Shown here piece by piece: positions 1 through 64,000 of a DNA stretch of 64,000 nucleotides. Source of the DNA: Rhodosorus marinus CCMP1338 (taxonomy: Eukaryota; Plantae; Rhodophyta); the NCBI GenBank assembly GCA_029953675.1, contig JAMWBK010000011.1, forward strand, positions 1 through 64,000, in the 5' to 3' direction. How positions within the stretch are numbered: position 1 is the stretch's first letter; the number at the start of each line of letters is the position of its first letter. Made by a program: the position numbers and the translations under genes. The notes beneath the pieces were generated by a model that did no database searches, was not told the origin of the DNA, and saw nothing but the letters and a program-made list of their open reading frames with translations.

Positions 1-278
1 AAGTTTCTTGCTGTGGCGTATGAACGCTGCTTTGATGTTGGAGGCGCGATCTTCGCCGCGCATAGTCTTTTTCTGCCTCGAAGTTTTTTCTTTCAGTCTC
101 CGATTCGGGAGTTGTTCCGCGAACGCCCTGACCGTCTTCAATCGTTGTTTACCCGCTTAAGTTTCCTGCTGTGGCGCATGAATGCCGCTTTGATGTTGGA
201 GGCGCGAGTACTTCGCCGCGCTTAGTCTTTTTTCTCCTCGGGTTTTTTTCAGCCTCCGATTAAACCATTCGTTCGTTC
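1..278 (+). mobile_element. Two stacked 5'-truncated 3' ends of type B CRE-like non-LTR retrotransposon
   Basis: 1-103 and 104-278 each carry the ...LMLEAR(V/D)LRRA* end and T-rich 3' UTR; the second ends in AAACCATTCGTTCGTTCG and matches 9660-9835. Confidence 0.85.
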
Positions 279-587
279 GATTAAAGAAATTCAGTCAACT
301 ACATGAACTTCCCGCGCTTTTGAGAACCATGTTCACAATACAGTTTTTGGTTTCGTGAGGGTGTATGGTGCTGGCTTTTGGTGGTTTTGAGTCGCAATTG
401 TGTTCTTCGGTGGGAGGCGCTTCTTTCTGCAGCCTTTCCCCCGCATCTTCTAGTGGTGTGGTGTGTGCTGGGGGTTGCTAGCGCCCCTTGGAGGTCGTGG
501 TGGTTTTTCTTTGGTTGCAAACGTTGGGAACAAGTTCTCTTTTTGGGGGTTTCGTGGGGAATCGGTTTTTCACACCTTCCTATCGTT

Positions 588-1882
588 ATGGTTGGGGTTT
601 CCCCACCCATTCCGGCGGACGGAGCCGTTCTCTCAGCGCGCGTGGAGCTCAGCGTGGGCGGGTTTAGTACCGCGGCCACCCTCACGGACTGCGCTGACGA
701 GTTAGCCCATGGGATCTGCTCGAAATGACGAGTCTTCTTGTGACTGCTTCCCAGGAACACCGCCTGCCCCTGCTGATCGCCTATTTGGAGCGCTTCTCCG
801 CCTCCGCGCCTGCCCCATACCCCCCGGTGCCCGTCCCCGCGGATCCGCACGGTACAGCGGGGCCTGCCTCCACCCGACCCGAGCGCTCCGCTCCGGTCAT
901 TCCTGATTCCGACTGGCCTACCCCTATTCAAGGACAGACGCCTCCTGGGCCCGCGTCGGGCCCGAATCCTGCCTCCAGTGCCCCACGTGCGACCTATTCG
1001 CAGGTCCTGCGCAGGGCTCTTCTGAACAACGCACGACGGCAATGGTGCGTATGATGCCACAACACATCCCTATTGACTCTTCTCGCCAACTATCTCCGTT
1101 CCACTTTGTTTGGATGACGAACGTGCGTCCCCAGACCCCCTCTCGTGGTCGGGGCCGCGCGCCCGTCCACTACCGCGATTTTCGCGACACCATGGCTTCC
1201 TCCCTTGGGGTCGCCCCATCTGAATTCCTATATGTGGACTTCACGGGCCCTCATGCCTGTTTTCTTGTTACTGACTCGGCTTACCAGTTCCTTCAATCGC
1301 TTGTAACCACCCCCGCGCCCCAGCGCTCTGCTCTGGCCAACATGATACTGACTCGTCCTCATGTCTCTTTGTTTGTCGAGTTCGATCGTTTTGACGCCGG
1401 CTGGGTTCCTCCGTCGGCCTTGCAAAACCTGGATGCCTCGCAGGCTTCGGTTGTCGCGCTACACACTCATGCGGCGCGGCTCTCGCGCATACAGGCGAGC
1501 CTCTTCGCGCGTTTTCCTCCTCGCGGGGTCCTCCGCACCGCGTTAGAGGCCTTCCTCTCCACTGAGGCCACCCTGCTGGAAGCCCACCCTGCGTTTGACC
1601 TTCTGCCGCTGACTCTTGAGCACCCCTTCCTCCCCTCGCCCTGTCTCCGAGGCTCGTGACACCGACATGGCAGAAGCACCATCGGCCTCTCCGAATCCGC
1701 TGGCTCTGGACACCCTCAGTCAAGACTCCGCTGCTGAAAACCCTGTGTCTACTTTCTTCAGGTCTTTTAGTTCCTTCGTGCGCCCCCCACGTAAGCGTCG
1801 TGCGGCTCCTGAGCCTCCCTCCGAGGCACCTCCTCCGGATATTCGATCTGCCTTCCCGACTGAGGGGAGGCCCGATGCCTGA
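588..1882 (+). pseudogene. Retroelement ORF1, frameshifted in this copy (pieces 588-728, 725-1054, 1051-1659, 1616-1882)
   Basis: MVGVSP start and successive blocks align with 44168-42546 (-) and 63130-63794 (+), e.g. HYRDFRDTMASSLG vs SMLDFRHTFAESLG; ends in a basic RKRR/KRxR motif. Confidence 0.7.
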
Positions 1883-4460
1883 GTCTTCCTCCTCCGCGTG
1901 CGTGTCGTCCCGGTTACCCCTGTTTACCAGTGACCGCTCAGCCTGGCATGAGCGTGTTCTCTCGTGGTTTTCGCACCTTGTCGCCTCCTACCCGGACGGT
2001 TCCCTTCCCCTTTGTCGTCAGAGCACGGCCGTACGGCTCCTTCGTCGACTTCATAAGCCCCTAGGATTGGTGTTGGATTTTCTCTGGCAGCAGGTCGCCG
2101 CGACCCCTCACTGCTCTCTTCGCTGGGAACTCTTGTTCTTTTTTCCCCGCCTCGTGCTCACCTCCTCTACCGTCCCCCTCAACCCACATCCTCGCCGGGT
2201 CCACCCTCGCCGAAAACTGCAAATGTTCCTTTCCGGCGACTTTGAGGACCTCGAACGTCTTTATTTCGCTTCTCTCTCTTCCTTTTCTCCTAGTGCTCCC
2301 TCAGCTTTTAGGTCTTCTCGACAGAATCGGGCGCGTCACGCGGTGGCAGGCGGTGATCTGCGGCGGGCAGCCGGGATCCTCCAGCAGCGGCAACCTGTGG
2401 TTCCATACTCCGATGATCTTTCTTCACCGCTCCGTTTGCTCTTTCCCTCGGAAGGCTCCCCTTGGGACTCCTCGTTTGAATCAGTGTTGGAAGAGTACCG
2501 CGCCGCGCCACATCCCAGTGCGCGGTTAGTGGTCAATCTGGAGGCGGTGCGTGAGTTGGTTCATGATGCTCCGAAGGGCCGTTCCCCAGGGCCCTCGGGG
2601 CTGCGGGTGGAATATCTCCGTTTCTTAAGTGATGAAGGTTTGAAGGCGTTGGCGTGGGTGGTCGAAGCGCTTGTGAATGGTGATCCCCTGTGTGAGTGTG
2701 CGTGGTTCTTGGTCGGTCGTTCGCAGTTGTGTCTGCTTTCGAAGCCCGGCCACACGGCCTCGAGCCCTGCTATTCGCCCTATTGGCCTGGTTGAGGTGGT
2801 CCGCAAATTGGCGGCGCGATGGTTAGTGAAAATCCTGGTTCCCGAATCCCGCCGTTTCTTTGGGCACGTGCAGTTAGGCGTGGGCTATGGTGGTGGCTGT
2901 GAGTTGTTGTCTGTTTTACTCCGTTCGGAAATGGCGTACTCCCCAGATTCTGGGCTCCTCTCTGTAGATTTTACCAATGCGTTCAACCGCGTCTCTCGTC
3001 CGGCTCTCATGCACGTGGTGCGCGAAGTCTTCCCTGTAGGCTTTCCCTTTGTTAGTAGACTTTATTCTCCGCTTGGTCGTGGGGCTACCTATGACACCCT
3101 TGGCGCTTCCTCACACACGTTTGCGGCGCGCACAGGGGTACAACAGGGTGATCCCTTGTCCCCTTTCCTACATGCCTGTGGACTACAACTCGTCTTGCTT
3201 TGTCTTCGCTCCGAATTCCCGCAGGTTCGTACGGTTGCATACCACGACGACGTGCGCCTCCTGGGGCCCCCTGATACTCTAGCGCTCGCTTATGATCGTC
3301 TCCGCTCCTTGGCTTCGCGGGTTGACCTGGAGGTTAATCATCACAAATCGTTCTACTGGGGAGGTGTAGCTGCACAAGAGCAGCAGGTACCTGCGTCGTT
3401 CCAGGATATTTGGAGACCGGATAGTTTTGTCCACTTAGGCATCCCCTACGGGTCGCCGTCCTTCGTTGAAGGCGAGTTGCTGCAGCTCCTCGGTAAGCAC
3501 AGACAGCTGGTTGCAGAGCTTCGACGGCTACCTCCGGGCTTTCTCCAGTGCTCGTTGCTGCTGTTTCGGTATTGTTGCAGTCAGCGGTTAACCTAATGGC
3601 TTCGCTCACTTCCAACTCATTGGGACCGGTGTTTGGCCACTCGTGCGGATGCTGAAAGTTTCCGTGACCTGGGGTATTTTCTCGATGAAGAGCTGAGCGC
3701 TCTGCCGCGACCCACCTCTGATGTTGTGCGCGCCCAGGTAGGCCTCCCATTGCGATTGGGGGGACTGGGCCTCTGCAATCGTGTTGTGGTCCAACCTGCA
3801 GCCGCAGTAGGGGCCTGGGGAACCGCACTTCCCACTTTGAGCAGCTTGGGTATCTCGAAGTTCCGCAATTTGATGGCGAGCCTCTCGCGGGGTGTCTTGC
3901 TTCCCAGCGTACCGGAAAGCGCCCAAGACTTGTTTCTGGAGCTCCAAACCGCCCTGAATTCCTGTACTAGTCTCCCCGAAACCGTTCAACCCCGTCTTCC
4001 TGACTGGCGAGCTGTATTTGACCGCTCTCGAGGCTCCGCCCCGGGGATTCGTCCTGCGCCTGAACCTGTTCTAGTGGAGATTGACCCAGTGGTTGCCGCA
4101 GAAGAAGAAGTCCCAGTTGATCCTCCTGATGATTCCCAGCGCGCTGGGAGCCGAGCTCAAGCACGCACGGATGCGCTGCAAAATATCCTTTCTTGGGACT
4201 TGCACCGTGCTGCATATGGCCGACTCCTCGCGCAGATGGTCTCATCTTCCCGCGCTCGCGCCCGCCTACGTAGTCTTGGAGGGGTTATTAGCTCTCAGTG
4301 GCTCATGACCGTACCAGCCTTTCCGCCACTCACACTGTCGGATTTCGAAGTGCGTACTTCACTGCGCTTATACCTCGGCTTACATCAGCCCCCTTGGCCG
4401 TACGAGATGGGTCCGTCGTGCCCTCTCTGCTCTCAGACTGAAGACAACGCAGATTTTGGC
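1875..4460 (+). pseudogene. ORF2 reverse transcriptase, thumb and start of CCHC finger; nonsense codon at 3594-3596
   Basis: RT motifs SPGPSG, IRPIG, QLGVGYGGGCE, SVDFTNAFN, GVQQGDPLSP, AYHDD, HLGIPYG, LPLRLGGLG. TAA falls in QRLT*WLRSLP where the paralog at 39754-41304 reads PRLNYWLRSLP. Confidence 0.92.
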
Positions 4461-4639
4461 CGGCCTGTCGTTTGTTCGGTTCGAGCTTGTCAGAGAGGTT
4501 TTGGTTTCTCTCTATATATGTTCGTCTGGACGTTGTTGGGGAAGACGGATTGGGGGAGGGTGTGGTGGAGGTGAGTGTTGCAGAAGGACTGGTTCCTTGC
4601 GAGGTTGGGTGGAGTCTGTTAGCGATATCAAGTGTCGAT

Positions 4640-4850
4640 ATGTATCGCTGGGTGTTCTTGTGGGCTTTACTGGCTGTTTTAGCCTGTGGAGAGAATGAAC
4701 TGCGTGTGCTTCCTGCTTCCGAGCAGGGACCTGAGCGTGATGTCGTGGAGGTTGATGTGGCGAGTCGGGTTGGATGTATGGGGGTGATTATGATATCGAA
4801 CAAGAGGGAGGTTGTGAAGCCAGGACTCAACGCACCCCCACGAGAGAGAG
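4640..4850 (+). pseudogene. 5' fragment of a secreted-protein gene, truncated
   Basis: MYRWVFLWALLAVLACG resembles the signal peptides of other genes here; the frame runs into a minus-strand element leader near 4850. Confidence 0.4.
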
Positions 4851-4975
4851 AGACAGTTGCAGTCGCAACGGCACACCCCGGAAAAGCGGGGGGAAGGACT
4901 ACCAGAGGAAGCGCTTCCCACAAACAAACACGCTCGCGACCGAAAAAGATTCAAAACCCCACTTCTTCGCCCCCC
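4850..4975 (-). mobile_element. 5' leader fragment of CRE-like element
   Basis: GTGGGAAGCGCTTCCTCTGGTAGTCCTTCCCCCCGC resembles leaders at 405-445, 17160-17205, 24185-24240 and 44100-44150. Confidence 0.6.
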
Positions 4976-4984
4976 AGCCCATAC

Positions 4985-5950
4985 CCTCATGCTTTATTAG
5001 CATAGCCTGAAGCGCTACGCAAGGCGTGAAAAGGGACTAAGAACTAGGTAGGGAAGCGTGCAAACCCAGGCGCCTATGGCGCGCCTGAGCAAGCATGCTG
5101 CTCGAGTAGCGCCACAGAGAGACGCTTAAACGACGCAAAAGTTCCAAATATTCAACAGGATGCTCAGCAAAACATTTCCGCAGCCACTCCAAACCCGACT
5201 TTTCCACGTGGCCAAAGCTTTCCACAATGAAAGGCTGGAACCGGTGTGAGCGACCCTCTGCACAAGGCAGGCTGGCCATACTCTCAGCGTACCGTCGTTC
5301 CTTCACTCGGCGAAGGGCAGAAGCGGCTGCCCCGGCGGCCGGCGGCAGCAGTGAGATGGGCGCTGGCAACAGGGCATGTAATCGCGAGGTCCACATATGT
5401 TGAGCGTCGGGCGGCAGCGTCGGAGACAAGAAGATCTGCGATACAGCGGGGCGGCGCTGTTTCCGAGACCGATCTGGGCAGCTCCGATTCCACCTCCACC
5501 GTGTGCCCTACCCGAGTCAAGCTTTCGCTAAGAATGTATTTGAAGCGAGTGTGACGCCTCGTACGAAGACCTCTCAACAATCCGCATGAGCCTAAGAAGT
5601 GGTAACCACAAGCATCTATCCGACTCTCACATCCCTGACAGAAAGACGGCCGATTAGAGTTCCACGGAGCTTGTGGCAAACCCAGGTAGATCCGTGCGGC
5701 AGAGCGGAACTGGAAGGCATCGGGACGGTGACCCAGTGACGATGGCAGCGTGGTTAACCACAAGTGCGATAGATGGCCTCCCATGCCGCGGACGCGAGCA
5801 GCGGTGGTAGGCGGTGTGAGGGGAGAGTTGAGCAAGATTGCGTGAGCCGCACTGTGTTGGCCCCACTGGCTTTATTGGACTTTACTAGCATGGTCTCATC
5901 GCCCCACTGGCTTTATTAGCATAGCCTGAAGCTTCTACTGGGTGCTCAAA
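4985..5950 (-). mobile_element. Type A CRE-like element 3' part (CCHC finger and RLE endonuclease) plus extra tails
   Basis: FCQGC...HFLGSC, RTRRH, ADLLV...YVDLAI, FQPFIVESFG, ends LGLHASLPSS*; tail GCTTTATTAGCATAGCCTGAAG at 4991 and 5909. Confidence 0.9.
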
Positions 5951-6239
5951 ACTGATCCTGCACGCCTTGGTGTATGATCCGTCCTGCGAAAAGTACCCCT
6001 TCACGAGCTCTACCGAAACAGAGTACGACTTACATTTGTGACCCGTTGCTGCTCCTGCCGATCTGTTGGCGTCTGGTGGAGAAGTCGTCAGTGTCAGAGT
6101 GGCCATTGCCTTCCCCACAGTAGAAGCGCACATGATCGGTTCCGATAACGAGGAAATCAACAGAATATTAAAATGTTTTACTAGCACATAGTGCCCCGTG
6201 TAGTACACCCGTACGTTGTCCTAGTTCCCTTTTTTTTCC

Positions 6240-6625
6240 ACTCGCCTTGTTTTGTTTTCGTTTTTCTCAGTCTCAAACGCATTCATTCAGTTCCGGTTGA
6301 AGGAGAGAATCGGAAAAATAGTCGATAAGAAAATCTTGGAGTTTGAGGCTTCACCAAAAAAATTCCCATCTGGTCATCGAATGTTTTGGGTTTATGGATT
6401 CCGTTTCCTGGCTTTCGGGAGTGTTGTCCAACTGTTTGACCTGAACGTCTCCCCTCGTTGTGTTCACCTGTCTAAATTTCTTGGGGAACCAGTGCTTCCC
6501 TCGTCCTTAATTTCCTTTTTTTTGCCCCTCGCCTCGTCTTGTCTTCATTTTTCTCAGTCTCAAACGCATTCATTCAGTTCCGATTAAAGGACAGAATTGG
6601 AAAAATAGCGATAAGAAAATCTTGC
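6240..6625 (+). repeat. Direct repeat of about 95 bp (6240-6340 and 6525-6625) containing a type B-like 3' tail plus shared flank
   Basis: TTTTCTCAGTCTCAAACGCATTCATTCAGTTCCG...GATAAGAAAATCTTG present twice with few differences. Confidence 0.8.
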
Positions 6626-6691
6626 AGTGGCGGCTTCAGCAAAACAATTCCCATTTTTAAGCGCATTTCAATCTGCCAACGGTTTTTTTCT

Positions 6692-6810
6692 GGTTGTGCC
6701 AAGTGGGTCGTTTTTTTTCGCCGTGGACGAGCCAGAAGTGGTTAAACCCGCGAAAACATGGAGGTTTAGAGGGGTAAACAGCGAAGAACCCGACCCCCAC
6801 TTGACACAAC
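6692..6810. mobile_element. MITE-like element, about 120 bp
   Basis: Terminal inverted repeats GTTGTGCCAAGTGGG / CCCACTTGACACAAC; related copy in opposite orientation at 14516-14666. Confidence 0.6.
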
Positions 6811-7416
6811 TCTTAGTTTTTTCGTTTGTTTTCTCTTCAGCCGCTCCAAACAAAAAGAGGAAAAAGGCGTTGGGAGGGGAGACTTTTCGTGCAGAAGATT
6901 GATGGTCCTCGCGGAGGGCGCGGGGGTGGGTGGGGGAAGCCGTTCTGGGAACAGGCTATGGATGCAACGGGAAACAATGCGAAACTTGAAAAAAAAGGCA
7001 AAAAGTACATCAATATTCTCGTACTGAGTCGGAGGGGGATGGCGAGGGGGCGTGGGGAATCCGCACACTGATTACATGAATGGTAGTAAAACCCCCATGA
7101 ATGGTGCGTCACGTTTGTCTTGCTGAGGCGCGCCATCGGCGCTTGGGTTTGCTTGCTATCGTTCGTAGCAGTGGTTTTGCCAATCCAGAGCTTGGCACTA
7201 CTCAGATTGTAATGTCATTGGACAAGACACAAACCCGGTTGTCACAATGGTGGTTTTACAATTGACTTAATGCTGTGTACAGGCTTCAGTACGAAGATAC
7301 GCGGAAGGGTATATACATACCACTTGAGATGCTGTTTGAGGGGAGGGCAGACGCGTGGGAGAGCAGCTGCGGGTGGACAATCTTTAGATTTTGGGAGTGA
7401 AATTGAGAGATTATTC

Positions 7417-8841
7417 ATGAAGTACGGGTTGGTAGTAATCCTGCTTGCCGGGATCTTTGGCTTGACGGTTGCCGACGTTGGCACATGCGCAAACTTTGTT
7501 AATCCTCTCTTTTCATCGTACACAATTTCTTCCTCGTGCTTTCCACTGCAAGTTGAAGGTGAAACGGTGGGAAGCGTAAGCAATAAGGATGTCGTGAAGA
7601 CGCAGGGACCGAACAAGGGAGAGACGTGTACCAGGTTCACTTTTGTCGTGCGCGAGGGACTTGGGATTAGACGAGCCAAACTCGGGCTATGGTTGGGAGG
7701 GATTCCTCGCAGTAATGCTCGGTTCACTCGTAAGAGAAAGTTTCTAGATAGTGAGCCGACCACGGTGAGAGTAGACGCATGCCTGGACGATATCAAGACA
7801 GACGGTGACTGCTGCAGTGAAGAACGTCTCATACCGGCGCTCGTGGTTGAAGCGAAGGTTCGAATGGAGGACGGCAAAGTGCGTATTGCTGGACTGAGCT
7901 TTCCAATAGCGGGGGACACAACCTGTTCCACCGCTCAAGGTTCCAGTTCATGCACTTCTATTGCCGATGCGAATGGGGATGGATTCGTTGCATGCACGCT
8001 CCAAGCTTCGTGCAGTTCGATCGGCGAGCAACCGGAATTTGGCGGCATCAACCGTATCAACCGTACGGGAGGAGTAGTTGAATTTGTGCTTTCACCCGGC
8101 TTCAGCGAATCTAACCCGCCAGATTTTGCGCTCGAGCTTACCCTCTACGAGAAGCAACCCGAGCCATTGCCGTCAGAGGGCATCGCTCCGGAAGCGCCTA
8201 CGGTGAGCCACCTGTCAGAGGCCGTCCCTGCGCAATCGAGTACGGTGATCCGCCGCCCTGTAGTTTTTATAAGAAACTTCGACTCTTTCAGCGTTGCGGT
8301 ATTTAACGTGCCAGAGTTGTATACCTTGAATACACCTGTACTCGCTTTTGCTGTCGAGTTGACAGATTCTGAATTTCCCTCGAGGTATTCAGTGAGGGTC
8401 GAGGACGTCGAGGACAAACGACGGCTACTACAATTTATCTCTTTCGCCAGCACCCCGGTTTTTGCGAATTCTCCTTCTGGCCCAGTGCCAGTAGGACAGA
8501 TTGCAACGAATTCCCTATTTGGGCCGCTTCTGGACTACCCACTCGTAGGGCGCATTGGCAGCGTTATTTGCGGGTATTGCTCGAGTAGAAATCCGCCACC
8601 GAGAGGGGAATGGGAAATCTTGCAACCCGACCAACCCGGGGGTCTCAACGAAGGCCAATTCGAAGCTGAATTGGCACGCCAACCCGGCCGTTGTATCTTT
8701 GACGGCCAAATAGGGAGTTTCGGATCGGTGTGTGGTCTACCTGGAGAAGAAGGGGTAAGGCGAAAGTTTCGCTCGTTCTTATATCAAGCGCTTCCCTTGC
8801 TAATCGAGACTTTTACAAAAATGCTCGTCTTGCCTGCTTAG
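7417..8841 (+). CDS. Secreted 474-aa protein with unnamed Cys-containing domain
   Basis: Intact ORF; signal peptide MKYGLVVILLAGIFGLTVA at second Met; motif RRAKLGLWLGG...C..DI...DCC shared with 12842-13969 and 45320-46795. Confidence 0.8.
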   Translation: MKYGLVVILLAGIFGLTVADVGTCANFVNPLFSSYTISSSCFPLQVEGETVGSVSNKDVVKTQGPNKGETCTRFTFVVREGLGIRRAKLGLWLGGIPRSNARFTRKRKFLDSEPTTVRVDACLDDIKTDGDCCSEERLIPALVVEAKVRMEDGKVRIAGLSFPIAGDTTCSTAQGSSSCTSIADANGDGFVACTLQASCSSIGEQPEFGGINRINRTGGVVEFVLSPGFSESNPPDFALELTLYEKQPEPLPSEGIAPEAPTVSHLSEAVPAQSSTVIRRPVVFIRNFDSFSVAVFNVPELYTLNTPVLAFAVELTDSEFPSRYSVRVEDVEDKRRLLQFISFASTPVFANSPSGPVPVGQIATNSLFGPLLDYPLVGRIGSVICGYCSSRNPPPRGEWEILQPDQPGGLNEGQFEAELARQPGRCIFDGQIGSFGSVCGLPGEEGVRRKFRSFLYQALPLLIETFTKMLVLPA

Positions 8842-9222
8842 ATTCTCCAATTCTTAGGGATCGTCCAAGGACAGGTGTTGTGTAGCTGCCCCCAACCAAC
8901 CCCTGCTGTCCCCCGCCCTTAAAGTAGGTGGGCAGCAGCGGGGAGGGAAAGCCGGTCCCATCTTATCGAAAGATTATGAAATGCTGCCTTGATTGCTTTC
9001 CAATTGCGTATCAGCAATAGAGGCGATTGGTTGCCGCTGGTGTTTTGAGTAGGTCTGGATAAAAACTTGTACCGCGTCGCATCTGAAATTTAGGTCAGTG
9101 GGTTGGCCAGCACCAGCGTTCGCTGTTAGTTCGGCAAGAACTCAAAAGTGGATTGGACTAGACTAGCACTTTTGGGTAATGTGATCCGGCAACTACCTTG
9201 ATGTGTCAACGCAGATTTTGGC

Positions 9223-9780
9223 GCCCACCTGCTCGCTAGTTGCCCAGCAGTGAAAGGTGCTCGAACCCGCCGCCATACACGGATCTTGAACCTGTTATAC
9301 CGGGAACTTCGGCCTATAGTCCGGCAAGCCGGTCTGGAAATCGAACGTGAGAAACCTTTACCCGTCGCGGACTTTCAAAATGATGAACGCCGTGTAGCCG
9401 ACCTGGTGATCACCTGTGACGACAGCCGCCGTACCACATACGTTGATCTTGCTGTTCCTAACCCTCAAGCTAGTCGTTATCTCCCGGCTGTGGGGGAGCG
9501 CCGTGGATCTGCCGCCGCCAGCATGAGACGCCGCAAAGAGATCAAATACGCGGGGGCTTTGTCTTCCCCTGGTGTTCGTGCTTCGGCACTAGCACATCGC
9601 TTGGTACCCCTGATCATTGAGTGCTTTGGGTTCATGGACTCTGTTGGTTCTCGCTGGCTTCGGGAGTTGTTCCGCGAACGCCCTGACCGTCTTCAATCGT
9701 TGTTTACCCGCTTAAGTTTCCTGCTGTGGCGCATGAATGCCGCTTTGATGTTGGAGGCGCGAGTACTTCGCCGCGCTTAG
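9223..9780 (+). pseudogene. C-terminal zinc finger and PD-(D/E)xK restriction-like endonuclease of the split element
   Basis: HLLASC, RTRRH, RRVADLV...YVDLAVPNP, KEIKY, LVPLIIECFG; nearly identical to 35105-35635. Confidence 0.9.
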
Positions 9781-9984
9781 TCTTTTTTTACCCTCGGGGT
9801 TTTTTTTTTCAGCCTCCGATTAAACCATTCGTTTCTTTGAGAACCGCTGAATATCTTATCTATTCTGAACTGGCCTTTCGAGTGGTTTGGATTAGTGAAT
9901 TCTGGCTAATCCGAGAGTGAAAGAAAAATAAGCCCGCGGGGAAAGAAAGGAAGCCTGACCGTCTGTCCTCGTGTTTGACTCGTT

Positions 9985-10100
9985 TCTTGCTATGGCGTAT
10001 GATCGCTGCTTTGATGTTGGAAGCGCGCGATCTTCCCTGCGCTTAGTCTTGGTTTTCCCCTCGGGATTTTTCCCTTTCAGTATCCGAAGAGACAAATTCA
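9985..10100 (+). mobile_element. Diverged type B-like 3' end
   Basis: GCTGCTTTGATGTTGGAAGCGCGCGATCTT...CTTAGTC...AAATTCATTCA. Confidence 0.7.
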
Positions 10101-11894
10101 TTCAATATATCCTGTTCACTGTTTTTTAAAAGAACGAAGCCAGTTTATTGGTTTTGCTTCGGTATAACGACGGAATGGGTGAAGGCCTACCGGTGTGAGA
10201 ACTTCAGGCCATACTTCCCAAGGCCAAGGATATTTAAATCCTCTTCTGGGAGGTATTTTCTGCGATTGGGTATTTACTTTCAACCTGGATAAACGCAGCT
10301 GCACCAAGGGAACTGTCGCGAGATTGCGGGAACAAGCAGACATGGAGATCTAGAATTGGAACGCTGGAAAGGGAATACAACTAGCTAGGAAGGATGAAGA
10401 CCTTGTACGCGACGGGGTTCCCTCGCGGTTGGTTTCTGGCTTGCAATTGTAACGGTCGAGTCCGGGGATTGCGCCGCGAACATCCTCAGTTTCAAAAGCA
10501 GGATTAGAGTTTTGACCACTGGTGGAAACCAACCGCCGGAGAGTAATATCCAATATGTTGCAGAGATGTACACTGGAACAGGTGTGAATACGAATGTGTA
10601 CCAAGCTTCTCCACGTGTAGAGGCAAAAAACTACGCCCCACTTGTGAGGTCATTGACGAGTGTACGATACTTAAAGTCTGGGCCGACTGCAAACGAAGGA
10701 AACGTTCCCAATCGGAAAAACCGAAGTTTCCGATCATCTTAGACGCGGAGGATATCGATCCAAGGATAACCCAGTCTTCGATATTCCCGGTTAACGAGAT
10801 GCCGATTCTTAACTACTTGTCTCAGGACTTCATCTGCATGGTCGGAGCATCTCAGAGGATTCCGCCATGGTACGGAGAGGAACCTCCAGGATTTCCATGA
10901 AGCGCAGTATACCGGTGGACCAATGCCCAGAGTGAACGCCTAAGGGATCCAACGGGATAACTCAGCGCCCCAATTTTGGTTTAGGGGAGCGCGACGGGAT
11001 AAAAATCACAGAGGCAGTTTCTAAATAGAAATCGATAGGATGAGGAAGCGATTTAAAACGCCGAGGATACCGAGGCCCCCAGAGTGGGGGCTGTGGAGTG
11101 GGGGAAAGAAATGTCCTCAACGATCTGCCAATAAGAAACCTCCCTCCCTCCACCTCCCCCTCCCTCCCCTTTGTCTTGCTTGTGCAGGGTTGCCTTGTCT
11201 GTATCTAAGAAAAAATCACCTTCAGTAAAATCCCAAGTTTTTACAGCGAGCTCCGCGCAGAGCACATGCAGGGGGACACTCAGCAGGTCCTAATTGGCTC
11301 CTGATCCGCAATTCTCCGGGCTTACTAGGTACTCGAACTCGGAGGAGTTTCCCGAACCTCCTCTTAACCTGCCAAGCACTGCGCAGCAGCTAGATTACTG
11401 CCGTACAGGAAACCTACGACCAACACGGATCCTGAACGAGGTGAGGCGTTCGCCCTATCGTCGTCCCGGAGCCCTGAGGAAGGTGGGGACACACAGTGGA
11501 TATACAGACCGAATCCGCGAGCAACTGGTCGTGCCGCTCATACAACAAGGCATAGAGTCAGCGGTGGATGCGAACGCTCACTCCATGCGATATAGGCCCA
11601 TCTCTCGTGCCACCTGCAGCGGTTGTCTTACGGCTCGACCCGGAGAATGCTCTCAAGCCACCGCCGCGAACCACTGGCCACCATCTCCCGAGATGCTGGA
11701 AGCGGTGCGCCTGTTTGGGCTACGTAAATGACATTTAAGACTCCCCTACGTTCTTTGGCTGTCCGTGCTACTCACAAACCATGTCACACCGATACCAATT
11801 GCATGTCACATCGGCTGTAGAACAAACTGATCTGCGTGGACACTGGTCTTAAGGTGCCCCTATCCATGGCGCCCGTTTTCTGGGTGCTTAAAAA

Positions 11895-12150
11895 CCCCGG
11901 TCTAACGCATAGTAGCCATCCATGACGACGTTGGCCGGGTGACGAGGGCAGAGTGGTTCCAGCCTTTCATTAAGGAAATTTCTTATCATCTTGAAAACTC
12001 AAGCGTGGAGTGGCTGCGGAAATGAGTTACAGATCATCCTGCTGAGTATTTGGTACTCCTACGCCGATTGAGCGTCGCTGTTTGCCGAGATTCTAGCAAC
12101 ATGCTCGCGGAGACGCACCACCGTAGCACGCTTTTTCGCTAGTTCAGGCT
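11895..12150 (+). mobile_element. Decayed type A endonuclease and 3' fragment
   Basis: GTTCCAGCCTTTCATT...GGAGTGGCTGCGGAAATG...TTCAGGCTATATTAG matches the type A end. Confidence 0.75.
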
Positions 12151-12841
12151 ATATTAGAAGTCCACTGCATTTCTAGTTTCACCAATTTTTCTGCCTGGGC
12201 TTAGTGTTTAGAAAGTTCTCGCGTGTGGTTGAACCGCGAAAAAGATAAGTTGTTTTCCCTTGATGGAGAACGAGATATGCGCCTCGCACCGTGCAATTTC
12301 TTTGTTGGGATGGAGATACCTCTCAAGCCCTCGTCCACGCCAACTATTACGCACACGTTCAAGTATTGATTCAGACCTATGATCCCGCACGGCGTTCAAC
12401 CCCTTTTCCGTTTTCTGAGCAGCTCTCACGTGCGGCACCCGGAGGACGTTGTGCTACTCCAGGGTTGCTATCTCTGACTAAACGATGGTGCATGGCGTTA
12501 CACATGGGGTTGGTTTGATTCCTGTTGGGTATCTAACCATTTAAGTTCTGAATTTTATTCACATATGCATGACACACATTATACTGCCGTATTACGGTAA
12601 AGTTTACGACCCCTGAACCTGGGTCCGATGTTAAACCCGCGTACAAACCGCCGAAGCGGTCATGGCAGTCTGCTAGTTTCGCAAAGTTTTGTTTGCTGCT
12701 TGCGGTTATAGGTGACCCATGAACATAGAATCACGGTTCACGTAGCAGATCAGCTGTGCGATGGATTCCCCGGGCGTAGTGGGGTTGCCCGAGGAAAATA
12801 CGACGAACCCATCTCCAATCCAGGCGCTCTTTCCGAATCAG

Positions 12842-13969
12842 TTACCTCCACTTCGTGTTGACTGGGCATCCGTTGAATGGTATCACCTCCAGATCGGGAC
12901 ATTGCCCCACATCAGGATCCAAGAAATACCCATTACCGCTCTCATCCGAGGCCTCAATCGTGCTCAGGAACAGCATGTCCTCGATGGAGGTACAGTTTGG
13001 CATATCGGTCAACATGGAGGGGCAGATATCCCACTCCAAGGGGCTGTCCGGGGCTACTGAAGTTGCGATTTGGAACTCTTGGTTGTTTTCCCAGATTGTC
13101 TTCAGATCCTGGTCCGCTCCCCATAGGCCCAAGTACATGCCGGTTATGCTCTGCCCCTGTTCGCCCGAGTTGAATTTGATTACGAGGTGGAAGCAGCGCT
13201 CGCCGTTCACAGATGAAGTGCTGTAAGTCGCGGTTGCAACATTGGTGCCTGTAAATCTATTAAGCAAACTGAAGGTAGAGATGCAGTTTGTTTTCTTTCC
13301 GCAAGTGAACGTTGGCTCAAGCCCGGTCGCCTCAATGTCCTTCTCGCAGTTGTAGAAGGGAGAAGGAGTCGGCGACGGCGACGGGGTGCCGTCGACCCAT
13401 ATAACGCCAATTGGGCACTGAGTTATCCCGTCGGGTCCCTTAGGCGTCGATGCTGGGCATTGACTACCGCTAGGTTGCTTCGTGGAGATCCTGAGGTTCG
13501 TCTCCGTATCTCCAACGAATCCCCTGAACGCCCCAACCATGCAGATGGAGTCTTGAGAAAGGCAGTTGGGAATCGGCATAGCTGTAACCGGAATCTCGAA
13601 GACTAGGTTATCCTGATCGATATCATCCCCGTCCAAGGCGATCTGAAACTTGCTTTTTCCACTCGGAACGCTTCCTTCCTTGCAGTCGGGCCAGACTCCA
13701 AGTCTCACTCTCGTCATATTCACAAGTTGGGCGTGGTTTTCCACCTCCACCTCGAAACTTGGTATCCCGTTTGTAATCAAACCTGTTCTGGTGTTCATCG
13801 TTGCAATGTAATTGACCCTACCCGGCGGACCACCAGTGGTCAAAAAATTAGTCCTCCTTTGAAAGTAAGGATATTCACCCTTCGGGTCGCAATCCCCGGA
13901 CTCGGCAGCTGCAATTGCAGCCAAGAAACCAGCAGCGAGAAGCATCGTCGTTGTGTGCCAGGTCTTCAT
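12842..13969 (-). CDS. Secreted 375-aa protein with two copies of the unnamed domain joined by a PSPSPTPSP linker
   Basis: Signal peptide MKTWHTTTMLLAAGFLAAIAAA; MTRVRLGVWPDC..PSG..KFQ...PNC..DSICMV and second copy ITGMYLGLW...EFQ...WDICP..PNC. Confidence 0.85.
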   Translation of the reverse strand: MKTWHTTTMLLAAGFLAAIAAAESGDCDPKGEYPYFQRRTNFLTTGGPPGRVNYIATMNTRTGLITNGIPSFEVEVENHAQLVNMTRVRLGVWPDCKEGSVPSGKSKFQIALDGDDIDQDNLVFEIPVTAMPIPNCLSQDSICMVGAFRGFVGDTETNLRISTKQPSGSQCPASTPKGPDGITQCPIGVIWVDGTPSPSPTPSPFYNCEKDIEATGLEPTFTCGKKTNCISTFSLLNRFTGTNVATATYSTSSVNGERCFHLVIKFNSGEQGQSITGMYLGLWGADQDLKTIWENNQEFQIATSVAPDSPLEWDICPSMLTDMPNCTSIEDMLFLSTIEASDESGNGYFLDPDVGQCPDLEVIPFNGCPVNTKWR

Positions 13970-14127
13970 CCTTGCTAGCTAGTGGTTTTCCCTTTCCAGA
14001 CCTACTAATTCTAGATCCCCTTATCTGCTTGTGCCGAATTCTCCCCGTCACCTCCCGATTATGCGGCTGCGTTTATCCGGCTTAAGTAAATACCGAATCG
14101 CACAAAACACCTCCAGAAGATTTAAAG

Positions 14128-14270
14128 ATCCTCGGCCTTGGGAAGTCAACGAGTTTTTTGGGAAGTGCGGCCCTGTTCTGACACATGTCTGCCTTCATTA
14201 TCCTCGGCCTTGGGAAGTCAACGAGTTTTTTGGGAAGTGCGGCCCTGTTATGACACATGTCTGCCTTCAC
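14128..14270 (+). repeat. 72-bp tandem duplication inside an unclassified dispersed repeat (homologous to 10140-10290 on minus strand)
   Basis: ATCCTCGGCCTTGGGAAGTCAACG... starts at 14128 and 14200. Confidence 0.85.
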
Positions 14271-14515
14271 CAATTCCGTCGCCGTCACCCAAGAAAACCA
14301 ATAGACGGGTTTTTGCCGCAAAAACTGTAAACAGGATATGTTCGAACCAATGGATCGATGATCGGATAGTTTAATTGGACACCCAAGACTGACGATTTCC
14401 AGGGAATTCATGCTCGCCGAGGTCACCGTCAAGTTTGTCTACCTCATTGATTCGATAGTCCGCTTTCTGGCATAATCCGGGTTGTGATTTTGGAGGTGGG
14501 CGGTCTTGGCAGTAA

Positions 14516-14666
14516 GGTTGTGCCAAGTGGGTGGGGTTTTGCCAGGTGGGTTGGGTTCTTCGCTGTTTACAACCCACCCAACCCCTTAAACCCCTTGTTT
14601 TCGCACGTTTAACCACTTCCGGGTCGCGTAAACAGTGAAAAACCAGACCAACTGGCACCTACAACC
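14516..14666. mobile_element. MITE-like element, second copy
   Basis: GGTTGTGCCAAGTGGG left end, imperfect inverted right end; core GAAGTGGTTAAAC..GCGAAAACA..GGTTTA shared with 6692-6810. Confidence 0.55.
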
Positions 14667-14765
14667 CTATTGACAGCGTGTAGTCTTTTTTTCCCCTCCG
14701 TGTTTTTTTTTCAATCCCGGATTGCACAAATTCATTCTTTCCCTAACAAACAGCAAACTGGGTAC

Positions 14766-15190
14766 GTTCGAAACCAGCCGTCCACTGACACCTTGTTCAG
14801 GTACCAGAAACAAATTCATTCAGATACGGTAGGACCACCACCCGTTCGAAACCAGCCGTCCACTGACACCTTGTTCAGGTGCTTCGGCACTAGCACATCG
14901 CTTGGTACCCCTGATCATTGAGTGCTTTGGGTTCATGGACTCTGTTGGTTCTCGCTGGCTTCGGGAGTTGTTCCGCGAACGCCCTGACCGTCTTCAATCG
15001 TTGTTTACCCGCTTAAGTTTCCTGCTGTGGCGCATGAATGCCGCTTTGATGTTGGAGGCGCGAGTACTTCGCCGCGCTTAGTCTTTTTCCCCTCGGGGTT
15101 TTTTTTCAGCCTCCGATTAAACCATTCGTTCGTTCGTTCGTTCAGGTACCAGAAACAAATTCATTCAGATACGGTAGGACCACCACCCGT
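14766..15190 (+). repeat. Two 78-bp tandem units, the second interrupted by a type B insertion
   Basis: Units start at 14766 and 14844; the second resumes at 15148. Confidence 0.9.
14881..15139 (+). mobile_element. 5'-truncated type B copy with 8-bp TSD
   Basis: GTTCAGGT at 14873-14880 and 15140-15147; matches 9580-9835; tail (TTCG)4. Confidence 0.92.
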
Positions 15191-15429
15191 CTGACAAACA
15201 ATTAAACGATGATTTTATTTTATTTATTGGATAAACAAAAGGAGATCAAATGGAGTAAGCAAACTTTCTATTTTTATACTTGGATTCTATAAATATCCAC
15301 CAGTAATAAGTATTCTGCTATCTTAACGGATTATGAACGATTGACCTGAGCACGAAATCTCTTCTGTTTGCGTAAAATTTGAATATATATCTTTGTTAAG
15401 TATACCGAAGCGGGCGGAATCCTGAATTG

Positions 15430-16900
15430 GTTGGTGGTTCTACTGGGCTTATTAGCATAGCCTGAAGCGATACGCAAGGCGTGAAATGGAACTAAGAACT
15501 AGGGAGGGAAGCGTGCAAACCCAGGCGCCGATGGCGCGCCTAAGTGGTTTTACTGGCTTTCCAAACCTGAAGCGCTGCGCAAGGCGTGAAAGGGAGAAGG
15601 GACTAGGGGGAAAAGCGTGCAACGTAGGCGGCGATTGTGCGCCACGGCGAACATGCTGCGAGATTATCGCCTGAGAGCGACACCCAAACGGCGTGGGAGT
15701 CCCAGATATTCAACTAGTCAGTAAACATTTCAGCAGCCACTCCAAGCTGAACCTTTCCAGATGCCCAAAACTTTCCACAATGAAAGGCTAGAACCTTTGA
15801 GAACGGTTCTCGGCCCGGGGGAGACTGGCCATGCTCTCAGCATACCGCCATTCCTGCAGCCGGCGAAGTACGGAAGCTGCTGCCCACCGAGCGGAGAGCG
15901 GCAGAGGCGGGATAAGTACTTGACACAGGGTCTGTGACAGCGAGGTCCACATATGCTGAGCGTCTGCCGACGGGATCCGATACCAGGTGGTTTTACGAAC
16001 CAGGAGATTTGCGATGCGGGGGGTGGCAGAGGCTGATCGAGGCAGTTCCGATTCAAACTCAACCGTGTAACCATGTGGCCAGCCCTGGTCAAATGTTCGC
16101 TCAGGATGTACTTCAGACGGGTGTCGCGTTTCGTTCAATGACCGTTCAGCATTCCACAAGAGGCCACAGCTTGGTAGCCACAACCGTCAATACGAGTCTC
16201 ACAGCCTTGGCAGAAGGAAAGGCGATTAGAGTGCCAAGGGTCCTGTGGCAAACCCAGATAGATTCTTGCGGCAGACCGGGGCTGGAAGGTGTCCAGACGT
16301 TGCGCCGGTGACGGGGTGAGAGTGTTTAACCACAGGTGAGATAGACGAACTCTCAAGCGGCGAAGACAAGCCACAGTTGTGGGCGGTATGAGTTGTTCCG
16401 CGAACGCCCTGACCGTCTCCAATCGTTGTTTACCCGCTTAAGTTTCCTGCTGTGGCGCATGAATGCCGCTTTGATGTTGGAGGCGCGAGTACTTTGCCGC
16501 GCTTAGTCTTTTTTTCCCCTCGGGGTTTTTTTCAGCCTCCGATTAAACCATTCATTCATGAGCGGAGAGTTGAGCGAGATTGCGTGAGCTGTACAGTGTT
16601 GACCCGAGGTGAGGCTAGGCTGAATCACATCAGTGCGTGCGCTGCAAATTCTGCTCATACCCGGGTAACCTGCCGCGGGCGACCTCAAGACCATACGAGC
16701 ACTGAAAGTGGTAACCACAACCGTCAATATGACTTTCACAGCCTTGGCAGAAGCAATGGCGACTAGAGCGCGAAGGGCCTGCGGCAAACCGAGGTAGGTC
16801 CTTGCCGCAGTCCGGAACTCGAAGGCGTCCAGACGTTGGCCCTTTGACGAGGGCTGAATGGTTAACCACAAGGAGGGAGGGGGGAAGATAGGTCAATTGG
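15430..16900 (-). mobile_element. Stack of decayed type A fragments with a plus-strand type B copy at about 16393-16557
   Basis: A tails at about 15440 and 15545; endonuclease and zinc-finger remnants; B copy flanked by ATGAG at 16388-16392 and 16558-16562. Confidence 0.8.
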
Positions 16901-16920
16901 GAGAGTAGGGATTGATTGCA

Positions 16921-17608
16921 GACTGAGGATAGAATTTTTTACGCCGCGTAGCGCTGAAGGCTGTTTTAGTTAACCAACCAATCACCAGCACGGCTAAACA
17001 GTCTGCGACGAAAAGCAAGCAGACGTAGACGACCTATTCCTCAGATGTTTTCGAAAATTCCATATCGACAAGGCACTGCTTATACGGAGGCGTCGAGGTT
17101 TTCGGTTTTTGAGTTCTCCAGGTTCGGGTTTTGAGTCGCTTTCGGTCACGATTGTGTTCTTCCGTGGGAGGCGCTTCCTTTGGTTGCCCTTCCCCCCGCT
17201 GTTTCGCGTTGTGCAATTGAAGTTGAAAGCGGCCTTAGCAGTTCAACTCTGGAGTCTTATTCTCGAGAGATTAACCCAATGAGTATGAAGCAGGGAGATT
17301 TGATTCCAGAGTTGAACTCCTAATGCCGCTTTCAACTTTGATGGCGGGTCCTATAGTCAGGTAAATATAGCCAACTTTAAGCAGGATGGAAAGTTTTGTA
17401 AAGGGTTAGATCGTTCCTGATCACCGTTCAGAAGACGTGAACCTTGTCGATATGGAATATCCGAAAACATCTGAGGAACAGGTCGTCTACGTCTGATTGC
17501 TTTCCGTCGAAGACTATTTAGCCGTGCTGATGATTGGTTGGTTAACTTTCACAGCATTCAGCGCCACGCAGGGCGTAAAGAGTGATGTAAAAAGTTTTTT
17601 CCTCAGTC
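16921..17608. repeat. Inverted repeat with arms of about 155-165 bp (16921-17073 and 17442-17608)
   Basis: ...CCTCAGATGTTTTCGAAAATTCCATATCGACAAGG mirrored by CCTTGTCGATATGGAATATCCGAAAACATCTGAGG...; each arm starts with a diverged type A 3' hairpin. Confidence 0.88.
17220..17338. repeat. Hairpin with 37-bp stem (3 mismatches) and about 45-nt loop
   Basis: AAGTTGAAAGCGGCCTTAGCAGTTCAACTCTGGAGTC vs GATTCCAGAGTTGAACTCCTAATGCCGCTTTCAACTT. Confidence 0.9.
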
Positions 17609-17619
17609 CGCTGGAATGC

Positions 17620-17925
17620 CGTGGATTTGCCGCTGCCCGTATGAGACGTCGCAAATAGGCAAAACATGCGGGGGCTTTGCTTCCGTGCTTCAGCTCAAGC
17701 TCATCGCCTGGTAGTTCTGGTCATTTTGAGTTCTTCGGCTTTATGAATTTCGTTGGTTCTCGTTGGCTTCGGGAGATGGGCGCGAAGGCCCTGACCGTTT
17801 CTCCCCTTTTTGGCCCGTTTTCAGGTTCCCGCAGTGGCGTGTTAACGCTGCAATGATGTTGGAGGGGCACGGTCTTCGCCGCACGTTCAGCTTTTTTTCT
17901 TTCAGTCTCCAATTAAACGAATTCA
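17620..17925 (+). mobile_element. Decayed type B-like endonuclease and 3' end
   Basis: GTTGGTTCTCGTTGGCTTCGGGAG...CCCTGACCGT...ATGATGTTGGAGG...CAGTCTCCAATTAAAC. Confidence 0.8.
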
Positions 17926-18159
17926 CGCAATCACATCCTCTGGAATTAGTTGTTTTTATTGGGAATGATGCTACGGGTGTGATTAGTGCATCGGCAGTTC
18001 TAGAGGCAGTATTTCCCCCCGAGGAGAAACACTGAGGGGATCCATTCTAAATACAAGTCCTCCCTTAGGTGTTTCCTAAAGGTTTGTTTGCAAATTTGAC
18101 TGCGCCAACAACAATATATCTATTTCGTTGGGAGGTAGGCGATGTCGTAGCTGTCGATT

Positions 18160-19116
18160 TCAACGGCGTCCGAAGATACTGGGCAGCCATTGTCTGCCAG
18201 CGTGTACCTTTGTCAGCGCATTACCGCTGGCGTAAAGGGAACCCTCGAACTCCACCATACCGCCCCCCGCGCCACCTCCAATATCCGACTCACACACCGG
18301 ATCAATGTCCGACCCGCTCACGTCGTAGACCTGAAGCGAGTTACTTCCGCCACAGCCAGTAAACAGAGTCTTTGAATCCGCGGAGAGTTTCACCGTGTGG
18401 GCGCAAGATGTGCTCACAGACTTCAACGTTTCCATCGTATCCGCATCGAATCGACCGATTTGGTTCTGGTAAGTTGCGAACAGATCGGAATTTTTCATGA
18501 TCGAAAGTCGCGGAGCGGTAGGCAGGTTCACCCTCACGCCTTTCTTGAAGTTGTTAGACACGTCGTACTGCATGATTAGTGACACTCCACCAGAGTGAGG
18601 TACAAACTGCGAAGTGTACAAGTATTTGTCAGTGAGAACGGCGTCGGTTATAGTGGCCGCGTACATGCCCGATTGGATGGAGGGAATGGTGTGCTCAAAC
18701 TCCAGCGTCTTTGGGTTTGCGAGAATGACCCTTGAATTACCGTATGAGTAATACGGGCAGATCAAGAGCACGTAGTCAGCGTGTTCCGGATCCGAGGAAC
18801 CCCTTATGGAGAGTCCAGATGGGCAGTACTGAAACCAGAGCTTGTCACTTGTTCGGTACAGTTTTCCGCTTGAACTAATCCCCCATCGTTGAACGTTTGC
18901 ATAGTTGGTGTTCGTGTAGACATAGTTTTTATATCTATGCACGTCCGTAAAATACTCTCCGTCTGGATCGGAGATCGTCTGAATTGGTGTCGTCGAAGAC
19001 GACATGTCGCTAGAGTCGAAGACGGCAAGCGTCCCGCTCGATGTTATTGTCACGACGCTGTCACAGAGCACCGAGCCAAGCAGGCTCAGCATGATACATC
19101 CAAACAACACCCTCAT
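18160..19116 (-). CDS. Secreted beta-propeller protein (YVTN/LVIVD-like appearance)
   Basis: Signal peptide MRVLFGCIMLSLLGSVLC; repeating blade-like strands (LAVFD, VILAN, YLYTS, IMQYDV, IGRFD, LFTGC, LQVYDV). The fold is inferred. Confidence 0.7.
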   Translation of the reverse strand: MRVLFGCIMLSLLGSVLCDSVVTITSSGTLAVFDSSDMSSSTTPIQTISDPDGEYFTDVHRYKNYVYTNTNYANVQRWGISSSGKLYRTSDKLWFQYCPSGLSIRGSSDPEHADYVLLICPYYSYGNSRVILANPKTLEFEHTIPSIQSGMYAATITDAVLTDKYLYTSQFVPHSGGVSLIMQYDVSNNFKKGVRVNLPTAPRLSIMKNSDLFATYQNQIGRFDADTMETLKSVSTSCAHTVKLSADSKTLFTGCGGSNSLQVYDVSGSDIDPVCESDIGGGAGGGMVEFEGSLYASGNALTKVHAGRQWLPSIFGRR

Positions 19117-19589
19117 TCTGCCGCTCTGATTTTCTGACCCGCCCGAAGAATATTCTGCCTCCGTTCTTTGCCTGTTCAAACTTAAGTTGTCCACAGATAA
19201 TTGGGCTGCTCCCTTTCAAATTCTCTCAAGAGTTTGCTTATCTTGCGCATCCTTCATCCCGCAACAACTGCTGATAGAACAAGGTCACGGGGCCTTTATA
19301 ACCGTTCCTTGGAACTCTCAGCGGCGGCCACCCTGGCACTAGGACATTTCCTTGATCTTCATTTGCTAAAAAAAACCGCCCACCAGGGCTTCACACAACG
19401 ATGTCCTGATAGCTTAATAGGACACCCAAGACTAGCGATTTCCACGGAAAGCATGGTCGCCCAGGTGTTCCTGAGATGTTCACTTTCAGCTTGCTACCGT
19501 CAGCTTGCTACCTTACTGATGGGGTAGTCCGCTTGCTCCGGTGTTGAACAACTCTGTGGACTTCTCCAGAAGTGTCCTGCTATGGGGTA

Positions 19590-20215
19590 TGAACGTGTGA
19601 TTTAATGTTGTACGAGCGCGATCTTCGCAGCTCGTAGTTTTGTTTTCCACTTGGTTTTTATTTTTTTTAAATCCCCGATTGCACAATTTCATTCAATTGT
19701 TCGGTAGCGATGTTAGGAAAACCACCATTCTTCGGTACTTCGCCAACTGAATGAACGACTGTGTTGCGAGCATGGCCGGTCTCCCTGGGCGGAGGGCCGG
19801 TCTCCCTGGGCGGAGGGCCGGTCTCCCTGGGCGGAGGGCCGGTCTCCCTGGGCGGAGGGCCGTTCTCACAGGTTCCAGCCTTCATTTGGGAGAGCTCGAG
19901 CACGGAAAAGTCGAGCTTGGAGTGGATACAGAAATGTTTTACAGACTAGTTGAATATCTGGGACTCCTACACCGTACAAGTGCCACTCTCTTTCGATATT
20001 TAAACAGCGTGCTCGCCGAGGCGCGCAATCGGCGCGCAATCGGCGTCCGGGTTTGCACGCTTTCTCCCTTGCTCCTAGCTCGCTTTCACGCCCTGCGTAG
20101 CGCTTCAGGCTATGCTAGTAATAAAGCATCTTCACGCCTTGCGTAGCGCTTCAGGCTATGCTAGTAAAGTCCAGTAATAAAGCCCAGTAATAAAGCCCAA
20201 TAAAAACCACCACCA
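19590..20215 (+). mobile_element. Decayed type B-like end followed by type A 3' copy with internal 21-bp x4 array and duplicated tail
   Basis: GGCCGGTCTCCCTGGGCGGAG x4 at 19774-19857; 3' hairpin twice (20085-20130, 20132-20165); tail AGTAATAAAGCCC repeats. Confidence 0.85.
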
Positions 20216-20934
20216 TTCAATTGTGTACAACCTTTCTTGTCACAAGTAGTGGCGCTTGTGTGATGTGTAGTACTTGTCCTAGTAAATCCTCTCCCTCCCG
20301 GTCTTCGATGATTTTTTATCGCACTACAAATGGTGGTGGTGGTGGTGGTGGTTTTACTAAGTTGAATGAATTCGAGTTTGTTTAGCCGGAGACTGCACAG
20401 CAAGAAACTTAAACGGGTAAGCGAGTTAATGTATGACTCCGAAACAATATAGAAGTTCTGTGTTCACGACTTCATTTTCGCTTCTTTTTGTGTGGATATG
20501 GCAGTCAATATGGCGATCGACATGCTGACGTCATGTCTATTATTTAAACAAAACACAGGAACTGTTTCATGATTAATGAAATATTTTCTGGTTCAGCTAA
20601 ATATACTCAAAAATCTGGATGTTCGTCCAAACTTGTATCGTGCAGATTGATTAGGTGACCCAGATAACCCTTCCAGCACCTACCATCCTGACAGCAGCGC
20701 AGCGTACAACGTCGAGATGCTCACCAGCGGTTATTTCCCGAAGGTATCCATATGTACAGCAAAACCAAAGGACTCCCTGTCGAACCAGCATATATTCCCG
20801 AAGGGATTTGCCGCCCTTGCAACGTCGCTTCCAAATAAAACGCAGCGTCCGCATGCCGATTGGAAAGAGGGTCGATGATTAGATTCGTCCCCTATTCAGT
20901 TTGGAATTGTCACTTCTATTTTAAGGTGTAGTAT

Positions 20935-21500
20935 GCTGGTTTTACTGGCATAGCCTGATGCGCTACGCAAAACGGAAAGGGAAACTAGGTGGGGCTAGGG
21001 AGAAGCGCATGTAAGCCCAGGCGACAGTGGCACGCCTCGGCGAGTATGCTGCTAGAATAGATTTTAACAAAAACCATTTTCTGATTGTGTCAGCTTTTGC
21101 GTACGATTTCTTCTGGATGAATTGGTTGAATCGGAGCCGAAAGTGGTGGTTGTGTTCACGATTTCCTCTGTGTCTTTTTGTCGCGGACATGGCGATATGC
21201 GGGCCGTCATGTTGAAAGAGGCACAAGACTGAGAAGATCGTGCTCCCTTTCAATATCGATGAAGTGGTTTGCAAACATGATAGAAACGTTCGTACCGGCA
21301 CAGCAGGAAGCTCAGATGGGAAGACAGTGAGCATAGGCAGTTCGTCGCGTTCGCCGAATTGTTTCCGTAGCCAGCCGGAACCAACTGAATCCATAAACCT
21401 TTTTTTGGTACTTACAACGGATTTCCTTACGTCACATCTGTCCGAGGTACGACCTGTGTGAACACTCGAATAGAGCTGGCCGCACGGTCGAGGCCTGGGG
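20935..21500 (-). mobile_element. Decayed chimeric A/B endonuclease fragment ending in type A tail
   Basis: FMDSVGSGWLRKQFGER (B-like) and GGTTTTACTGGCATAGCCTGATGCGCTACGC tail. Confidence 0.65.
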
Positions 21501-21774
21501 CTAGTGTTGCGCTGCATCAGGCAGCTGCCTAATAAAGGATGCAGCTAGTCTGGGGCTAGTAAAGTCTGGGGTTAGCTGCCCAGTAAATTTTACTGGTAGT
21601 ATTGACTGTTTCGCACTGGGGACTCGACCTCGAGGGCGCCATGGTTCACTGTGTGAGTAGCTTTAAATGTATCAATGCCGTACAAGAGGTATCTGATGAG
21701 ATGCGCTTCGTTCTGAGAGTTCATTACTAATTGCAAAGCTTCTGGTTTTGGGTCAAACTGCTCTTGGCTTAAGG

Positions 21775-22300
21775 ATAGATTTACTTGTTTCCTTTTACGT
21801 CTTGCGTTGCGCATCAGGCTATGTAAGTAAAACCACCACCACCACCACCACCACCACCACCACCACTAAAGGAGCCCGGACCCGCAGACACATGAGGATC
21901 TTGGACCTGTTCTATTGGGAACTCGGCCGGTTATTGAATAAATTTATTTATTCGGAGACTGAAGAAAAAACCCCGAGGGGAAAAACAAGACTAAGCGCGG
22001 CGAAGATCGCGCGCCTGCAACATCAAAGCAGTGTTCATACGCCACAACGAGAAACTTAAACGGGTAAACAACGACGGAAGACGGTCATAGCGTTCACCGA
22101 ACACTTCCCGAAGCCAACGAGAACCAACGGAACCCAGAAACCCAAAGCATTCAATGACCAGAGTACGAGGCGATTGTTGAGGCAAGCGTTGACAAGATTT
22201 ATCGCGCGAAGCGACTGTGACGCCTTGACAACACTCTACCTGTTTGCTCAGGTTTGCAAACAGTGAAGAAAGACCACGGCGGCCTCCAAACATACAACAC
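21775..22300. mobile_element. Type A tail (+), (ACC)11 microsatellite, and type B-like fragments on both strands
   Basis: CAGGCTATGTAAGTAAAACC(ACC)n followed by KGARTRRHMRILDLFYWEL; minus-strand ...LMLQARDLRRA* at 21991. Confidence 0.8.
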
Positions 22301-22445
22301 GGACGTTGATGGCGCAGTTCATCATTAGTGCTCTTGGACAGACCGAGGACAGGTCAGATTGAGAAAGAAAGATTTCTGTTAACAAACTAATGGTCAATGT
22401 ACGGTTATTCTTTAGCATCCGTTGGCTTCGCAGAGTGTTCTGGGG

Positions 22446-23150
22446 TTACGTAACCGCCCCGGCCGGATCTGGAGCGGTATTCGGCCAACTCGGGCCCAGC
22501 CGGCGTTTAGCCGACGACGGGGAGAGGGAAAGCACGAATGAGGGCAGTGAGAGGTGCAGAGCAGCCCAAAACACCCTCCCCCCCAACCCGAACGGTCGGA
22601 GGTCTGACGGAGGCACGCACGTTCGAAGGGAGTTCGCCAGGTACGCGGTCAGCATGGACAGGCGCTTCTCCTCCCAAGCAACAATAAGAAGCCTGGTCAG
22701 TTTCGAGACGATGCATGTTATGACGCTTCGTTGCAGTTGGCGATAGTGGCACGTTGCTGAATGCACCCACGCGCATCCAGCGTTCCACGAGCGGAGAGGT
22801 GGCAACGCCATCCACCAGAAATGCTGGTGAAACTCTAGCCATCACAAAAGAGTTTGGCGAGGAAAATTCGCACTGCAAAAACCCCTCTAAAAGGTAAGTC
22901 ACCTAACCAGAGCCCCGGAAAAGCACCAGCCGCAACCCAAGGGAAGGAGAGAAAGCCCTGCAGACCAACCTCACGACCTAAAAAACCCAAACTCATTAGA
23001 AACCCAGGGGAAAACCGACGGAAGACACGCCTGCCACAGAAAAAACACTATGACTGCCAAAAAAAGTCCGAACCAAACACCATGCACCCTCAAGAACCCA
23101 AATCTGTCGCTGAGTTTATGCGCCTCGAATTCGAGCTTCGGTCATCGCCT
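22446..23150 (-). mobile_element. 5' part and internally deleted ORF1 of a further CRE-like lineage
   Basis: FVMARVSP matches VMVGVSP; CHYRQLQR...LTAYL resembles the IHWLRIQR block of ORF1; GT-rich leader. Confidence 0.55.
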
Positions 23151-23289
23151 GATGCCCCTGTTTAGGGATCGGCCGGCATCCGCGGATCTTGAACGTGGGA
23201 AGCCCTTGCCTGTCGCAAACTACTAAAATGATGAATGTCGGAAGTTGACCTCGTTGTCACCTGACGATAGCCACCGTACGACGTACGTT

Positions 23290-24720
23290 GATCTGGGCTT
23301 TACTTAGACTTTACTAGCATAGCCTAACGCGCTACGCAAACCGTGAAAAGTAACTAAGAACTAGGTAGGGAAGCGTGCAAACCCAGGCGCCGATGGCGCG
23401 CCTCGGCAAGCATGCTGCTCGAATATCGCCACAGAGAGACACTTAAACGCCGCAAAAGTTCCAAATATTCAACGGGATGCTCAATGAAACATTTCCGCAA
23501 CCACTCAAAACCCGACTTCTCCACGTGACCAAAGCTTTCCACGATGAAATCTTTACTAGCATAGCGCTACGCAAGGCGTGAAAAGGAACTAAGAACTAGG
23601 GAGGGAAGCGTGCAGACCCAGGCGCCGATGGCGCCCCTCGGCAAGCATGCTGCTAGAACATCGCCACAGGGCGGCACTCAAACGCCGTGAAAGCGATAAG
23701 TACTCAATAGGATGCTCAACGAAACATTTCCGCAACCACTCTAAACCCGACTTATCCACATGACCAAAGCCTTCCACGATGAAAGGCTGGAACCGGTGGG
23801 AGCGACCCTCGGCGTAGGGCAGACTGGCCATGCTCTCAGCATACCGTCGTTCCTTCACTCGTCGAAGAGCCGAAGCGGCTGCCCCTCGGCGGCGGGCGGC
23901 AGCCGTGATGTGGGGCTCGCCACAGGGCATGTAATTGCGAGGTCAACATATGCTGAGCGTCGGGCGGCAGGGTCTGATACAAGAAGATCTGCGATACAGC
24001 GGCGCGGCGCCGTGTCCGAGACCGTGGTTTTACTAACATAGCCTGATGCGCTGCGCAAAACGTAGAAGGAAACTGAGGACTAGGAAGAAGAGCATGCAAA
24101 CCCAGGCGACGGTGGCGCGCCTCGGCGAGCATGTTGCACCCAGAAGGTAGAATGCCCCGGCAACAAAACCACAAAACCCGAAAAAGCGGGGGAAAGGGCT
24201 ACCAGAGGAGCCCTTCCTACGAAGAGCACTCTCAAACCCGGTGTATACATGCCCTGTGTCCAGTGCCTATCTTCCCTCTGGCGCTCTTCGCCGGGGGGCA
24301 GTAGCTTCTGTACTTCGCCGACCGAAGGAACGACGGTATGCTGAGAGCATGGCCAGTCTCCCCTGTTCAGAGGGCTGTTCTCACAGGTTCCAGCCTTTCA
24401 TTGTGAAAAGCTTTGGGCAAGTGCCTATCTTCCCTCTGGCCCCTTCGCCGGGGGCCAGTAGCTTCCGTCCTTCGCCGACTGAAGGAACGACGGTATGCTG
24501 AGAGCACGGCCTGTCTCCCCTGTTCAGAGGGCCATTCTCACAGGTTCCAGCCTTTCACTGTGGAGTGGCTGTGGAAATGCTTTACAGACCATCCTGCTGA
24601 ATATCATTCTAGCAGCAGGCTCCGGAGGCGTACTATCGCCGCTGGGTTTGCACGCTTTTCTACCTAGTTCGTAGTTCCTAATTCACTTTCACGCCCTGCG
24701 TAGCACTTCAGGTTGTACTA
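23290..24720. mobile_element. Nested cluster of at least five type A 3' fragments (minus 23290-24125, plus 24240-24720)
   Basis: Repeated RHRRLGLHASLPSS* ends and tails at about 23310, 23550 and 24030; plus copy has an internal repeat (GTGCCTATCTTCCCTCTGGC twice). Confidence 0.88.
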
Positions 24721-27700
24721 GTAATCGAATTTATTCATATAAATTATTCTTCTGTAGTTTTTATCCAGTCTATGAAAGTATTTTTCTCTTCCACCGAGAA
24801 TAGGGAAAGGCAAAATAGTTCCCATCCAAACTTAAACTACCTGCGCGGTAGGTGGATGCCTAGTGTCCCCTCGATATTTGAGATGGCTCCCAATAGTATC
24901 GATAAAGGTTTTCTTTTTTTTTTTACAACAGACTCTTGTACGGGTTGTGCTCGATCCATAACCAGCTGAACCTCGAATGCTTCTTTTTCTTCTCCTTCTC
25001 ACTCCACAGCTTCTCCCTCGAGGACCCGCCGAACATCGAGCTCACACTGCGTCTGTCGAAAAGGTGGAACCCGCGATCCCCGATAGAATCAGATTTGTCC
25101 TCAGAATTCATCTCAGAATTCATCTCAGAATTCATCTTACTGTCAGTCATCCTTACAATATCCTGTTCTTGCTTGCTCGCCTGTCTTTCTTGTCCTATAG
25201 CTTTGTAGAGTAGTTGCTTTCCACCGGCCTAAGTCTTCGATCCGCTTCATGTATATATAGATTTTGTTCGATGCCCCGGAAGTCAGCAATGAGGCGCTGG
25301 CCATATGCGAACTCACTGAAGAAGTGAGTATCTGCTTCATGTAAAGATTCCAAGCGTCCAGGTATGCTATTATCGCGCTCTGCCCTAACTATATCCGGAG
25401 AGTTCACCAAGTCTGACCTGTCTTCACTTCGGACAGAGCCATGCAGCTTTAAATAGGAGAACAACAATATACGACAGCTGGGGATTCGAGCGGGGTTGTG
25501 AAGACGTGAGCAAAGATTTCCTGCTCTTAATGATATCAATCAAAGGTATCGGAGGTTTGCAGGAGGAGTTGGATTGGATTTCGGAAATGGATCAAAGGAG
25601 GGACCCAAAAAGGGGGTAATGAAGACCGGTCCGGGGGCCCGGAGGGTTTCAGAGGGTGGCGTGAAATGTTTGATTGGATTCGGCCCTCGCTTGCACCCTT
25701 CTGGGTCCCTCCAAATACGGGAAGCAGCAATGCGTCCTCAGGATTCACAAACGAACGTACGCTTCTGCCCAGCGTGCTGAAAAACTCCACCCGCTTGCTT
25801 AAAATAAAGCATTCACCCTTCTCCGAAAGCGTCGGCAGAATGTACAGCTTCACAAAAAAAACGCTTCGCCCTGTTTAAGAATAGTTTCATGCCTCTCATT
25901 TGAACGACTCGAATTACGAAAGTACACCGTACTCAACGCTCCGCATTCATTATTGAACAGCCACATCATCACAGCACTATGCCAGGTGTGGTCAATCTAA
26001 AAATAGTACTCAACATCCTTACTTGCCCATGCATTGGGGACCACTTAGCTAATTCTTGCAGGCGACTAGAACTGTTGAGGAAGGGAGAGCGCTTCATTTT
26101 GAACAGTCCGTAACTCAAATCATGCTAAAAAAATGAAAGTCAACGCACCAAATAGGTGGTAGGGAGCGAGATAATGGCCGGTGGTGGCCCTGAGGTTAAA
26201 ACTTTCCTAGCCAATTCGGGAGTTGAATGCTGCCAAAACTCCCAGAGAGGCTGCCTGAAACTGCCAAAGTCCAGAAATATCAATTCTCAAGCCTTGGGAA
26301 ACCACATTCGTCGCTCAAACCTATTGATTCGTTGCTAGCAAACTAGGAAACCCATTATTGTGACCCTTCCGCGGTCACTTGCGGTTCATCTGTGCCGCCC
26401 ACTGGGCGAAGTCGCTCCTGACATCAGCCAATCAAAATTGTACTACCCAGAAGGCAATACCGACGAATTTCTTAAGCAACGAAACAATAGTACACTATGG
26501 TACTAGAACTTACTAAGAAATTCAATCGCATAGACTGATTTCTGGATGAATCAGTCTGGGCTTGTGTCGCATTCTATCGCTTCCTCAAATAGAAACACCA
26601 AGTATTATTGTTTCGGGAAGGACCTGCCCGAACTTACGCCGGCAACAGGCTGCAGCGTAAACTTGGACAGAGCCGTTGTGGTAGGAGATCCACAATCACA
26701 AAAACCCGCTATGATCATGTGCACGAGTTAGGCAGAGACACAGCTTTTGATGCCACAGAAGCCCTTCCCATAGGAAAACCAACACTTCGAATCACCAACG
26801 AGAACAATGCGACGAACATTCGCTTGGTGGAATTATTTTGTATGTCGGATGAGACTATCAACTTATTTTTAGAAGATACCTGCATATCATTTCGGCCTGG
26901 AATGACAAACCTTGCAACAGGTCATTGATTGGCGGAGCCATTCGGGCTTTGTGGCCAGATGTTTCTCCTCGATGGACTCTATATCTCCCGCCGAATGTCT
27001 CGACACAACGAGTCGAGGTCTGGTACTCATGCGCCTCGACGAGCAACGTTCTGCAATTAGACCTTAGGCTAGATCTTCCCGTGAACTCTAGCGGAGGTGT
27101 TGCCTTCCTGGGATGTGTGACTGGAGCTACCCTCGTTTCTCAATAGCGTGACAAAGTTTGGCCCCGACAATAATGGACGATCGCCCTGACAACGGTGTAT
27201 AAAAAGCACGCAGTGGCCCCCTTGGCTATCCAAAGCATCTCCCAGCCAGTTCCTTGACCATGAGCCGAAGTCCAAACTCAAAAATCCAAAAACTCATCAA
27301 TAGTTCAGTGACCCAAACTTCCTATATTCTCGAATATTTGATATGGCTCTCACCGATTCATTTCATGCCAAAAATATATTTCTAACAATGGAATAATGCT
27401 TGTGGCTCAAGATAACACTTTTGGCCCCAATCCGATGTCTGTTTTTTTTCGAATGTTTTAATCAGAATACTGATACCTTCTTCTTTCATACGCAAGACTT
27501 GCTTCTATCTTTAGAATCACTGAGAAGGCTGGGCCAGAGATATTGGGTTTTGAATTTTCTTCGTACGCAATTGGACAATCAACCTACTTTTAGAAGTATT
27601 GTCTGTCGTTTCTTCGAATCCCAGAGATACAGTTTTATTTTGATTCGATAACACGATTTTCTGATAGCGGGCAAACCAGAGCGTTTCGGGTTGATTTTCA

Positions 27701-29875
27701 TTTCCGCGTAAATTGCCGTTTTAAAAGGTTTTTCGGATGGAGGCTAAGAGTTGAGATAGTAATGGCCTCGACAAAACGCTTTAGCCCGCTTCTCTTTCCG
27801 ATGGAAAAGTTATGGATAATATATTACATTATTCAATTTATGACATCCAGTATCGTGATGAAACTAGACGATGAAAACCACGTTGGCGAGGGTACACGAG
27901 GCCATCGCCGAGGGAGCTCTGAGCCCCTGGTTGGTGGAAGGCTCCCGGGAGTTGAGCGGGTGTCGTTCTCGTAGCTTTATCAAACAGTTATCTTCAATGA
28001 GATCTCACTGCTCTGTTGGAAACTTGCTGTGTGGACAAATTGCTCTTGGCCCCGGAAGCCATGTATGGCAGCGACCTCCTCACTACTCAAGACCTACTCT
28101 CATTCATTCACTCAAGAACCAACAGACATTACTTCAGTCGAGTATCGGGACGTTCTGTGAGTTCTGGACCCAATGATGTGGATCGACTTGTCGCGAATAT
28201 AAGATTGGGGAGAGTATGGCGACCAATTTATCTAGTCTACGGTGTTCCGTAGCGCAGGACTGGCAAGGGGTTCGTTTAGGGCAAAACAACCTTCTCGTGG
28301 GAAGATCCTGGTGTGGTGAAAGCGCTCTCAAACTGTTTGCGTAGGAACCTTCCCCTGAGTCAAACATCGGAAAACCAATCACTTGGAATCGCCGACGAGA
28401 ACATCGCAACGAAAATTTTCATGGTGGAATTCCGCGCGGCTGCACGCACCCACGTCACGTCGCGTGAAGGGATTTACACGCCTCGGCGACCTGATAAGCC
28501 CGATCCAACCTATTTCGAACTGTACATTCGAAAACTTCCACCACAGACAATGCAGAGAAGAAACATCAACACAGCCACGCAACAGTGCGTGTATTTTTTC
28601 TTGGCCGCTGCCAAAAACACCAACCAAAACTAATCGTAAAAGGAACAAACGAGCAGGTGAAAGGGCATATCCCAGGCATAGATTTCTCAGCATAGGAACA
28701 AACACCAAATCACTTCAAAAGGCGGCAACGCATCCAATCACCTCTTGACTTTGATCAAAAAAAGTATCCCCAAACAAAACCAATAAATCGTACTACAATT
28801 TTCATATGGCTAAAAAACGAATATCTGGTTTCAAAGTTCTTGGGTGAAAACAAGTGTATGGCTATTCCCGTGTGTTAAAGGCTTGAACCCCTGGGTTAGC
28901 AAGTAAAGCCGGGGAATCTTTCGGATGGTAAAATAATTTACCAGAGGTTACGAATTTCGATTGCTGATCCCCCCCTAGGTCTAAACCGTGAAATGAGAGT
29001 TCAGTACGTAATTGAAGAATAGGCAAGATCAACCAACTATTTGGTTTTTGTTTGTGTTAGAAACTAGCTTGGTATTGTTTTGGATCTAAAAGAGTTGGAC
29101 ATTTCTATTTCTGAGACTTGACAATTGAGCCTATTCAATATTAAGTGGTTGTTTTCTAACATAACATGAGCCTTACTCATTCAGCTGCTATGACTGTTTG
29201 GCGGGAGCGATGGAAGCAAACAGCGCATCCGACTCGTACGACGCTGGAAGCGTATGATATTACTGGATAATCGATTTGAAAGTAGCTAATTCGCACCATG
29301 GAGACACTCATTTCGACGATGAAATCTGTAACCGAAGTGGACGAATCTCTCCCTAACCGGCTGAGAGAGCGTGACTTCAACGGAAACGAGGGGTATGTGA
29401 ATGACGATCATAGAGGGATAATTTTTGACTGGGACCCACTGCCGGACTACTGTTTTCAGTGGGGCTTCTCAAGATACGTCGGATTTTGTAGCCCGAGTTT
29501 GATCCAAATCGTGTTGTTGGAATAACAATCTGATTCACCGTAGGGAGGGCTCGATTTCATCTCGCTGGGTAGCATTGACCTGTGTTTTGAAAACAAGCAT
29601 GTGAAGCGTGGCGCACTGTGGGTGACGGTCGTAGTTTTTGATAGGGTTTCCAGCACGTATGGAAGCCCTGAGGGGACTCTTTGACGAGACCTTGTGTGGG
29701 CCTACTCGCGGGGCCCTCCTCTCAATTGGGTTGAAGGGAACATGGATGCGGAAGAGTACTTAAACGAGGCTGTGATGCTTGTGGCGGTGGTTTGAATGCT
29801 GCAAAGGTTGGAAGAGGTGGGCCTCATTGGTTGGATCTGGTCGTGCTGGTGCCGCATTGGTTTGAGAAAGCCGGG

Positions 29876-30790
29876 ATGATGATCAAATGGGTGGCTGTTG
29901 GCGTAGTGCTGCTGGCATTGTTGGCAGCGACTGCAGATGCTCAAGTGAACTGCACGGATGATGCAGACTGCAAGGGAATTTGCTACGAAGACAAGGATTG
30001 CAAAAAAAGCAGAACTAGTGTTAGGAAATGCAAAGATTCTGAGACAGCGAGCGAGTGTGACCAGTGCTGCGATCCAAAGTGCGAGAAACCGATCACTTGG
30101 AACAAGTGCATTGGCCCTCAGTGCCGGCCTCAATGCTTCAGACCAAGAACCGCCGTTCTAGAAACTGGCATAACCTGCTACAAAGCCGGGCCCGTGATGG
30201 TCTGTGTTCTTTGCGAATGTCCCCGGTGCTGGAACCGCATAGTTCCGAAGAAGATCGCTCTGGAGCTCAGGGAACAGCTCATAAATACCGACTGCTGCGA
30301 TGACATTAAGGAACTTAAGCTGATCTTCAAGTGTGGAGGGAAGAATGAGGAAAAATACCCATGCCGCTATAAGTATGAGGGCGTAAGCTACTGCATCAAC
30401 AAGTGGTTCGACTTGAAGTTAAGGATCTACACCCTCTACCAATGCAAGCATAAGGAGGATATCGATTGCACAAGGAGCAGGATAGCCACTTCGGAGAACT
30501 GCCGCCAGTGCGACCAGGACAACCACAAGTCTATATACAGCGTGGCAAGGAGCTTCAGGACCACTTTCATGTGCATGACTGGAGATAAAGCAAGCTGCAG
30601 GCCCTTCAAGCAGTTCAGGGTGCGCCTCCAAAACCAAGATTGCAGGCCGTGCAAAGTTGCCCCGTGGACTAGCTCAGGTGGTTGCAACAGGTGCATTGGT
30701 CCGAACGGATTCTATGAAACTCGTCCACCCGCGTGCATTGGCAACGGCTTTTCTGGCCACGCATGTCTCGGACTTGTGGCGCCTACTTAG
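29876..30790 (+). CDS. Secreted Cys-rich protein, paralog 1 (about 304 aa)
   Basis: Signal peptide MMIKWVAVGVVLLALLAATADA; Cys spacing conserved with 32611-33513. Confidence 0.88.
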   Translation: MMIKWVAVGVVLLALLAATADAQVNCTDDADCKGICYEDKDCKKSRTSVRKCKDSETASECDQCCDPKCEKPITWNKCIGPQCRPQCFRPRTAVLETGITCYKAGPVMVCVLCECPRCWNRIVPKKIALELREQLINTDCCDDIKELKLIFKCGGKNEEKYPCRYKYEGVSYCINKWFDLKLRIYTLYQCKHKEDIDCTRSRIATSENCRQCDQDNHKSIYSVARSFRTTFMCMTGDKASCRPFKQFRVRLQNQDCRPCKVAPWTSSGGCNRCIGPNGFYETRPPACIGNGFSGHACLGLVAPT

Positions 30791-32610
30791 CTGCACCTGA
30801 ACAGTCGTATTTGACGCCATGGGTTTTACTGCCATACGTGGATCGATGGAGTGTACACGCACTATCAGATAGAGTCTATATTCGTCTTTCCAGTGTACTG
30901 CCATATCAGCAGTAGGCATTCTACACGGGTCCTGCTGATCAAGTTCGTAGAACTCTGTGAGCAGTACTATCGAACATATTCATTCATCGAATAAAAATCA
31001 ATGGGTCAATTTACTGCGCTCCAAGTACTTTGACATAAAAAACAATTGATTCAGAAGTTATGATCGAGGGAAATGAATCCGAAACCCTTTTGGCCATCAG
31101 ATGAACACCAAATATCTGCATTTTGATCGTCAATAGGTATATGACATATTGGTAAATTATTTTACCAAACCATTCTTGTTTCTCAAATTTTCATATTGAG
31201 ACACGTGTCTGTGAAAAGGGAAAGTTGAATCGTTTCAAAGGATTGCTCTCGAAATGATCTCGGTAGACTCGATTTCTCTCAACATCCTCACCAGTTGGAA
31301 GAGATCAGAGGACCAAAGAAACGAATCACGAGCAGGGGCACAAGCAGCTCGAAACTTCCAGAAAGCGATACGTTTCGTAATCGAATGTACGCCAGGGAAA
31401 ACAGGACCACCGATCAGCAGAACACGGGTCTTACTTCGGTACGTGTAGCCAGCGGCCCAAAGGTTGACTTGCCGTTCGCAACCGAGGCAATTCTCCATTA
31501 GACAACGTCCTCAAGGAAAAGCAAGTCCGGGGTTACGTTAGTCTGCTGTAAAAAAAAGAACGACGTTCCGAGTCAATAATTAGATTATTGATTTTACTTT
31601 AGGCTCCTGTAGCTGAGATCGGTCCAAGACTTACCAAAAACAAATATGCCGGTGAGCGCAACGGGCGAAATTCCGTAAGCCAAATCTCCCCCCCCTCAGG
31701 AAACGATTAATCTGTGCAAAGACTCAAATCGTACTTAAAATAACCTAAACTCAACGTTTCAAATTCGATTAGCTTATCAGGAAACATTTGGCTGACAATG
31801 GCTAGCCACTAACTGGCGAAATCTTAGCAAGAACATCTTCTAGAATTATAGTATGGCAAGAGCTCTAAAAGTGGAGGAGAACGGTGTCTTCTATTTTCGC
31901 TGATTTGCGTTGATGTGCTACTGCCTCTTACGACGTAGGTTGCGCTCCGCCAATCTAAATGTTACATTTTTGAGTGGGTCCTGTTGAGGTTCTGTTTTCA
32001 AACAAAATTTCCACTAGGGCTGCACTTGTGGAGCTAGTCAAAATGGTTGGATAGCCCAGTGCCTCTCAAGCTCTTTTCACCTAGCTGGTGGTTGCGGATG
32101 ACAGTAGCCCAAACTCATGATTCGGATCAGCGAACGGAATCCAATCTGGGGAAGTGAAGCGAGGATGCATTTTCCAAACAAACCGACGGCGCCTGTGGAT
32201 TAGGTTTTGAAGTGGTTGGAGGGGGATGCTAAGCACTTTTTGTCTATAGCCAGGCGCCCGATCTTGAGGCTTCCCTAAGAACTACTCGAAAAGCATCCAA
32301 AAACGCGGGAATTCTTCTAGTTGATAGGGGAGCGCTACTGAAATAGAGAAGCTTAGCACCTGAGGCAAGCGGGCTATCAGGTGAAATCTCGTCACTTCGC
32401 TCAACGGAATTTGGTTGAATCACCTGGCCGATCCGATATCCGAGATTGAAGTTCGGCCACTGCATGTTTTTCCGAGTCGAAGGGGCTTCGCGAAAGCGTA
32501 CTTAAGCGAGTGAATGCTCGGATTAGTTGCTGGTTGTAAGGAGGTACGCTGGTAAGGAGAATTGGCTGATCTGATCTACTGGGAAAGCGTACACCGGACG
32601 GCAAGAAAAT

Positions 32611-33513
32611 ATGAACAAGTTCGTCTGGACGGGGTTGGTCCTTGTGGCCTTGTGGGCTGTGGCAGCTGATGCTCAGACTGTCTGCAAGGATGATGAGGAC
32701 TGCAAGGGCATTTGCATCGAGGATAAGGACTGCAGAGGGTCATTCACTAATACTAGAATCTGCACCCCATCTGAGGAAAAACGAGAGTGCGATCAATGCT
32801 GCGATGAGAAGTGTGAGGAACCGATCACGTACAACAAGTGCGTCGGACCCCACTGCCAGCCTCAATGCTTCAAGCCGAAGTCTGTGCTCCTCGAAACGGC
32901 CTTGACCTGTTATAAGGCTGGAGATCTGTTGGTGTGTGTCTTCTGTGAATGCCCCGAATGCTGGGATGGGAAAGTTCCTGAAGACCTTGTCGAGAAGGCG
33001 AGAAGGAAGATCTTGAACCTGGACTGTGGCGTCGAGGACGTTAAATTTGTCTTCAAATGTGGCAACAAGAACGAAGAGTTTTACCCCTGCAGCTATTACT
33101 ACGGAGGCAACTACCTCTGCCTGGAGAAGTGGTTCGATCTGAGGGTCAAGTTGTACACTACCTACACTTGCAAGCACCGGGAAGATATCGGTTGCAAGAG
33201 GACCAAGTCCGTCTACAAGGAGGACAACTGCCGCAGATGCGACCAGGAGAACAACAAGTCTGAATACTCGGATGTGTCCAGTACCAAGACAACCTACATG
33301 TGCATGACAGGAGACAGGGCGAGGTGCCGACCTCAAAAATCGTTCAGGATCGCATTTCCGGTACAGAGGTGCAGGTCATGCACCCTCGGCCCATTCGGCA
33401 GTGACAACAGGTGTGAGTACTGCTACGGTCCAAACGGTCGATACGAGACTAAACCGCCAAGGTGTGTCGTCAAGGGGCTTTCTAAGGAGCAGTGTCGTAT
33501 TCTTGCCCCGTAA
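32611..33513 (+). CDS. Secreted Cys-rich protein, paralog 2 (300 aa, 33 Cys)
   Basis: Signal peptide MNKFVWTGLVLVALWAVAADA; collinear with paralog 1 throughout. Confidence 0.9.
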   Translation: MNKFVWTGLVLVALWAVAADAQTVCKDDEDCKGICIEDKDCRGSFTNTRICTPSEEKRECDQCCDEKCEEPITYNKCVGPHCQPQCFKPKSVLLETALTCYKAGDLLVCVFCECPECWDGKVPEDLVEKARRKILNLDCGVEDVKFVFKCGNKNEEFYPCSYYYGGNYLCLEKWFDLRVKLYTTYTCKHREDIGCKRTKSVYKEDNCRRCDQENNKSEYSDVSSTKTTYMCMTGDRARCRPQKSFRIAFPVQRCRSCTLGPFGSDNRCEYCYGPNGRYETKPPRCVVKGLSKEQCRILAP

Positions 33514-34676
33514 GGGATCGATCGGTAGAATCTATACCCAACCCAAACTTGCTTTGAAAACAAATAAACAAGCAAGAATCCATCTCCACAAATCCCGCTG
33601 TTGAATCCCAAAGCCCGAGCTGGGGAAACCCAATCGGTGCGGAACCAGTCTTAGCTCAACCCCGATCACCACTGATCTGATCACCTACGCATCAGAGTCA
33701 GCGCTTTACTGAGTTGCAACCTCCCAATTGGAGATGCCCCGGACAGAGCTTTGAGAATCATTGCTTGGTCCACAAAGCGCGTATGGGAAGCGTACGAAAC
33801 CGCCTCCACAGAAGCCTAGTGATCGTGTATGATCGATCAGAGACGAAAGCTCAATAATCCAGGCAATATTTTCGTCAAACTGTCTACTTGTGATTTGGAA
33901 CTCTTTTGATCACGGATTATCGAAGGAACGAACGATTATCAAGGAGACGCATAGGGCTGACATATATAAGAGTTAAATACTGAAAGAAAAAACGTGGTAC
34001 GCATAATCTGGTCTACTTTTAGGCCATGTGCATTTTGTTCGGCTTTCGCTATTTCAATCAGAAGAACCTCGAATAGAAACAAGTGGACATCGCAAGCATG
34101 TCCGCGAGTTGCTGGCACTGAGTCCGGAGGGTCAGATCAGCATAGTTTCGCCAAATATTTTGGTTCGCTCAAAAACACACACGGAAAAACAGTTTGCTCC
34201 GCTCTCGGATCAACGCATCTTCGCATCTTGGTCTACTATATATGTTGTTGAGGAGGTCGCACACAAATTACAAGCAGTTACCTTGAGTCGACTTCCTCGT
34301 GTACCACGTCAACGAAAAGCGTACAGTAGTCAATCCATCCCGAGGGTGAAGGTATCCGTATTTGGAGCCGAGCGGACTTGCAACACTGAGGTCTCGAAGC
34401 TCTGATTAGCTTCCAAGCGCTTCTGCTCCAAATGTGAAAGCGGTGATGCAGGGCGTTTTTGTATCTGTCGTTCCTTCCTTCCAATCATCAAGCGCGTTCA
34501 GTGTTCTCTGCTATTGGTAGAGAGCTCTCGATCATGGCCACACTTTAGCTCTTTAAATAAACCTCCCATCATATTCCACCCCTTTCAGTTGGATGGTATC
34601 CAGATCATCCTCTCAAGTAGCCCTAGAATGTAACTCCTAGTGATCTTCGGTCCCCCGCACCTCCCCTGAGGGAACC

Positions 34677-34700
34677 TTAAACCATTCATTCATTCATTCC
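34677..34700 (+). mobile_element. 24-nt ultra-truncated type B insertion with 9-bp TSD
   Basis: TTAAACCATTCATTCATTCATTCC between GAGGGAACC at 34668-34676 and 34701-34709. Confidence 0.75.
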
Positions 34701-35047
34701 GAGGGAACCCATGCCTTAAACAAAATTCAGAAAAAATTCAACCCCTCAAAAACATAAAGACTATATTTTTGAAATAATAAACTTGTCATGATCCAAATAA
34801 TATACTAAATAAATATGAATAAATCGTAGCCCAACCAGTTTAAAATATGTGTAACACCCAAAAAATTGGTTTCTTATTTCAGATCAATATATCTTTTATA
34901 TGTACAAATAAATATAATACACGAAAGCTATACAATTCAATAGACAGGTGACCGAACAACATAAATATGTACAATGATCGAATCATTGATTTCAAAGTCG
35001 AAAATAAAAATATCAACCAAGTGTACGTTGACAAACTACTTTCCAAA

Positions 35048-35712
35048 CTACGAACGAATGGTTTAATCGGAGGCTGAAAAAAAAACCTCGAGGGGAAAAA
35101 AAGACTAAGCGCGGCGAAGTACTCGCGCCTCCAACATCAAAGCGGCATTCATGCGCCACAGCAGGAAACTTAAGCGGGTAAACAACGATTGAAGACGGTC
35201 AGGGCGTTCGCGGAACAACTCCCGAAGCCAGCGAGAACCAACAGAGTCCATGAACCCAAAGCACTCAATGATCAGGGGTACCAAGCGATGTGCTAGTGCC
35301 GAAGCACGAACACCAGGGGAAGACAAAGCCCCCGCGTATGTGATCTCTTTGCGGCGTCTCATGCTGGCGGCGGCAGATCCACGGCGCTCCCCCGCAGCCG
35401 GGAGATAACGACTAGCTGGAGGGTTAGGAACAGCAAGATCAACGTATGTGGTACAGCGGCTGTCGTCACAGGTGATCACCAGGTCGGCTACACGGCGTTC
35501 ATCATTGTGAAAGTCCGCGACGGGTAAAGGTTTCTCACGTTCGATTTCCAGACCGGCTTGCCGGACTATAGGCCGAAGTTCCCGGTATAACAGGTTCAAG
35601 ATCCGTGTGTGGCGGCGGGTTCGAGCACCTTTCACCGCCGGGCAACTAGCGAGCAGGTGGGCGCCAAAATCTGCGTTGTCTTCAGTCTGAGAGCAGAGAG
35701 GGCACGACGAAC
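35048..35712 (-). mobile_element. 5'-truncated type B copy with intact zinc finger and endonuclease frame
   Basis: ORF 35105-35635 near-identical to 9250-9780; includes the uninterrupted GAAGACAACGCAGATTTTGGCGCCC junction. Confidence 0.93.
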
Positions 35713-35931
35713 TAGAGCCTATTCGAAATTTCGTTTTCGTGGAGGACCACGAACACAGCTTTCGCTTAGCTTCGGTGTTTGGAAGGGGCTTGGGAGTCCA
35801 CTCGGGTGAGTTGTGGTGAGAGAAGCACGGCTCTCGATACAGTCAGGTGTGAGACGGCTACTTTAGAAGGACGCACATCGCCTCTTTTCTTGAGCGCACA
35901 TATGAGAGGTTTGGGCACAGTCGCGTGAGTT

Positions 35932-37383
35932 GTGCGGAGTAATGATGGCAGGTTGGGTTTGGAGGGATTGCTTGTAGCCGTACTCGGCACGGGACGGTTG
36001 TATCTGCCCTTGCAGAGAGTCGTTTTGGGCACGAGGAGAGGTGTCATCGACCCAAGCGGATTTCCGCTTTCGTGCTCGGTTCTTTCCTATGGGCAGGCTG
36101 TAAAAGAATCAGATGTTGTTGTTTTTGCATTCAAGGTTGATGACCATGCGGACGTCGTGGCAAGCTTGGGAACCCGGATGGGAGGGAAAGTGATTGTCGA
36201 TGTCTCAAACTCGGTACATGCGGAAGCTACCTACAGAGAATCAGAGACAAACTGTCAAGATCTGAAAGCACCGATCAAAGAGCGTGTGGGTCAAATACGA
36301 TACGCCATTGCCTTCTAGAGAAAAAACCGGATATACGCGGACATTGTCAAGGCATTCAACAGCACACTCGGCCTAGTCGCTCTCCCTTCCCTATAAATGC
36401 GCCGGCGCTAGCAGCAAGGCCTGTATGGTATCTGGTGACAGCGACGATGCGAAAGCTAGTCGCAAGAATAGCCCGGACCATGGGGTTTGAAGTCATTCAC
36501 ATGGGAGGTCTGGACGCATTGGCGGGACAGGAGGGAGAGGTCCATAGTTTCTCCATAGTTTCTTCTAGGGATTGAAGATTGCCTGCATAGCATCGGTTCT
36601 GCGCTTACCCTCGTCTTCATGCTGTACGCAACGATAGCGTACTGGGCCGTAGGTCCGTTGGAACGGATTACCTACCCGATAAGGTCATTTCTAATCGTAA
36701 CTGGAGACGTATCCGCTGGACTGTTGGCCACGACCTTCGATTGCTGGGTTCTGGAAGGTTTTTCGTGGTACGGCGACGCGTCCATTCCCAGCGTGGTTTG
36801 GGACGTGGCTGGCGATTCGGAAACAGCTTGGACTGGTCGCGTTCGACATCGCAATCCCCCACGTGATCATGGATGCAAAGGAGACGAACCGACGGAGTTG
36901 AAGATCTCAAGTCAGCTCGCTCCAGTATTCAGGACACCGGCGTTTCTTCTGTTCTTGGTCATGCCCTCCTGCTCGAGCGGCACAGCATCCGGATACTTCA
37001 CGTGGTCTGAGTTCCGATTCATCTTTGTCCACGTCGGATACGGCGTTGTAGGCTTCACACTAGCCCATGTAGTGTGTACCGGACTAGGTCAGATTGAGGA
37101 CTTCCACAGCTCGGCTGGCAACACCTCACCGTTCTCGGGTGAAAAAGCACTGAGCGCGATTGTCCTAGTAGCCTTGTTGGGAGTTTCGATTCTGCCCAAA
37201 TTCATCGTATCAGTACCGCCGATGAGCACCTGGGTGAGGAAGGTCAGATCTCATCAGAAGCGGGACAAGCAAGACTTGCTTCCAGTTTGGCTGAGGCTAA
37301 GCACTTCACCGAGCGAGGCCGATGTTAACACCAATTTGGATCCCGATCGGGCCGATCTTGTTTCTCAAGATTCCGTTTCTTAA
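35932..37383 (+). pseudogene. STEAP2/3/4-like metalloreductase (F420H2:NADP+ oxidoreductase-like domain plus heme transmembrane domain), frameshifted
   Basis: VAVLGTG, VVLGTR, GKVIVDVSN, IVKAFNS, LVSGD, RKLVARIARTMGFEVIHMGGL, alternate frame GTATRPFPAWFGTWLAIRKQLGLVAFDIAIPH, and FTWSEFRFIFVHVGY...LAHV follow STEAP motif order across several frames. Confidence 0.85.
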
Positions 37384-37640
37384 CTGTATATTGCCTAAAA
37401 CAATCTGAGAATTGAACACAATGAACGTTCGTGTATCACTTCCGTGCCGTCAAACTCAGTCTCTTCTCTCTCAGTCCGGGGGGAAGACCGCATAATGCAA
37501 CGGGCGCTTTCAACTGAACTTTTGTCCGTTGCTTATTTCAGGGTGACCTCACAGAGGCATCGCCCCGGGGGGTGGAGGGGGGTGGGGGAGGGCGATTGGC
37601 AGTTATTCCCCTCTATCTTCAGAGTTTAGAGGCCGAATGT

Positions 37641-39321
37641 CTATTCCAAGGTAGCCTTGTACGTTGGAATTCGTCTGAATTTGCCGTTCACTTCAAAAGC
37701 GTGTGCAAACCGGAGGAGCTGTCCCTCCGAGAACGCAGAAGCGTACATCGATATACCCCACGGCAGGCCTTTGTGTAACGGTCCAGGGACGCTGCGGTAC
37801 AAGAGCAGCAGTCGATGATGTTCAGACAAATAAAATGGTTGATAAAACTCGACTAAAACTCAGTTTTTCGCGGCTCTTCTTCACGTACCTTATGTGAGGG
37901 TAACCAGCCATTGCCGGTGTTGTAGAACAACCTCCAATATTCGAGAGATTGTCTCCAACCAAAGGATCGATAACGTACGGCGGAAGGGAATTCGTCAGGG
38001 CGACAATAGCGTCCAGTTTGTGAGTCTCAAGAAGATCGTCAATCTTAGCCCGAGCTCCCTCCACGCTCGCTTTTCTGGCCGTCAGGTAGGACTCATCTCC
38101 TTTCCCGGGAAAACTTGCGACCTTCTCCAAAATTTCTTGCCCAAAGAATGGCATCACTCTGTCCGCGTGCTTGCGATTGTACGCAATCAAGTCAGGGATA
38201 CCCCGTAATCTGCCAGTCTTCTCCAGACTGGTCTCCAAGGAGTCCTTGAATTCAGTCAGCACAACCTTTGTTTCATTCTCGTTGAACAAGGCATACCCAT
38301 CCGCGTGAATTTCAACTATTTCGGCGCCCAGCCTTTCTAAATTGGTGATCGCCCCGACCATGGCAGCGTCAGCGCCTTGATGCATGGAAACTGTATCAAC
38401 GTCAAATCCAAAGCGGATGCCCTTCAGTATACTGTCGGTAGTGCCCGCCTCGTCGACAAGAAACTTTGTGTAATCGACACCAACGTAGTCTTTGCTCTTT
38501 TCCGTGACGGGATCGTCCGCATCCACACCGGTCAGCGCAGTTAATAGCATAGCAACGTCACGAACACAGCGCCCCATCGGCCCGACCGTGTCCTGAGTGG
38601 GGCTGAACGGCATCACCCCAGTGCGACTCAGGAGTCCAATGGTAGGCTTCAAACCGACAATACCGGTCATGGCAGCAGGTCTAGTGACGCTTCCGTCTGT
38701 TTCTGCGCCAATTGCCACGGTGCAAAAGCTTGCTGAGACCGCGGTCCCACTCCCAGAGCTGGATCCACAAGGAGTTCGGTCAAGAACGTATGGGTTCCTC
38801 GTCTGCCCTCCTAAAGTGCTCCATCCTGAGCAGCCTTGATCTGAGCGAAGGAAACCCCATTCACTCATATTCGTTTTGCCGAGGATCACTGCACCCGCCT
38901 CCCGCAATTTGCAGACGATAAACGCATCCTTGGGAGCCACATATCCCTCCAGCGCCAGACAACCACAGTTTGTCGACATTTTGTCCGCAGTTCCAATACA
39001 TTGTTTCAAGAGAACTGGAACCCCGTGCAGCGGCCCACGTGGGCCCTTGTCAGCGCGTTCTTGGTCCAGCCTACGGGCGATTTCCACCGCATCCGGATTT
39101 ATCTCGATCACACTTCGCAAAGTTGGACCGGACTGATCCAAGTCCTCGATTCTCTTCAGGTAGCCCTCAACTGCTTCTACTGAATTCAACACCCGGTTAT
39201 CAAACCTCTCCTGTAGTTCCGCAACGCTGACTTCTACCAGCTTGCCATGATCTCTTTTGTCCATGCCCCCGTCAAAGTCAGTGTGATGGTTTAACGCCCT
39301 CCTCCCGTTCTTGGTTTCCAA
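37641..39321 (-). CDS. Amidase signature family enzyme (peptide-amidase-like), two exons (39321-37889, 37791-37641)
   Basis: GPLHGVPVLLK, GKTNMSEW, PCGSSSGS, GAETDGSV; GYPHI continues after a 97-nt GT..AG intron (37888-37792) as SVPGPLHKGLPWGISMYASAFSEGQLLRFAHAFE. Confidence 0.92.
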
Positions 39322-39679
39322 CTACCTTTTTGCTTCCATTTCCCGTCAGCGATCATAGTCTCGAGCAGTTTAAAAGCTCAACTCACCGTCCCGATTCCCC
39401 TCGTCTCCCGCTTCACGACCATCTGTTGAGATTCTCCATTCCCTCCAATTCCATAAAGCTGATGAAGATTCTTGATTTGGTTATTTTCGTCGAAAAAATC
39501 CAAATAAAAGCACATCTAGAGGCATGCTTTCTAAAATTTAGGGATACATGTTTAGATTAGGAATGCTTGGACCGTGGCAGGTACCGGAAAATACTGTGAG
39601 CAATGTCTTGGCTTGGTAAGACCCTCTGGAACTTGCAACGGGTAAAACAACGCTTTTTGTGTCCAAAAGCCGACATTTT

Positions 39680-42600
39680 GGTGGTTTTACTGGCTTTATT
39701 GGACTGGACTTTACTAGCATAGCCTGAAGCGCTACGCAAGGCGTGAAGATGAACTAATAACTAGGGAGGGAAGCATGCAACCCCAGGCGCCGATGGCGCG
39801 CCTCGGAAAGCATGTCGCTGGAATATCGCCAAAGGGAGACACTTAAACGCCTCAAGAGCGCCACATATTCAGTAGGATGCTCAGCAAAACATTTCCGCAC
39901 CCACTCTAAACCCGACTTATCGACGTGACCAAAGCTTTCCACAATGAATGGCTGGAACCGGTGAGAGCGAACCTCAGCGCAAGGCAGACTGGCCATGCTC
40001 TCAGCATACCGTCGTTCCTTAACTCTTCGAAGGGCTGAAGCCGCGGCCCCCCGGCGGCGGGCGGCTGCGGTGAGGTGGGCGCTGGCCACGGGGCAGGTAA
40101 TCGCAAGGTCCACATATGTTGAGCGTCTGGCAGCAGCGTCGGAGACGAGGAGATCGGCTATACAACGGGGCGGTGCAGAGTCCGAGATTGATCTGGGCAG
40201 TTCCGACTCAACCTCAACCGTATGCCCTATCCGAGTCAAAAATTCGCTGAGGATGTACTTGAGGCGAGTGTGACGCCTCGTACGGAGACCTCTCAACAGT
40301 CCGCAGGAACCCAGGAAGTGGTAGCCACAAGCGTCAATCCGACTCTCACATCCCTGACAGAAAGACGGCCGATTAGAGTGCCACGGAGCCTGTGGCAAAC
40401 CGAGATAGATCCGTGCGGCAGAACGGAACTGGAAAGCATCGAGCCGATGACTCAATGACGACGGTAGAGTGGTTAACCACAAGTGCGAGAGATGGCCTCC
40501 CATGCCGCGGAGACGAGCGGCAGTGGTAGGCGGCGTGAGAGGAGAATTGAGCATGACTGTGTGAGCGGCACTGTGTTGGCCCCAGGTGAGGCTATGTTGA
40601 ATCACATCAGTGCGGGAGCTCCACAATCGGCTCAAACCCGGGTAGTCTGCAACAGGTGACCCGGGGCTAGCCTCTCCGTCATCGGCAAGAACTCGGTCGA
40701 GGGGAGAATCCTCAATCGCTTCAGCTCGTCCCCATAACAGCTCCCTCCAGGAACGAAAGCGGGACCTATTTGCGTCCAGCACGGCGTTGCACCTCCTGAA
40801 CGCGTGTCGAAGACTATCATAAATTTTCAAAAGCGGGGGCGGCAGGGTCACTGGATCCTCGTTGGTCAAAGCTCGAGCCAAGAGGCAGGCACTTCGCATC
40901 TGGAAGGTCATCAACGTTCGCAGCGCGGTTGCCCAGGAGGCAACCGCCGCTGGCGAGCATACCAGCCCACGGTCTGCGACGCCGAATCCCCCTAATCGCA
41001 ACGGTAGAGCGATCTGTGCACGGATAAAGTCCCTGTCGGGAGCAGCTTCAAGATCGAGGGGCTCATCCAAGAGCGTTCCCCAGTGTTGCAGGGTCATTTC
41101 GTCGGCTTTAGCCGCGATCCACGAGCCCCAAGCTGGAGGCAGGCTGCGCAACCAGTAGTTGAGTCTGGGACCGGCACAAAAGCGGGAAAGCAAGCAGGCC
41201 GATTGCAGCATGCTGTCGGGTAGGTGCTCAATGGCGTCGGTGAGTTGCTTGTGCCGTGCCAAAACTCGCTCGCAGGATGCTTGGACAAAGTTGTCAGTCC
41301 CCAATCCGACGCCGTGGTGTTCGAAAAGCGTAAAATGAAACTAGGGGCTAGGAAGAAGAGCCACTCCAAGCTTGACTTTTCCAGATGCCCAATGGTGGTC
41401 TCCACAATGAAAGGCTGGAACCTGTGAGACCGGCCCTCTTCCCGGGGAAGACTGGCCATGCTCTCAGCGTACCGTCGTTCCTTCACGCGGCGAAGTACAG
41501 AAGCGGCGACGCCCTGCGGAGAGCGGCAGAAGGGAGATATGTACCGGACACGGGGCAAGTGACAGCGAGGTCCACATATGCTGAGCGTCTGGCGGCTGCG
41601 TCCGAGACCAGGAGATCTACGATGCAACGAGTAGACGTTGCGAACGGTGTACTAGTCACTGCCGATTCCACCTCGACCTTGAAGCCAACTCTTGTCAGGC
41701 GTTCGCTTAGGATGTATTTCAGGCGCGTGTGCCTCTTCGTGCGATGACCTCGCCGTAGTCCGCAGGAGCCGTAAGTGTGCTCACGGTGTGGACGCGTGTA
41801 CAGTTCCCTGCAAAAAGGCATTCAGAATCTTCACCAATGTGCGTCCGGCCCGTCGTGCTCAAAGCCTGCAAGAATTCCGTGCGAAGGCCTGAAGGCCCAG
41901 GGGAACGTTCGCGGCGGGAGGTACGGAGAAGTTCCGCCAAATCGGACTCGAGAGGCGTCATATCTATGCGAAGGCGGGCCAGCTCACCGGTTCCGCAAGC
42001 CGGTCATCATAGGGGAGGACAGGCGCCTGTCCCTCCAAAACCCGTGCCGCTCGAGTCAAATCGCCAACCTCCACCAACTTTTGCACCTGAACCCTCACTT
42101 GCGAGGCACTCATGGACTGGACCATGCGCACCGAGACCTCGAGCGACGTCATGTACACACTTTGTAAAACCTCAAAAAAAAAACACTCCCCTCGCAGGCA
42201 CATTGTGAGCCGGTCCCGGACTTGCCAGCTACGCGCTGATGTGCGAGCCGCGGCCAGGATCAAACGCCTCATTATCACCAAGAATTCCGACAAAACCATA
42301 TCCCGCAGATTGCGGGCCAAACCCGCAAATATAAAGTCTAAAATATACCCAGCCTGTAAGAGCTCCCTGCGAGGTAGTACTACCGGTGGAATCCGGCCCC
42401 TCAGAGGAAGTGAGTCCCCAAGCGAAGAAACCCACCTCCGAAGCCAACTCCGAAACTGCGTTCTCCAAACACCCCAGTCCCCTCTCACCTGCTCAACTTG
42501 ACCCTTTAGGTCCAGGGGCTCGATATCGCAGAGGTACCGGCGGAGCTAATGATCCTTCCCCCCCTTAGGCCCTGGGGAGTCGGTCCTTACTCGCTTGCCT

Positions 42601-44230
42601 GGTAGTTGCACTAAGGTATGGGCTCTTCCACTGCGCGAGGTGCGCGTGAGGGTGCCCTGGGCGTCCAGGAGGGTTGTTGGAGTATCCTCCGCCGACATTA
42701 CATCCAGCTCCCGTTCGTTGCCCCCCTCCACGGAGTTAGTGCTGGCGCTTGAACCTTCACGCACGTCCATGCGCTGTAAATCCCCCTTTGTAGCGCGACT
42801 GCAATACCAACCGCCGCTCTCGATCAAAGAAAGTCTACACTGCTTCACGAAGATGGCGCGGACCGGACCGAAATCGTGCCAACAGGAGCCTCTCAATGCG
42901 GTGAAAGCGGAACCAATGGATGTCCTTCACACTGCACTCCCTCTCAGAAAGTCCGGCAATCTGTCCCGGTGCTAGGAATATGCCCCTAGAAACGGTCAAA
43001 GGTCCAACGCAAAATGGAGAAGCAACTGGGGCCTCTCGCGTAACCAGCGGGCGCTTACTGGTCACTGGTCTGTTGGCTTAGGAAGTAGCGCCTGAAGATA
43101 CGCGGCTGCAGTTGATGTCACAACGAACAGGACATTGCGTCTCTCGTACTTTGCGAAAAGGAAATCCTCGCGCTTGCAGCCCAATGATTCCGCAAAGGTA
43201 TGTCTAAAATCCAGCATTGACGGCACCTGTCCCCGTGTGGGTTTCGAACGCACCTTGCGCACCCAACGAAGTCGCAAAAATGTTGCCGAGCTTCCCTCAT
43301 TCTCCTCACGCGGTGGTAAAAGCCGGACCACTGCAGCTGTTCGCGGTGCCGTTGTGCCGCGCCTCAACACCGACAGCACGAGGGAGGCCCCCTCGGGGCA
43401 CTTCCCTTAACCTGGGTGGGAGGGGACCTACCTGCTGAATGTCCTGCCAAGGTAGGTTAGGCATCTTCACACACGTCCAAAACGGCGCCCGTGAGTTGAC
43501 CACCTCGGTCACCACCAGTCCCCGAACACGGGTGCTCGTTGGGAACCCCCTTTTCCACGAGCAAAATCTGCACTGTCCCGAGGGGATTCAGCAGCCTGTG
43601 CCTGTCCCGGGACAGGTGCATATTGACTGATCCCCTGGTTTTGAATGCCTCGAGGTCTGGCGGCCACCGTGGCCACGTCGTCCGCCGTCCAATCTGCATC
43701 CGCCGACAGCCCCGATTCCAGCGCACAGAAACGCTGGGTGAGCTGCGGTAGGACACCCTTATCCCCGGCGGCGGTGACCAAGCTGGTCACTGCCGACAAA
43801 AGGGCAGGCACTTGTGTGCCAGACACACCCTGTAGGTCCACCACTGTCGAGAAAGGGCCTGGGCTCAGGTAAACTCGAGGTCCGCCTGCTGCCAACACCT
43901 CCTTGCTGTGAGGCTCCGCGCCCAAGGGAGTGGGGCTCGGGGAGACCCCAACCATCACGAGAGAGTGTGGTGAGGAAACTTTCCACCACAGAACCCCGGC
44001 CAAAAACCAACCCGGCTCAACGCGAAAAGATAAAGACCGCACAACGAACCCCCAACAAGAAGAGAGAAAACCCCACGCGCAAACCACACAACGCGAAACA
44101 GCGGGGGAAGGGCAACCAGAGGAAGCGCCTCCCACGGAAGAACACAATCGTGACCGAAAACGACTCAAAACCCAAACCTCGAAAACTCAAAGGCCAAAAC
44201 CAATTTTACTCAATTAGGCAAGCGTACAAA
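39680..44230 (-). mobile_element. Composite type A element: 5' half (ORF1, ORF2 N-terminus), foreign endonuclease fragment (about 41830-41340), and 3' part from RT domain 7 to tail
   Basis: ORF1 44168-42546; ORF2 GDWGVWRTQFRSWLRRW...SPGPSGLRTEFL; 516-aa open frame 41304-39754 with LPLRLGGFG, CCHC and RLE; the central RT motifs are absent. Confidence 0.88.
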
Positions 44231-44297
44231 ACGCTTAATCATTGTTGGCAACCGAACAAGTCGTTTGAAAGAGGACATTGTAGATGTGCAACTTCCT

Positions 44298-44585
44298 AGC
44301 GGTTTTGCTGGCTTTATTAGCATAGCCGACAGCGCTACGCAAACCGTTAAAAGGAACTAAGAACTAGGTAGGGAAGCGTGCAAACTCAGGCGCCGATGGC
44401 GCGCCTCGGCAGGCATGCTGCTCGAATATCGCCACAGAGAGACACTTAAGCGCCGCAAAAGTTCCAAGTATTCAACAGGATGCTCAGTGAAACATTTCCG
44501 CAACCACTCCAAACCCGACTTCTCCACGTGACCAAAGCTTTCCACAATGAAAGGCTGGAACCGGTTTTTTGGTTTTGCTAACATG
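44298..44585 (-). mobile_element. Short type A 3' fragments
   Basis: FQPFIVESFGHVEKSGLEWLRKCF...HASLPSS* plus tail. Confidence 0.88.
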
Positions 44586-45319
44586 GCCTTGGGTTAATAA
44601 GGGCAAGCGTAGAGAACAAGCCCGTCAAAATAGAGCTAAGGTCCTCAATTCGAATGAGGACGAGTATTTTGTATGGCGTGACAAAGTGTTCTGCAGTATC
44701 AATCGCCCAAAGGGCAACACTTAACATTCCGCGAGGTACACTTCATGTCAAACGTCGAGGCCTCTCAGCCCTCTGGATTTCGGAACAAAGATCCCCCTGC
44801 AGGGCATTCTGTCCAGGCGTGCAGTGTAAAATCAAGGCCCTACGGAGTCGTGTACAACCTCCACCGCCCAGTTAACGACCACTGCAACAGTTGCAAAGTC
44901 ATTCAAAACACGACTTCGCTCGTGACCATATCATTGTATCCAAAGACGGAGATCACTGGACCAGACAACCCTGGCAACGCTCTCCGTGGTGTAGTAATAC
45001 GCACGAGGGTGTTGATCGGCGTCTTCAACGGTTTTATGTGAACTGAACGGGAGGCAATCCCGAGGCTAAGGTGCAGTGACTGTAGCTTTACTTCCAAATA
45101 TTTACTGACTAGCTCCTGGATCGAATTTCTCCAATGCTGATGACAGATCTTTACAATCGATCCGGAGGATCACCCGAGTGCTCAGTTTGCTCGCGTTTTA
45201 GGAAAAGAACGCATCACAGAACTTCGCATCGGAGCCGTGTCCATGAGGCTTGACCAGTAAGGACCCAGTCCATTCCGCGGCTTGGGAACTCAAACCGAAG
45301 GCTGAACTCCTCTCATCCC

Positions 45320-46795
45320 TCAAGCAGCGATATCCATGATCGTGTCGTCTCCGAAACCTCCACGAACGTCGTTTTGCACGCCTCCTGCGCTGGAATAGAC
45401 GATCGTATCATCTCCTGAGCCGCCGAACAGGGCGTTTTCGCCAGATGTATCTTCAATTGAGTCGTTTCCGCTACCGCCTTGAATCATGTCTGAAGCCGTA
45501 CCGCCTTGAATCATGTCGTTCCCGGCGTTGCCATACAATGCATTCAGGTATCCTCCCAGCGTCTTAATCACATCGTCACCAGGCCCTCCGAGGATCGTAT
45601 CAGTTGTACCATATCCTCCCTCAATATAATCCTGCCCGGTTCCTCCGTTCACGTATTCTACGCTGAAGTCATAGTAGTCGTAAGCGACTTCGATGTGGTC
45701 ATCTCCAGCCCCTCCGTACAGACGATCGGAATCTTGACCTCCGTATATCCTATCATCGCCTTCGTCTCCAAAAATTGTGTCTTCTCCACTATCTCCAAGC
45801 AGAAAATCATCTCCTTTTCCTCCGAAGACTTCATCATCACCAGCACCAGCGTTCACGAAATCACTGCCCTTGCCTAGGATTACAGTGTCATCTCCACTTC
45901 CGGAGTCAACATAGTCGCTTCCAACGCCGGTGTCAATAGTATCGTCACCTCCACCAGACCGGACAAAGTCATAACCCTTTCCAGCATCAATTATATCATC
46001 GCCACCTTGAGTATAGATCAGATCGTTGCCGTCCAGTGCTTCTATCGTATCGTTTCCCCCGTTCCCGTAGATGATATCGATCCCATCGGTACCGACAATG
46101 TGATCGTCACCTGACGTTCCATGAAATATCGTCGCGCAGTGCTGCTTGAGCGGACAGAGTGTCTGCTTTTCATTGCTCAAGAGCGTTGTTGGACATCCAC
46201 TGGATGCAAGCGGATAGTGAGCTCCGTTGACTCCCCCGCTGAAGGACTTTGCTCTGATCTTGGTGACCAAACAGATAGAGTCGTAGTCGCAGCAGTTCTC
46301 ACTTGACGGGATATCCCCTGGGCAGATTGTGAAGTCCACTCTGCTGTTTGGGAACTCAAGATTCCGGTCGATCTGGAATCGTTTTAAGCCGGATGGCACA
46401 TTAGAACAGTCCCCAAGGAAGAGGCCGATCTGAACCCTCGACATCGTGACCGTCGGCACGAGCGTATTGTTCACACGCACAACGCCATTGTATTCGACCC
46501 GCATGCAGCGTTCAAAGTCCGTAACCTGACCCCAGAATGGGAAGACCGTTATGGTCCCGGCAACCTCGTCAGAACCTTCTCTCGCAAATTCAATCTCCCG
46601 CCTGCGGGAAAGAGGGGGCAAGCGCGGGAACGGCTCAAACAAGATCGCCTGATTGTCACCCAGAAACGTTGCACAAGTCGTCTCTTCTTGACGTAAACTG
46701 ATAGCCGGCATCGCGGATGCACAGAGCACCAGCACCAATACCGCCACCACTAACATTGACAAACACCCTTTCATCAAGACTAACATACGCCGCAA
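45320..46795 (-). CDS. Secreted protein: unnamed Cys domain fused to RTX (hemolysin-type Ca-binding) GGxGxD nonapeptide repeats
   Basis: Hydrophobic leader; MSRVQIGLFLGDC..PSG..RFQ...NCC..DSICLV; then over 20 repeats such as GNGGNDTIE, SGGGDDTID, GGKGDDFLL, GGAGDDHIE. Confidence 0.9.
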   Translation of the reverse strand: MRRMLVLMKGCLSMLVVAVLVLVLCASAMPAISLRQEETTCATFLGDNQAILFEPFPRLPPLSRRREIEFAREGSDEVAGTITVFPFWGQVTDFERCMRVEYNGVVRVNNTLVPTVTMSRVQIGLFLGDCSNVPSGLKRFQIDRNLEFPNSRVDFTICPGDIPSSENCCDYDSICLVTKIRAKSFSGGVNGAHYPLASSGCPTTLLSNEKQTLCPLKQHCATIFHGTSGDDHIVGTDGIDIIYGNGGNDTIEALDGNDLIYTQGGDDIIDAGKGYDFVRSGGGDDTIDTGVGSDYVDSGSGDDTVILGKGSDFVNAGAGDDEVFGGKGDDFLLGDSGEDTIFGDEGDDRIYGGQDSDRLYGGAGDDHIEVAYDYYDFSVEYVNGGTGQDYIEGGYGTTDTILGGPGDDVIKTLGGYLNALYGNAGNDMIQGGTASDMIQGGSGNDSIEDTSGENALFGGSGDDTIVYSSAGGVQNDVRGGFGDDTIMDIAA

Positions 46796-49700
46796 TTAAC
46801 CAAACAGCCCAAACCTACCGCCATACGCTGCTGACCCCGCCCACTCGGCCCCGCCTACATCCTCTGCTCCGTTGAATTTCGGTCGTCTTATGTATGCCAT
46901 ATCTCCAACCCCGTTTTAGGAGACTCCGATTCGGTCAATGGTCTCAAGCCGATCCACTTTAAGATGAAAATAAAAACTAGAGCGAGTCATGTGTAGAGAT
47001 TCCACCAAAAAACCCTTTCTATTTGGACTAATCTCGATTCATCGCTGGCATCCATTGCCTCTCTCTAAAACACTAACAAAAAATATTCCAAAAGTCCAGC
47101 AGTGCGCCTCACGAAACTGCTATCTATAAACACCTTCAATCGTTTCCGTTTATCGAAAAGTTTTGAGCACGGCGAGTGGCGGGCCCCAGTCCTTCTCTTA
47201 TAACACCCAAGGTGTTGTCATTGCGTCAGCCAACCAACGCTTACCAGAACAGCTCCCACGACAGCTACGTAGCTTCCCATTGACAATCCTCAAAAAAAAG
47301 ATAAGAATCTTGTCAGCAGCGAACACATCCTTTTTTGTGCAGTGCAGGCTCACCACGATGCCCCTTGATCCCTTGATAGGCATGGCGGCGTGCATAGTTC
47401 AGCTGATCTCACGCCCTCGGTATCTCCCCAAAGTTCGTTTACAAGGACTCTTCCTCTTTCTAATGTACGCAAAACCAATACTTTTGGAACATAGTAAGAA
47501 TCTCCAATCCCCTTTCCTGCTAAAATTGATGTCTGATTGCATATCTCGCCTTATACTTTTTCACGTTGTCAATAGTAATATTTATTTACTTGTCTTGGAA
47601 TGTGCACCAATTTGTTTTTTAAACTAACGTATGTGTAGCTAATACTTGGGTTTTGGGGGTGTTGGATTAATTGATATTTATTTCCTGGAGATTGGTGATC
47701 TTCCAATGGAAGTAGAGATCTCACAACGACTGTGTAAATATTTACCAGAACATATTTATTATTATTGTTTTATTAATCTTAAATCATGGTGTCGGGGAAT
47801 ATACCTCAGCGATCATAATTCAACTTAATACAAAAACAAAAGTTTCTAAAACAGTTTGCAACTGGGTGAATAGGAGAGTACGAATTAATATTTTTTATAC
47901 AAGTTTATTTATACAGTATGATATAATAAAAACAAATATCTTGATTGGAAAAGGGGATGAACTAATCAGTATGCAGATACAGTTTGCCCCTTGATCCCTT
48001 GATACACCTGGCGGCGTGCATATTCGCTTTGTACTCGTCCTGTTTTGGCGAATTAGGAGGGAGCTCTTCGGGATATGATGAATAGACCTTGAGCTTTTTC
48101 AGGTTTCTCCCTTTGGGTTTTACTAACAACCCCCGATGGGTGTCCTACGAAAGGGAAAGGGAAGCCACAAATATGTAACGACTACCGGAATAGTCACCAG
48201 CTACCTAGTACTGGCAGCTCTCTCTCGGATATTGGGGGCAACCCAGGCCTTGCCTCTCCACAGCGTGCGGTTCATAGCTCCCTTTGGGTTGCTGGGTTAC
48301 CAGAGCTTCAATACCGGTGGATTGAGGACAGATTCGGTAGACTTTGCAACAGTTGCCTCGTCCGAGGAGTAAGAGTGCGAAAAGATTAAAAAAAAGCCCC
48401 CAAGCATCCAGCGGATTAGGAGCACATCGCAAACCGGTTTGGTTCTCTTAGCGACGCATCCACACAGTGTGATTTCCCAAGTGGCGGTAGGAAAAATAGC
48501 ACCTATGACCGTTTTTCCCCTGCGATTGCCATTCAGCCATGGCCACTGATGAAACGGATAGAGAGGTTGAGGGTCGTGTGTGGGTTGTTATACCTAATGC
48601 AATGAACGATGACTTTTGCTCTACACCTGTGGAAGGCACTTGCATCCTGCTCAATCGCGCAATCATCTCATTCAGCTCCTGACTGAAATCGCTTAATCAC
48701 CTTCCGGCAAAGTTTTTGTTGAACCTACGGCGCACTAGGACAAAGACACGAGTCAACCCCACCATATTCAACCATTTATCTTCAGAACTCTGTCATCAAG
48801 CCCACTAGACTCACAGTGCAGCTCAACAAGAAGAAGAAAAAAATTCAAACAGGTGCCCAACAGACAACAGGACAAGTTCTCAGCAGTAAGCGCTCTCATG
48901 GTCCGCTGGAGTCAATGCCTTACTCTGGATTACCTCCATGATGACCACTTACGACGCCAACCGAACCGTTTTACACTGTAGAGAAGCCATGGTATCATAT
49001 AGCCAACGAATACCATGGCTTAAGCCAGAGCCCCTGAATAGCGAACCAACCTTCCTCCGGCCAGTTGAGTAAAACCGATATCCAGGAACCTGAGGATTCG
49101 TACTATCGGGTAATATGCGTACTAATAGAATTCTTCGCCCTCCAGCACCGTTTTTTTACCCCCCTTCGCAATCTATTGCTCGTTCCGACTCACAGCATCT
49201 TATGCGCTTTTCACTCCTGAAATAGAGACTTTCCGACTCCGGTATTTGCCAAAACTAAAACTTCAAAGGGGGCTCAACGTTCATCTTCCATGTAAGGAAA
49301 AACGTAAGCTTCCCGAAAACCTACTGAAATACAAAACTCCCTAATCTGGGAGGTTGAAGCCTGTATTCTACGCACCTTCCCAGAGAAAAAGTCCTTAATA
49401 TCTAAACCTCATGAAAAGTTAAATAGTTTGCAAAAGCTTACACTGCGGGATTGCCAAATATACTAAATGTAGACTGTATAGAAAAACAGATTGAAATTTA
49501 ACTTCTTCTCGTGTTGAGCTTAAGGATGTGTAAGCTGGATGGTAATTTGCGAATGGCGAGAGGTGGAATTGAGTGGCCCAAGTAGTTGATCCGGTGGGGC
49601 CAAGCGGGAGTGTCCAGCGAAATCACAGCCTACGAATTCGATTTCTGGTCTCAATACACTCCGTGCAACAGTGGTTTGTCCGAGTTCGGTAATTCAACTG

Positions 49701-49979
49701 TCAGGATGCTCAACGGCGGTAGGCTCGTGGGTGGAGTCCTGGCAGGGAGTTCGTTGTGAACACATTTTTTTCATAGTAACAAAGGTATCCGACTTGAATC
49801 CATGGAGATCTTAGCCACTTTGAATCGCTCGACTCTCAGTAGTCAACCAGTCTATACTATCGTGTGTATAAGTACCTACGTGCGGCCGGGGCATGAAGGT
49901 CTCTCGTGATCACAGACCTACCAACAAAAAGCAACTAGGACTGAAGTGAGAAAGGTAAACTCGGTGATCACAAGAAGTT

Positions 49980-51542
49980 ATGGGTTCAGCAGTAAATTTT
50001 ATGATGTATGCTCTTCTTGGAGCTCTGTTGTGGCAGACTGTTCAGGGGTCGGCGGCAATTCGGGACAGATCGAAGCGATGGCCGTCCAGGAGGGTCTACT
50101 ACCAGTTTGACAGAAATGTGCCCCTTCATACGAGGACCAACGTTCAGAACGCAATGGACAGATATGAGAGGGAGACTTGCCTGAGGTTTGTAGAGTCGAG
50201 TCATAGCAGTTCTCGTATTTTGTTCCAGTCGGACGACTCCTCATGCTATTCGACGAGTATCGGGCGTACTGGAGGGGTTCAGAAGATCAATCTCGGTCCC
50301 CGATGCAACGATGGGTTCAGCAGCACGGTGTCTGTTGCTCTCCACGAGATCGGACACGCCATTGGGCTCTACCATGAACAGTCACGACCCGACCGGGACA
50401 GTTACGTTAAGGTTATTTCCGGAAACATCGTGAGCGGAAAGGGCCACAACTTTGACAAGAAGTCCTGGAGTGAGGTCGATACTCAGAGTGTGCCTTACGA
50501 TCGGAGATCTATCATGCACTACGGGACCACGTTCTTCAGCAAGAATGGAGCGGATACCCTTCAAAGCAAGAGCAGCAGTCAGCCGATCGGCCCATCGAGG
50601 GACCTGACCACATATGATATCCTTACCGTCAACAGGATGTACAGCTGTCCGGCTAAAGGCGTTGAAGGCAAACTCACAGTTACCGCGCTCAAGGGATACA
50701 GATTTCCCAACCACGACGGCTGCTGCTTCAACAGCGTCAAATCGGACTCGTACATGAAAATCACGGCGGTTGATGCCAACGGCCACTCGGTCACGAGGTC
50801 CTCCAAGGTTATCCACAACGACAACTCGCCCAACTGGAACCAGGACATCGAGTTTGGAATCGGAGAATGGCAGTTCCTGAGGGTCTCAGTCTTTGATGAG
50901 GACACAAGTTGGTTCACGGGAAAGGACGATCTCATCCTGCACGAGCAGGTGATTCCCCTCTACGCCGGTCTTCGTAGCCGAGCTCTGTGCCATAATCCCC
51001 GAGATTGCTCACGATTCGCGATCTTGAGGTCCAACCTGAAGGAGGACACCAACGAATGCAATCCAGACCCTTGCAAGAATGGTGCGACCTGCGTTGATCA
51101 GGTTTCTGACTTCACCTGCATCTGCAAAAGAGGGTTCACCGGTGATCGATGTGAGAGGGCCATCGGTCTGCTCCAGGTATACGTTAAGAGGGGATACAAC
51201 CTCCCAGACAGAGACGGCTTTGGTGCAGGAAGGTCCGACCCGTACGTGAGAGTGACCGGCTACGACGAGGACAGAAAGACCATGTCTCTCCGAACCCGCG
51301 AAAAGTCTGGTACTCACTATCCGGTCTGGAACCAGAACCTCTTCTTCGGATACCGGTCTTGGAAGAGCATCAAGGTTGAGGTCATGGACGCCGACGGATT
51401 TTTCAACGGAAAAGATGATTCTCTCCTCCCCATTGGCATCTTTACCTTCTCCTCACCGTTCTCGGGATCCAGGGTGCACCGAATCTGCGACTCCTCCAGG
51501 TGCTCCAGATGGGTGGAAATTTCGTTCACATACTCAAACTAG
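49980..51542 (+). CDS. Secreted astacin (M12A) zinc metalloprotease with C2-EGF-C2 tail, copy 1
   Basis: Signal peptide; HEIGHAIGLYHEQSRPDRD zinc site; SIMHY Met-turn; two C2 domains (SDSYMKI...PNWNQ, SDPYVRV...PVWNQ); EGF CNPDPCKNGATC...C.C...FTGDRC. Confidence 0.95.
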   Translation: MGSAVNFMMYALLGALLWQTVQGSAAIRDRSKRWPSRRVYYQFDRNVPLHTRTNVQNAMDRYERETCLRFVESSHSSSRILFQSDDSSCYSTSIGRTGGVQKINLGPRCNDGFSSTVSVALHEIGHAIGLYHEQSRPDRDSYVKVISGNIVSGKGHNFDKKSWSEVDTQSVPYDRRSIMHYGTTFFSKNGADTLQSKSSSQPIGPSRDLTTYDILTVNRMYSCPAKGVEGKLTVTALKGYRFPNHDGCCFNSVKSDSYMKITAVDANGHSVTRSSKVIHNDNSPNWNQDIEFGIGEWQFLRVSVFDEDTSWFTGKDDLILHEQVIPLYAGLRSRALCHNPRDCSRFAILRSNLKEDTNECNPDPCKNGATCVDQVSDFTCICKRGFTGDRCERAIGLLQVYVKRGYNLPDRDGFGAGRSDPYVRVTGYDEDRKTMSLRTREKSGTHYPVWNQNLFFGYRSWKSIKVEVMDADGFFNGKDDSLLPIGIFTFSSPFSGSRVHRICDSSRCSRWVEISFTYSN

Positions 51543-54446
51543 ATCTTGATCAGAATAGAGCCCATGCGCAGAAAAACAACAGCCATGTACATAAAAGAAA
51601 TTTCGGCAAAAAGACGCATCACTGCACCAACAGTGATTGCCTTCCACGCGATCTGAGCTACGGAACCTCCGTAGTTGAGGATAAGTACTTGAGCCTCGGA
51701 ATCAAAGACAGAGCCCAGTCTTGAACACGTCTGGACCTTTTTTCCAAGCCTAACAACCGTTTAGTGCTTGCTCTTATGGTGGTTGTGTTGCTCTTACATC
51801 GCTTCGCCGTGGATGCCTTGTTGATACCCCACCGTTTGGACCTCCAGTCTTGGATCGTTGAGTACGAAAATCTTTGAGCTCGGCATGGATGGTATCGGAC
51901 TTGGCAACCTTGTTCTCCTCGCAATAGGTTTGCAATAGATTTAGTCGACAATATCTCATGTTCACTGAATTGTAAATTTTCTCCTATATGTTAGTTATTG
52001 GAACCCATTGAGGTAGTCATTGAGTAGAGGCCTTCAAAGGGCATCTGTACCAGATATCAACAGCAATATTTATTTACTTGTTTTGGAATGTGCACCAACT
52101 TGTTTTTTAAACTAATGTGCGCGTAGTTAATACTTGGGTTTTTGGGGTGTTGGATTAATTGATATTTATTTCCAGGAGATTGGTGATCTTCCAATGGACG
52201 TAGAGATCTCACAACGACTGCGTAAATATTTACCAGAACATATTTACTATTCTTGTTTTGTGAATATTAGATCATGGTGTCTGGGAATATACCTCAGCGA
52301 TCATAATTCAACCTAATACAAAAACAAAAGTTTCTAAAACAGTTTGCAACTGTATGAATAGGAGAGTACTAATTAATTTGTTTTATACAAGTTTATTTAT
52401 ACAGTATGATATAATAAAAACAAATATCTTGATTGGAACAGAGGATGAACTAATCAGTATTCAGATACAGTTTCGCTTTTGTACTCGCCCTGTTTGGCGA
52501 ATTGGGAGGGAACTCCTGGGATCTGATGAATAGACCTTGAGTTTTTTCATGTTTCCCCCTTTGGGTTTCCCTGTGAAACTAACAACCCCGGATGGGTGTC
52601 CTACGAAAGGGAAAGGGAAGTCACAAATATGTGACGACTACCGGAATAATCACCAACTACCTAGCACTGGCAGCACTCTCTCGGATATTGAGGGCAACCC
52701 AGGCATTGCCTCTCCACAGCGTGCGGTCCATAGCTCCCTTTGGGTTGCTGGGTTACCAGAGCTTCAATACCGGTGGATTGAGGACAGATTCGTAGGGTTG
52801 CAACAGTTGCCTCGTCCGAGGAGTAAGAGTGCGAAAAGATTAAAAAAAAGCCCCCAAGCATCCAGCGAATAAGGAGCACATCGCAAACCGGTTGGGTTCT
52901 CTTAGCGACGCATCCACACAGTGTGAATTCCCAAGTGGCGGCAGGAAAAATATCACCAATGACCGTTTTTCCCCTGCGATTGCCTTTCAGCCATGGCCAC
53001 TGATGAAACGGACAGAGAGGTCGAGGGTCGTGTGTGGGTTGCTGTACCTAATGCAATGAACGATGGCTTTTGCTCTACACCTGTGGAATGCACTTGCATC
53101 CTGCTCAATCGCGCAATCATATCATTCAACTCCTGACTGAAATCGCTTAATCACCTTCCAGCAAAGTGTTTGTTGAACCTACGGCGTACTAGGACAAAGA
53201 CACGAATCAACCCCACCATATTCAACGATTTATCTTCAGAGCTCTGTCATCAAGTCCACTAAACTCACAGTGCAGCTCAACAAGAAGAAGAAAAAATTTC
53301 AAACAGGTGCCTAACGGACAACAGGACAAGTTCTCAGCAATACGCGCTCTCATGCTCCGCTGGAGTCAACGCCCTTACATCCCTAACTCTGGATTACCTC
53401 CATGATGACCATTTTACGACGCCAACCGAACCATTTTACACTATGGAGAAGCCATGGTATCATATAGACAATGAATACCATGAGTTAAGCAACCAGAGCT
53501 CCTGAATAGGAGCGAACCAAACCTTCCTCCGGTCAGTTGAGTAAAACCGATATCCAGGAACCTGAGGATTCGTACTATCGGGTAATATGCGTACTAATAG
53601 AATTCTTCGCCCTCCAGCACCGTTTTTTTCTCCCGTTCCCAATCTATTGCTCGTTCTGTCTAACAGCATCTTATGCCCTTTTATTTCCTGAATATAAACT
53701 TCCCGACTCCGGCATTTGCCAAAACTAAAACTTCAAAGGGGGCTCAATGCTCATCTCCCTCGTAAGGAAATGTAATCTTTCCAAAAACCTACTGAAATAC
53801 AAAACTCCCTAATCTGGGAGGTAAAAGCCTGTATTCTACGCACCTTCCCACAGAAAGAGTCCTTAATCTCTAAATCTCATGAAAAGTTAAATAGTTTGCA
53901 AAAGCTTACACTGTGGGATTGCCAAATATACTAAATGTAGACTGTATGGAAAAACAGATTGAAATTTAACTTCTTCTCGCGTTGAGCTTAGCATTGTGTA
54001 AGCTGGATGGTAATTTGCGAATGACGAGAGGTGGAATTGAGTGGCCCAAGTAGTTCATCGGGGGGCCAAGCGGGAGTGTGCAGCGAAATTCACAACATAC
54101 AAATTCGATTTCTGGTCTCAATGCACTCCGTGCAGCAGTGGTTTGTCCGGGTTCGGTAATTCAACTGTCAGGGTGCCCAACGGCGGTAGGCTCGTGGGTG
54201 GAGTCCTGGCGGGGAATTCGTTGTGAACACATTTTTTTCATAGTAACAAAGGTATCCGACTTGAATCCATGGAGATCTTAGCCACTTTGAATCGCTCGAC
54301 TCTCAGTAGTCAACCAGTCTGTACTAGCGTGTGTATAAGTACCTACGTGCAGCCGGGGCATGAAGGTATCTCGTGATCTCAGACCTACCAACAAAAAGCA
54401 ACTAGGACTGAAGTGAGAAAGGTAAACTCGGTGATCACAAGAAGTT

Positions 54447-56009
54447 ATGGGTTCAGCAGTAAATTTTATGATGTGTGCTCTTCTTGGAGCTCTGTTGTGG
54501 CAGACTGTTCAGGGGTCGGCGGCAATTCGGGACAGATCGAAGCGATGGCCGTCCAGGAGGGTCTACTACCAGTTTGACAGAAATGTGCCCCTTCATACGA
54601 GGACCAACGTTCAGAACGCAATGGACAGATATGAGAGGGAGACTTGCCTGAGGTTTGTAGAGTCGAGTCATAGCAGTTCTCGTATTTTGTTCCAGTCGGA
54701 CGACTCCTCATGCTATTCGACGAGTATCGGGCGTACTGGAGGGATTCAGAAGATCAATCTCGGTCCCCGATGCAACGATGGGTTCAGCAGCACGGTGTCT
54801 GTTGCTCTCCACGAGATCGGACACGCCATTGGGCTCTACCATGAACAGTCACGACCCGACCGGGACAGTTACGTTAAGGTTATTTCCGGAAACATCGTGA
54901 GCGGAAAGGGCCACAACTTTGACAAGAAGTCCTGGAGTGAGGTCGATACTCAGAGTGTGCCTTACGATCGGAGATCTATCATGCACTACGGGACCACGTT
55001 CTTCAGCAAGAATGGAGCGGATACCCTTCAAAGCAAGAGCAGCAGTCAGCCGATCGGCCCATCGAGGGACCTGACCACATATGATATCCTTACCGTCAAC
55101 AGGATGTACAGCTGTCCGGCTAAAGGCGTTGAAGGCAAACTCACAGTTACCGCGCTCAAGGGATACAGATTTCCCAACCACGACGGCTGCTGCTTCAACA
55201 GCGTCAAATCGGACTCGTACATGAAAATCACGGCGGTTGATGCCAACGGCCACTCGGTCACGAGGTCCTCCAAGGTTATCCACAACGACAACTCGCCCAA
55301 CTGGAACCAGGACATCGAGTTTGGAATCGGAGAATGGCAGTTCCTGAGGGTCTCAGTCTTTGATGAGGACACAAGTTGGTTCACGGGAAAGGACGATCTC
55401 ATCCTGCACGAGCAGGTGATTCCCCTCTACGCCGGTCTTCGTAGCCGAGCTCTGTGCCATAATCCCCGAGATTGCTCACGATTCGCGATCTTGAGGTCCA
55501 ACCTGAAGGAGGACACCAACGAATGCAATCCAGACCCTTGCAAGAATGGTGCGACCTGCGTTGATCAGGTTTCTGACTTCACCTGCATCTGCAAAAGAGG
55601 ATTCACCGGTGATCGATGTGAGAGGGCCATCGGTCTGCTCCAGGTATACGTTAAGAGGGGATACAACCTCCCAGACAGAGACGGCTTTGGTGCAGGAAGG
55701 TCCGACCCGTACGTGAGAGTGACCGGCTACGACGAGGACAGAAAGACCATGTCCCTCCGAACCCGCGAAAAGTCTGGTACTCACTGTCCGGTCTGGAACC
55801 AGAACCTCTTCTTCGGATACCGGTCTTGGAAGAGCATCAAGGTTGAGGTCATGGACGCCGACGGATTTTTCAACGGAAAAGATGATTCTCTCCTCCCCAT
55901 TGGCATCTTTACCTTCTCCTCACCGTTCTCGGGATCCAGGGTGCACCGAATCTGCGACTCCTCCAGGTGCTCCAGATGGGTGGAAATTTCGTTCACATAC
56001 TCAAACTAG
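54447..56009 (+). CDS. Secreted astacin-C2-EGF-C2 metalloprotease, copy 2
   Basis: Same architecture; three amino-acid differences from copy 1 (Y10C, V to I in GGVQ, Y to C in THYP). Confidence 0.95.
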   Translation: MGSAVNFMMCALLGALLWQTVQGSAAIRDRSKRWPSRRVYYQFDRNVPLHTRTNVQNAMDRYERETCLRFVESSHSSSRILFQSDDSSCYSTSIGRTGGIQKINLGPRCNDGFSSTVSVALHEIGHAIGLYHEQSRPDRDSYVKVISGNIVSGKGHNFDKKSWSEVDTQSVPYDRRSIMHYGTTFFSKNGADTLQSKSSSQPIGPSRDLTTYDILTVNRMYSCPAKGVEGKLTVTALKGYRFPNHDGCCFNSVKSDSYMKITAVDANGHSVTRSSKVIHNDNSPNWNQDIEFGIGEWQFLRVSVFDEDTSWFTGKDDLILHEQVIPLYAGLRSRALCHNPRDCSRFAILRSNLKEDTNECNPDPCKNGATCVDQVSDFTCICKRGFTGDRCERAIGLLQVYVKRGYNLPDRDGFGAGRSDPYVRVTGYDEDRKTMSLRTREKSGTHCPVWNQNLFFGYRSWKSIKVEVMDADGFFNGKDDSLLPIGIFTFSSPFSGSRVHRICDSSRCSRWVEISFTYSN

Positions 56010-56619
56010 ATCTTGATCAGAATAGAGCCCATGCGCAGAAAAACAACAGCCATGTACATAAAAGAAATTTCGGCAAAAAGACGCATCACTGCACCAACAG
56101 TGATTGCCTTCCACGCGATCTGAGCTACGGAACCTCCGTAGTTGAGGATAAATACTTGAGCCTCGGAATCAAAGACAGAGCCCAGTCTTGAACACGTCTG
56201 GACCTTTTTTCCAAGCCTAACAACCGTTTAGTGCTTGCTCTTATGGTGGTTGTGTTGCTCTTACATCGCTTCGCCGTGGATGCCTTGTTGATACCCCACC
56301 GTTTGGACCTCCAGTCTTGGATCGTTGAGTACGAAAATCTTTGAGCTCGGCATGGATGGTATCGGACTTGGCAACCTTGTTCTCCTCGCAATAGGTTTGC
56401 AATAGATTTAGTCGACAATATCTCATGTTCACTGAATTGTAAATTTTCTCCTATATGTTAGTTAATGGAACCCGTTGAGGTAGTCATTGAGTAGAGGCCT
56501 TCAAAGGGCATCTGTACCAGATGCAACGATGCATAAATAGTCAGCTCTTCATGAAGAGCTGAGCTGAGTGAATACTTCAGGTGGATTACTAACATAACCT
56601 TATGGGCTACGAAGGTCGG

Positions 56620-56770
56620 AAAGTGCACTAGGTAGTAGGGCGAAAGCATGCAAGCTCAAACGGCGGTGATGCTTCGTTCTAGCGAGCATGCTGCTAGAAT
56701 ATCGCCACACAGAGACGCTTAATCGGCGTAGGAGCACCAGGTACTCAGCATGGTGGTCAGGAAAACATAC
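56620..56770 (-). mobile_element. Decayed type A 3' fragment abutting the end of the 735-aa ORF
   Basis: FPDHHAEYLVLLRRLSVSVWRYSSSMLA...HHRRLSLHA. Confidence 0.8.
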
Positions 56771-56771
56771 T

Positions 56772-58979
56772 TCAGGTGCACATTGAGTTTTCGACCAACT
56801 TCTGCTTCGTTTCAACTGCCCACTCATAGGTTGAAGCGTAGCCGCGCTGGACCTTCCTCGGCTCTTTTTCTTTGTTGGCAAACGTTTCGTTGGGGGCGGC
56901 TGCAGCGCTTTGGCTGGCTGCGGCGACCCATTCCGATTTGTTGGTAGGTACCTTGATCCAGTAGCCGCATTTTCTCGAGATAGCATTCTCCTGGAAGAAT
57001 CTGATAGTGACCCAGCAGGCCATAATCGCGCAGAGGGAAATCAGAGTCAACAGTCCTGCAATATATTCGATGTGAATCACCGTCACGTCCGTCGGCTTGT
57101 GATAGTACAACTCCAGGTGTGAGTCGTGCGTTTGCGCGGAGATGATGCCAAGGACTGGCAGTGTCGCCGACGCAGCGTATGCCCCCAAAACCCTTCCTCG
57201 ATAAGCTATGCGGTTGCTAAAAACGGAAAGTTCAGGAAACGAATTCCTCAGCACAGCTTGCGTGCTGCCTATAAGCCTGGCATTCGCCGCTGGATCGCCT
57301 CCGATCAGCTCAAGCGAGATCCACGAAGCAGAGCTCCTCAGTGGAATAATCGCGAGGCTTTGCTTTCTCTTGGACTTATTAACCTTCCACTTCTCGTTCC
57401 AACGCCGTACTGTTGCCATCCCATAAACGCAGTCCATGCCCTCACTTCCATTGAGCCCTTTTGTACACGCCACTTCAAACTCCAGTCCAAGCACAAAAGT
57501 CCGGATCTTTTCTGGCACGTTCTTAGCAAGCCTCTCCCGATTCAGTCCGGCGATAAGATCCGCGCAACGGCTGTGTTGCTCGAGAGAAATTACCATTTCC
57601 GCCTTCTGGATGCTGATATCCACCCTCCGCCACCCGCTCCATGTCGTATACTTGCTGGCCCTAATCCTATCGCACCTACCCGTCGCCGCTCTGCCCACTA
57701 ATTCGCCGCATTTCGATCCGCTATAGAGCAGATCGGCGCGTACATCAAACCCTCCATCACTTTCGTCCAAACATAGTCCGCCCTGCCTGGCCAATGGTGT
57801 GAGGGCGATGGAGAAATCTGGGTCGTCATGATCCCACGACCACTGCCGACTTAGATCAGTGATCTTGATCTGCCGGTCAGCACCACCAGCATAGACCAGG
57901 TGACTGTCCACAGAAACTCTTGCCGTCGAGTAGGGAGAACTCTGCTCTTCTGACCCACCGGTCCCATCAAGGCGCGTGATGTTCATCGTCGATCGAACCT
58001 GTCTCTCGTCCTTGAAACGTTTGTATGAAACGTAATCGCTATTCAAAGGTAGACCAATACGGACGAGTATATCATGTATTTTCTCGATGGGTATCCCAAT
58101 CTGAAAATTCCGAACCGCGGAGACCCTCAAGTTCAGCGTTATGGACCTCAGAAACGTGGCTCTGAGCACACAGCTGGGATCATCAAATTCAAAGTTCCCA
58201 TCAAAGTCGGGCGCGTTGTACTGTTCCTTCATGGCGCACTTTGTCGTCTGCACATCGCGGTTTAACGGCTCTTTCACCCGATTTGCGCTGTAATCAAGTT
58301 CCAATTCATCGACCACGTCCACTTGGGACAGCGAAGATGTGAGAAACACAGTACTTCCTAGCATCAAGCTCTCTCTGATCAGCGTAGAGAGTCTAAAATC
58401 AACAGTTGCGCCTCGATTTCTGCAACCTACGTGAGCGGTCAAACCCATCATGCAAAATTCAGTGCTCCGAGTATACTTCCTGTACATATCCATGTTTCGT
58501 GCGACTTGTGCGTTTGGACTCAGATCCAGGACATTGTACGTCCCTGTGACATTCGTTTGACTAGTTTTAGTCTCAAAGTCCAGCCCATAATCGATCAACG
58601 CATGCATCGCTACCAGCGCAAAAGTGAATGTGAATCCGACCATTGACAACGCCGTCTCAAAACGAAATCTTGTCCTCTCATCCGCATCCACAGGTTTCGT
58701 ACTGGTCAAGTAGTTGGCCTTGTACCTCCCATACTTGCAGTATTCAAAACTCGCCTTCCTCTCGAAGGAAAACGACCGCCTCCGAAGCCTTAAATCCTTC
58801 CTCAGATCCAGCTCCGTCAGCTTCGTTGCTAGCAAACCCCATATAATGGCCAACAGAATCAGCAGAACGTCAGTTCCCACATTGACGAAAATCGGGCTCA
58901 AGTTCAATTCGACGGAGACCATCTCCGCACAATCTCCCAGATCCTCCCAAGATGTTCCAAGACGTTCAAAAATTCCCAA
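56772..58979 (-). CDS. 735-aa orphan membrane protein with three predicted TM helices and a large Cys-containing loop
   Basis: Long intact ORF; hydrophobic VLLILLAIIWGLLA, ALSMVGFTFTFALVAMHALI, YIAGLLTLISLCAIMACWVTI; no motif recognised. Confidence 0.75.
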   Translation of the reverse strand: MGIFERLGTSWEDLGDCAEMVSVELNLSPIFVNVGTDVLLILLAIIWGLLATKLTELDLRKDLRLRRRSFSFERKASFEYCKYGRYKANYLTSTKPVDADERTRFRFETALSMVGFTFTFALVAMHALIDYGLDFETKTSQTNVTGTYNVLDLSPNAQVARNMDMYRKYTRSTEFCMMGLTAHVGCRNRGATVDFRLSTLIRESLMLGSTVFLTSSLSQVDVVDELELDYSANRVKEPLNRDVQTTKCAMKEQYNAPDFDGNFEFDDPSCVLRATFLRSITLNLRVSAVRNFQIGIPIEKIHDILVRIGLPLNSDYVSYKRFKDERQVRSTMNITRLDGTGGSEEQSSPYSTARVSVDSHLVYAGGADRQIKITDLSRQWSWDHDDPDFSIALTPLARQGGLCLDESDGGFDVRADLLYSGSKCGELVGRAATGRCDRIRASKYTTWSGWRRVDISIQKAEMVISLEQHSRCADLIAGLNRERLAKNVPEKIRTFVLGLEFEVACTKGLNGSEGMDCVYGMATVRRWNEKWKVNKSKRKQSLAIIPLRSSASWISLELIGGDPAANARLIGSTQAVLRNSFPELSVFSNRIAYRGRVLGAYAASATLPVLGIISAQTHDSHLELYYHKPTDVTVIHIEYIAGLLTLISLCAIMACWVTIRFFQENAISRKCGYWIKVPTNKSEWVAAASQSAAAAPNETFANKEKEPRKVQRGYASTYEWAVETKQKLVENSMCT

Positions 58980-61469
58980 TCGTCACATCCCTGCACCGTC
59001 CGACCCAGTCATCCAGTCCCGTCCAATCCCGAACGTCGAAAATCTACCAGCTTCGTCTCATCTTTTCCATCCTTCTCGCTAACTTGCCCGATCAAGCGCT
59101 TCGTCTCCAATCCAAAGTCATCCTCTCACGGGTCTACCATTTCAAAATCCCCAACCCCGCGAGTCGATCCAGAATTCTAACCTTCTGTACACCCCTCGAC
59201 GATTTCTTGCAAACTGACGCCCCACACCAACGCCTGTTTTTGCATCGGAACAAAGCCTCAAATCGTCACATCAACCTGGAGCCAAGACACCTCCACGTCT
59301 GTTCTGCGGACAATCATCCAGAGTTGTCGAGACACAAGGTAATAACAGGAGAGCAAGTCGTTTTCGAGGCGAACCAACCTATCCACAGCGGGGCTACTCG
59401 TGTTCTATCATTCGATATATTAAGTACACGGGTTTTTAGTTCAGGCCAAGCAGACACCATCTGTTTCCCCAGATGCTCGCAAGTAGTCAAAGGCCTAGCA
59501 GCGTCCTATATGGTAAAGCGAGCTGTGCTACCAGAAGGACCCATTCAGCAGGTATCCATATTTTGGGTTGATAAAACCTCAAAATACTCCAAATTTAGAC
59601 ACAAGTACCTGAATATTCAAAACAATTCCACAATTTCAGGAAATGTTGGACAGCTGTCGTTTGATGCATCCATAATTTTCTATAAATATCTAAACTCTCC
59701 TCAACACTGAGATGCCCGCGGCAACGGATGCTTGATCCGAATGACCCCGCTTGATCCTATTTTCAGAAGAGCTTGAATATTCATCCAGAATGAATATACG
59801 AACAACACACGAAAGCTTGGTCTGGGGTGCCGGTTTGGGGGGTGGGGGGGGTGAGTGCTGCCACTTACGTCATCGGCTTCTGGTCAACATGTGCCGAATT
59901 CTGATTGCCCGGTTTGGTGGCCTTTCATCCCCATCTCAGAATTTTCTTTGTTTACTACACAATTAACCGCTTACAAAAATGGTTGGGTGGTGAATTCGTT
60001 TTCCGAACGATTGGCCGGGTAGCCCCCATAGATTGGGAATGTTTCGCAGCTTTCCCAACACTTCGTAGAATATAGAAAATTCCACAACCTCGGATGTGCG
60101 ATTACATGTTTACTTCCAGAAGGACAAAATAAGGGATTCCCTTACCCCTTGTCTATTGCACTGTTTACGAGGAATCGACTATACAATGATGCATTATTTG
60201 CCAGCTTGGTAAGGGCTGCTTTTGATCGTAGAGAAATAGAATGATTGGTTAACACATTGTAATACGGATATTAATTGGATAAAATGGAAACGTTTTATTT
60301 GTAAAAAGTAATATTTGGGATACTACTGTTAGTTAATAAGTGTATTCGGAATATATACACCAATAATAGTGACTTGGTACAAGTACAGGAACATGAATGG
60401 TGAAACTAGGTACAATGTCTATTCTATTGGTCATAATACTATATATTTCCTAATTATTTCACTATCTTCGAGTATTCCAATCAGCTCAATGAGAGCGCTT
60501 CCCAATCAGACAAACCGGAATCGAAGTAGAGTTTTTGAGACCAACCAGAGTAGACCAGATGTTCTGTGTTGGCGTGATTGAAATGCTGACAAAAGATTCG
60601 AAAAACGTTGGACGCTTGTCCGTCACGGACACCGAACCCAACAGTGCAGAGCTTGCAATGAGTAAGGCAATCTGGGTCATCTAAAGCGGATCTCAACTAG
60701 CGGATAGGCGGGGATTTTCGAAATATACTCGAGCATGGTGAACACAGTTGAAGTTCGGCCATAGAGGAAGATCGTAAAACCCCCAAAAAGCAACGGAGAG
60801 GCGACAGCAAGCCAATACCGTGCAGCCCGTTTGGCCTTCTCGTCGGCAGCCCTGTAATTGCTCAACTGTCCAACAGGGTGGGCAATATCCAGACGAGTTT
60901 TCGTTCTGATGCTAGCAGGGAACATACGAGTCCCTGATACAGAGAATCCGTCGTTAGATTTGCTGATCCGGCTCTGCCTCCTCTTTTGCTGCCGGAGCAG
61001 GATAGGTAATTTCTGTCTCAATCTTTTAGGACTTGATTTTCTTGAGTACGGAAACATGGACGATCTGTCCTTAAGATTTTCGCCATTCTTTCCGTTTCAA
61101 ATCGGTCATATTGTTGAAAGGTCAACGGTATGCGGCCTTCACCACAAGGGTAGAACCCTTACCGTAGTAGTAGAAGATACTAATGGTATCATAGCGGATA
61201 GGCATCATACCAGGGGTAGAGCCCATCGTAGATGGCGGCTCACCGCTAGACTATTTATTGAGTGCATTTGTTGCGTGGGGTCAGGGTACGAATAAAGGAA
61301 GGCAAGGATATTTGGGAAGGGTTACAACAAGCGTCATTTTTCCTGCATGCCCTAGGGCGGTCATTGATTCTGTACTGAAGACCAGGGAAGGGGGAAAAGG
61401 AAACCAGCAGGAGTTCGGCTGAAAGCGATCAACGAGCTAGGGACCTCATTTACCCCCAGTATACACAGG

Positions 61470-62440
61470 CAGTGGAGAATCCAGGAATCCCTTCGGACAC
61501 TGGAAATATGTTTCTCCGACTCCAGGGAATCGCGAATGTACTGGTGGACGACAGAGGAGTTGACAGTAAGGATTCAGCTTATGTATCTGCTGTACTAGCG
61601 AAGCCTCTGGCTGGGCAAACGCTGGACATCATCACCGGCGTAGGAGACAACCCGAAGGATCAATAGAACGCACTCCGAGAAAGGTATGCTACGACGACCG
61701 CGAAAAAGCACAGACACCGTTTGGGCAAGAGTCTACCAACGGAAGATGAGACCGGGAGAAAGCACTCGCACGTTGTATCCTGGCTTGACATGGAGTTTGC
61801 GTAGATACGGGAAATCCCTGGCTAGACTCCGACGGATACAAAAATATTGAGAATAATGAGAAAATTCCTGAGGATCGATGAGAATTTAAAGATTTCACCT
61901 TCGACATATGGAGAGACCCCAAACTCTCATGAGCAATGCTCTGCAGAAGTCTTGCAGATTATACCGGAAGTTGGTAAGAACACAAACAGCAAGAAAGGAA
62001 GCCGAAAGAGAATTAGAAGGGAGGAGCCGGGAGACCTGTCATAGCAGCGGGCGAGCAAGAAAACGCACAAGTTTAAGTGCTACAATTGTGGTCAGCGGGG
62101 GCACTTCAAGAACGAATGTAAGAACGATTAAAACGGTCACCGAAGGAATCGAGGCCTGTACATATGACAGCTGCTTATCAAATTGCTTCTGGACGGAGAT
62201 CTTGGAGCCAGTCGCCAGAGGACTGAACAAGACGCCGTAGTGTCTCCCTCGGAAGCACAAGCCCGCACGAGTACGCCCCTTGGAAGGAAGCCGAAACTGC
62301 ACAGCTTGTACTTATTCGGGGCAGAAATCTCCTTCAAGAAAGAGTGAAACTCGCACTTAGGGCAATGCCGGGAGTCCTGATACACGTATGTGATTGTCCG
62401 CGTGGCGAGGCTATACTTGCCAGTAGAAGACAAGTGTATC
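61470..62440 (+). mobile_element. Degenerate Ty1/copia LTR retrotransposon remnant (gag, zinc knuckle, integrase C-terminus)
   Basis: CYNCGQRGHFKNEC (CX2CX4HX4C) at about 62075-62120; DSCLSNCFWTEILEPVARGLNKTP and TPLGRKPKLHSLYLFGA resemble copia integrase C-terminal motifs; many stops. Confidence 0.78.
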
Positions 62441-62445
62441 CATAC

Positions 62446-62805
62446 GCGAAACTGGAACATACAGTAAGACAAACGCCCGGCGAAAACGCAAAAGATCCAC
62501 AGGCCTGACCGCAAATGGCCTGAAGCGACGGAAGGATCCCGAACGACGCAACAGGAAGAAGAAGACACAGTAACCCCTGAATTCACTGCGAAAGTGAGAC
62601 TCCCAATAGGACGTACTAGAGCCAACGACATGGACGGAATCAATCGCTGGACCATACGTGGATTCAGGGTTGCTGTGTCTTTGTCTTCCTGTTGCGTCCT
62701 TTCCGACGTTTCCGTCGCTTCGGGTCATTTGCTGTCCGGCCTGTGGATCTTTTTGGCTTTCTTTTTTTCGCCCGGCGTTGTTTTTCGTGCACATTCCAGT
62801 TTCAC
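62446..62805. repeat. Imperfect inverted repeat, arms 62446-62586 and 62658-62805
   Basis: AAAAGATCCACAGGCC...GAAGCGACGGAA...CGCAACAGGAAG mirrored on the right; seen also as similar translations in opposite-strand ORFs. Confidence 0.88.
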
Positions 62806-63129
62806 GTTTCGCGAGTATCCTATAAATTGCTACGGTGGACAATTTTTCGGGGACTGCCTTCGGTTCCTATTTTTTTCCGCCAAAAACAGGCAAAAACCTT
62901 CCTCGACGTGTGGTAGTACTAGTACAAAATGATGATTGTTAAGGTGAATCCGGAGGGCATGGGACATTGGAGCGCCCCATTCAAGAGGCCAGCCCCAATA
63001 TGCCATAATGATAAAACTTCCATCGATCACCCTTGATTTTGGGGTATAAAATCTGGCCTGGCGCAATGCGGCAAGCCTCCTCTTAATTTTATTCAGCAAG
63101 TTCAAGAAAAAGTTGTCCCATTATTATAT

Positions 63130-64000
63130 GCCTTAGTGCAGCTAGTGCGTGGGCGCTCTTTGTTCACGCGTAGTGAAGGAAAGAGGGTTTTTCTGTTGGT
63201 GGATGACAAAGCCAAAGATTTTGCTTTGAAGGTGGTCAGCAAGGAAGTTCGCGAGGGAGGTAATCGCCGATAACCCTTCCGTGTGCAGGCAAGGCACTGG
63301 TGTCGCCTTATAAGTGCTCTGCGCACTTCGATTTTGACCGTTTCTCGGGCAATTTCCTGTCTCCGGGAGAAACGGCAGGGCTCTCTGAGCATGAGAGCAG
63401 CGTGAAGGCGGCAGCGATCCATTGGCTACGGATTCAGCGCCTTGAGAGGATCTTGTTGGAGCGGTTCCGGTCGGGCCCTCGTCACCTGCGCATGGCGGTT
63501 TCCAGTTTCTTCGATCTGGAGAGGCGACTTGTGCTGACTTCGCGCTACAAGACAGAGCTGCAGCGGGTGGGTATTTTGGAGGGCTCTGCTTCCAGCACTA
63601 CTTCCAGCGAGAGTGGTGAGGAAGGGGAGCAGACTGAGGGCATGGCGGTGGAGGACGCCCAGGTTACTTTGCTGAAGCCCGCGGGATCCGTTCCGCGAGC
63701 CTCGCGGAGTGGGCGGCTCACGACTTTGGTGCGGATAGGAGGTAAGAGAGCGAGGACCGACTCCCCCGGGTCTAAGGGGGAGAAGCACGATTAGCGCTCC
63801 AGGCACGGCTGCGAGGTCGCAGCCTATGGATCTACAGTCTTATGTCCTGAAGGAGGGCGGAGACTGGGGCATTTGGCGTACGCGTTTTCGGAGTTGGCTC
63901 CGGCGGTGGATTTCTTTGGAAGGAGGCTCGCTTCCCTCCCTGGGGGCATTCCCCCAGTCGTCCTTCCTCGTGGAGACCTTCTAGTAGCTGGAACCATTCT
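63130..64000 (+). mobile_element. CRE-like element: ORF1 C-terminal half and ORF2 start (ATG 63826), running off the window
   Basis: IHWLRIQRLERILLERFRSGPRHLR...KRARTDSPG and GGDWGIWRTRFRSWLRRW match the 42-43 kb copy. Confidence 0.85.

Follow-up and report, generated by a model that had tools for sequence, protein, structure and literature searches.

A complete gene for a predicted secreted protein sits within a retrotransposon copy at the start of a contig of the red alga Rhodosorus marinus, and our leading explanation, to which we give a probability of about 50%, is that a chromosomal DNA fragment was inserted at a staggered break in a copy of the element that was already resident. The window analysed is the first 64 kb (from base 1) of contig JAMWBK010000011.1. 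The 10-bp sequence TTTGAGAACC occurs exactly twice in this window, at 319-328 and 9836-9845, and brackets element B (329-9835) as a target-site duplication (TSD). A 16-bp sequence, CAACGCAGATTTTGGC, is found at 4445-4460, where it is part of B, and again at 9207-9222, on either side of a 4,746-bp insert; the only other occurrence in the window is on the minus strand at 35663-35678, where chance would predict none. The nested duplications described in a first-pass annotation of this DNA are thus confirmed: B, with its 10-bp TSD, is split by an insert that has a 16-bp duplication of its own.

The 5' part of B (329-4460, plus strand), defined by domain searches and copy comparison, comprises a 5' UTR, ORF1 remnants and ORF2 with its reverse transcriptase. 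The ORF1 remnants (725-1882) are frame-broken by indels relative to the 495-aa ORF1 of L004, another B copy. The reverse transcriptase part of ORF2 (1656-3593) is followed by an in-frame TAA (3594-3596), a nonsense change at a codon that is TAT in L004, after which ORF2 resumes (3597-4460) and ends inside a CCHC zinc finger. Past the insert, the 3' part (9223-9835, plus strand) contains the rest of the finger, R2-like putative endonuclease-region coding (to 9780) and a tail ending in CCGATTAAACCATTCGTTTC. The element had been called complete; it is full-length but not intact, and with its nonsense change and broken ORF1 this copy is dead.

B encodes a LINE-type reverse transcriptase (Pfam RVT_1, E 3.2e-11) that, among PDB sequences, most closely matches R2 proteins and L1 ORF2p (E ~1e-9). 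Rejoining the two halves restores the CCHC finger (CPLC...H...C), which together with the next 25 residues aligns to the R2 protein 9nl2_A at 944-983 (E 4.6e-4), bearing out the earlier view that the insert splits zinc-finger codons. Pfam searches returned no match for the C-terminal part and no Exo_endo_phos match in ORF2 that would indicate an N-terminal APE-type endonuclease. Judged by domain order, B appears to be an R2-group-like non-LTR retrotransposon with a putative C-terminal endonuclease region. The R2 group, whose members have a C-terminal restriction-like endonuclease, comprises CRE, R2, NeSL, R4 and Hero, and the founding members of CRE insert site-specifically into spliced-leader genes. 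Such site specificity is not seen in B, for which 11 copies lie at differing sequences that share only a CTY| context and a preference for the tails of other elements. A protein search for further copies with the rejoined ORF2 C-terminus found nothing, the element's ORFs being seemingly absent from the protein collection.

Uninterrupted versions of the split site are present in all five other B copies that span it, each of which has the 16-mer once and lacks the insert. In a 5'-truncated sibling within the window (35053-35712, minus strand, 98% identical), B 4411-4460 continues directly into 9207-9833, as had been reported. The remaining four lie elsewhere in the genome: two full-length copies, L004 (6009-1275) and L009 (19007-14273), which are 98.8-98.9% identical, and two others, L008 (9152-8373) and L010 (21001-20062). 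The 16-mer is thus not a tandem duplication of ordinary B elements. TSDs in the B family measure 3-11 bp (about nine copies), 5'-truncated copies begin at B positions 3805-4574, and CTY lies directly left of the TSD in 7/7 integration sites with readable TSDs. Copies that are 98-99% identical give the genome the look of one with young, active R2-type elements. TSD lengths could not be read for a second family, A, because its tail is a variable tandem repeat. A mosaic A copy at 39.7-44.2 kb, considered as another example of an internal patch, turned out to be an uninformative pile of fragments from different subfamilies.

The gene within the insert, NDN08_007006 (7417-8922, plus strand), consists of exon 1 (7417-8754), an 87-nt GT..AG intron (8755-8841) and exon 2 (8842-8922). 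The first-pass annotation had described an intact 474-aa secreted-protein gene in the sense orientation of the element. The gene is indeed complete and so oriented, but the 474-aa frame is exon 1 plus read-through of the conserved intron, whose splicing is confirmed by a transcript (L005) and by the C-termini of paralogs; the product has 472 aa and ends at 8922. It begins with a hydrophobic signal-like segment and has no Pfam match. An AlphaFold model of low confidence (pLDDT 54.5) places an N-terminal helix before beta strands, and a fold search with this model gave nothing significant (best E 3e-3, TM 0.2). Homology suggests that NDN08_007006 belongs to a Rhodosorus-specific family of predicted secreted proteins, the members of which all sit among these elements.

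The remainder of the insert (4461-9206, plus strand) is a chromosomal segment typical of the loci of this gene family. Unique sequence at its left end (4461-4827) has no protein homolog and no DNA match in the ~190 kb of genome sampled. Next come the initial 130-150 bp of a 5' UTR of A/B type (4828-4961, minus strand), arranged tail-to-head after a 5'-truncated 3' fragment of family A that includes C-terminal endonuclease-region coding and tail (4991-5865, minus strand), and short additional A-tail pieces (5860-5932). Two old tandem B-like tail fragments (6218-6660, plus strand) are common to the paralog locus L002 (8648-9340) and to L006, and are thus ancestral to the upstream region of the gene family. 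In all, 2.9 kb upstream of the gene is kept, with relics of A in antisense and of B-like elements in sense, collinear with L002. The 3' flank or UTR of the gene (8923-9206, plus strand) completes the insert, and homology to L002 ends within 2 nt of its right edge. What had been termed captured host sequence therefore carries a host gene but is not purely host, as relics of the same element families lie in it too. The supposed second signal-peptide fragment, an ORF at 4472-5005, has no homolog, nor has the ORF at 4472-4831.

The insert has the appearance of genomic DNA and not of a processed transcript, its intron and the 2.9 kb upstream of the gene being still present. At its own ends it has no TIR, LTR or element tail, in agreement with the first description, and the 16-mer is the only terminal repeat. 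Neither a tRNA gene nor a hidden small RNA was found there (Rfam gave only one weak MIR529 match, far below threshold), neither junction contains poly(A) or filler, and no microhomology is visible on the B side of either. Insertion at a later staggered break is favored by this clean 16-bp duplication unaccompanied by filler, other terminal repeat or tail, by the single site in 5/5 other B copies, by the retained intron and upstream DNA with relics in both orientations, and by the frequency of nested insertion in this region. It also has a parallel in the nuclear mitochondrial segments (NUMTs) that are unusually abundant in R. marinus and insert by end-joining (PMC10250338).

We propose the following course. 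A full-length B would first have integrated at TTTGAGAACC through ordinary target-primed reverse transcription, and the resident DNA copy would later have been broken inside the zinc-finger codons, leaving 16-nt staggered ends. A 4.7-kb chromosomal DNA fragment, a unit of the secreted-protein family comprising the upstream region strewn with elements, the gene with its intron, and the 3' flank, would then have been joined into the break, and fill-in of the overhangs would have produced the 16-bp duplication. The source of the insert would accordingly be DNA, and the event would postdate the integration of B. Against this reading, the 16-bp duplication exceeds every B-family TSD measured (3-11 bp, about nine copies), and fragments captured by end-joining are usually flanked by a very small duplication or by none.

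The right edge of the insert offers a possible clue to the origin of the breaks. This edge (...AACTACCTT GATGTGT) lies at the position of the gene's 3' flank that a B-like element entered in L002 (...AACTACCTT GAGGTGACA), the closest paralog, and its sequence is similar to the CTY| context nicked at B integration sites. Its placement within 2 nt of the L002 junction, together with the CTY found at 7/7 sites, favors the staggered-break reading, and from this one likeness we infer that element endonucleases may have made the breaks. For the recipient break, B's own endonuclease is not the obvious author, because the 16-mer site (GAAGA|CAACGC...TGGC|GCCC) misfits CTY| on both strands. A gene-to-B junction inherited in common with L002 was rejected, as the B-like piece of L002 starts at about B 9575 after ~12 nt of filler and not at 9207. 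Two independent B copies flanking host DNA, followed by deletion, were likewise discarded, since that scenario leaves both the outer TSD and the 16-bp overlap unexplained.

An edge at a possible transcript end suits an RNA template equally, which counts against the break-and-insertion reading and brings in the other mechanism that the first-pass annotation had offered beside it, template switching. The B reverse transcriptase would have made two switches within one retrotransposition event, an account that we consider rather unlikely. Having reverse-transcribed the terminal 629 nt of B RNA, the enzyme would have moved to the 3' end of a second template, extended over 4,746 nt of it and come back to B RNA 16 nt behind its departure point to finish the element. 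That template might have been a read-through transcript of the gene region in unspliced form, or the 3' end of a DNA strand cut by an endonuclease in the 3' flank of the gene; we regard this course and this choice of templates with the same reserve. The shared orientation of gene and B, the single TSD around the whole and an insert edge that coincides with the end of paralog homology, resembling a transcript end or cleavage site, all fit such a course. So do the irregular joints of the B family, which include 10-12 variable nt at 5' junctions and an internally deleted copy (L003) joined across 25-nt imperfect homology, and in Magnaporthe a LINE reverse transcriptase is documented to jump templates twice (PMC2104539). 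However, an intron and 2.9 kb of sequence upstream of the gene, antisense relics included, set the insert apart from a normal mRNA or other processed RNA, and its junctions have neither poly(A) nor filler. To our knowledge, precise recopying of 16 nt is not a signature of template jumping, whereas a 16-nt duplication is what a staggered break is expected to leave. Template switching would require a read-through RNA that was not spliced (or a DNA acceptor), a 16-nt recopying that has no explanation and, as a copying mechanism that should leave its donor in place, the loss of that donor, which does not appear among annotated proteins. That B, in a single integration event, passed to a cut DNA 3' end (or unspliced transcript) at the gene's 3' flank, copied 4.7 kb and went back to its own RNA, yielding a LINE with an entire host gene inside it, promoter and intron included, is in our judgment quite unlikely; were it so, the composite, with the two ends of the element preserved, might in principle be moved in trans, providing a dispersal route for the secreted-protein family.

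Retroposition in trans would place the RNA later. After B had integrated, an element endonuclease and reverse transcriptase would have nicked it and reverse-transcribed a long unspliced host RNA, with the 16 bp as TSD, much as processed pseudogenes form. A TSD-flanked sense insertion with its right edge at a plausible RNA 3' end is compatible with this in a genome that has young, active-looking R2-type elements. The retained intron and promoter region speak against it, as do a duplication outside the B TSD range and a donor missing from the annotated proteins. R2-group enzymes, moreover, normally recognise their own 3' UTR, yet neither insert end has an element tail, and we consider this route very unlikely.

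In the search for a donor, exact look-up of the 474-aa and 523-aa ORFs found neither on record, and the 90% protein cluster of NDN08_007006 holds only the contig 11 copy and one on contig 15. Beyond the latter, the closest annotated protein is a paralog 63% identical to NDN08_007006. The element-free second locus of the gene that the first-pass annotation had suggested seeking is therefore missing from the annotated proteome, which favors insertion of a DNA fragment at a break and suggests relocation by cut-and-paste, though the missing donor locus is itself a point against this reading. On balance, the intron, the upstream DNA, the clean duplication and the lack of a second annotated gene copy tilt the choice between the two mechanisms first offered toward the staggered break.

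A templated insertion of FoSTeS/MMBIR type, in which synthesis at a stalled or broken fork in B switched to another locus for 4.7 kb and came back 16 bp behind, would fit the genomic look of the insert and a small duplication at the return point. It is nonetheless a copy mechanism for which no donor is seen among annotated proteins, neither junction has visible microhomology on the B side, and the match of the insert's right edge to the L002 integration site is left unexplained; we hold it to be highly improbable.

Contig 15 matches the window over 430-18983 at 99.1%, with both junctions and both 16-mers identical and one substitution in the 4,746-bp insert. It shares at least 9 kb of downstream flank, which excludes it as a transposed copy, and it represents either redundant assembly of this region or a segmental duplicate. 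No copy with these internal junctions and a different outer TSD, which would have indicated movement of the composite, turned up in the ~190 kb sampled of the 31-Mb genome. Only 329 bp separate B from the beginning of its Nanopore contig, in a repeat-rich contig end, and contig 15 diverges from the window contig left of B position 434, both of which might point to an assembly artefact. The recurrence of the same junctions in two separately assembled contigs, and a perfect 16-bp direct duplication flanking unique DNA, which is not a product of misjoins or chimeric reads, make an artefact extremely improbable.

Among known systems, chimeric LINE retrocopies formed by template switching, such as U6/L1 and the tripartite MGL-LINE pseudogenes of Magnaporthe, similarly join sense host sequence to a 5'-truncated LINE 3' part within one outer TSD, but have the order host-LINE3' or host-host-LINE3' and involve processed or small RNAs (PMC13174262, PMC2104539). 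The R. marinus order is LINE5'-host-LINE3', with a host part that still includes the intron and promoter region and is flanked by a separate 16-bp duplication. In LINE 3' or 5' transduction, host flanking sequence is also linked to a LINE but sits outside the element ends, whereas the R. marinus insert lies in mid-ORF2. Break capture of the NUMT/NUPT type and templated sequence insertions likewise introduce a non-mobile fragment without terminal features at blunt-looking junctions, though usually with no duplication or one of a few bp; here the source is nuclear, 4.7 kb long and apparently relocated instead of copied, and the duplication is 16 bp.

Pack-MULEs and Helitron captures (transduplication), to which a LINE counterpart had been proposed here, resemble this locus in holding host DNA between both ends of a mobile element. 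They are DNA transposons that carry gene fragments, are present in numerous transposed copies and do not displace the parental gene. The proposed likeness is not supported. The R. marinus case is a single locus with a dead element, a complete gene, no parental copy among annotated proteins and no sign of movement: 0/5 other B copies carry the insert, and contig 15 did not transpose. As far as sampled, the composite has never moved and there is no evidence that B now carries the gene around; the split B looks like a one-off insertion into a resident copy and not a new kind of mobile element. If the staggered-break reading is correct, the locus is a cleanly documented relocation of a complete gene into a red-algal retrotransposon copy, with uninterrupted B references at hand and a hint that the break on the donor side was the work of element endonucleases, and it illustrates how shuffling can affect a lineage-specific family of secreted proteins that resides in element-rich islands.

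Nesting of insertions is the rule in this region. Just upstream of the outer TSD, sequence comparison identified two B-family 3'-end fragments (1-273, plus strand), the second nested in the tail of the first: the outer one (1-105) derives from an older B subfamily (~85% identity), and the inner one (104-273) is young (96-97%).

Two nested duplications, the outer one a target-site duplication (TSD) around a copy of B, an R2-type non-LTR retrotransposon, delimit a real and cleanly bounded composite structure. The outer 10-bp TSD TTTGAGAACC occurs in the window only at 319-328 and 9836-9845, whereas the 16-mer CAACGCAGATTTTGGC occurs at 4445-4460 and 9207-9222, on either side of the insert (4461-9206), plus once in a 5'-truncated sibling (35663-35678). 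Self-comparison of the window revealed that 4411-4460 runs directly into 9207-9833 in this sibling (35053-35712, 98% identity). Four additional site-spanning B copies came from loci fetched for paralogs of the insert's gene: two full-length (L004 6009-1275, 98.9%; L009 19007-14273, 98.8%) and two truncated (L008 9152-8373; L010 21001-20062). All four have a single, uninterrupted site and no insert. The nested duplications proposed in the first-pass annotation are thus borne out, and the 16-mer is single, not tandemly duplicated, in the sibling and the other four B copies. The same annotation reported an insert without TIR, LTR or tail at its ends, and we likewise found none, the 16-mer being the sole terminal repeat; no tRNA was found either. 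An Rfam search of the insert returned just one weak match (MIR529, E 0.07, far under threshold), which overlaps the 87-nt intron described below.

ORF2 of B encodes a LINE-type reverse transcriptase (Pfam RVT_1) that matches R2 proteins and L1 ORF2p at E about 1e-9. When rejoined, the B halves encode CPLCSQTEDNADFG/AHLLASCPAVKGARTRRH (the slash marks the split point), which aligns with residues 944-983 of the R2 protein 9nl2_A, covering the CCHC finger and the next segment (E 4.6e-4). These matches make B R2-group-like in its predicted domain order. The 11 sampled B copies are inserted into unrelated sequences, often inside the tails of other elements; readable TSDs are 3-11 bp long, with the trinucleotide CTY just to their left. 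Young copies with these features (96-99% identical) lie at 104-273, 14872-15136, 16390-16557 and 35053-35712 in the window and in L004, L008, L009 and L010, and the tails that host them are often those of other A/B elements, A being a second retroelement family. Full-length copies have about 10-12 variable nucleotides at their extreme 5' end.

The window copy was first described as a complete element, which holds for its extent (329-9835, with TSD) but not for its coding capacity: it has TAA at 3594-3596, where L004 has TAT, and its ORF1 is broken by indels, where L004 has a single 495-aa ORF. ORF2 of the L004 copy is itself broken at two other places, and Nanopore indel errors may contribute to frameshifts in B. 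In an older B copy (L003 11811-13127, minus strand, 90%), position 2510 is joined straight to 9769 (window coordinates). This joint, an internal deletion through template switch or recombination, spans a roughly 25-nt imperfect homology common to the two segments, GTGTTGGA.GAGTAC.CGCCGCGC.

We next consider the contents of the insert. Unique sequence (4461-4827), with no protein homolog and no DNA match in about 190 kb of sampled genome, is followed on the minus strand by an A/B-type 5' UTR start (4828-4961) and a 5'-truncated 3' fragment of A (4991-5865), after which come short A-tail scraps, then on the plus strand by two old B-like tails (6218-6660), the gene NDN08_007006 (7417-8922) and 284 nt of its 3' flank (8923-9206). 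Other unique stretches of the insert are 5933-6217 and 6661-7118. The stretch 6218-9208 is collinear with L002 8648-11689, where the closest paralog, NDN08_005320, lies (74-79% nucleotide identity), and the insert thus looks like an ordinary unit of the gene family's element-rich neighbourhoods. At 0.5-0.8 kb upstream of the start codon, the window (6218-6660), L002 (8648-9340) and L006 (351-597), a relative from another sequencing run, all have old B-like tail fragments in sense orientation. Such tails already belonged to the upstream region of the family before the paralogs diverged.

The 7417-8841 gene is identical (100%) to R. marinus NDN08_007006. The initial claim of an intact 474-aa gene was right in that a complete gene is present, but the 474-aa ORF results from exon 1 reading on into an intron. 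An MMETSP transcript in spliced form (L005/P0009), together with the C-termini of paralogs, shows that this 87-nt intron (8755-8841, GT..AG) is removed, and the final exon (8842-8922) codes for ILQFLGIVQGQVLCSCPQPTPAVPRP, with homology to the ends of family proteins P0002 and P0003. The actual product has 472 aa. Neither annotated model, NDN08_007006 (413 aa) or its contig 15 counterpart NDN08_005925 (526 aa, L007 10001-11847), is right in this respect, and several paralog models (P0006-P0008) likewise extend through the intron. The intron is conserved across the family and still present in the insert; between window 8755-8841 and L002 (about 11287-11373) it is 96.5% identical (84/87), with exons at about 79%.

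This secreted-protein family, with about 10 members in R. marinus and relatives in an MMETSP transcriptome and one Logan run, lives in element-rich islands. Its members share a hydrophobic N-terminus and conserved cysteines; no Pfam domain was found in the family, and a fold search with a low-confidence structure model of the gene product gave no significant match. Every sampled paralog (L002, L003, L004, L006, L008, L009) has A or B fragments about 100-450 bp from its stop codon, and young B copies, full-length or truncated, lie within 10 kb of each. Contig 1 holds a cluster of five family members.

The strain CCMP1338 genome (GCA_029953675.1), an Oxford Nanopore assembly, spans 31 Mb in 13 large and 4 small contigs; repeats make up 15%, and NUMTs are unusually abundant (PMC10250338). 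Because the window starts at base 1 of JAMWBK010000011.1 (contig 11), the B copy and its insert lie 329 bp from a contig end, which is non-telomeric. A second member of the gene's 90% protein cluster, NDN08_005925, is encoded on the 41-kb contig JAMWBK010000015.1 (contig 15). This locus (L007) is 99.1% identical to window 430-18983, with both junctions the same, the TAA in common and one substitution in the 4,746-bp insert; its downstream flank matches for at least 9 kb. The identical junctions and flank rule out a retrotransposed copy, and contig 15 represents the same structure assembled redundantly or in an alternative form, or else a very recent segmental duplication of it. Differences between the contigs fall mostly in repeats and a noisy 10-12 kb stretch; window 10000-12000 holds 34 of the 57 substitutions and most indels, and may either vary genuinely or be a repeat that assembles poorly. 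The contigs share an 18.5-kb structure but part ways to the left of B position 434, where contig 15 (L007 1-3340) carries element C, a third retroelement, head-to-head with B in opposite orientation (ORF1 3307->1724, RT 987->4, minus strand), whereas contig 11 (window 1-433) continues through the B 5' end and the TSD until the contig stops. C is probably a nested insertion into the B 5' UTR, and the left-side mismatch reflects either a polymorphic insertion or a duplicate, or else the misjoining of one of the contigs. That the composite itself is an assembly artefact seems very improbable: contig 15 provides a second assembled consensus with both junctions, though the left outer TSD is seen in contig 11 only.

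As to origin, we favor, at a probability of roughly one half, later capture of a gene-bearing chromosomal DNA fragment at a staggered break in a resident B copy. The precise duplication without visible filler, and the frequency of nested insertion in the region, argue for insertion into a resident DNA copy, while the retained intron, the promoter region and upstream relics in both orientations point to DNA rather than processed RNA as the source. The latter features count against a double template switch within a single retrotransposition event, which we regard as doubtful. L1 and Magnaporthe LINE template-switch chimeras (PMC13174262, PMC2104539) resemble the B composite in orientation and in their single outer TSD, but are host-LINE3' structures from processed RNAs, whereas the B insert keeps its intron. 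Retroposition in trans of an unspliced RNA is a still less likely source of the intron-bearing insert, and replicative template switching is comparably improbable.

The right edge of the insert can be read in two ways. Homology with L002 ends within 2 nt of this edge, and at the matching position L002 has the 5' junction of a B-like element truncated at its 5' end, with about 12 nt of filler before B-like sequence that starts near position 9575. The two flanks share the sequence AACTACCTT/GA(T/G)GTG..., resembling the CTY context seen where B integrates. This can mean that the donor fragment owes its end to cutting by a B-type endonuclease, which fits DNA capture, or that the edge is the end of a transcript or functional unit where a reverse transcriptase could land, which fits template switching. 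For the recipient break, B's own enzyme is disfavored, since 16 bp exceeds every measured B TSD and the 16-mer site lacks CTY.

Most simply, the structure reflects a single event in which a DNA segment with the gene was relocated into an R2-type element that is now dead. Relocation rather than copying is suggested by the annotated proteome, in which no protein more than 63% identical to the gene product was found besides the contig 15 copy; it is also plausible that the donor was lost when the many element fragments flanking it recombined. NUMT-like break capture suits the insert's content, but such capture normally proceeds without a 16-bp duplication. Pack-MULE and Helitron captures are multi-copy and carry gene fragments while the parent gene stays in place. 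The suggestion of a LINE counterpart of Pack-MULEs is not supported, as nothing points to mobility of the composite.

Elsewhere in the window, 39686-44565 (minus strand) is an accumulation of pieces from different A subfamilies, comprising a young 5'-truncated copy (41261-39686, 97%), a divergent 3' fragment (41770-41361) and 2.2 kb from the 5' end of a divergent copy (44180-42004). In the A tail there is an AATAAA-like motif as well as the variable tandem repeat (GTAAAGTCCA)n.

Follow-up and report, generated by a model that had tools for sequence, protein, structure and literature searches.

Tandem genes for a predicted propeptide-less astacin with a C2-EGF-C2 tail in the red alga Rhodosorus marinus, probably acquired from an animal

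Gene pair and genomic setting

The window analysed in this study comprises the first 64 kb of contig JAMWBK010000011.1 of Rhodosorus marinus CCMP1338, a unicellular marine red alga for which a chromosome-level assembly from long reads is available (PMC10250338). Two nuclear genes encoding an astacin-like protease are located on its forward strand, gene A at positions 49980-51542 and gene B at 54447-56009, each consisting of a single-exon coding sequence for 520 amino acids plus stop. The two 520-codon open reading frames occupy exactly these positions, and the duplication described in the original prediction was confirmed as head-to-tail with a unit of about 4.47 kb. Self-BLAST and global alignment of the two units delimited the first at 47569-52056 (forward strand), which contains 2.4 kb of upstream intergenic DNA, gene A and 0.5 kb of 3' flank; together with the junction sequence, the same methods placed the second at 52057-56522 (forward strand), with upstream intergenic DNA, gene B and its 3' flank. 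Genes A and B differ at five nucleotides, three of the differences being non-synonymous (Y10C, V100I and Y447C) and two synonymous, too few for an informative dN/dS between the copies. Sliding-window divergence indicated a gene-conversion tract at 49880-52056 of the forward strand (partner at about 54347-56522), which includes the non-coding 3' flank and whose 5' boundary is approximate (windows of 250 nt). Inside this tract the units diverge by 0.3-0.8%, compared to 6.6% in the rest of the unit. A coding role for the 2.4 kb of upstream DNA was considered and rejected, as this DNA is 6.6% diverged with indels and contains no conserved ORF.

The gene annotation of JAMWBK010000011.1 fits the window at an offset of zero. 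Annotated R. marinus genes are found 3-11 kb upstream of the astacin pair, the amidase ORF at 11 kb being 100% identical to R. marinus NDN08_007013 (1.44 Mb contig), and sequence of the same long-read contig lies on either side of the pair. The genome is that of Rhodosorus marinus, and therefore the objection foreseen in the original prediction, that it could itself be animal, does not hold. The window represents a repeat-rich contig end, whose dispersed repeat families are shared across it as far as 44.5 kb. No telomeric repeat is present at its start, and a telomere there was rejected. The GC3 of the astacin gene is 0.66, in the range of the neighbouring host genes (0.52-0.62) or slightly above it, versus 0.33-0.37 in low-GC sponge-type homologs. 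Both linkage to host genes in a non-animal genome and host-like composition, the marks sought for horizontal transfer, were thus found. The products of A and B are absent from the public R. marinus protein set and gene calls, while their neighbours are annotated, so that the public annotation misses at least two genes.

The original prediction also drew attention to the lack of introns. The ORFs are indeed single-exon, but this is nothing special: intronlessness is ordinary for red algae and for the sponge homologs. The R. marinus genes near the pair are single long ORFs or carry one short intron (in the amidase gene model, 508 aa are encoded within 1624 nt), and the sponge-type homologs, too, are encoded by single exons.

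Catalytic domain

The astacin catalytic domain of A (residues 25-224, positions 50052-50651 of the forward strand; copy B 54519-55118) was delimited by Pfam, PDB sequence matches, Foldseek and invariant columns. Pfam Astacin (PF01400) matched residues 33-224 over the complete profile (1-189 of 189) with an E-value of 3.2e-54 and 183.9 bits against a cut-off of 22.5, and sequence matches in the PDB were ZHE1, meprin, BMP1 and astacin. With the AlphaFold2 model (pLDDT 91), Foldseek gave a TMt of 0.93 and an rmsd of 1.8 Å for BMP1 (3edg), and a TMt of 0.90 for astacin (1ast). The zinc-binding motif HEIGHAIGLYHE at residues 122-133 (50343-50378, forward strand), with the catalytic Glu123 and the family-specific Glu133, is followed by QSRPDRD; the whole segment HEIGHAIGLYHEQSRPDRD at residues 122-140 satisfies HExxHxxGxxHE plus xxRxDRD. 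The Met-turn SIMHY (residues 177-181, 50508-50522, forward strand) includes the zinc-ligand Tyr181. Among 57 sequences, H122, H126, H132, E133, R136, P137, D138 and R139 are invariant, as are S177, M179 and H180 of the Met-turn, and Y181 is nearly so. Cys67/Cys223 and Cys89/Cys109 are situated at conserved disulfide positions. Judged by sequence and model, the product is a predicted secreted zinc endopeptidase of the astacin family (MEROPS M12A) with all catalytic motifs intact.

C2-EGF-C2 tail

Behind the astacin domain, Pfam matched C2 twice (E 1.9e-23) and EGF once, in line with the tail proposed before. C2 domain 1 (residues 228-355, 50661-51044 of the forward strand; copy B 55128-55511), assigned by Pfam, model and conservation, shows five acidic Ca-ligand positions in loops 1 and 3 (D246, D256, D306, D308 and D316/D317); its loop 1 also contains an insert with the vicinal pair Cys248-Cys249. 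The EGF domain (residues 356-393, 51045-51158, forward strand; copy B 55512-55625) carries six cysteines. It was matched by Pfam EGF at 360-390 (E 3.2e-9) and by the EGF sequences of Notch1 and Delta-like, in agreement with the Notch-like character noted in the original prediction. The cbEGF consensus pieces DTNEC and CVDQVSDFTC are present, with Pfam EGF_CA scoring 14.9 bits against a cut-off of 27. C2 domain 2 (residues 394-520, 51159-51539, forward strand; copy B 55626-56006) has the canonical loops LPDRD...SDPYV and MDAD...KDD, with acidic residues D410/D412, D420, D470, D472 and D479/D480. The acidic patterns quoted in the original prediction for both C2 domains were recovered in conserved columns, each residue being kept in 44-52 of 57 family members. 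The loops of C2 domain 2 align to the Ca-binding D...SDPY and DxD loops of synaptotagmin-7 and -3, from which they differ in length. By sequence, both C2 domains are closest to the synaptotagmin and NEDD4 types, while Foldseek supported a C2 beta-sandwich fold with matches to the C2 domains of cPLA2, Munc13, perforin, E-Syt2 and synaptotagmin, and gave type-II C2 structures for C2 domain 2.

A perforin-like tail had also been suggested. In perforin, a type-II C2 that binds lipid in a Ca2+-dependent manner comes after an extracellular EGF; the algal EGF-C2 has the same order, and this part of the suggestion stands. The tail is not a perforin derivative, however, but the standard tail of the sponge family described below, and no MACPF domain was found by Pfam search at E up to 0.1. 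The perforin C2 (4y1t) matched the model of C2 domain 2 with a TMt of 0.73 and an rmsd of 3.1 Å, ranking 13-14 among type-II C2 structure matches, and was outscored by the C2 domains of cPLA2, Munc13 and PLC-delta. Whole perforin (3nsj) was the only match aligned across EGF and C2 (162 of 166 residues), at an rmsd of 8 Å, and the inter-domain geometry therefore differs. The likeness to perforin can best be regarded as an analogy of domain order only.

Signal peptide and absence of a propeptide

The N-terminus of the product reads MGSAVNFMMYALLGALLWQTVQGS followed directly by AAIRDRSKRWP. A signal peptide is predicted at residues 1-23 of A (49980-50048, forward strand; copy B 54447-54515) from the hydrophobic core FMMYALLGALLW and the -3/-1 rule, both by inspection by eye, and from the AlphaFold2 model, in which the hydrophobic stretch forms a low-pLDDT helix (3-16) and high confidence starts from about residue 25. 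Cleavage would probably occur after residue 23, between VQG and S; at this most likely site it would leave one residue before the mature Ala. A25 could be assigned to the mature-start position because HMMER aligned residue 25 with chain residue 35 of crayfish proastacin 3lq0, just past its 34-residue propeptide. The mature start AAIRDRSKRWPS also parallels AAIRDTSKLWPS, which follows the KR cleavage site of homolog P0003.

The product has no propeptide bearing the FXGD(I) aspartate switch, a feature that defines the typical animal zymogen and not the astacin catalytic family; zero residues separate the signal-peptide segment from the mature start. The claim that an inhibitory prodomain is missing was borne out. 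Several in-frame stops lie within 25 codons upstream of the ATG in both genes, and neither tblastn with 87 propeptides nor a motif scan found an FxGD motif, propeptide similarity or a prodomain exon in the whole window, including the forward strand at 44-56 kb. An FxGD propeptide occurs in 106 of 142 relatives. The same layout, with the signal peptide leading directly to the mature start, was seen in two relatives, L002 and P0019, and the catalytic Glu is lost in three related propeptide-less proteins (P0019, P0013 and P0081). A literature search yielded nothing relevant on propeptide-less astacins.

Relatives and phylogeny

Among the best 120 of 520 matches, full-length homologs showed 39-42% identity (E 1e-134 to 1e-138, 94-96% coverage) and an Astacin+C2+EGF architecture. 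Three C2-bearing homologs among these 120 are named, all from the sponges Geodia barretti and Halichondria panicea, and no named red-algal protein occurs there. Collinear homology extends over the catalytic domain and the C2-EGF-C2 tail (E 2e-138, 96% coverage), as in the sponge-type subfamily, the host being Rhodosorus marinus instead of a sponge. The 294-residue tail alone matched only the astacin-C2-EGF-C2 family, with 36-41% identity over about 290 residues. Astacins of bacteria and giant viruses matched the catalytic domain only, at 25-41% identity (best 41%, 135 bits, rank 55), and for this reason bacteria and viruses were rejected as sources of the whole gene. By distance, the 40 closest catalytic domains are all from the C2-bearing family. 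Based on these similarities, the whole protein, and not the protease domain alone, is assigned to a family otherwise seen in sponges. The homolog contigs carry tandem arrays of single-exon astacin-C2-EGF genes, and an animal-type talin gene adjoins one homolog.

Neighbour-joining trees were constructed from the catalytic domain, the catalytic domain with C2 domain 1, and the full length, with and without long branches. The R. marinus proteins grouped with the propeptide-less L002 and P0019 in a clade with 99% support, comprising three loci in two organisms at 48% amino-acid identity. The sister group of this algal-type clade received less than 50% bootstrap in all runs, as did all deep nodes; the trees therefore do not demonstrate that the clade falls within the diversity of the sponges. 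For the marine-invertebrate source of the original prediction, sponges are the nearest named relatives, while neither the domain trees nor the full-length trees place the clade. Compared to the nearest relative, L002, dN is 0.52 and dS is saturated. The closest relatives were drawn from Logan runs SRR22824282 and SRR22824290; between L002-L004 and the window, the astacin itself was the only sequence shared by BLASTN and TBLASTX. L002 also carries an interrupted GT61-like gene. A literature search on an association of Rhodosorus with sponges gave nothing relevant.

Comparison with known astacins

The sponge astacin-C2-(EGF-C2)n proteins, annotated in Geodia barretti as 'zinc metalloproteinase nas-4' (CAI8053110.1) and in Halichondria panicea as 'nas-14-like' and 'nas-4-like', have the same domain order as the algal protein and are homologous to it over 85-96% of the length (E 1e-70 to 1e-138, identity 31-42%). 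Zinc site, Met-turn, Cys pattern and C2 Ca ligands are shared, as are single-exon genes and tandem arrays. The sponge genes encode a signal peptide, then a propeptide with an FEGD aspartate switch, then a KR cleavage site. The algal protein lacks both the FEGD propeptide and the KR site, has the shortest form of the tail (C2-EGF-C2) and, unlike the sponge family, carries the vicinal Cys-Cys insert in loop 1 of C2 domain 1.

Canonical astacins (crayfish astacin, BMP1/tolloid, meprins and hatching enzymes) share the catalytic fold with TMt values of 0.83-0.93, together with HExxHxxGxxHE, the SxMHY Met-turn, the Glu for the buried N-terminus and two disulfides. They are produced as zymogens, the propeptides being 34-486 residues long and bearing FXGDI (PMC9848320), and their tails contain CUB, MAM, TRAF, ShKT or EGF domains. 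No C2 tail on an astacin was found in solved structures or in the review PMC9848320. Fewer than 400 astacin sequences are scattered outside Holozoa and the family is absent from plants according to this 2023 survey, whose section on astacins outside Holozoa (2.3) names no red alga (PMC9848320). Xenologues described there are the oomycete astacins, bacterial myroilysin and flavastacin, and Legionella astacins, with latency of myroilysin due to a cysteine switch (PMC9848320). These are precedents for horizontal spread of the catalytic domain and for altered latency, but they combine that domain with unrelated tails, and those examined keep a propeptide. The algal case would differ in the transfer of a complete animal architecture of several domains and in the full loss of latency.

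Origin and possible function

The gene was probably acquired by transfer from an animal. With moderate confidence, the complete history can be read as an animal-to-alga transfer long ago, followed by propeptide loss and by a tandem duplication homogenised by gene conversion. A Rhodosorus ancestor, or a wider group including the L002/P0019 organism, would have taken up one intronless gene from an animal donor; deletion of the propeptide would then have brought the signal peptide against the mature start, and after tandem duplication the coding half of the unit would recently have been homogenised. Sequence comparison argues for an old transfer and not a recent one, because dS towards the nearest relative is saturated and GC3 agrees with that of the host. 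The propeptide form is taken as ancestral because FXGDI is common to animal astacin propeptides (PMC9848320). A narrower reading, in which the donor was a sponge-like early-branching animal and the recipient a red-algal lineage, and in which signal-peptidase cleavage replaces propeptide removal in making the buried mature N-terminus, is put forward tentatively, at slightly less than even chances. If the L002/P0019 organism is not a red alga, the history would be more complex.

Four other explanations were weighed. The genes could be silent or decaying relics of foreign DNA, no longer expressed or functional, which is unlikely but survives best: their absence from the public protein set and gene calls could mean silence, they lie at a repeat-rich contig end, the three non-synonymous against two synonymous differences give no signal of constraint, and related propeptide-less proteins lost the catalytic Glu. 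However, both 1563-nt ORFs are intact, codon composition is host-like, and every catalytic, structural and Ca-ligand residue is kept despite the deep divergence from L002.

Slightly less likely still is an architecture that is not animal-derived and arose in or came from another lineage (bacteria, giant viruses or protists) or passed from algae to sponges. Astacin catalytic domains are widespread in bacteria and also occur on giant-virus contigs, the deep bootstraps of the catalytic-domain tree are low, and many homolog contigs have no taxon label. Against this, the tail has no match among the bacterial and viral relatives, the 40 closest catalytic domains are those of the C2-bearing family, and the EGF is Notch-like; moreover, the ancestral animal FxGD propeptide is retained in the sponge-type proteins, a large and highly diverse set, in contrast to the few loci of the algal-type clade.

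That the protein is a normal zymogen, with a latency peptide that is encoded by an upstream exon so far overlooked or forms part of a non-canonical N-terminus, appears improbable. Some R. marinus genes do have introns, as the amidase model indicates, but in the astacin ORF itself a segment resembling a signal peptide stands immediately ahead of the mature start, the ATG is preceded by several in-frame stops, the propeptide searches of the window were negative, two independent relatives show the same layout, and the upstream DNA diverges as expected of non-coding DNA. Contamination or misassembly, with sponge DNA wrongly joined into an algal contig, would agree with the sponge-typical family, the missing annotation and the repeat-rich contig end, but is very improbable given the contiguous flanks with annotated R. 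marinus genes, the repeat families of the window, a GC3 far above that of low-GC sponge-type homologs, the 6.6% divergence of the two units in situ and a best identity to any database protein of 42-49%, from which it follows that no sequenced sponge could be the source.

For the probably animal-derived protease, the sequence makes constitutive activity and Ca2+-dependent membrane targeting plausible. The N-terminus left by signal-peptidase cleavage at about G23-S24 would lie no more than one residue from the canonical mature Ala. This N-terminus would tuck against Glu133, and the enzyme would have no zymogen stage and be active once folded and zinc-loaded. Both C2 domains keep predicted Ca ligands and the cbEGF-like module putative ones, which would be Ca2+-saturated in seawater, and these modules may tether the protease to anionic lipid or other extracellular surfaces. 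Candidate roles are matrix remodelling, nutrient scavenging and defence, to which the original prediction adds interaction with a host.

Gene transfer from bacteria to red algae is well documented, but algae have rarely received genes from animals. The present case would concern a secreted protein complete with its four domains. In astacin biochemistry the aspartate-switch propeptide is needed for latency. The R. marinus protein may serve as a natural test of this rule, its catalytic site being intact and its propeptide gone, while in three related propeptide-less proteins the catalytic Glu is replaced instead. As a small, intron-free and easily expressed protein, it could represent the uncharacterised sponge family in biochemical work. 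If the narrower reading given above is true, it would document the passage of a functional secreted effector from an animal to an alga, and nature's own experiment would indicate that astacins can dispense with latency.

Domain composition and N-terminus of the astacin pair

Two open reading frames of 520 codons each, at 49980-51542 (copy A) and 54447-56009 (copy B) on the plus strand, encode the astacins of R. marinus. Pfam placed the Astacin domain at residues 33-224 over the full profile (E 3.2e-54), with two C2 domains and an EGF domain (residues 360-390) behind it. The zinc motif HEIGHAIGLYHEQSRPDRD (residues 122-140), the Met-turn SIMHY (residues 177-181) and four cysteines occupying the conserved disulfide positions fall in columns that are invariant or nearly so in a 57-sequence family alignment. 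With all motifs present, the catalytic domain is intact. An AlphaFold2 model built from this alignment reached a pLDDT of 91.2 and a pTM of 0.80, with poor definition confined to residues 1-22, and its catalytic domain matched BMP1 (TMt 0.93, 1.8 A) and crayfish astacin (TMt 0.90).

The algal protein begins with MGSAVNFMMYALLGALLWQTVQGS and continues at once with AAIRDRSKRWPS. A signal peptide is predicted, and by inspection its cleavage most likely falls between VQG and S, one residue ahead of the canonical start. Since residue 25 was aligned by HMMER to chain residue 35 of proastacin 3lq0 and the astacin propeptide comprises 34 residues (PMC9848320), A25 takes the mature N-terminal position. 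Within 25 codons upstream of either ATG the reading frame is closed by several stops. A tblastn search with 87 homolog propeptides gave chance-level matches only, elsewhere in the window, and the motif [FLY]xGD[ILVM] was absent from all plus-strand frames between 44 and 56 kb. Among the relatives, 106 of 142 carry the FxGD aspartate-switch motif upstream of the catalytic domain, typically as LFEGD(I/L), with a junction of KR and AA some 40-60 residues further on; in the homologous protein P0003 the mature start behind KR is AAIRDTSKLWPS, nearly identical to that of the alga. The absence of an inhibitory prodomain, claimed in the original prediction, was thus borne out: judged from the sequence, the N-terminus is of the secretory type and the propeptide is missing.

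The C2-EGF-C2 tail

Five acidic positions, corresponding to the Ca2+ ligands of synaptotagmin-type C2 domains, are kept in both C2 domains and conserved throughout the family, so the calcium-ligand residues noticed earlier are intact. The nearest matches of the EGF domain were Notch and Delta repeats, in agreement with its description as Notch-like; a calcium-binding EGF consensus can be read in the sequence, yet the Pfam EGF_CA score lies under the threshold.

The tail had also been called perforin-like. When the EGF and second C2 domain were modelled separately (pLDDT 92.5) and compared by Foldseek, the top matches were the type-II C2 domains of cPLA2, Munc13 and PLC-delta, while the perforin C2 domain ranked 13th (TMt 0.73). 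Full perforin was the sole entry spanning both EGF and C2 (162/166 residues), but at 8 A rmsd, and no MACPF domain was found in the algal astacin by Pfam. Perforin is therefore a reasonable comparison for an EGF-C2 unit that, loaded with Ca2+, binds membranes outside the cell, but the likeness gives no evidence of relationship; the true relatives of the tail are the sponge proteases.

Genomic context and duplication

Rhodosorus marinus is a unicellular marine red alga. Annotated R. marinus genes are linked to the astacin pair at 29876-30790, 32611-33513, 36447-37383, 37641-39264 and 45320-46900 (contig and window coordinates coincide), which disposes of the objection that the genome might itself be animal. 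The CCMP1338 assembly is a long-read, chromosome-level genome (PMC10250338).

An amidase gene on the minus strand (annotated at 37641-39264; ORF 37822-39321) matches hypothetical protein NDN08_007013 of R. marinus with 100% identity. After one metagenome sequence of 86% identity, its next-best homologs are all from bacteria, with about 53% (Gimesia, Mycobacterium, Synechococcus), and the gene was probably transferred from bacteria to the alga. The annotated neighbour directly upstream of the astacin pair is an RTX gene (45320-46900, minus strand). Its product combines a signal peptide and a Cys-rich domain at the N-terminus with seven or more GGxGxD nonapeptide repeats (Pfam HemolysinCabind, 1e-39), and is a secreted Ca-binding protein of bacterial type in a red alga. 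Convergent with copy B is a 735-codon ORF (56772-58979, minus strand) whose product is hydrophobic close to each end and is not matched by any Pfam profile. Positions 1-45000 are rich in repeats, including a reverse-transcriptase ORF (1656-3596), a 627-bp inverted pair of 98% identity (9207-9833 and 35053-35678) and a family with dispersed members at about 4992-5865, 23563-24024, 39709-40584 and 44311-44565. No telomeric repeat was found at base 1 of the window.

Unlike the amidase and RTX genes, the astacin pair appears to be unannotated, since the look-up of annotated genes gave no called gene for either copy and no R. marinus protein occurs among the best 120 of 520 homologs. Each copy is a single ORF, as originally described. 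This intronless state is unremarkable, however, because the neighbouring algal genes are likewise long single ORFs or contain one short intron.

The predicted duplication could be defined as two units of about 4.47 kb. Between them, the upstream 2.4 kb half differs by 6.6% plus indels, the coding sequence by 0.32% and the non-coding 3' flank (0.5 kb) by 0.8%. Five nucleotides differ between the coding sequences of copies A and B, giving Y10C, V100I, Y447C and two synonymous changes. The tract of low divergence includes non-coding DNA, and the near-identity of the copies is therefore better explained by gene conversion than by purifying selection.

Relatives and origin of the algal astacins

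The best full-length matches (E 2e-138 to 9e-134, 39-42% identity, 94-96% coverage) have the Astacin-C2-EGF-C2 order in common, often with extra EGF-C2 units. Within the best 120 of 520 matches, all named C2-bearing proteins came from sponges (Geodia barretti and Halichondria panicea), and those named from other animals matched in the protease domain only. Prokaryote-style gene calls on metagenome contigs reproduced the Geodia protein exactly, so its gene is single-exon in the sponge. Homologs occur on low-GC megabase contigs in tandem arrays of at least three single-exon copies, and an animal-type talin gene adjoins one of them. On contigs L001, L102 and L103, at least three single-exon astacin-C2-EGF genes lie in tandem within about 20 kb; VWA_4-domain genes are interspersed in L102, likewise in the Tara contig L007.

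The catalytic domain alone showed 43-49% identity to this sponge-type family; among the bacterial astacins in that search, one from a Legionella MAG came out best, ranking 55th with 41%. The 294-residue tail alone matched within the sponge-type family only. When the genomes of about 185,000 prokaryotic species and the IMG/VR collection were scanned, astacin catalytic domains turned up in large numbers, some on giant-virus contigs, and none of those found carries the C2-EGF-C2 tail. The giant-virus and bacterial astacins inspected (giant-virus contigs L008 and L011, Trueperaceae MAGs L022 and L056) keep a propeptide-like (I/F)EGD(I/M) motif, and their C-terminal parts are unrelated Cys-rich or repeat modules.

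Together with a full ORF on Logan contig L002 and protein P0019 (contig L003, 930-2531), the two algal proteins form a clade with 99% bootstrap (catalytic domain plus first C2 domain). The L002 ORF begins MSRGAAWVLFALIAIFTGASATAGIRSRSRRW and is 48% identical to the algal protein, P0019 40%. Both derive from one organism (runs SRR22824282 and SRR22824290) on contigs of 50-54% GC, like R. marinus, and in both the signal peptide leads straight into the mature domain, as in the alga. Since dS is saturated between the clade's genes, dN is about 0.5 and the algal gene resembles its host in GC3, this propeptide-less lineage is old and under long-term constraint. A vicinal Cys-Cys insert in Ca-binding loop 1 of the first C2 domain (50721-50726, residues 248-249) reads HDGCCFNS in R. 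marinus and KDGGCCFRS in L002, and is lacking in nearly all sponge-type homologs. Adjoining the L002 astacin, a GT61-like glycosyltransferase frame (4828-6382, minus strand) contains an in-frame stop as well as shifts of frame, and is either intron-containing or a pseudogene; as a query it found no database homolog.

Of the proposed marine-invertebrate origin, the link to sponges stood, given the named C2-bearing matches among the best 120 of 520, a minority of the homolog contigs carrying a taxonomic label. In neighbour-joining trees, the algal-type clade did not attach to the sponge radiation at any supported point. Two observations argue for a direction from animal to alga. The sponge-type proteins keep the FXGDI propeptide, an ancestral feature common to animal astacins (PMC9848320), and the sponge side has many and diverse members against very few on the algal-type side. 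The R. marinus pair is real and well defined: it varies on a family already known, its host is unexpected, and it probably goes back to a rare transfer from animal to alga in which zymogen latency was lost as well.

Probable loss of latency, and replacement of the catalytic glutamate in relatives

Removal of the signal peptide would leave the mature N-terminus, or the mature one plus one residue, which could bind Glu133 as in activated astacins (PMC9848320); the enzyme would then be without latency. Seawater calcium would keep the C2 and EGF modules loaded, and these could thereby hold the protease on anionic membranes or other surfaces.

The catalytic Glu is retained in the R. marinus and L002 proteins and replaced in three propeptide-less relatives, P0019 (HDLGH), P0013 (HIIGH; contig L007, 10001-12358) and P0081 (HTFGH). 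In P0019 and P0081 the signal peptide leads straight to the mature domain, in P0013 almost straight (about 14 residues). These three are likely to be weakened or pseudo-proteases, which suggests that loss of latency may often be tolerated only together with loss of activity. If that is usually so, the intact algal enzymes are the interesting cases.
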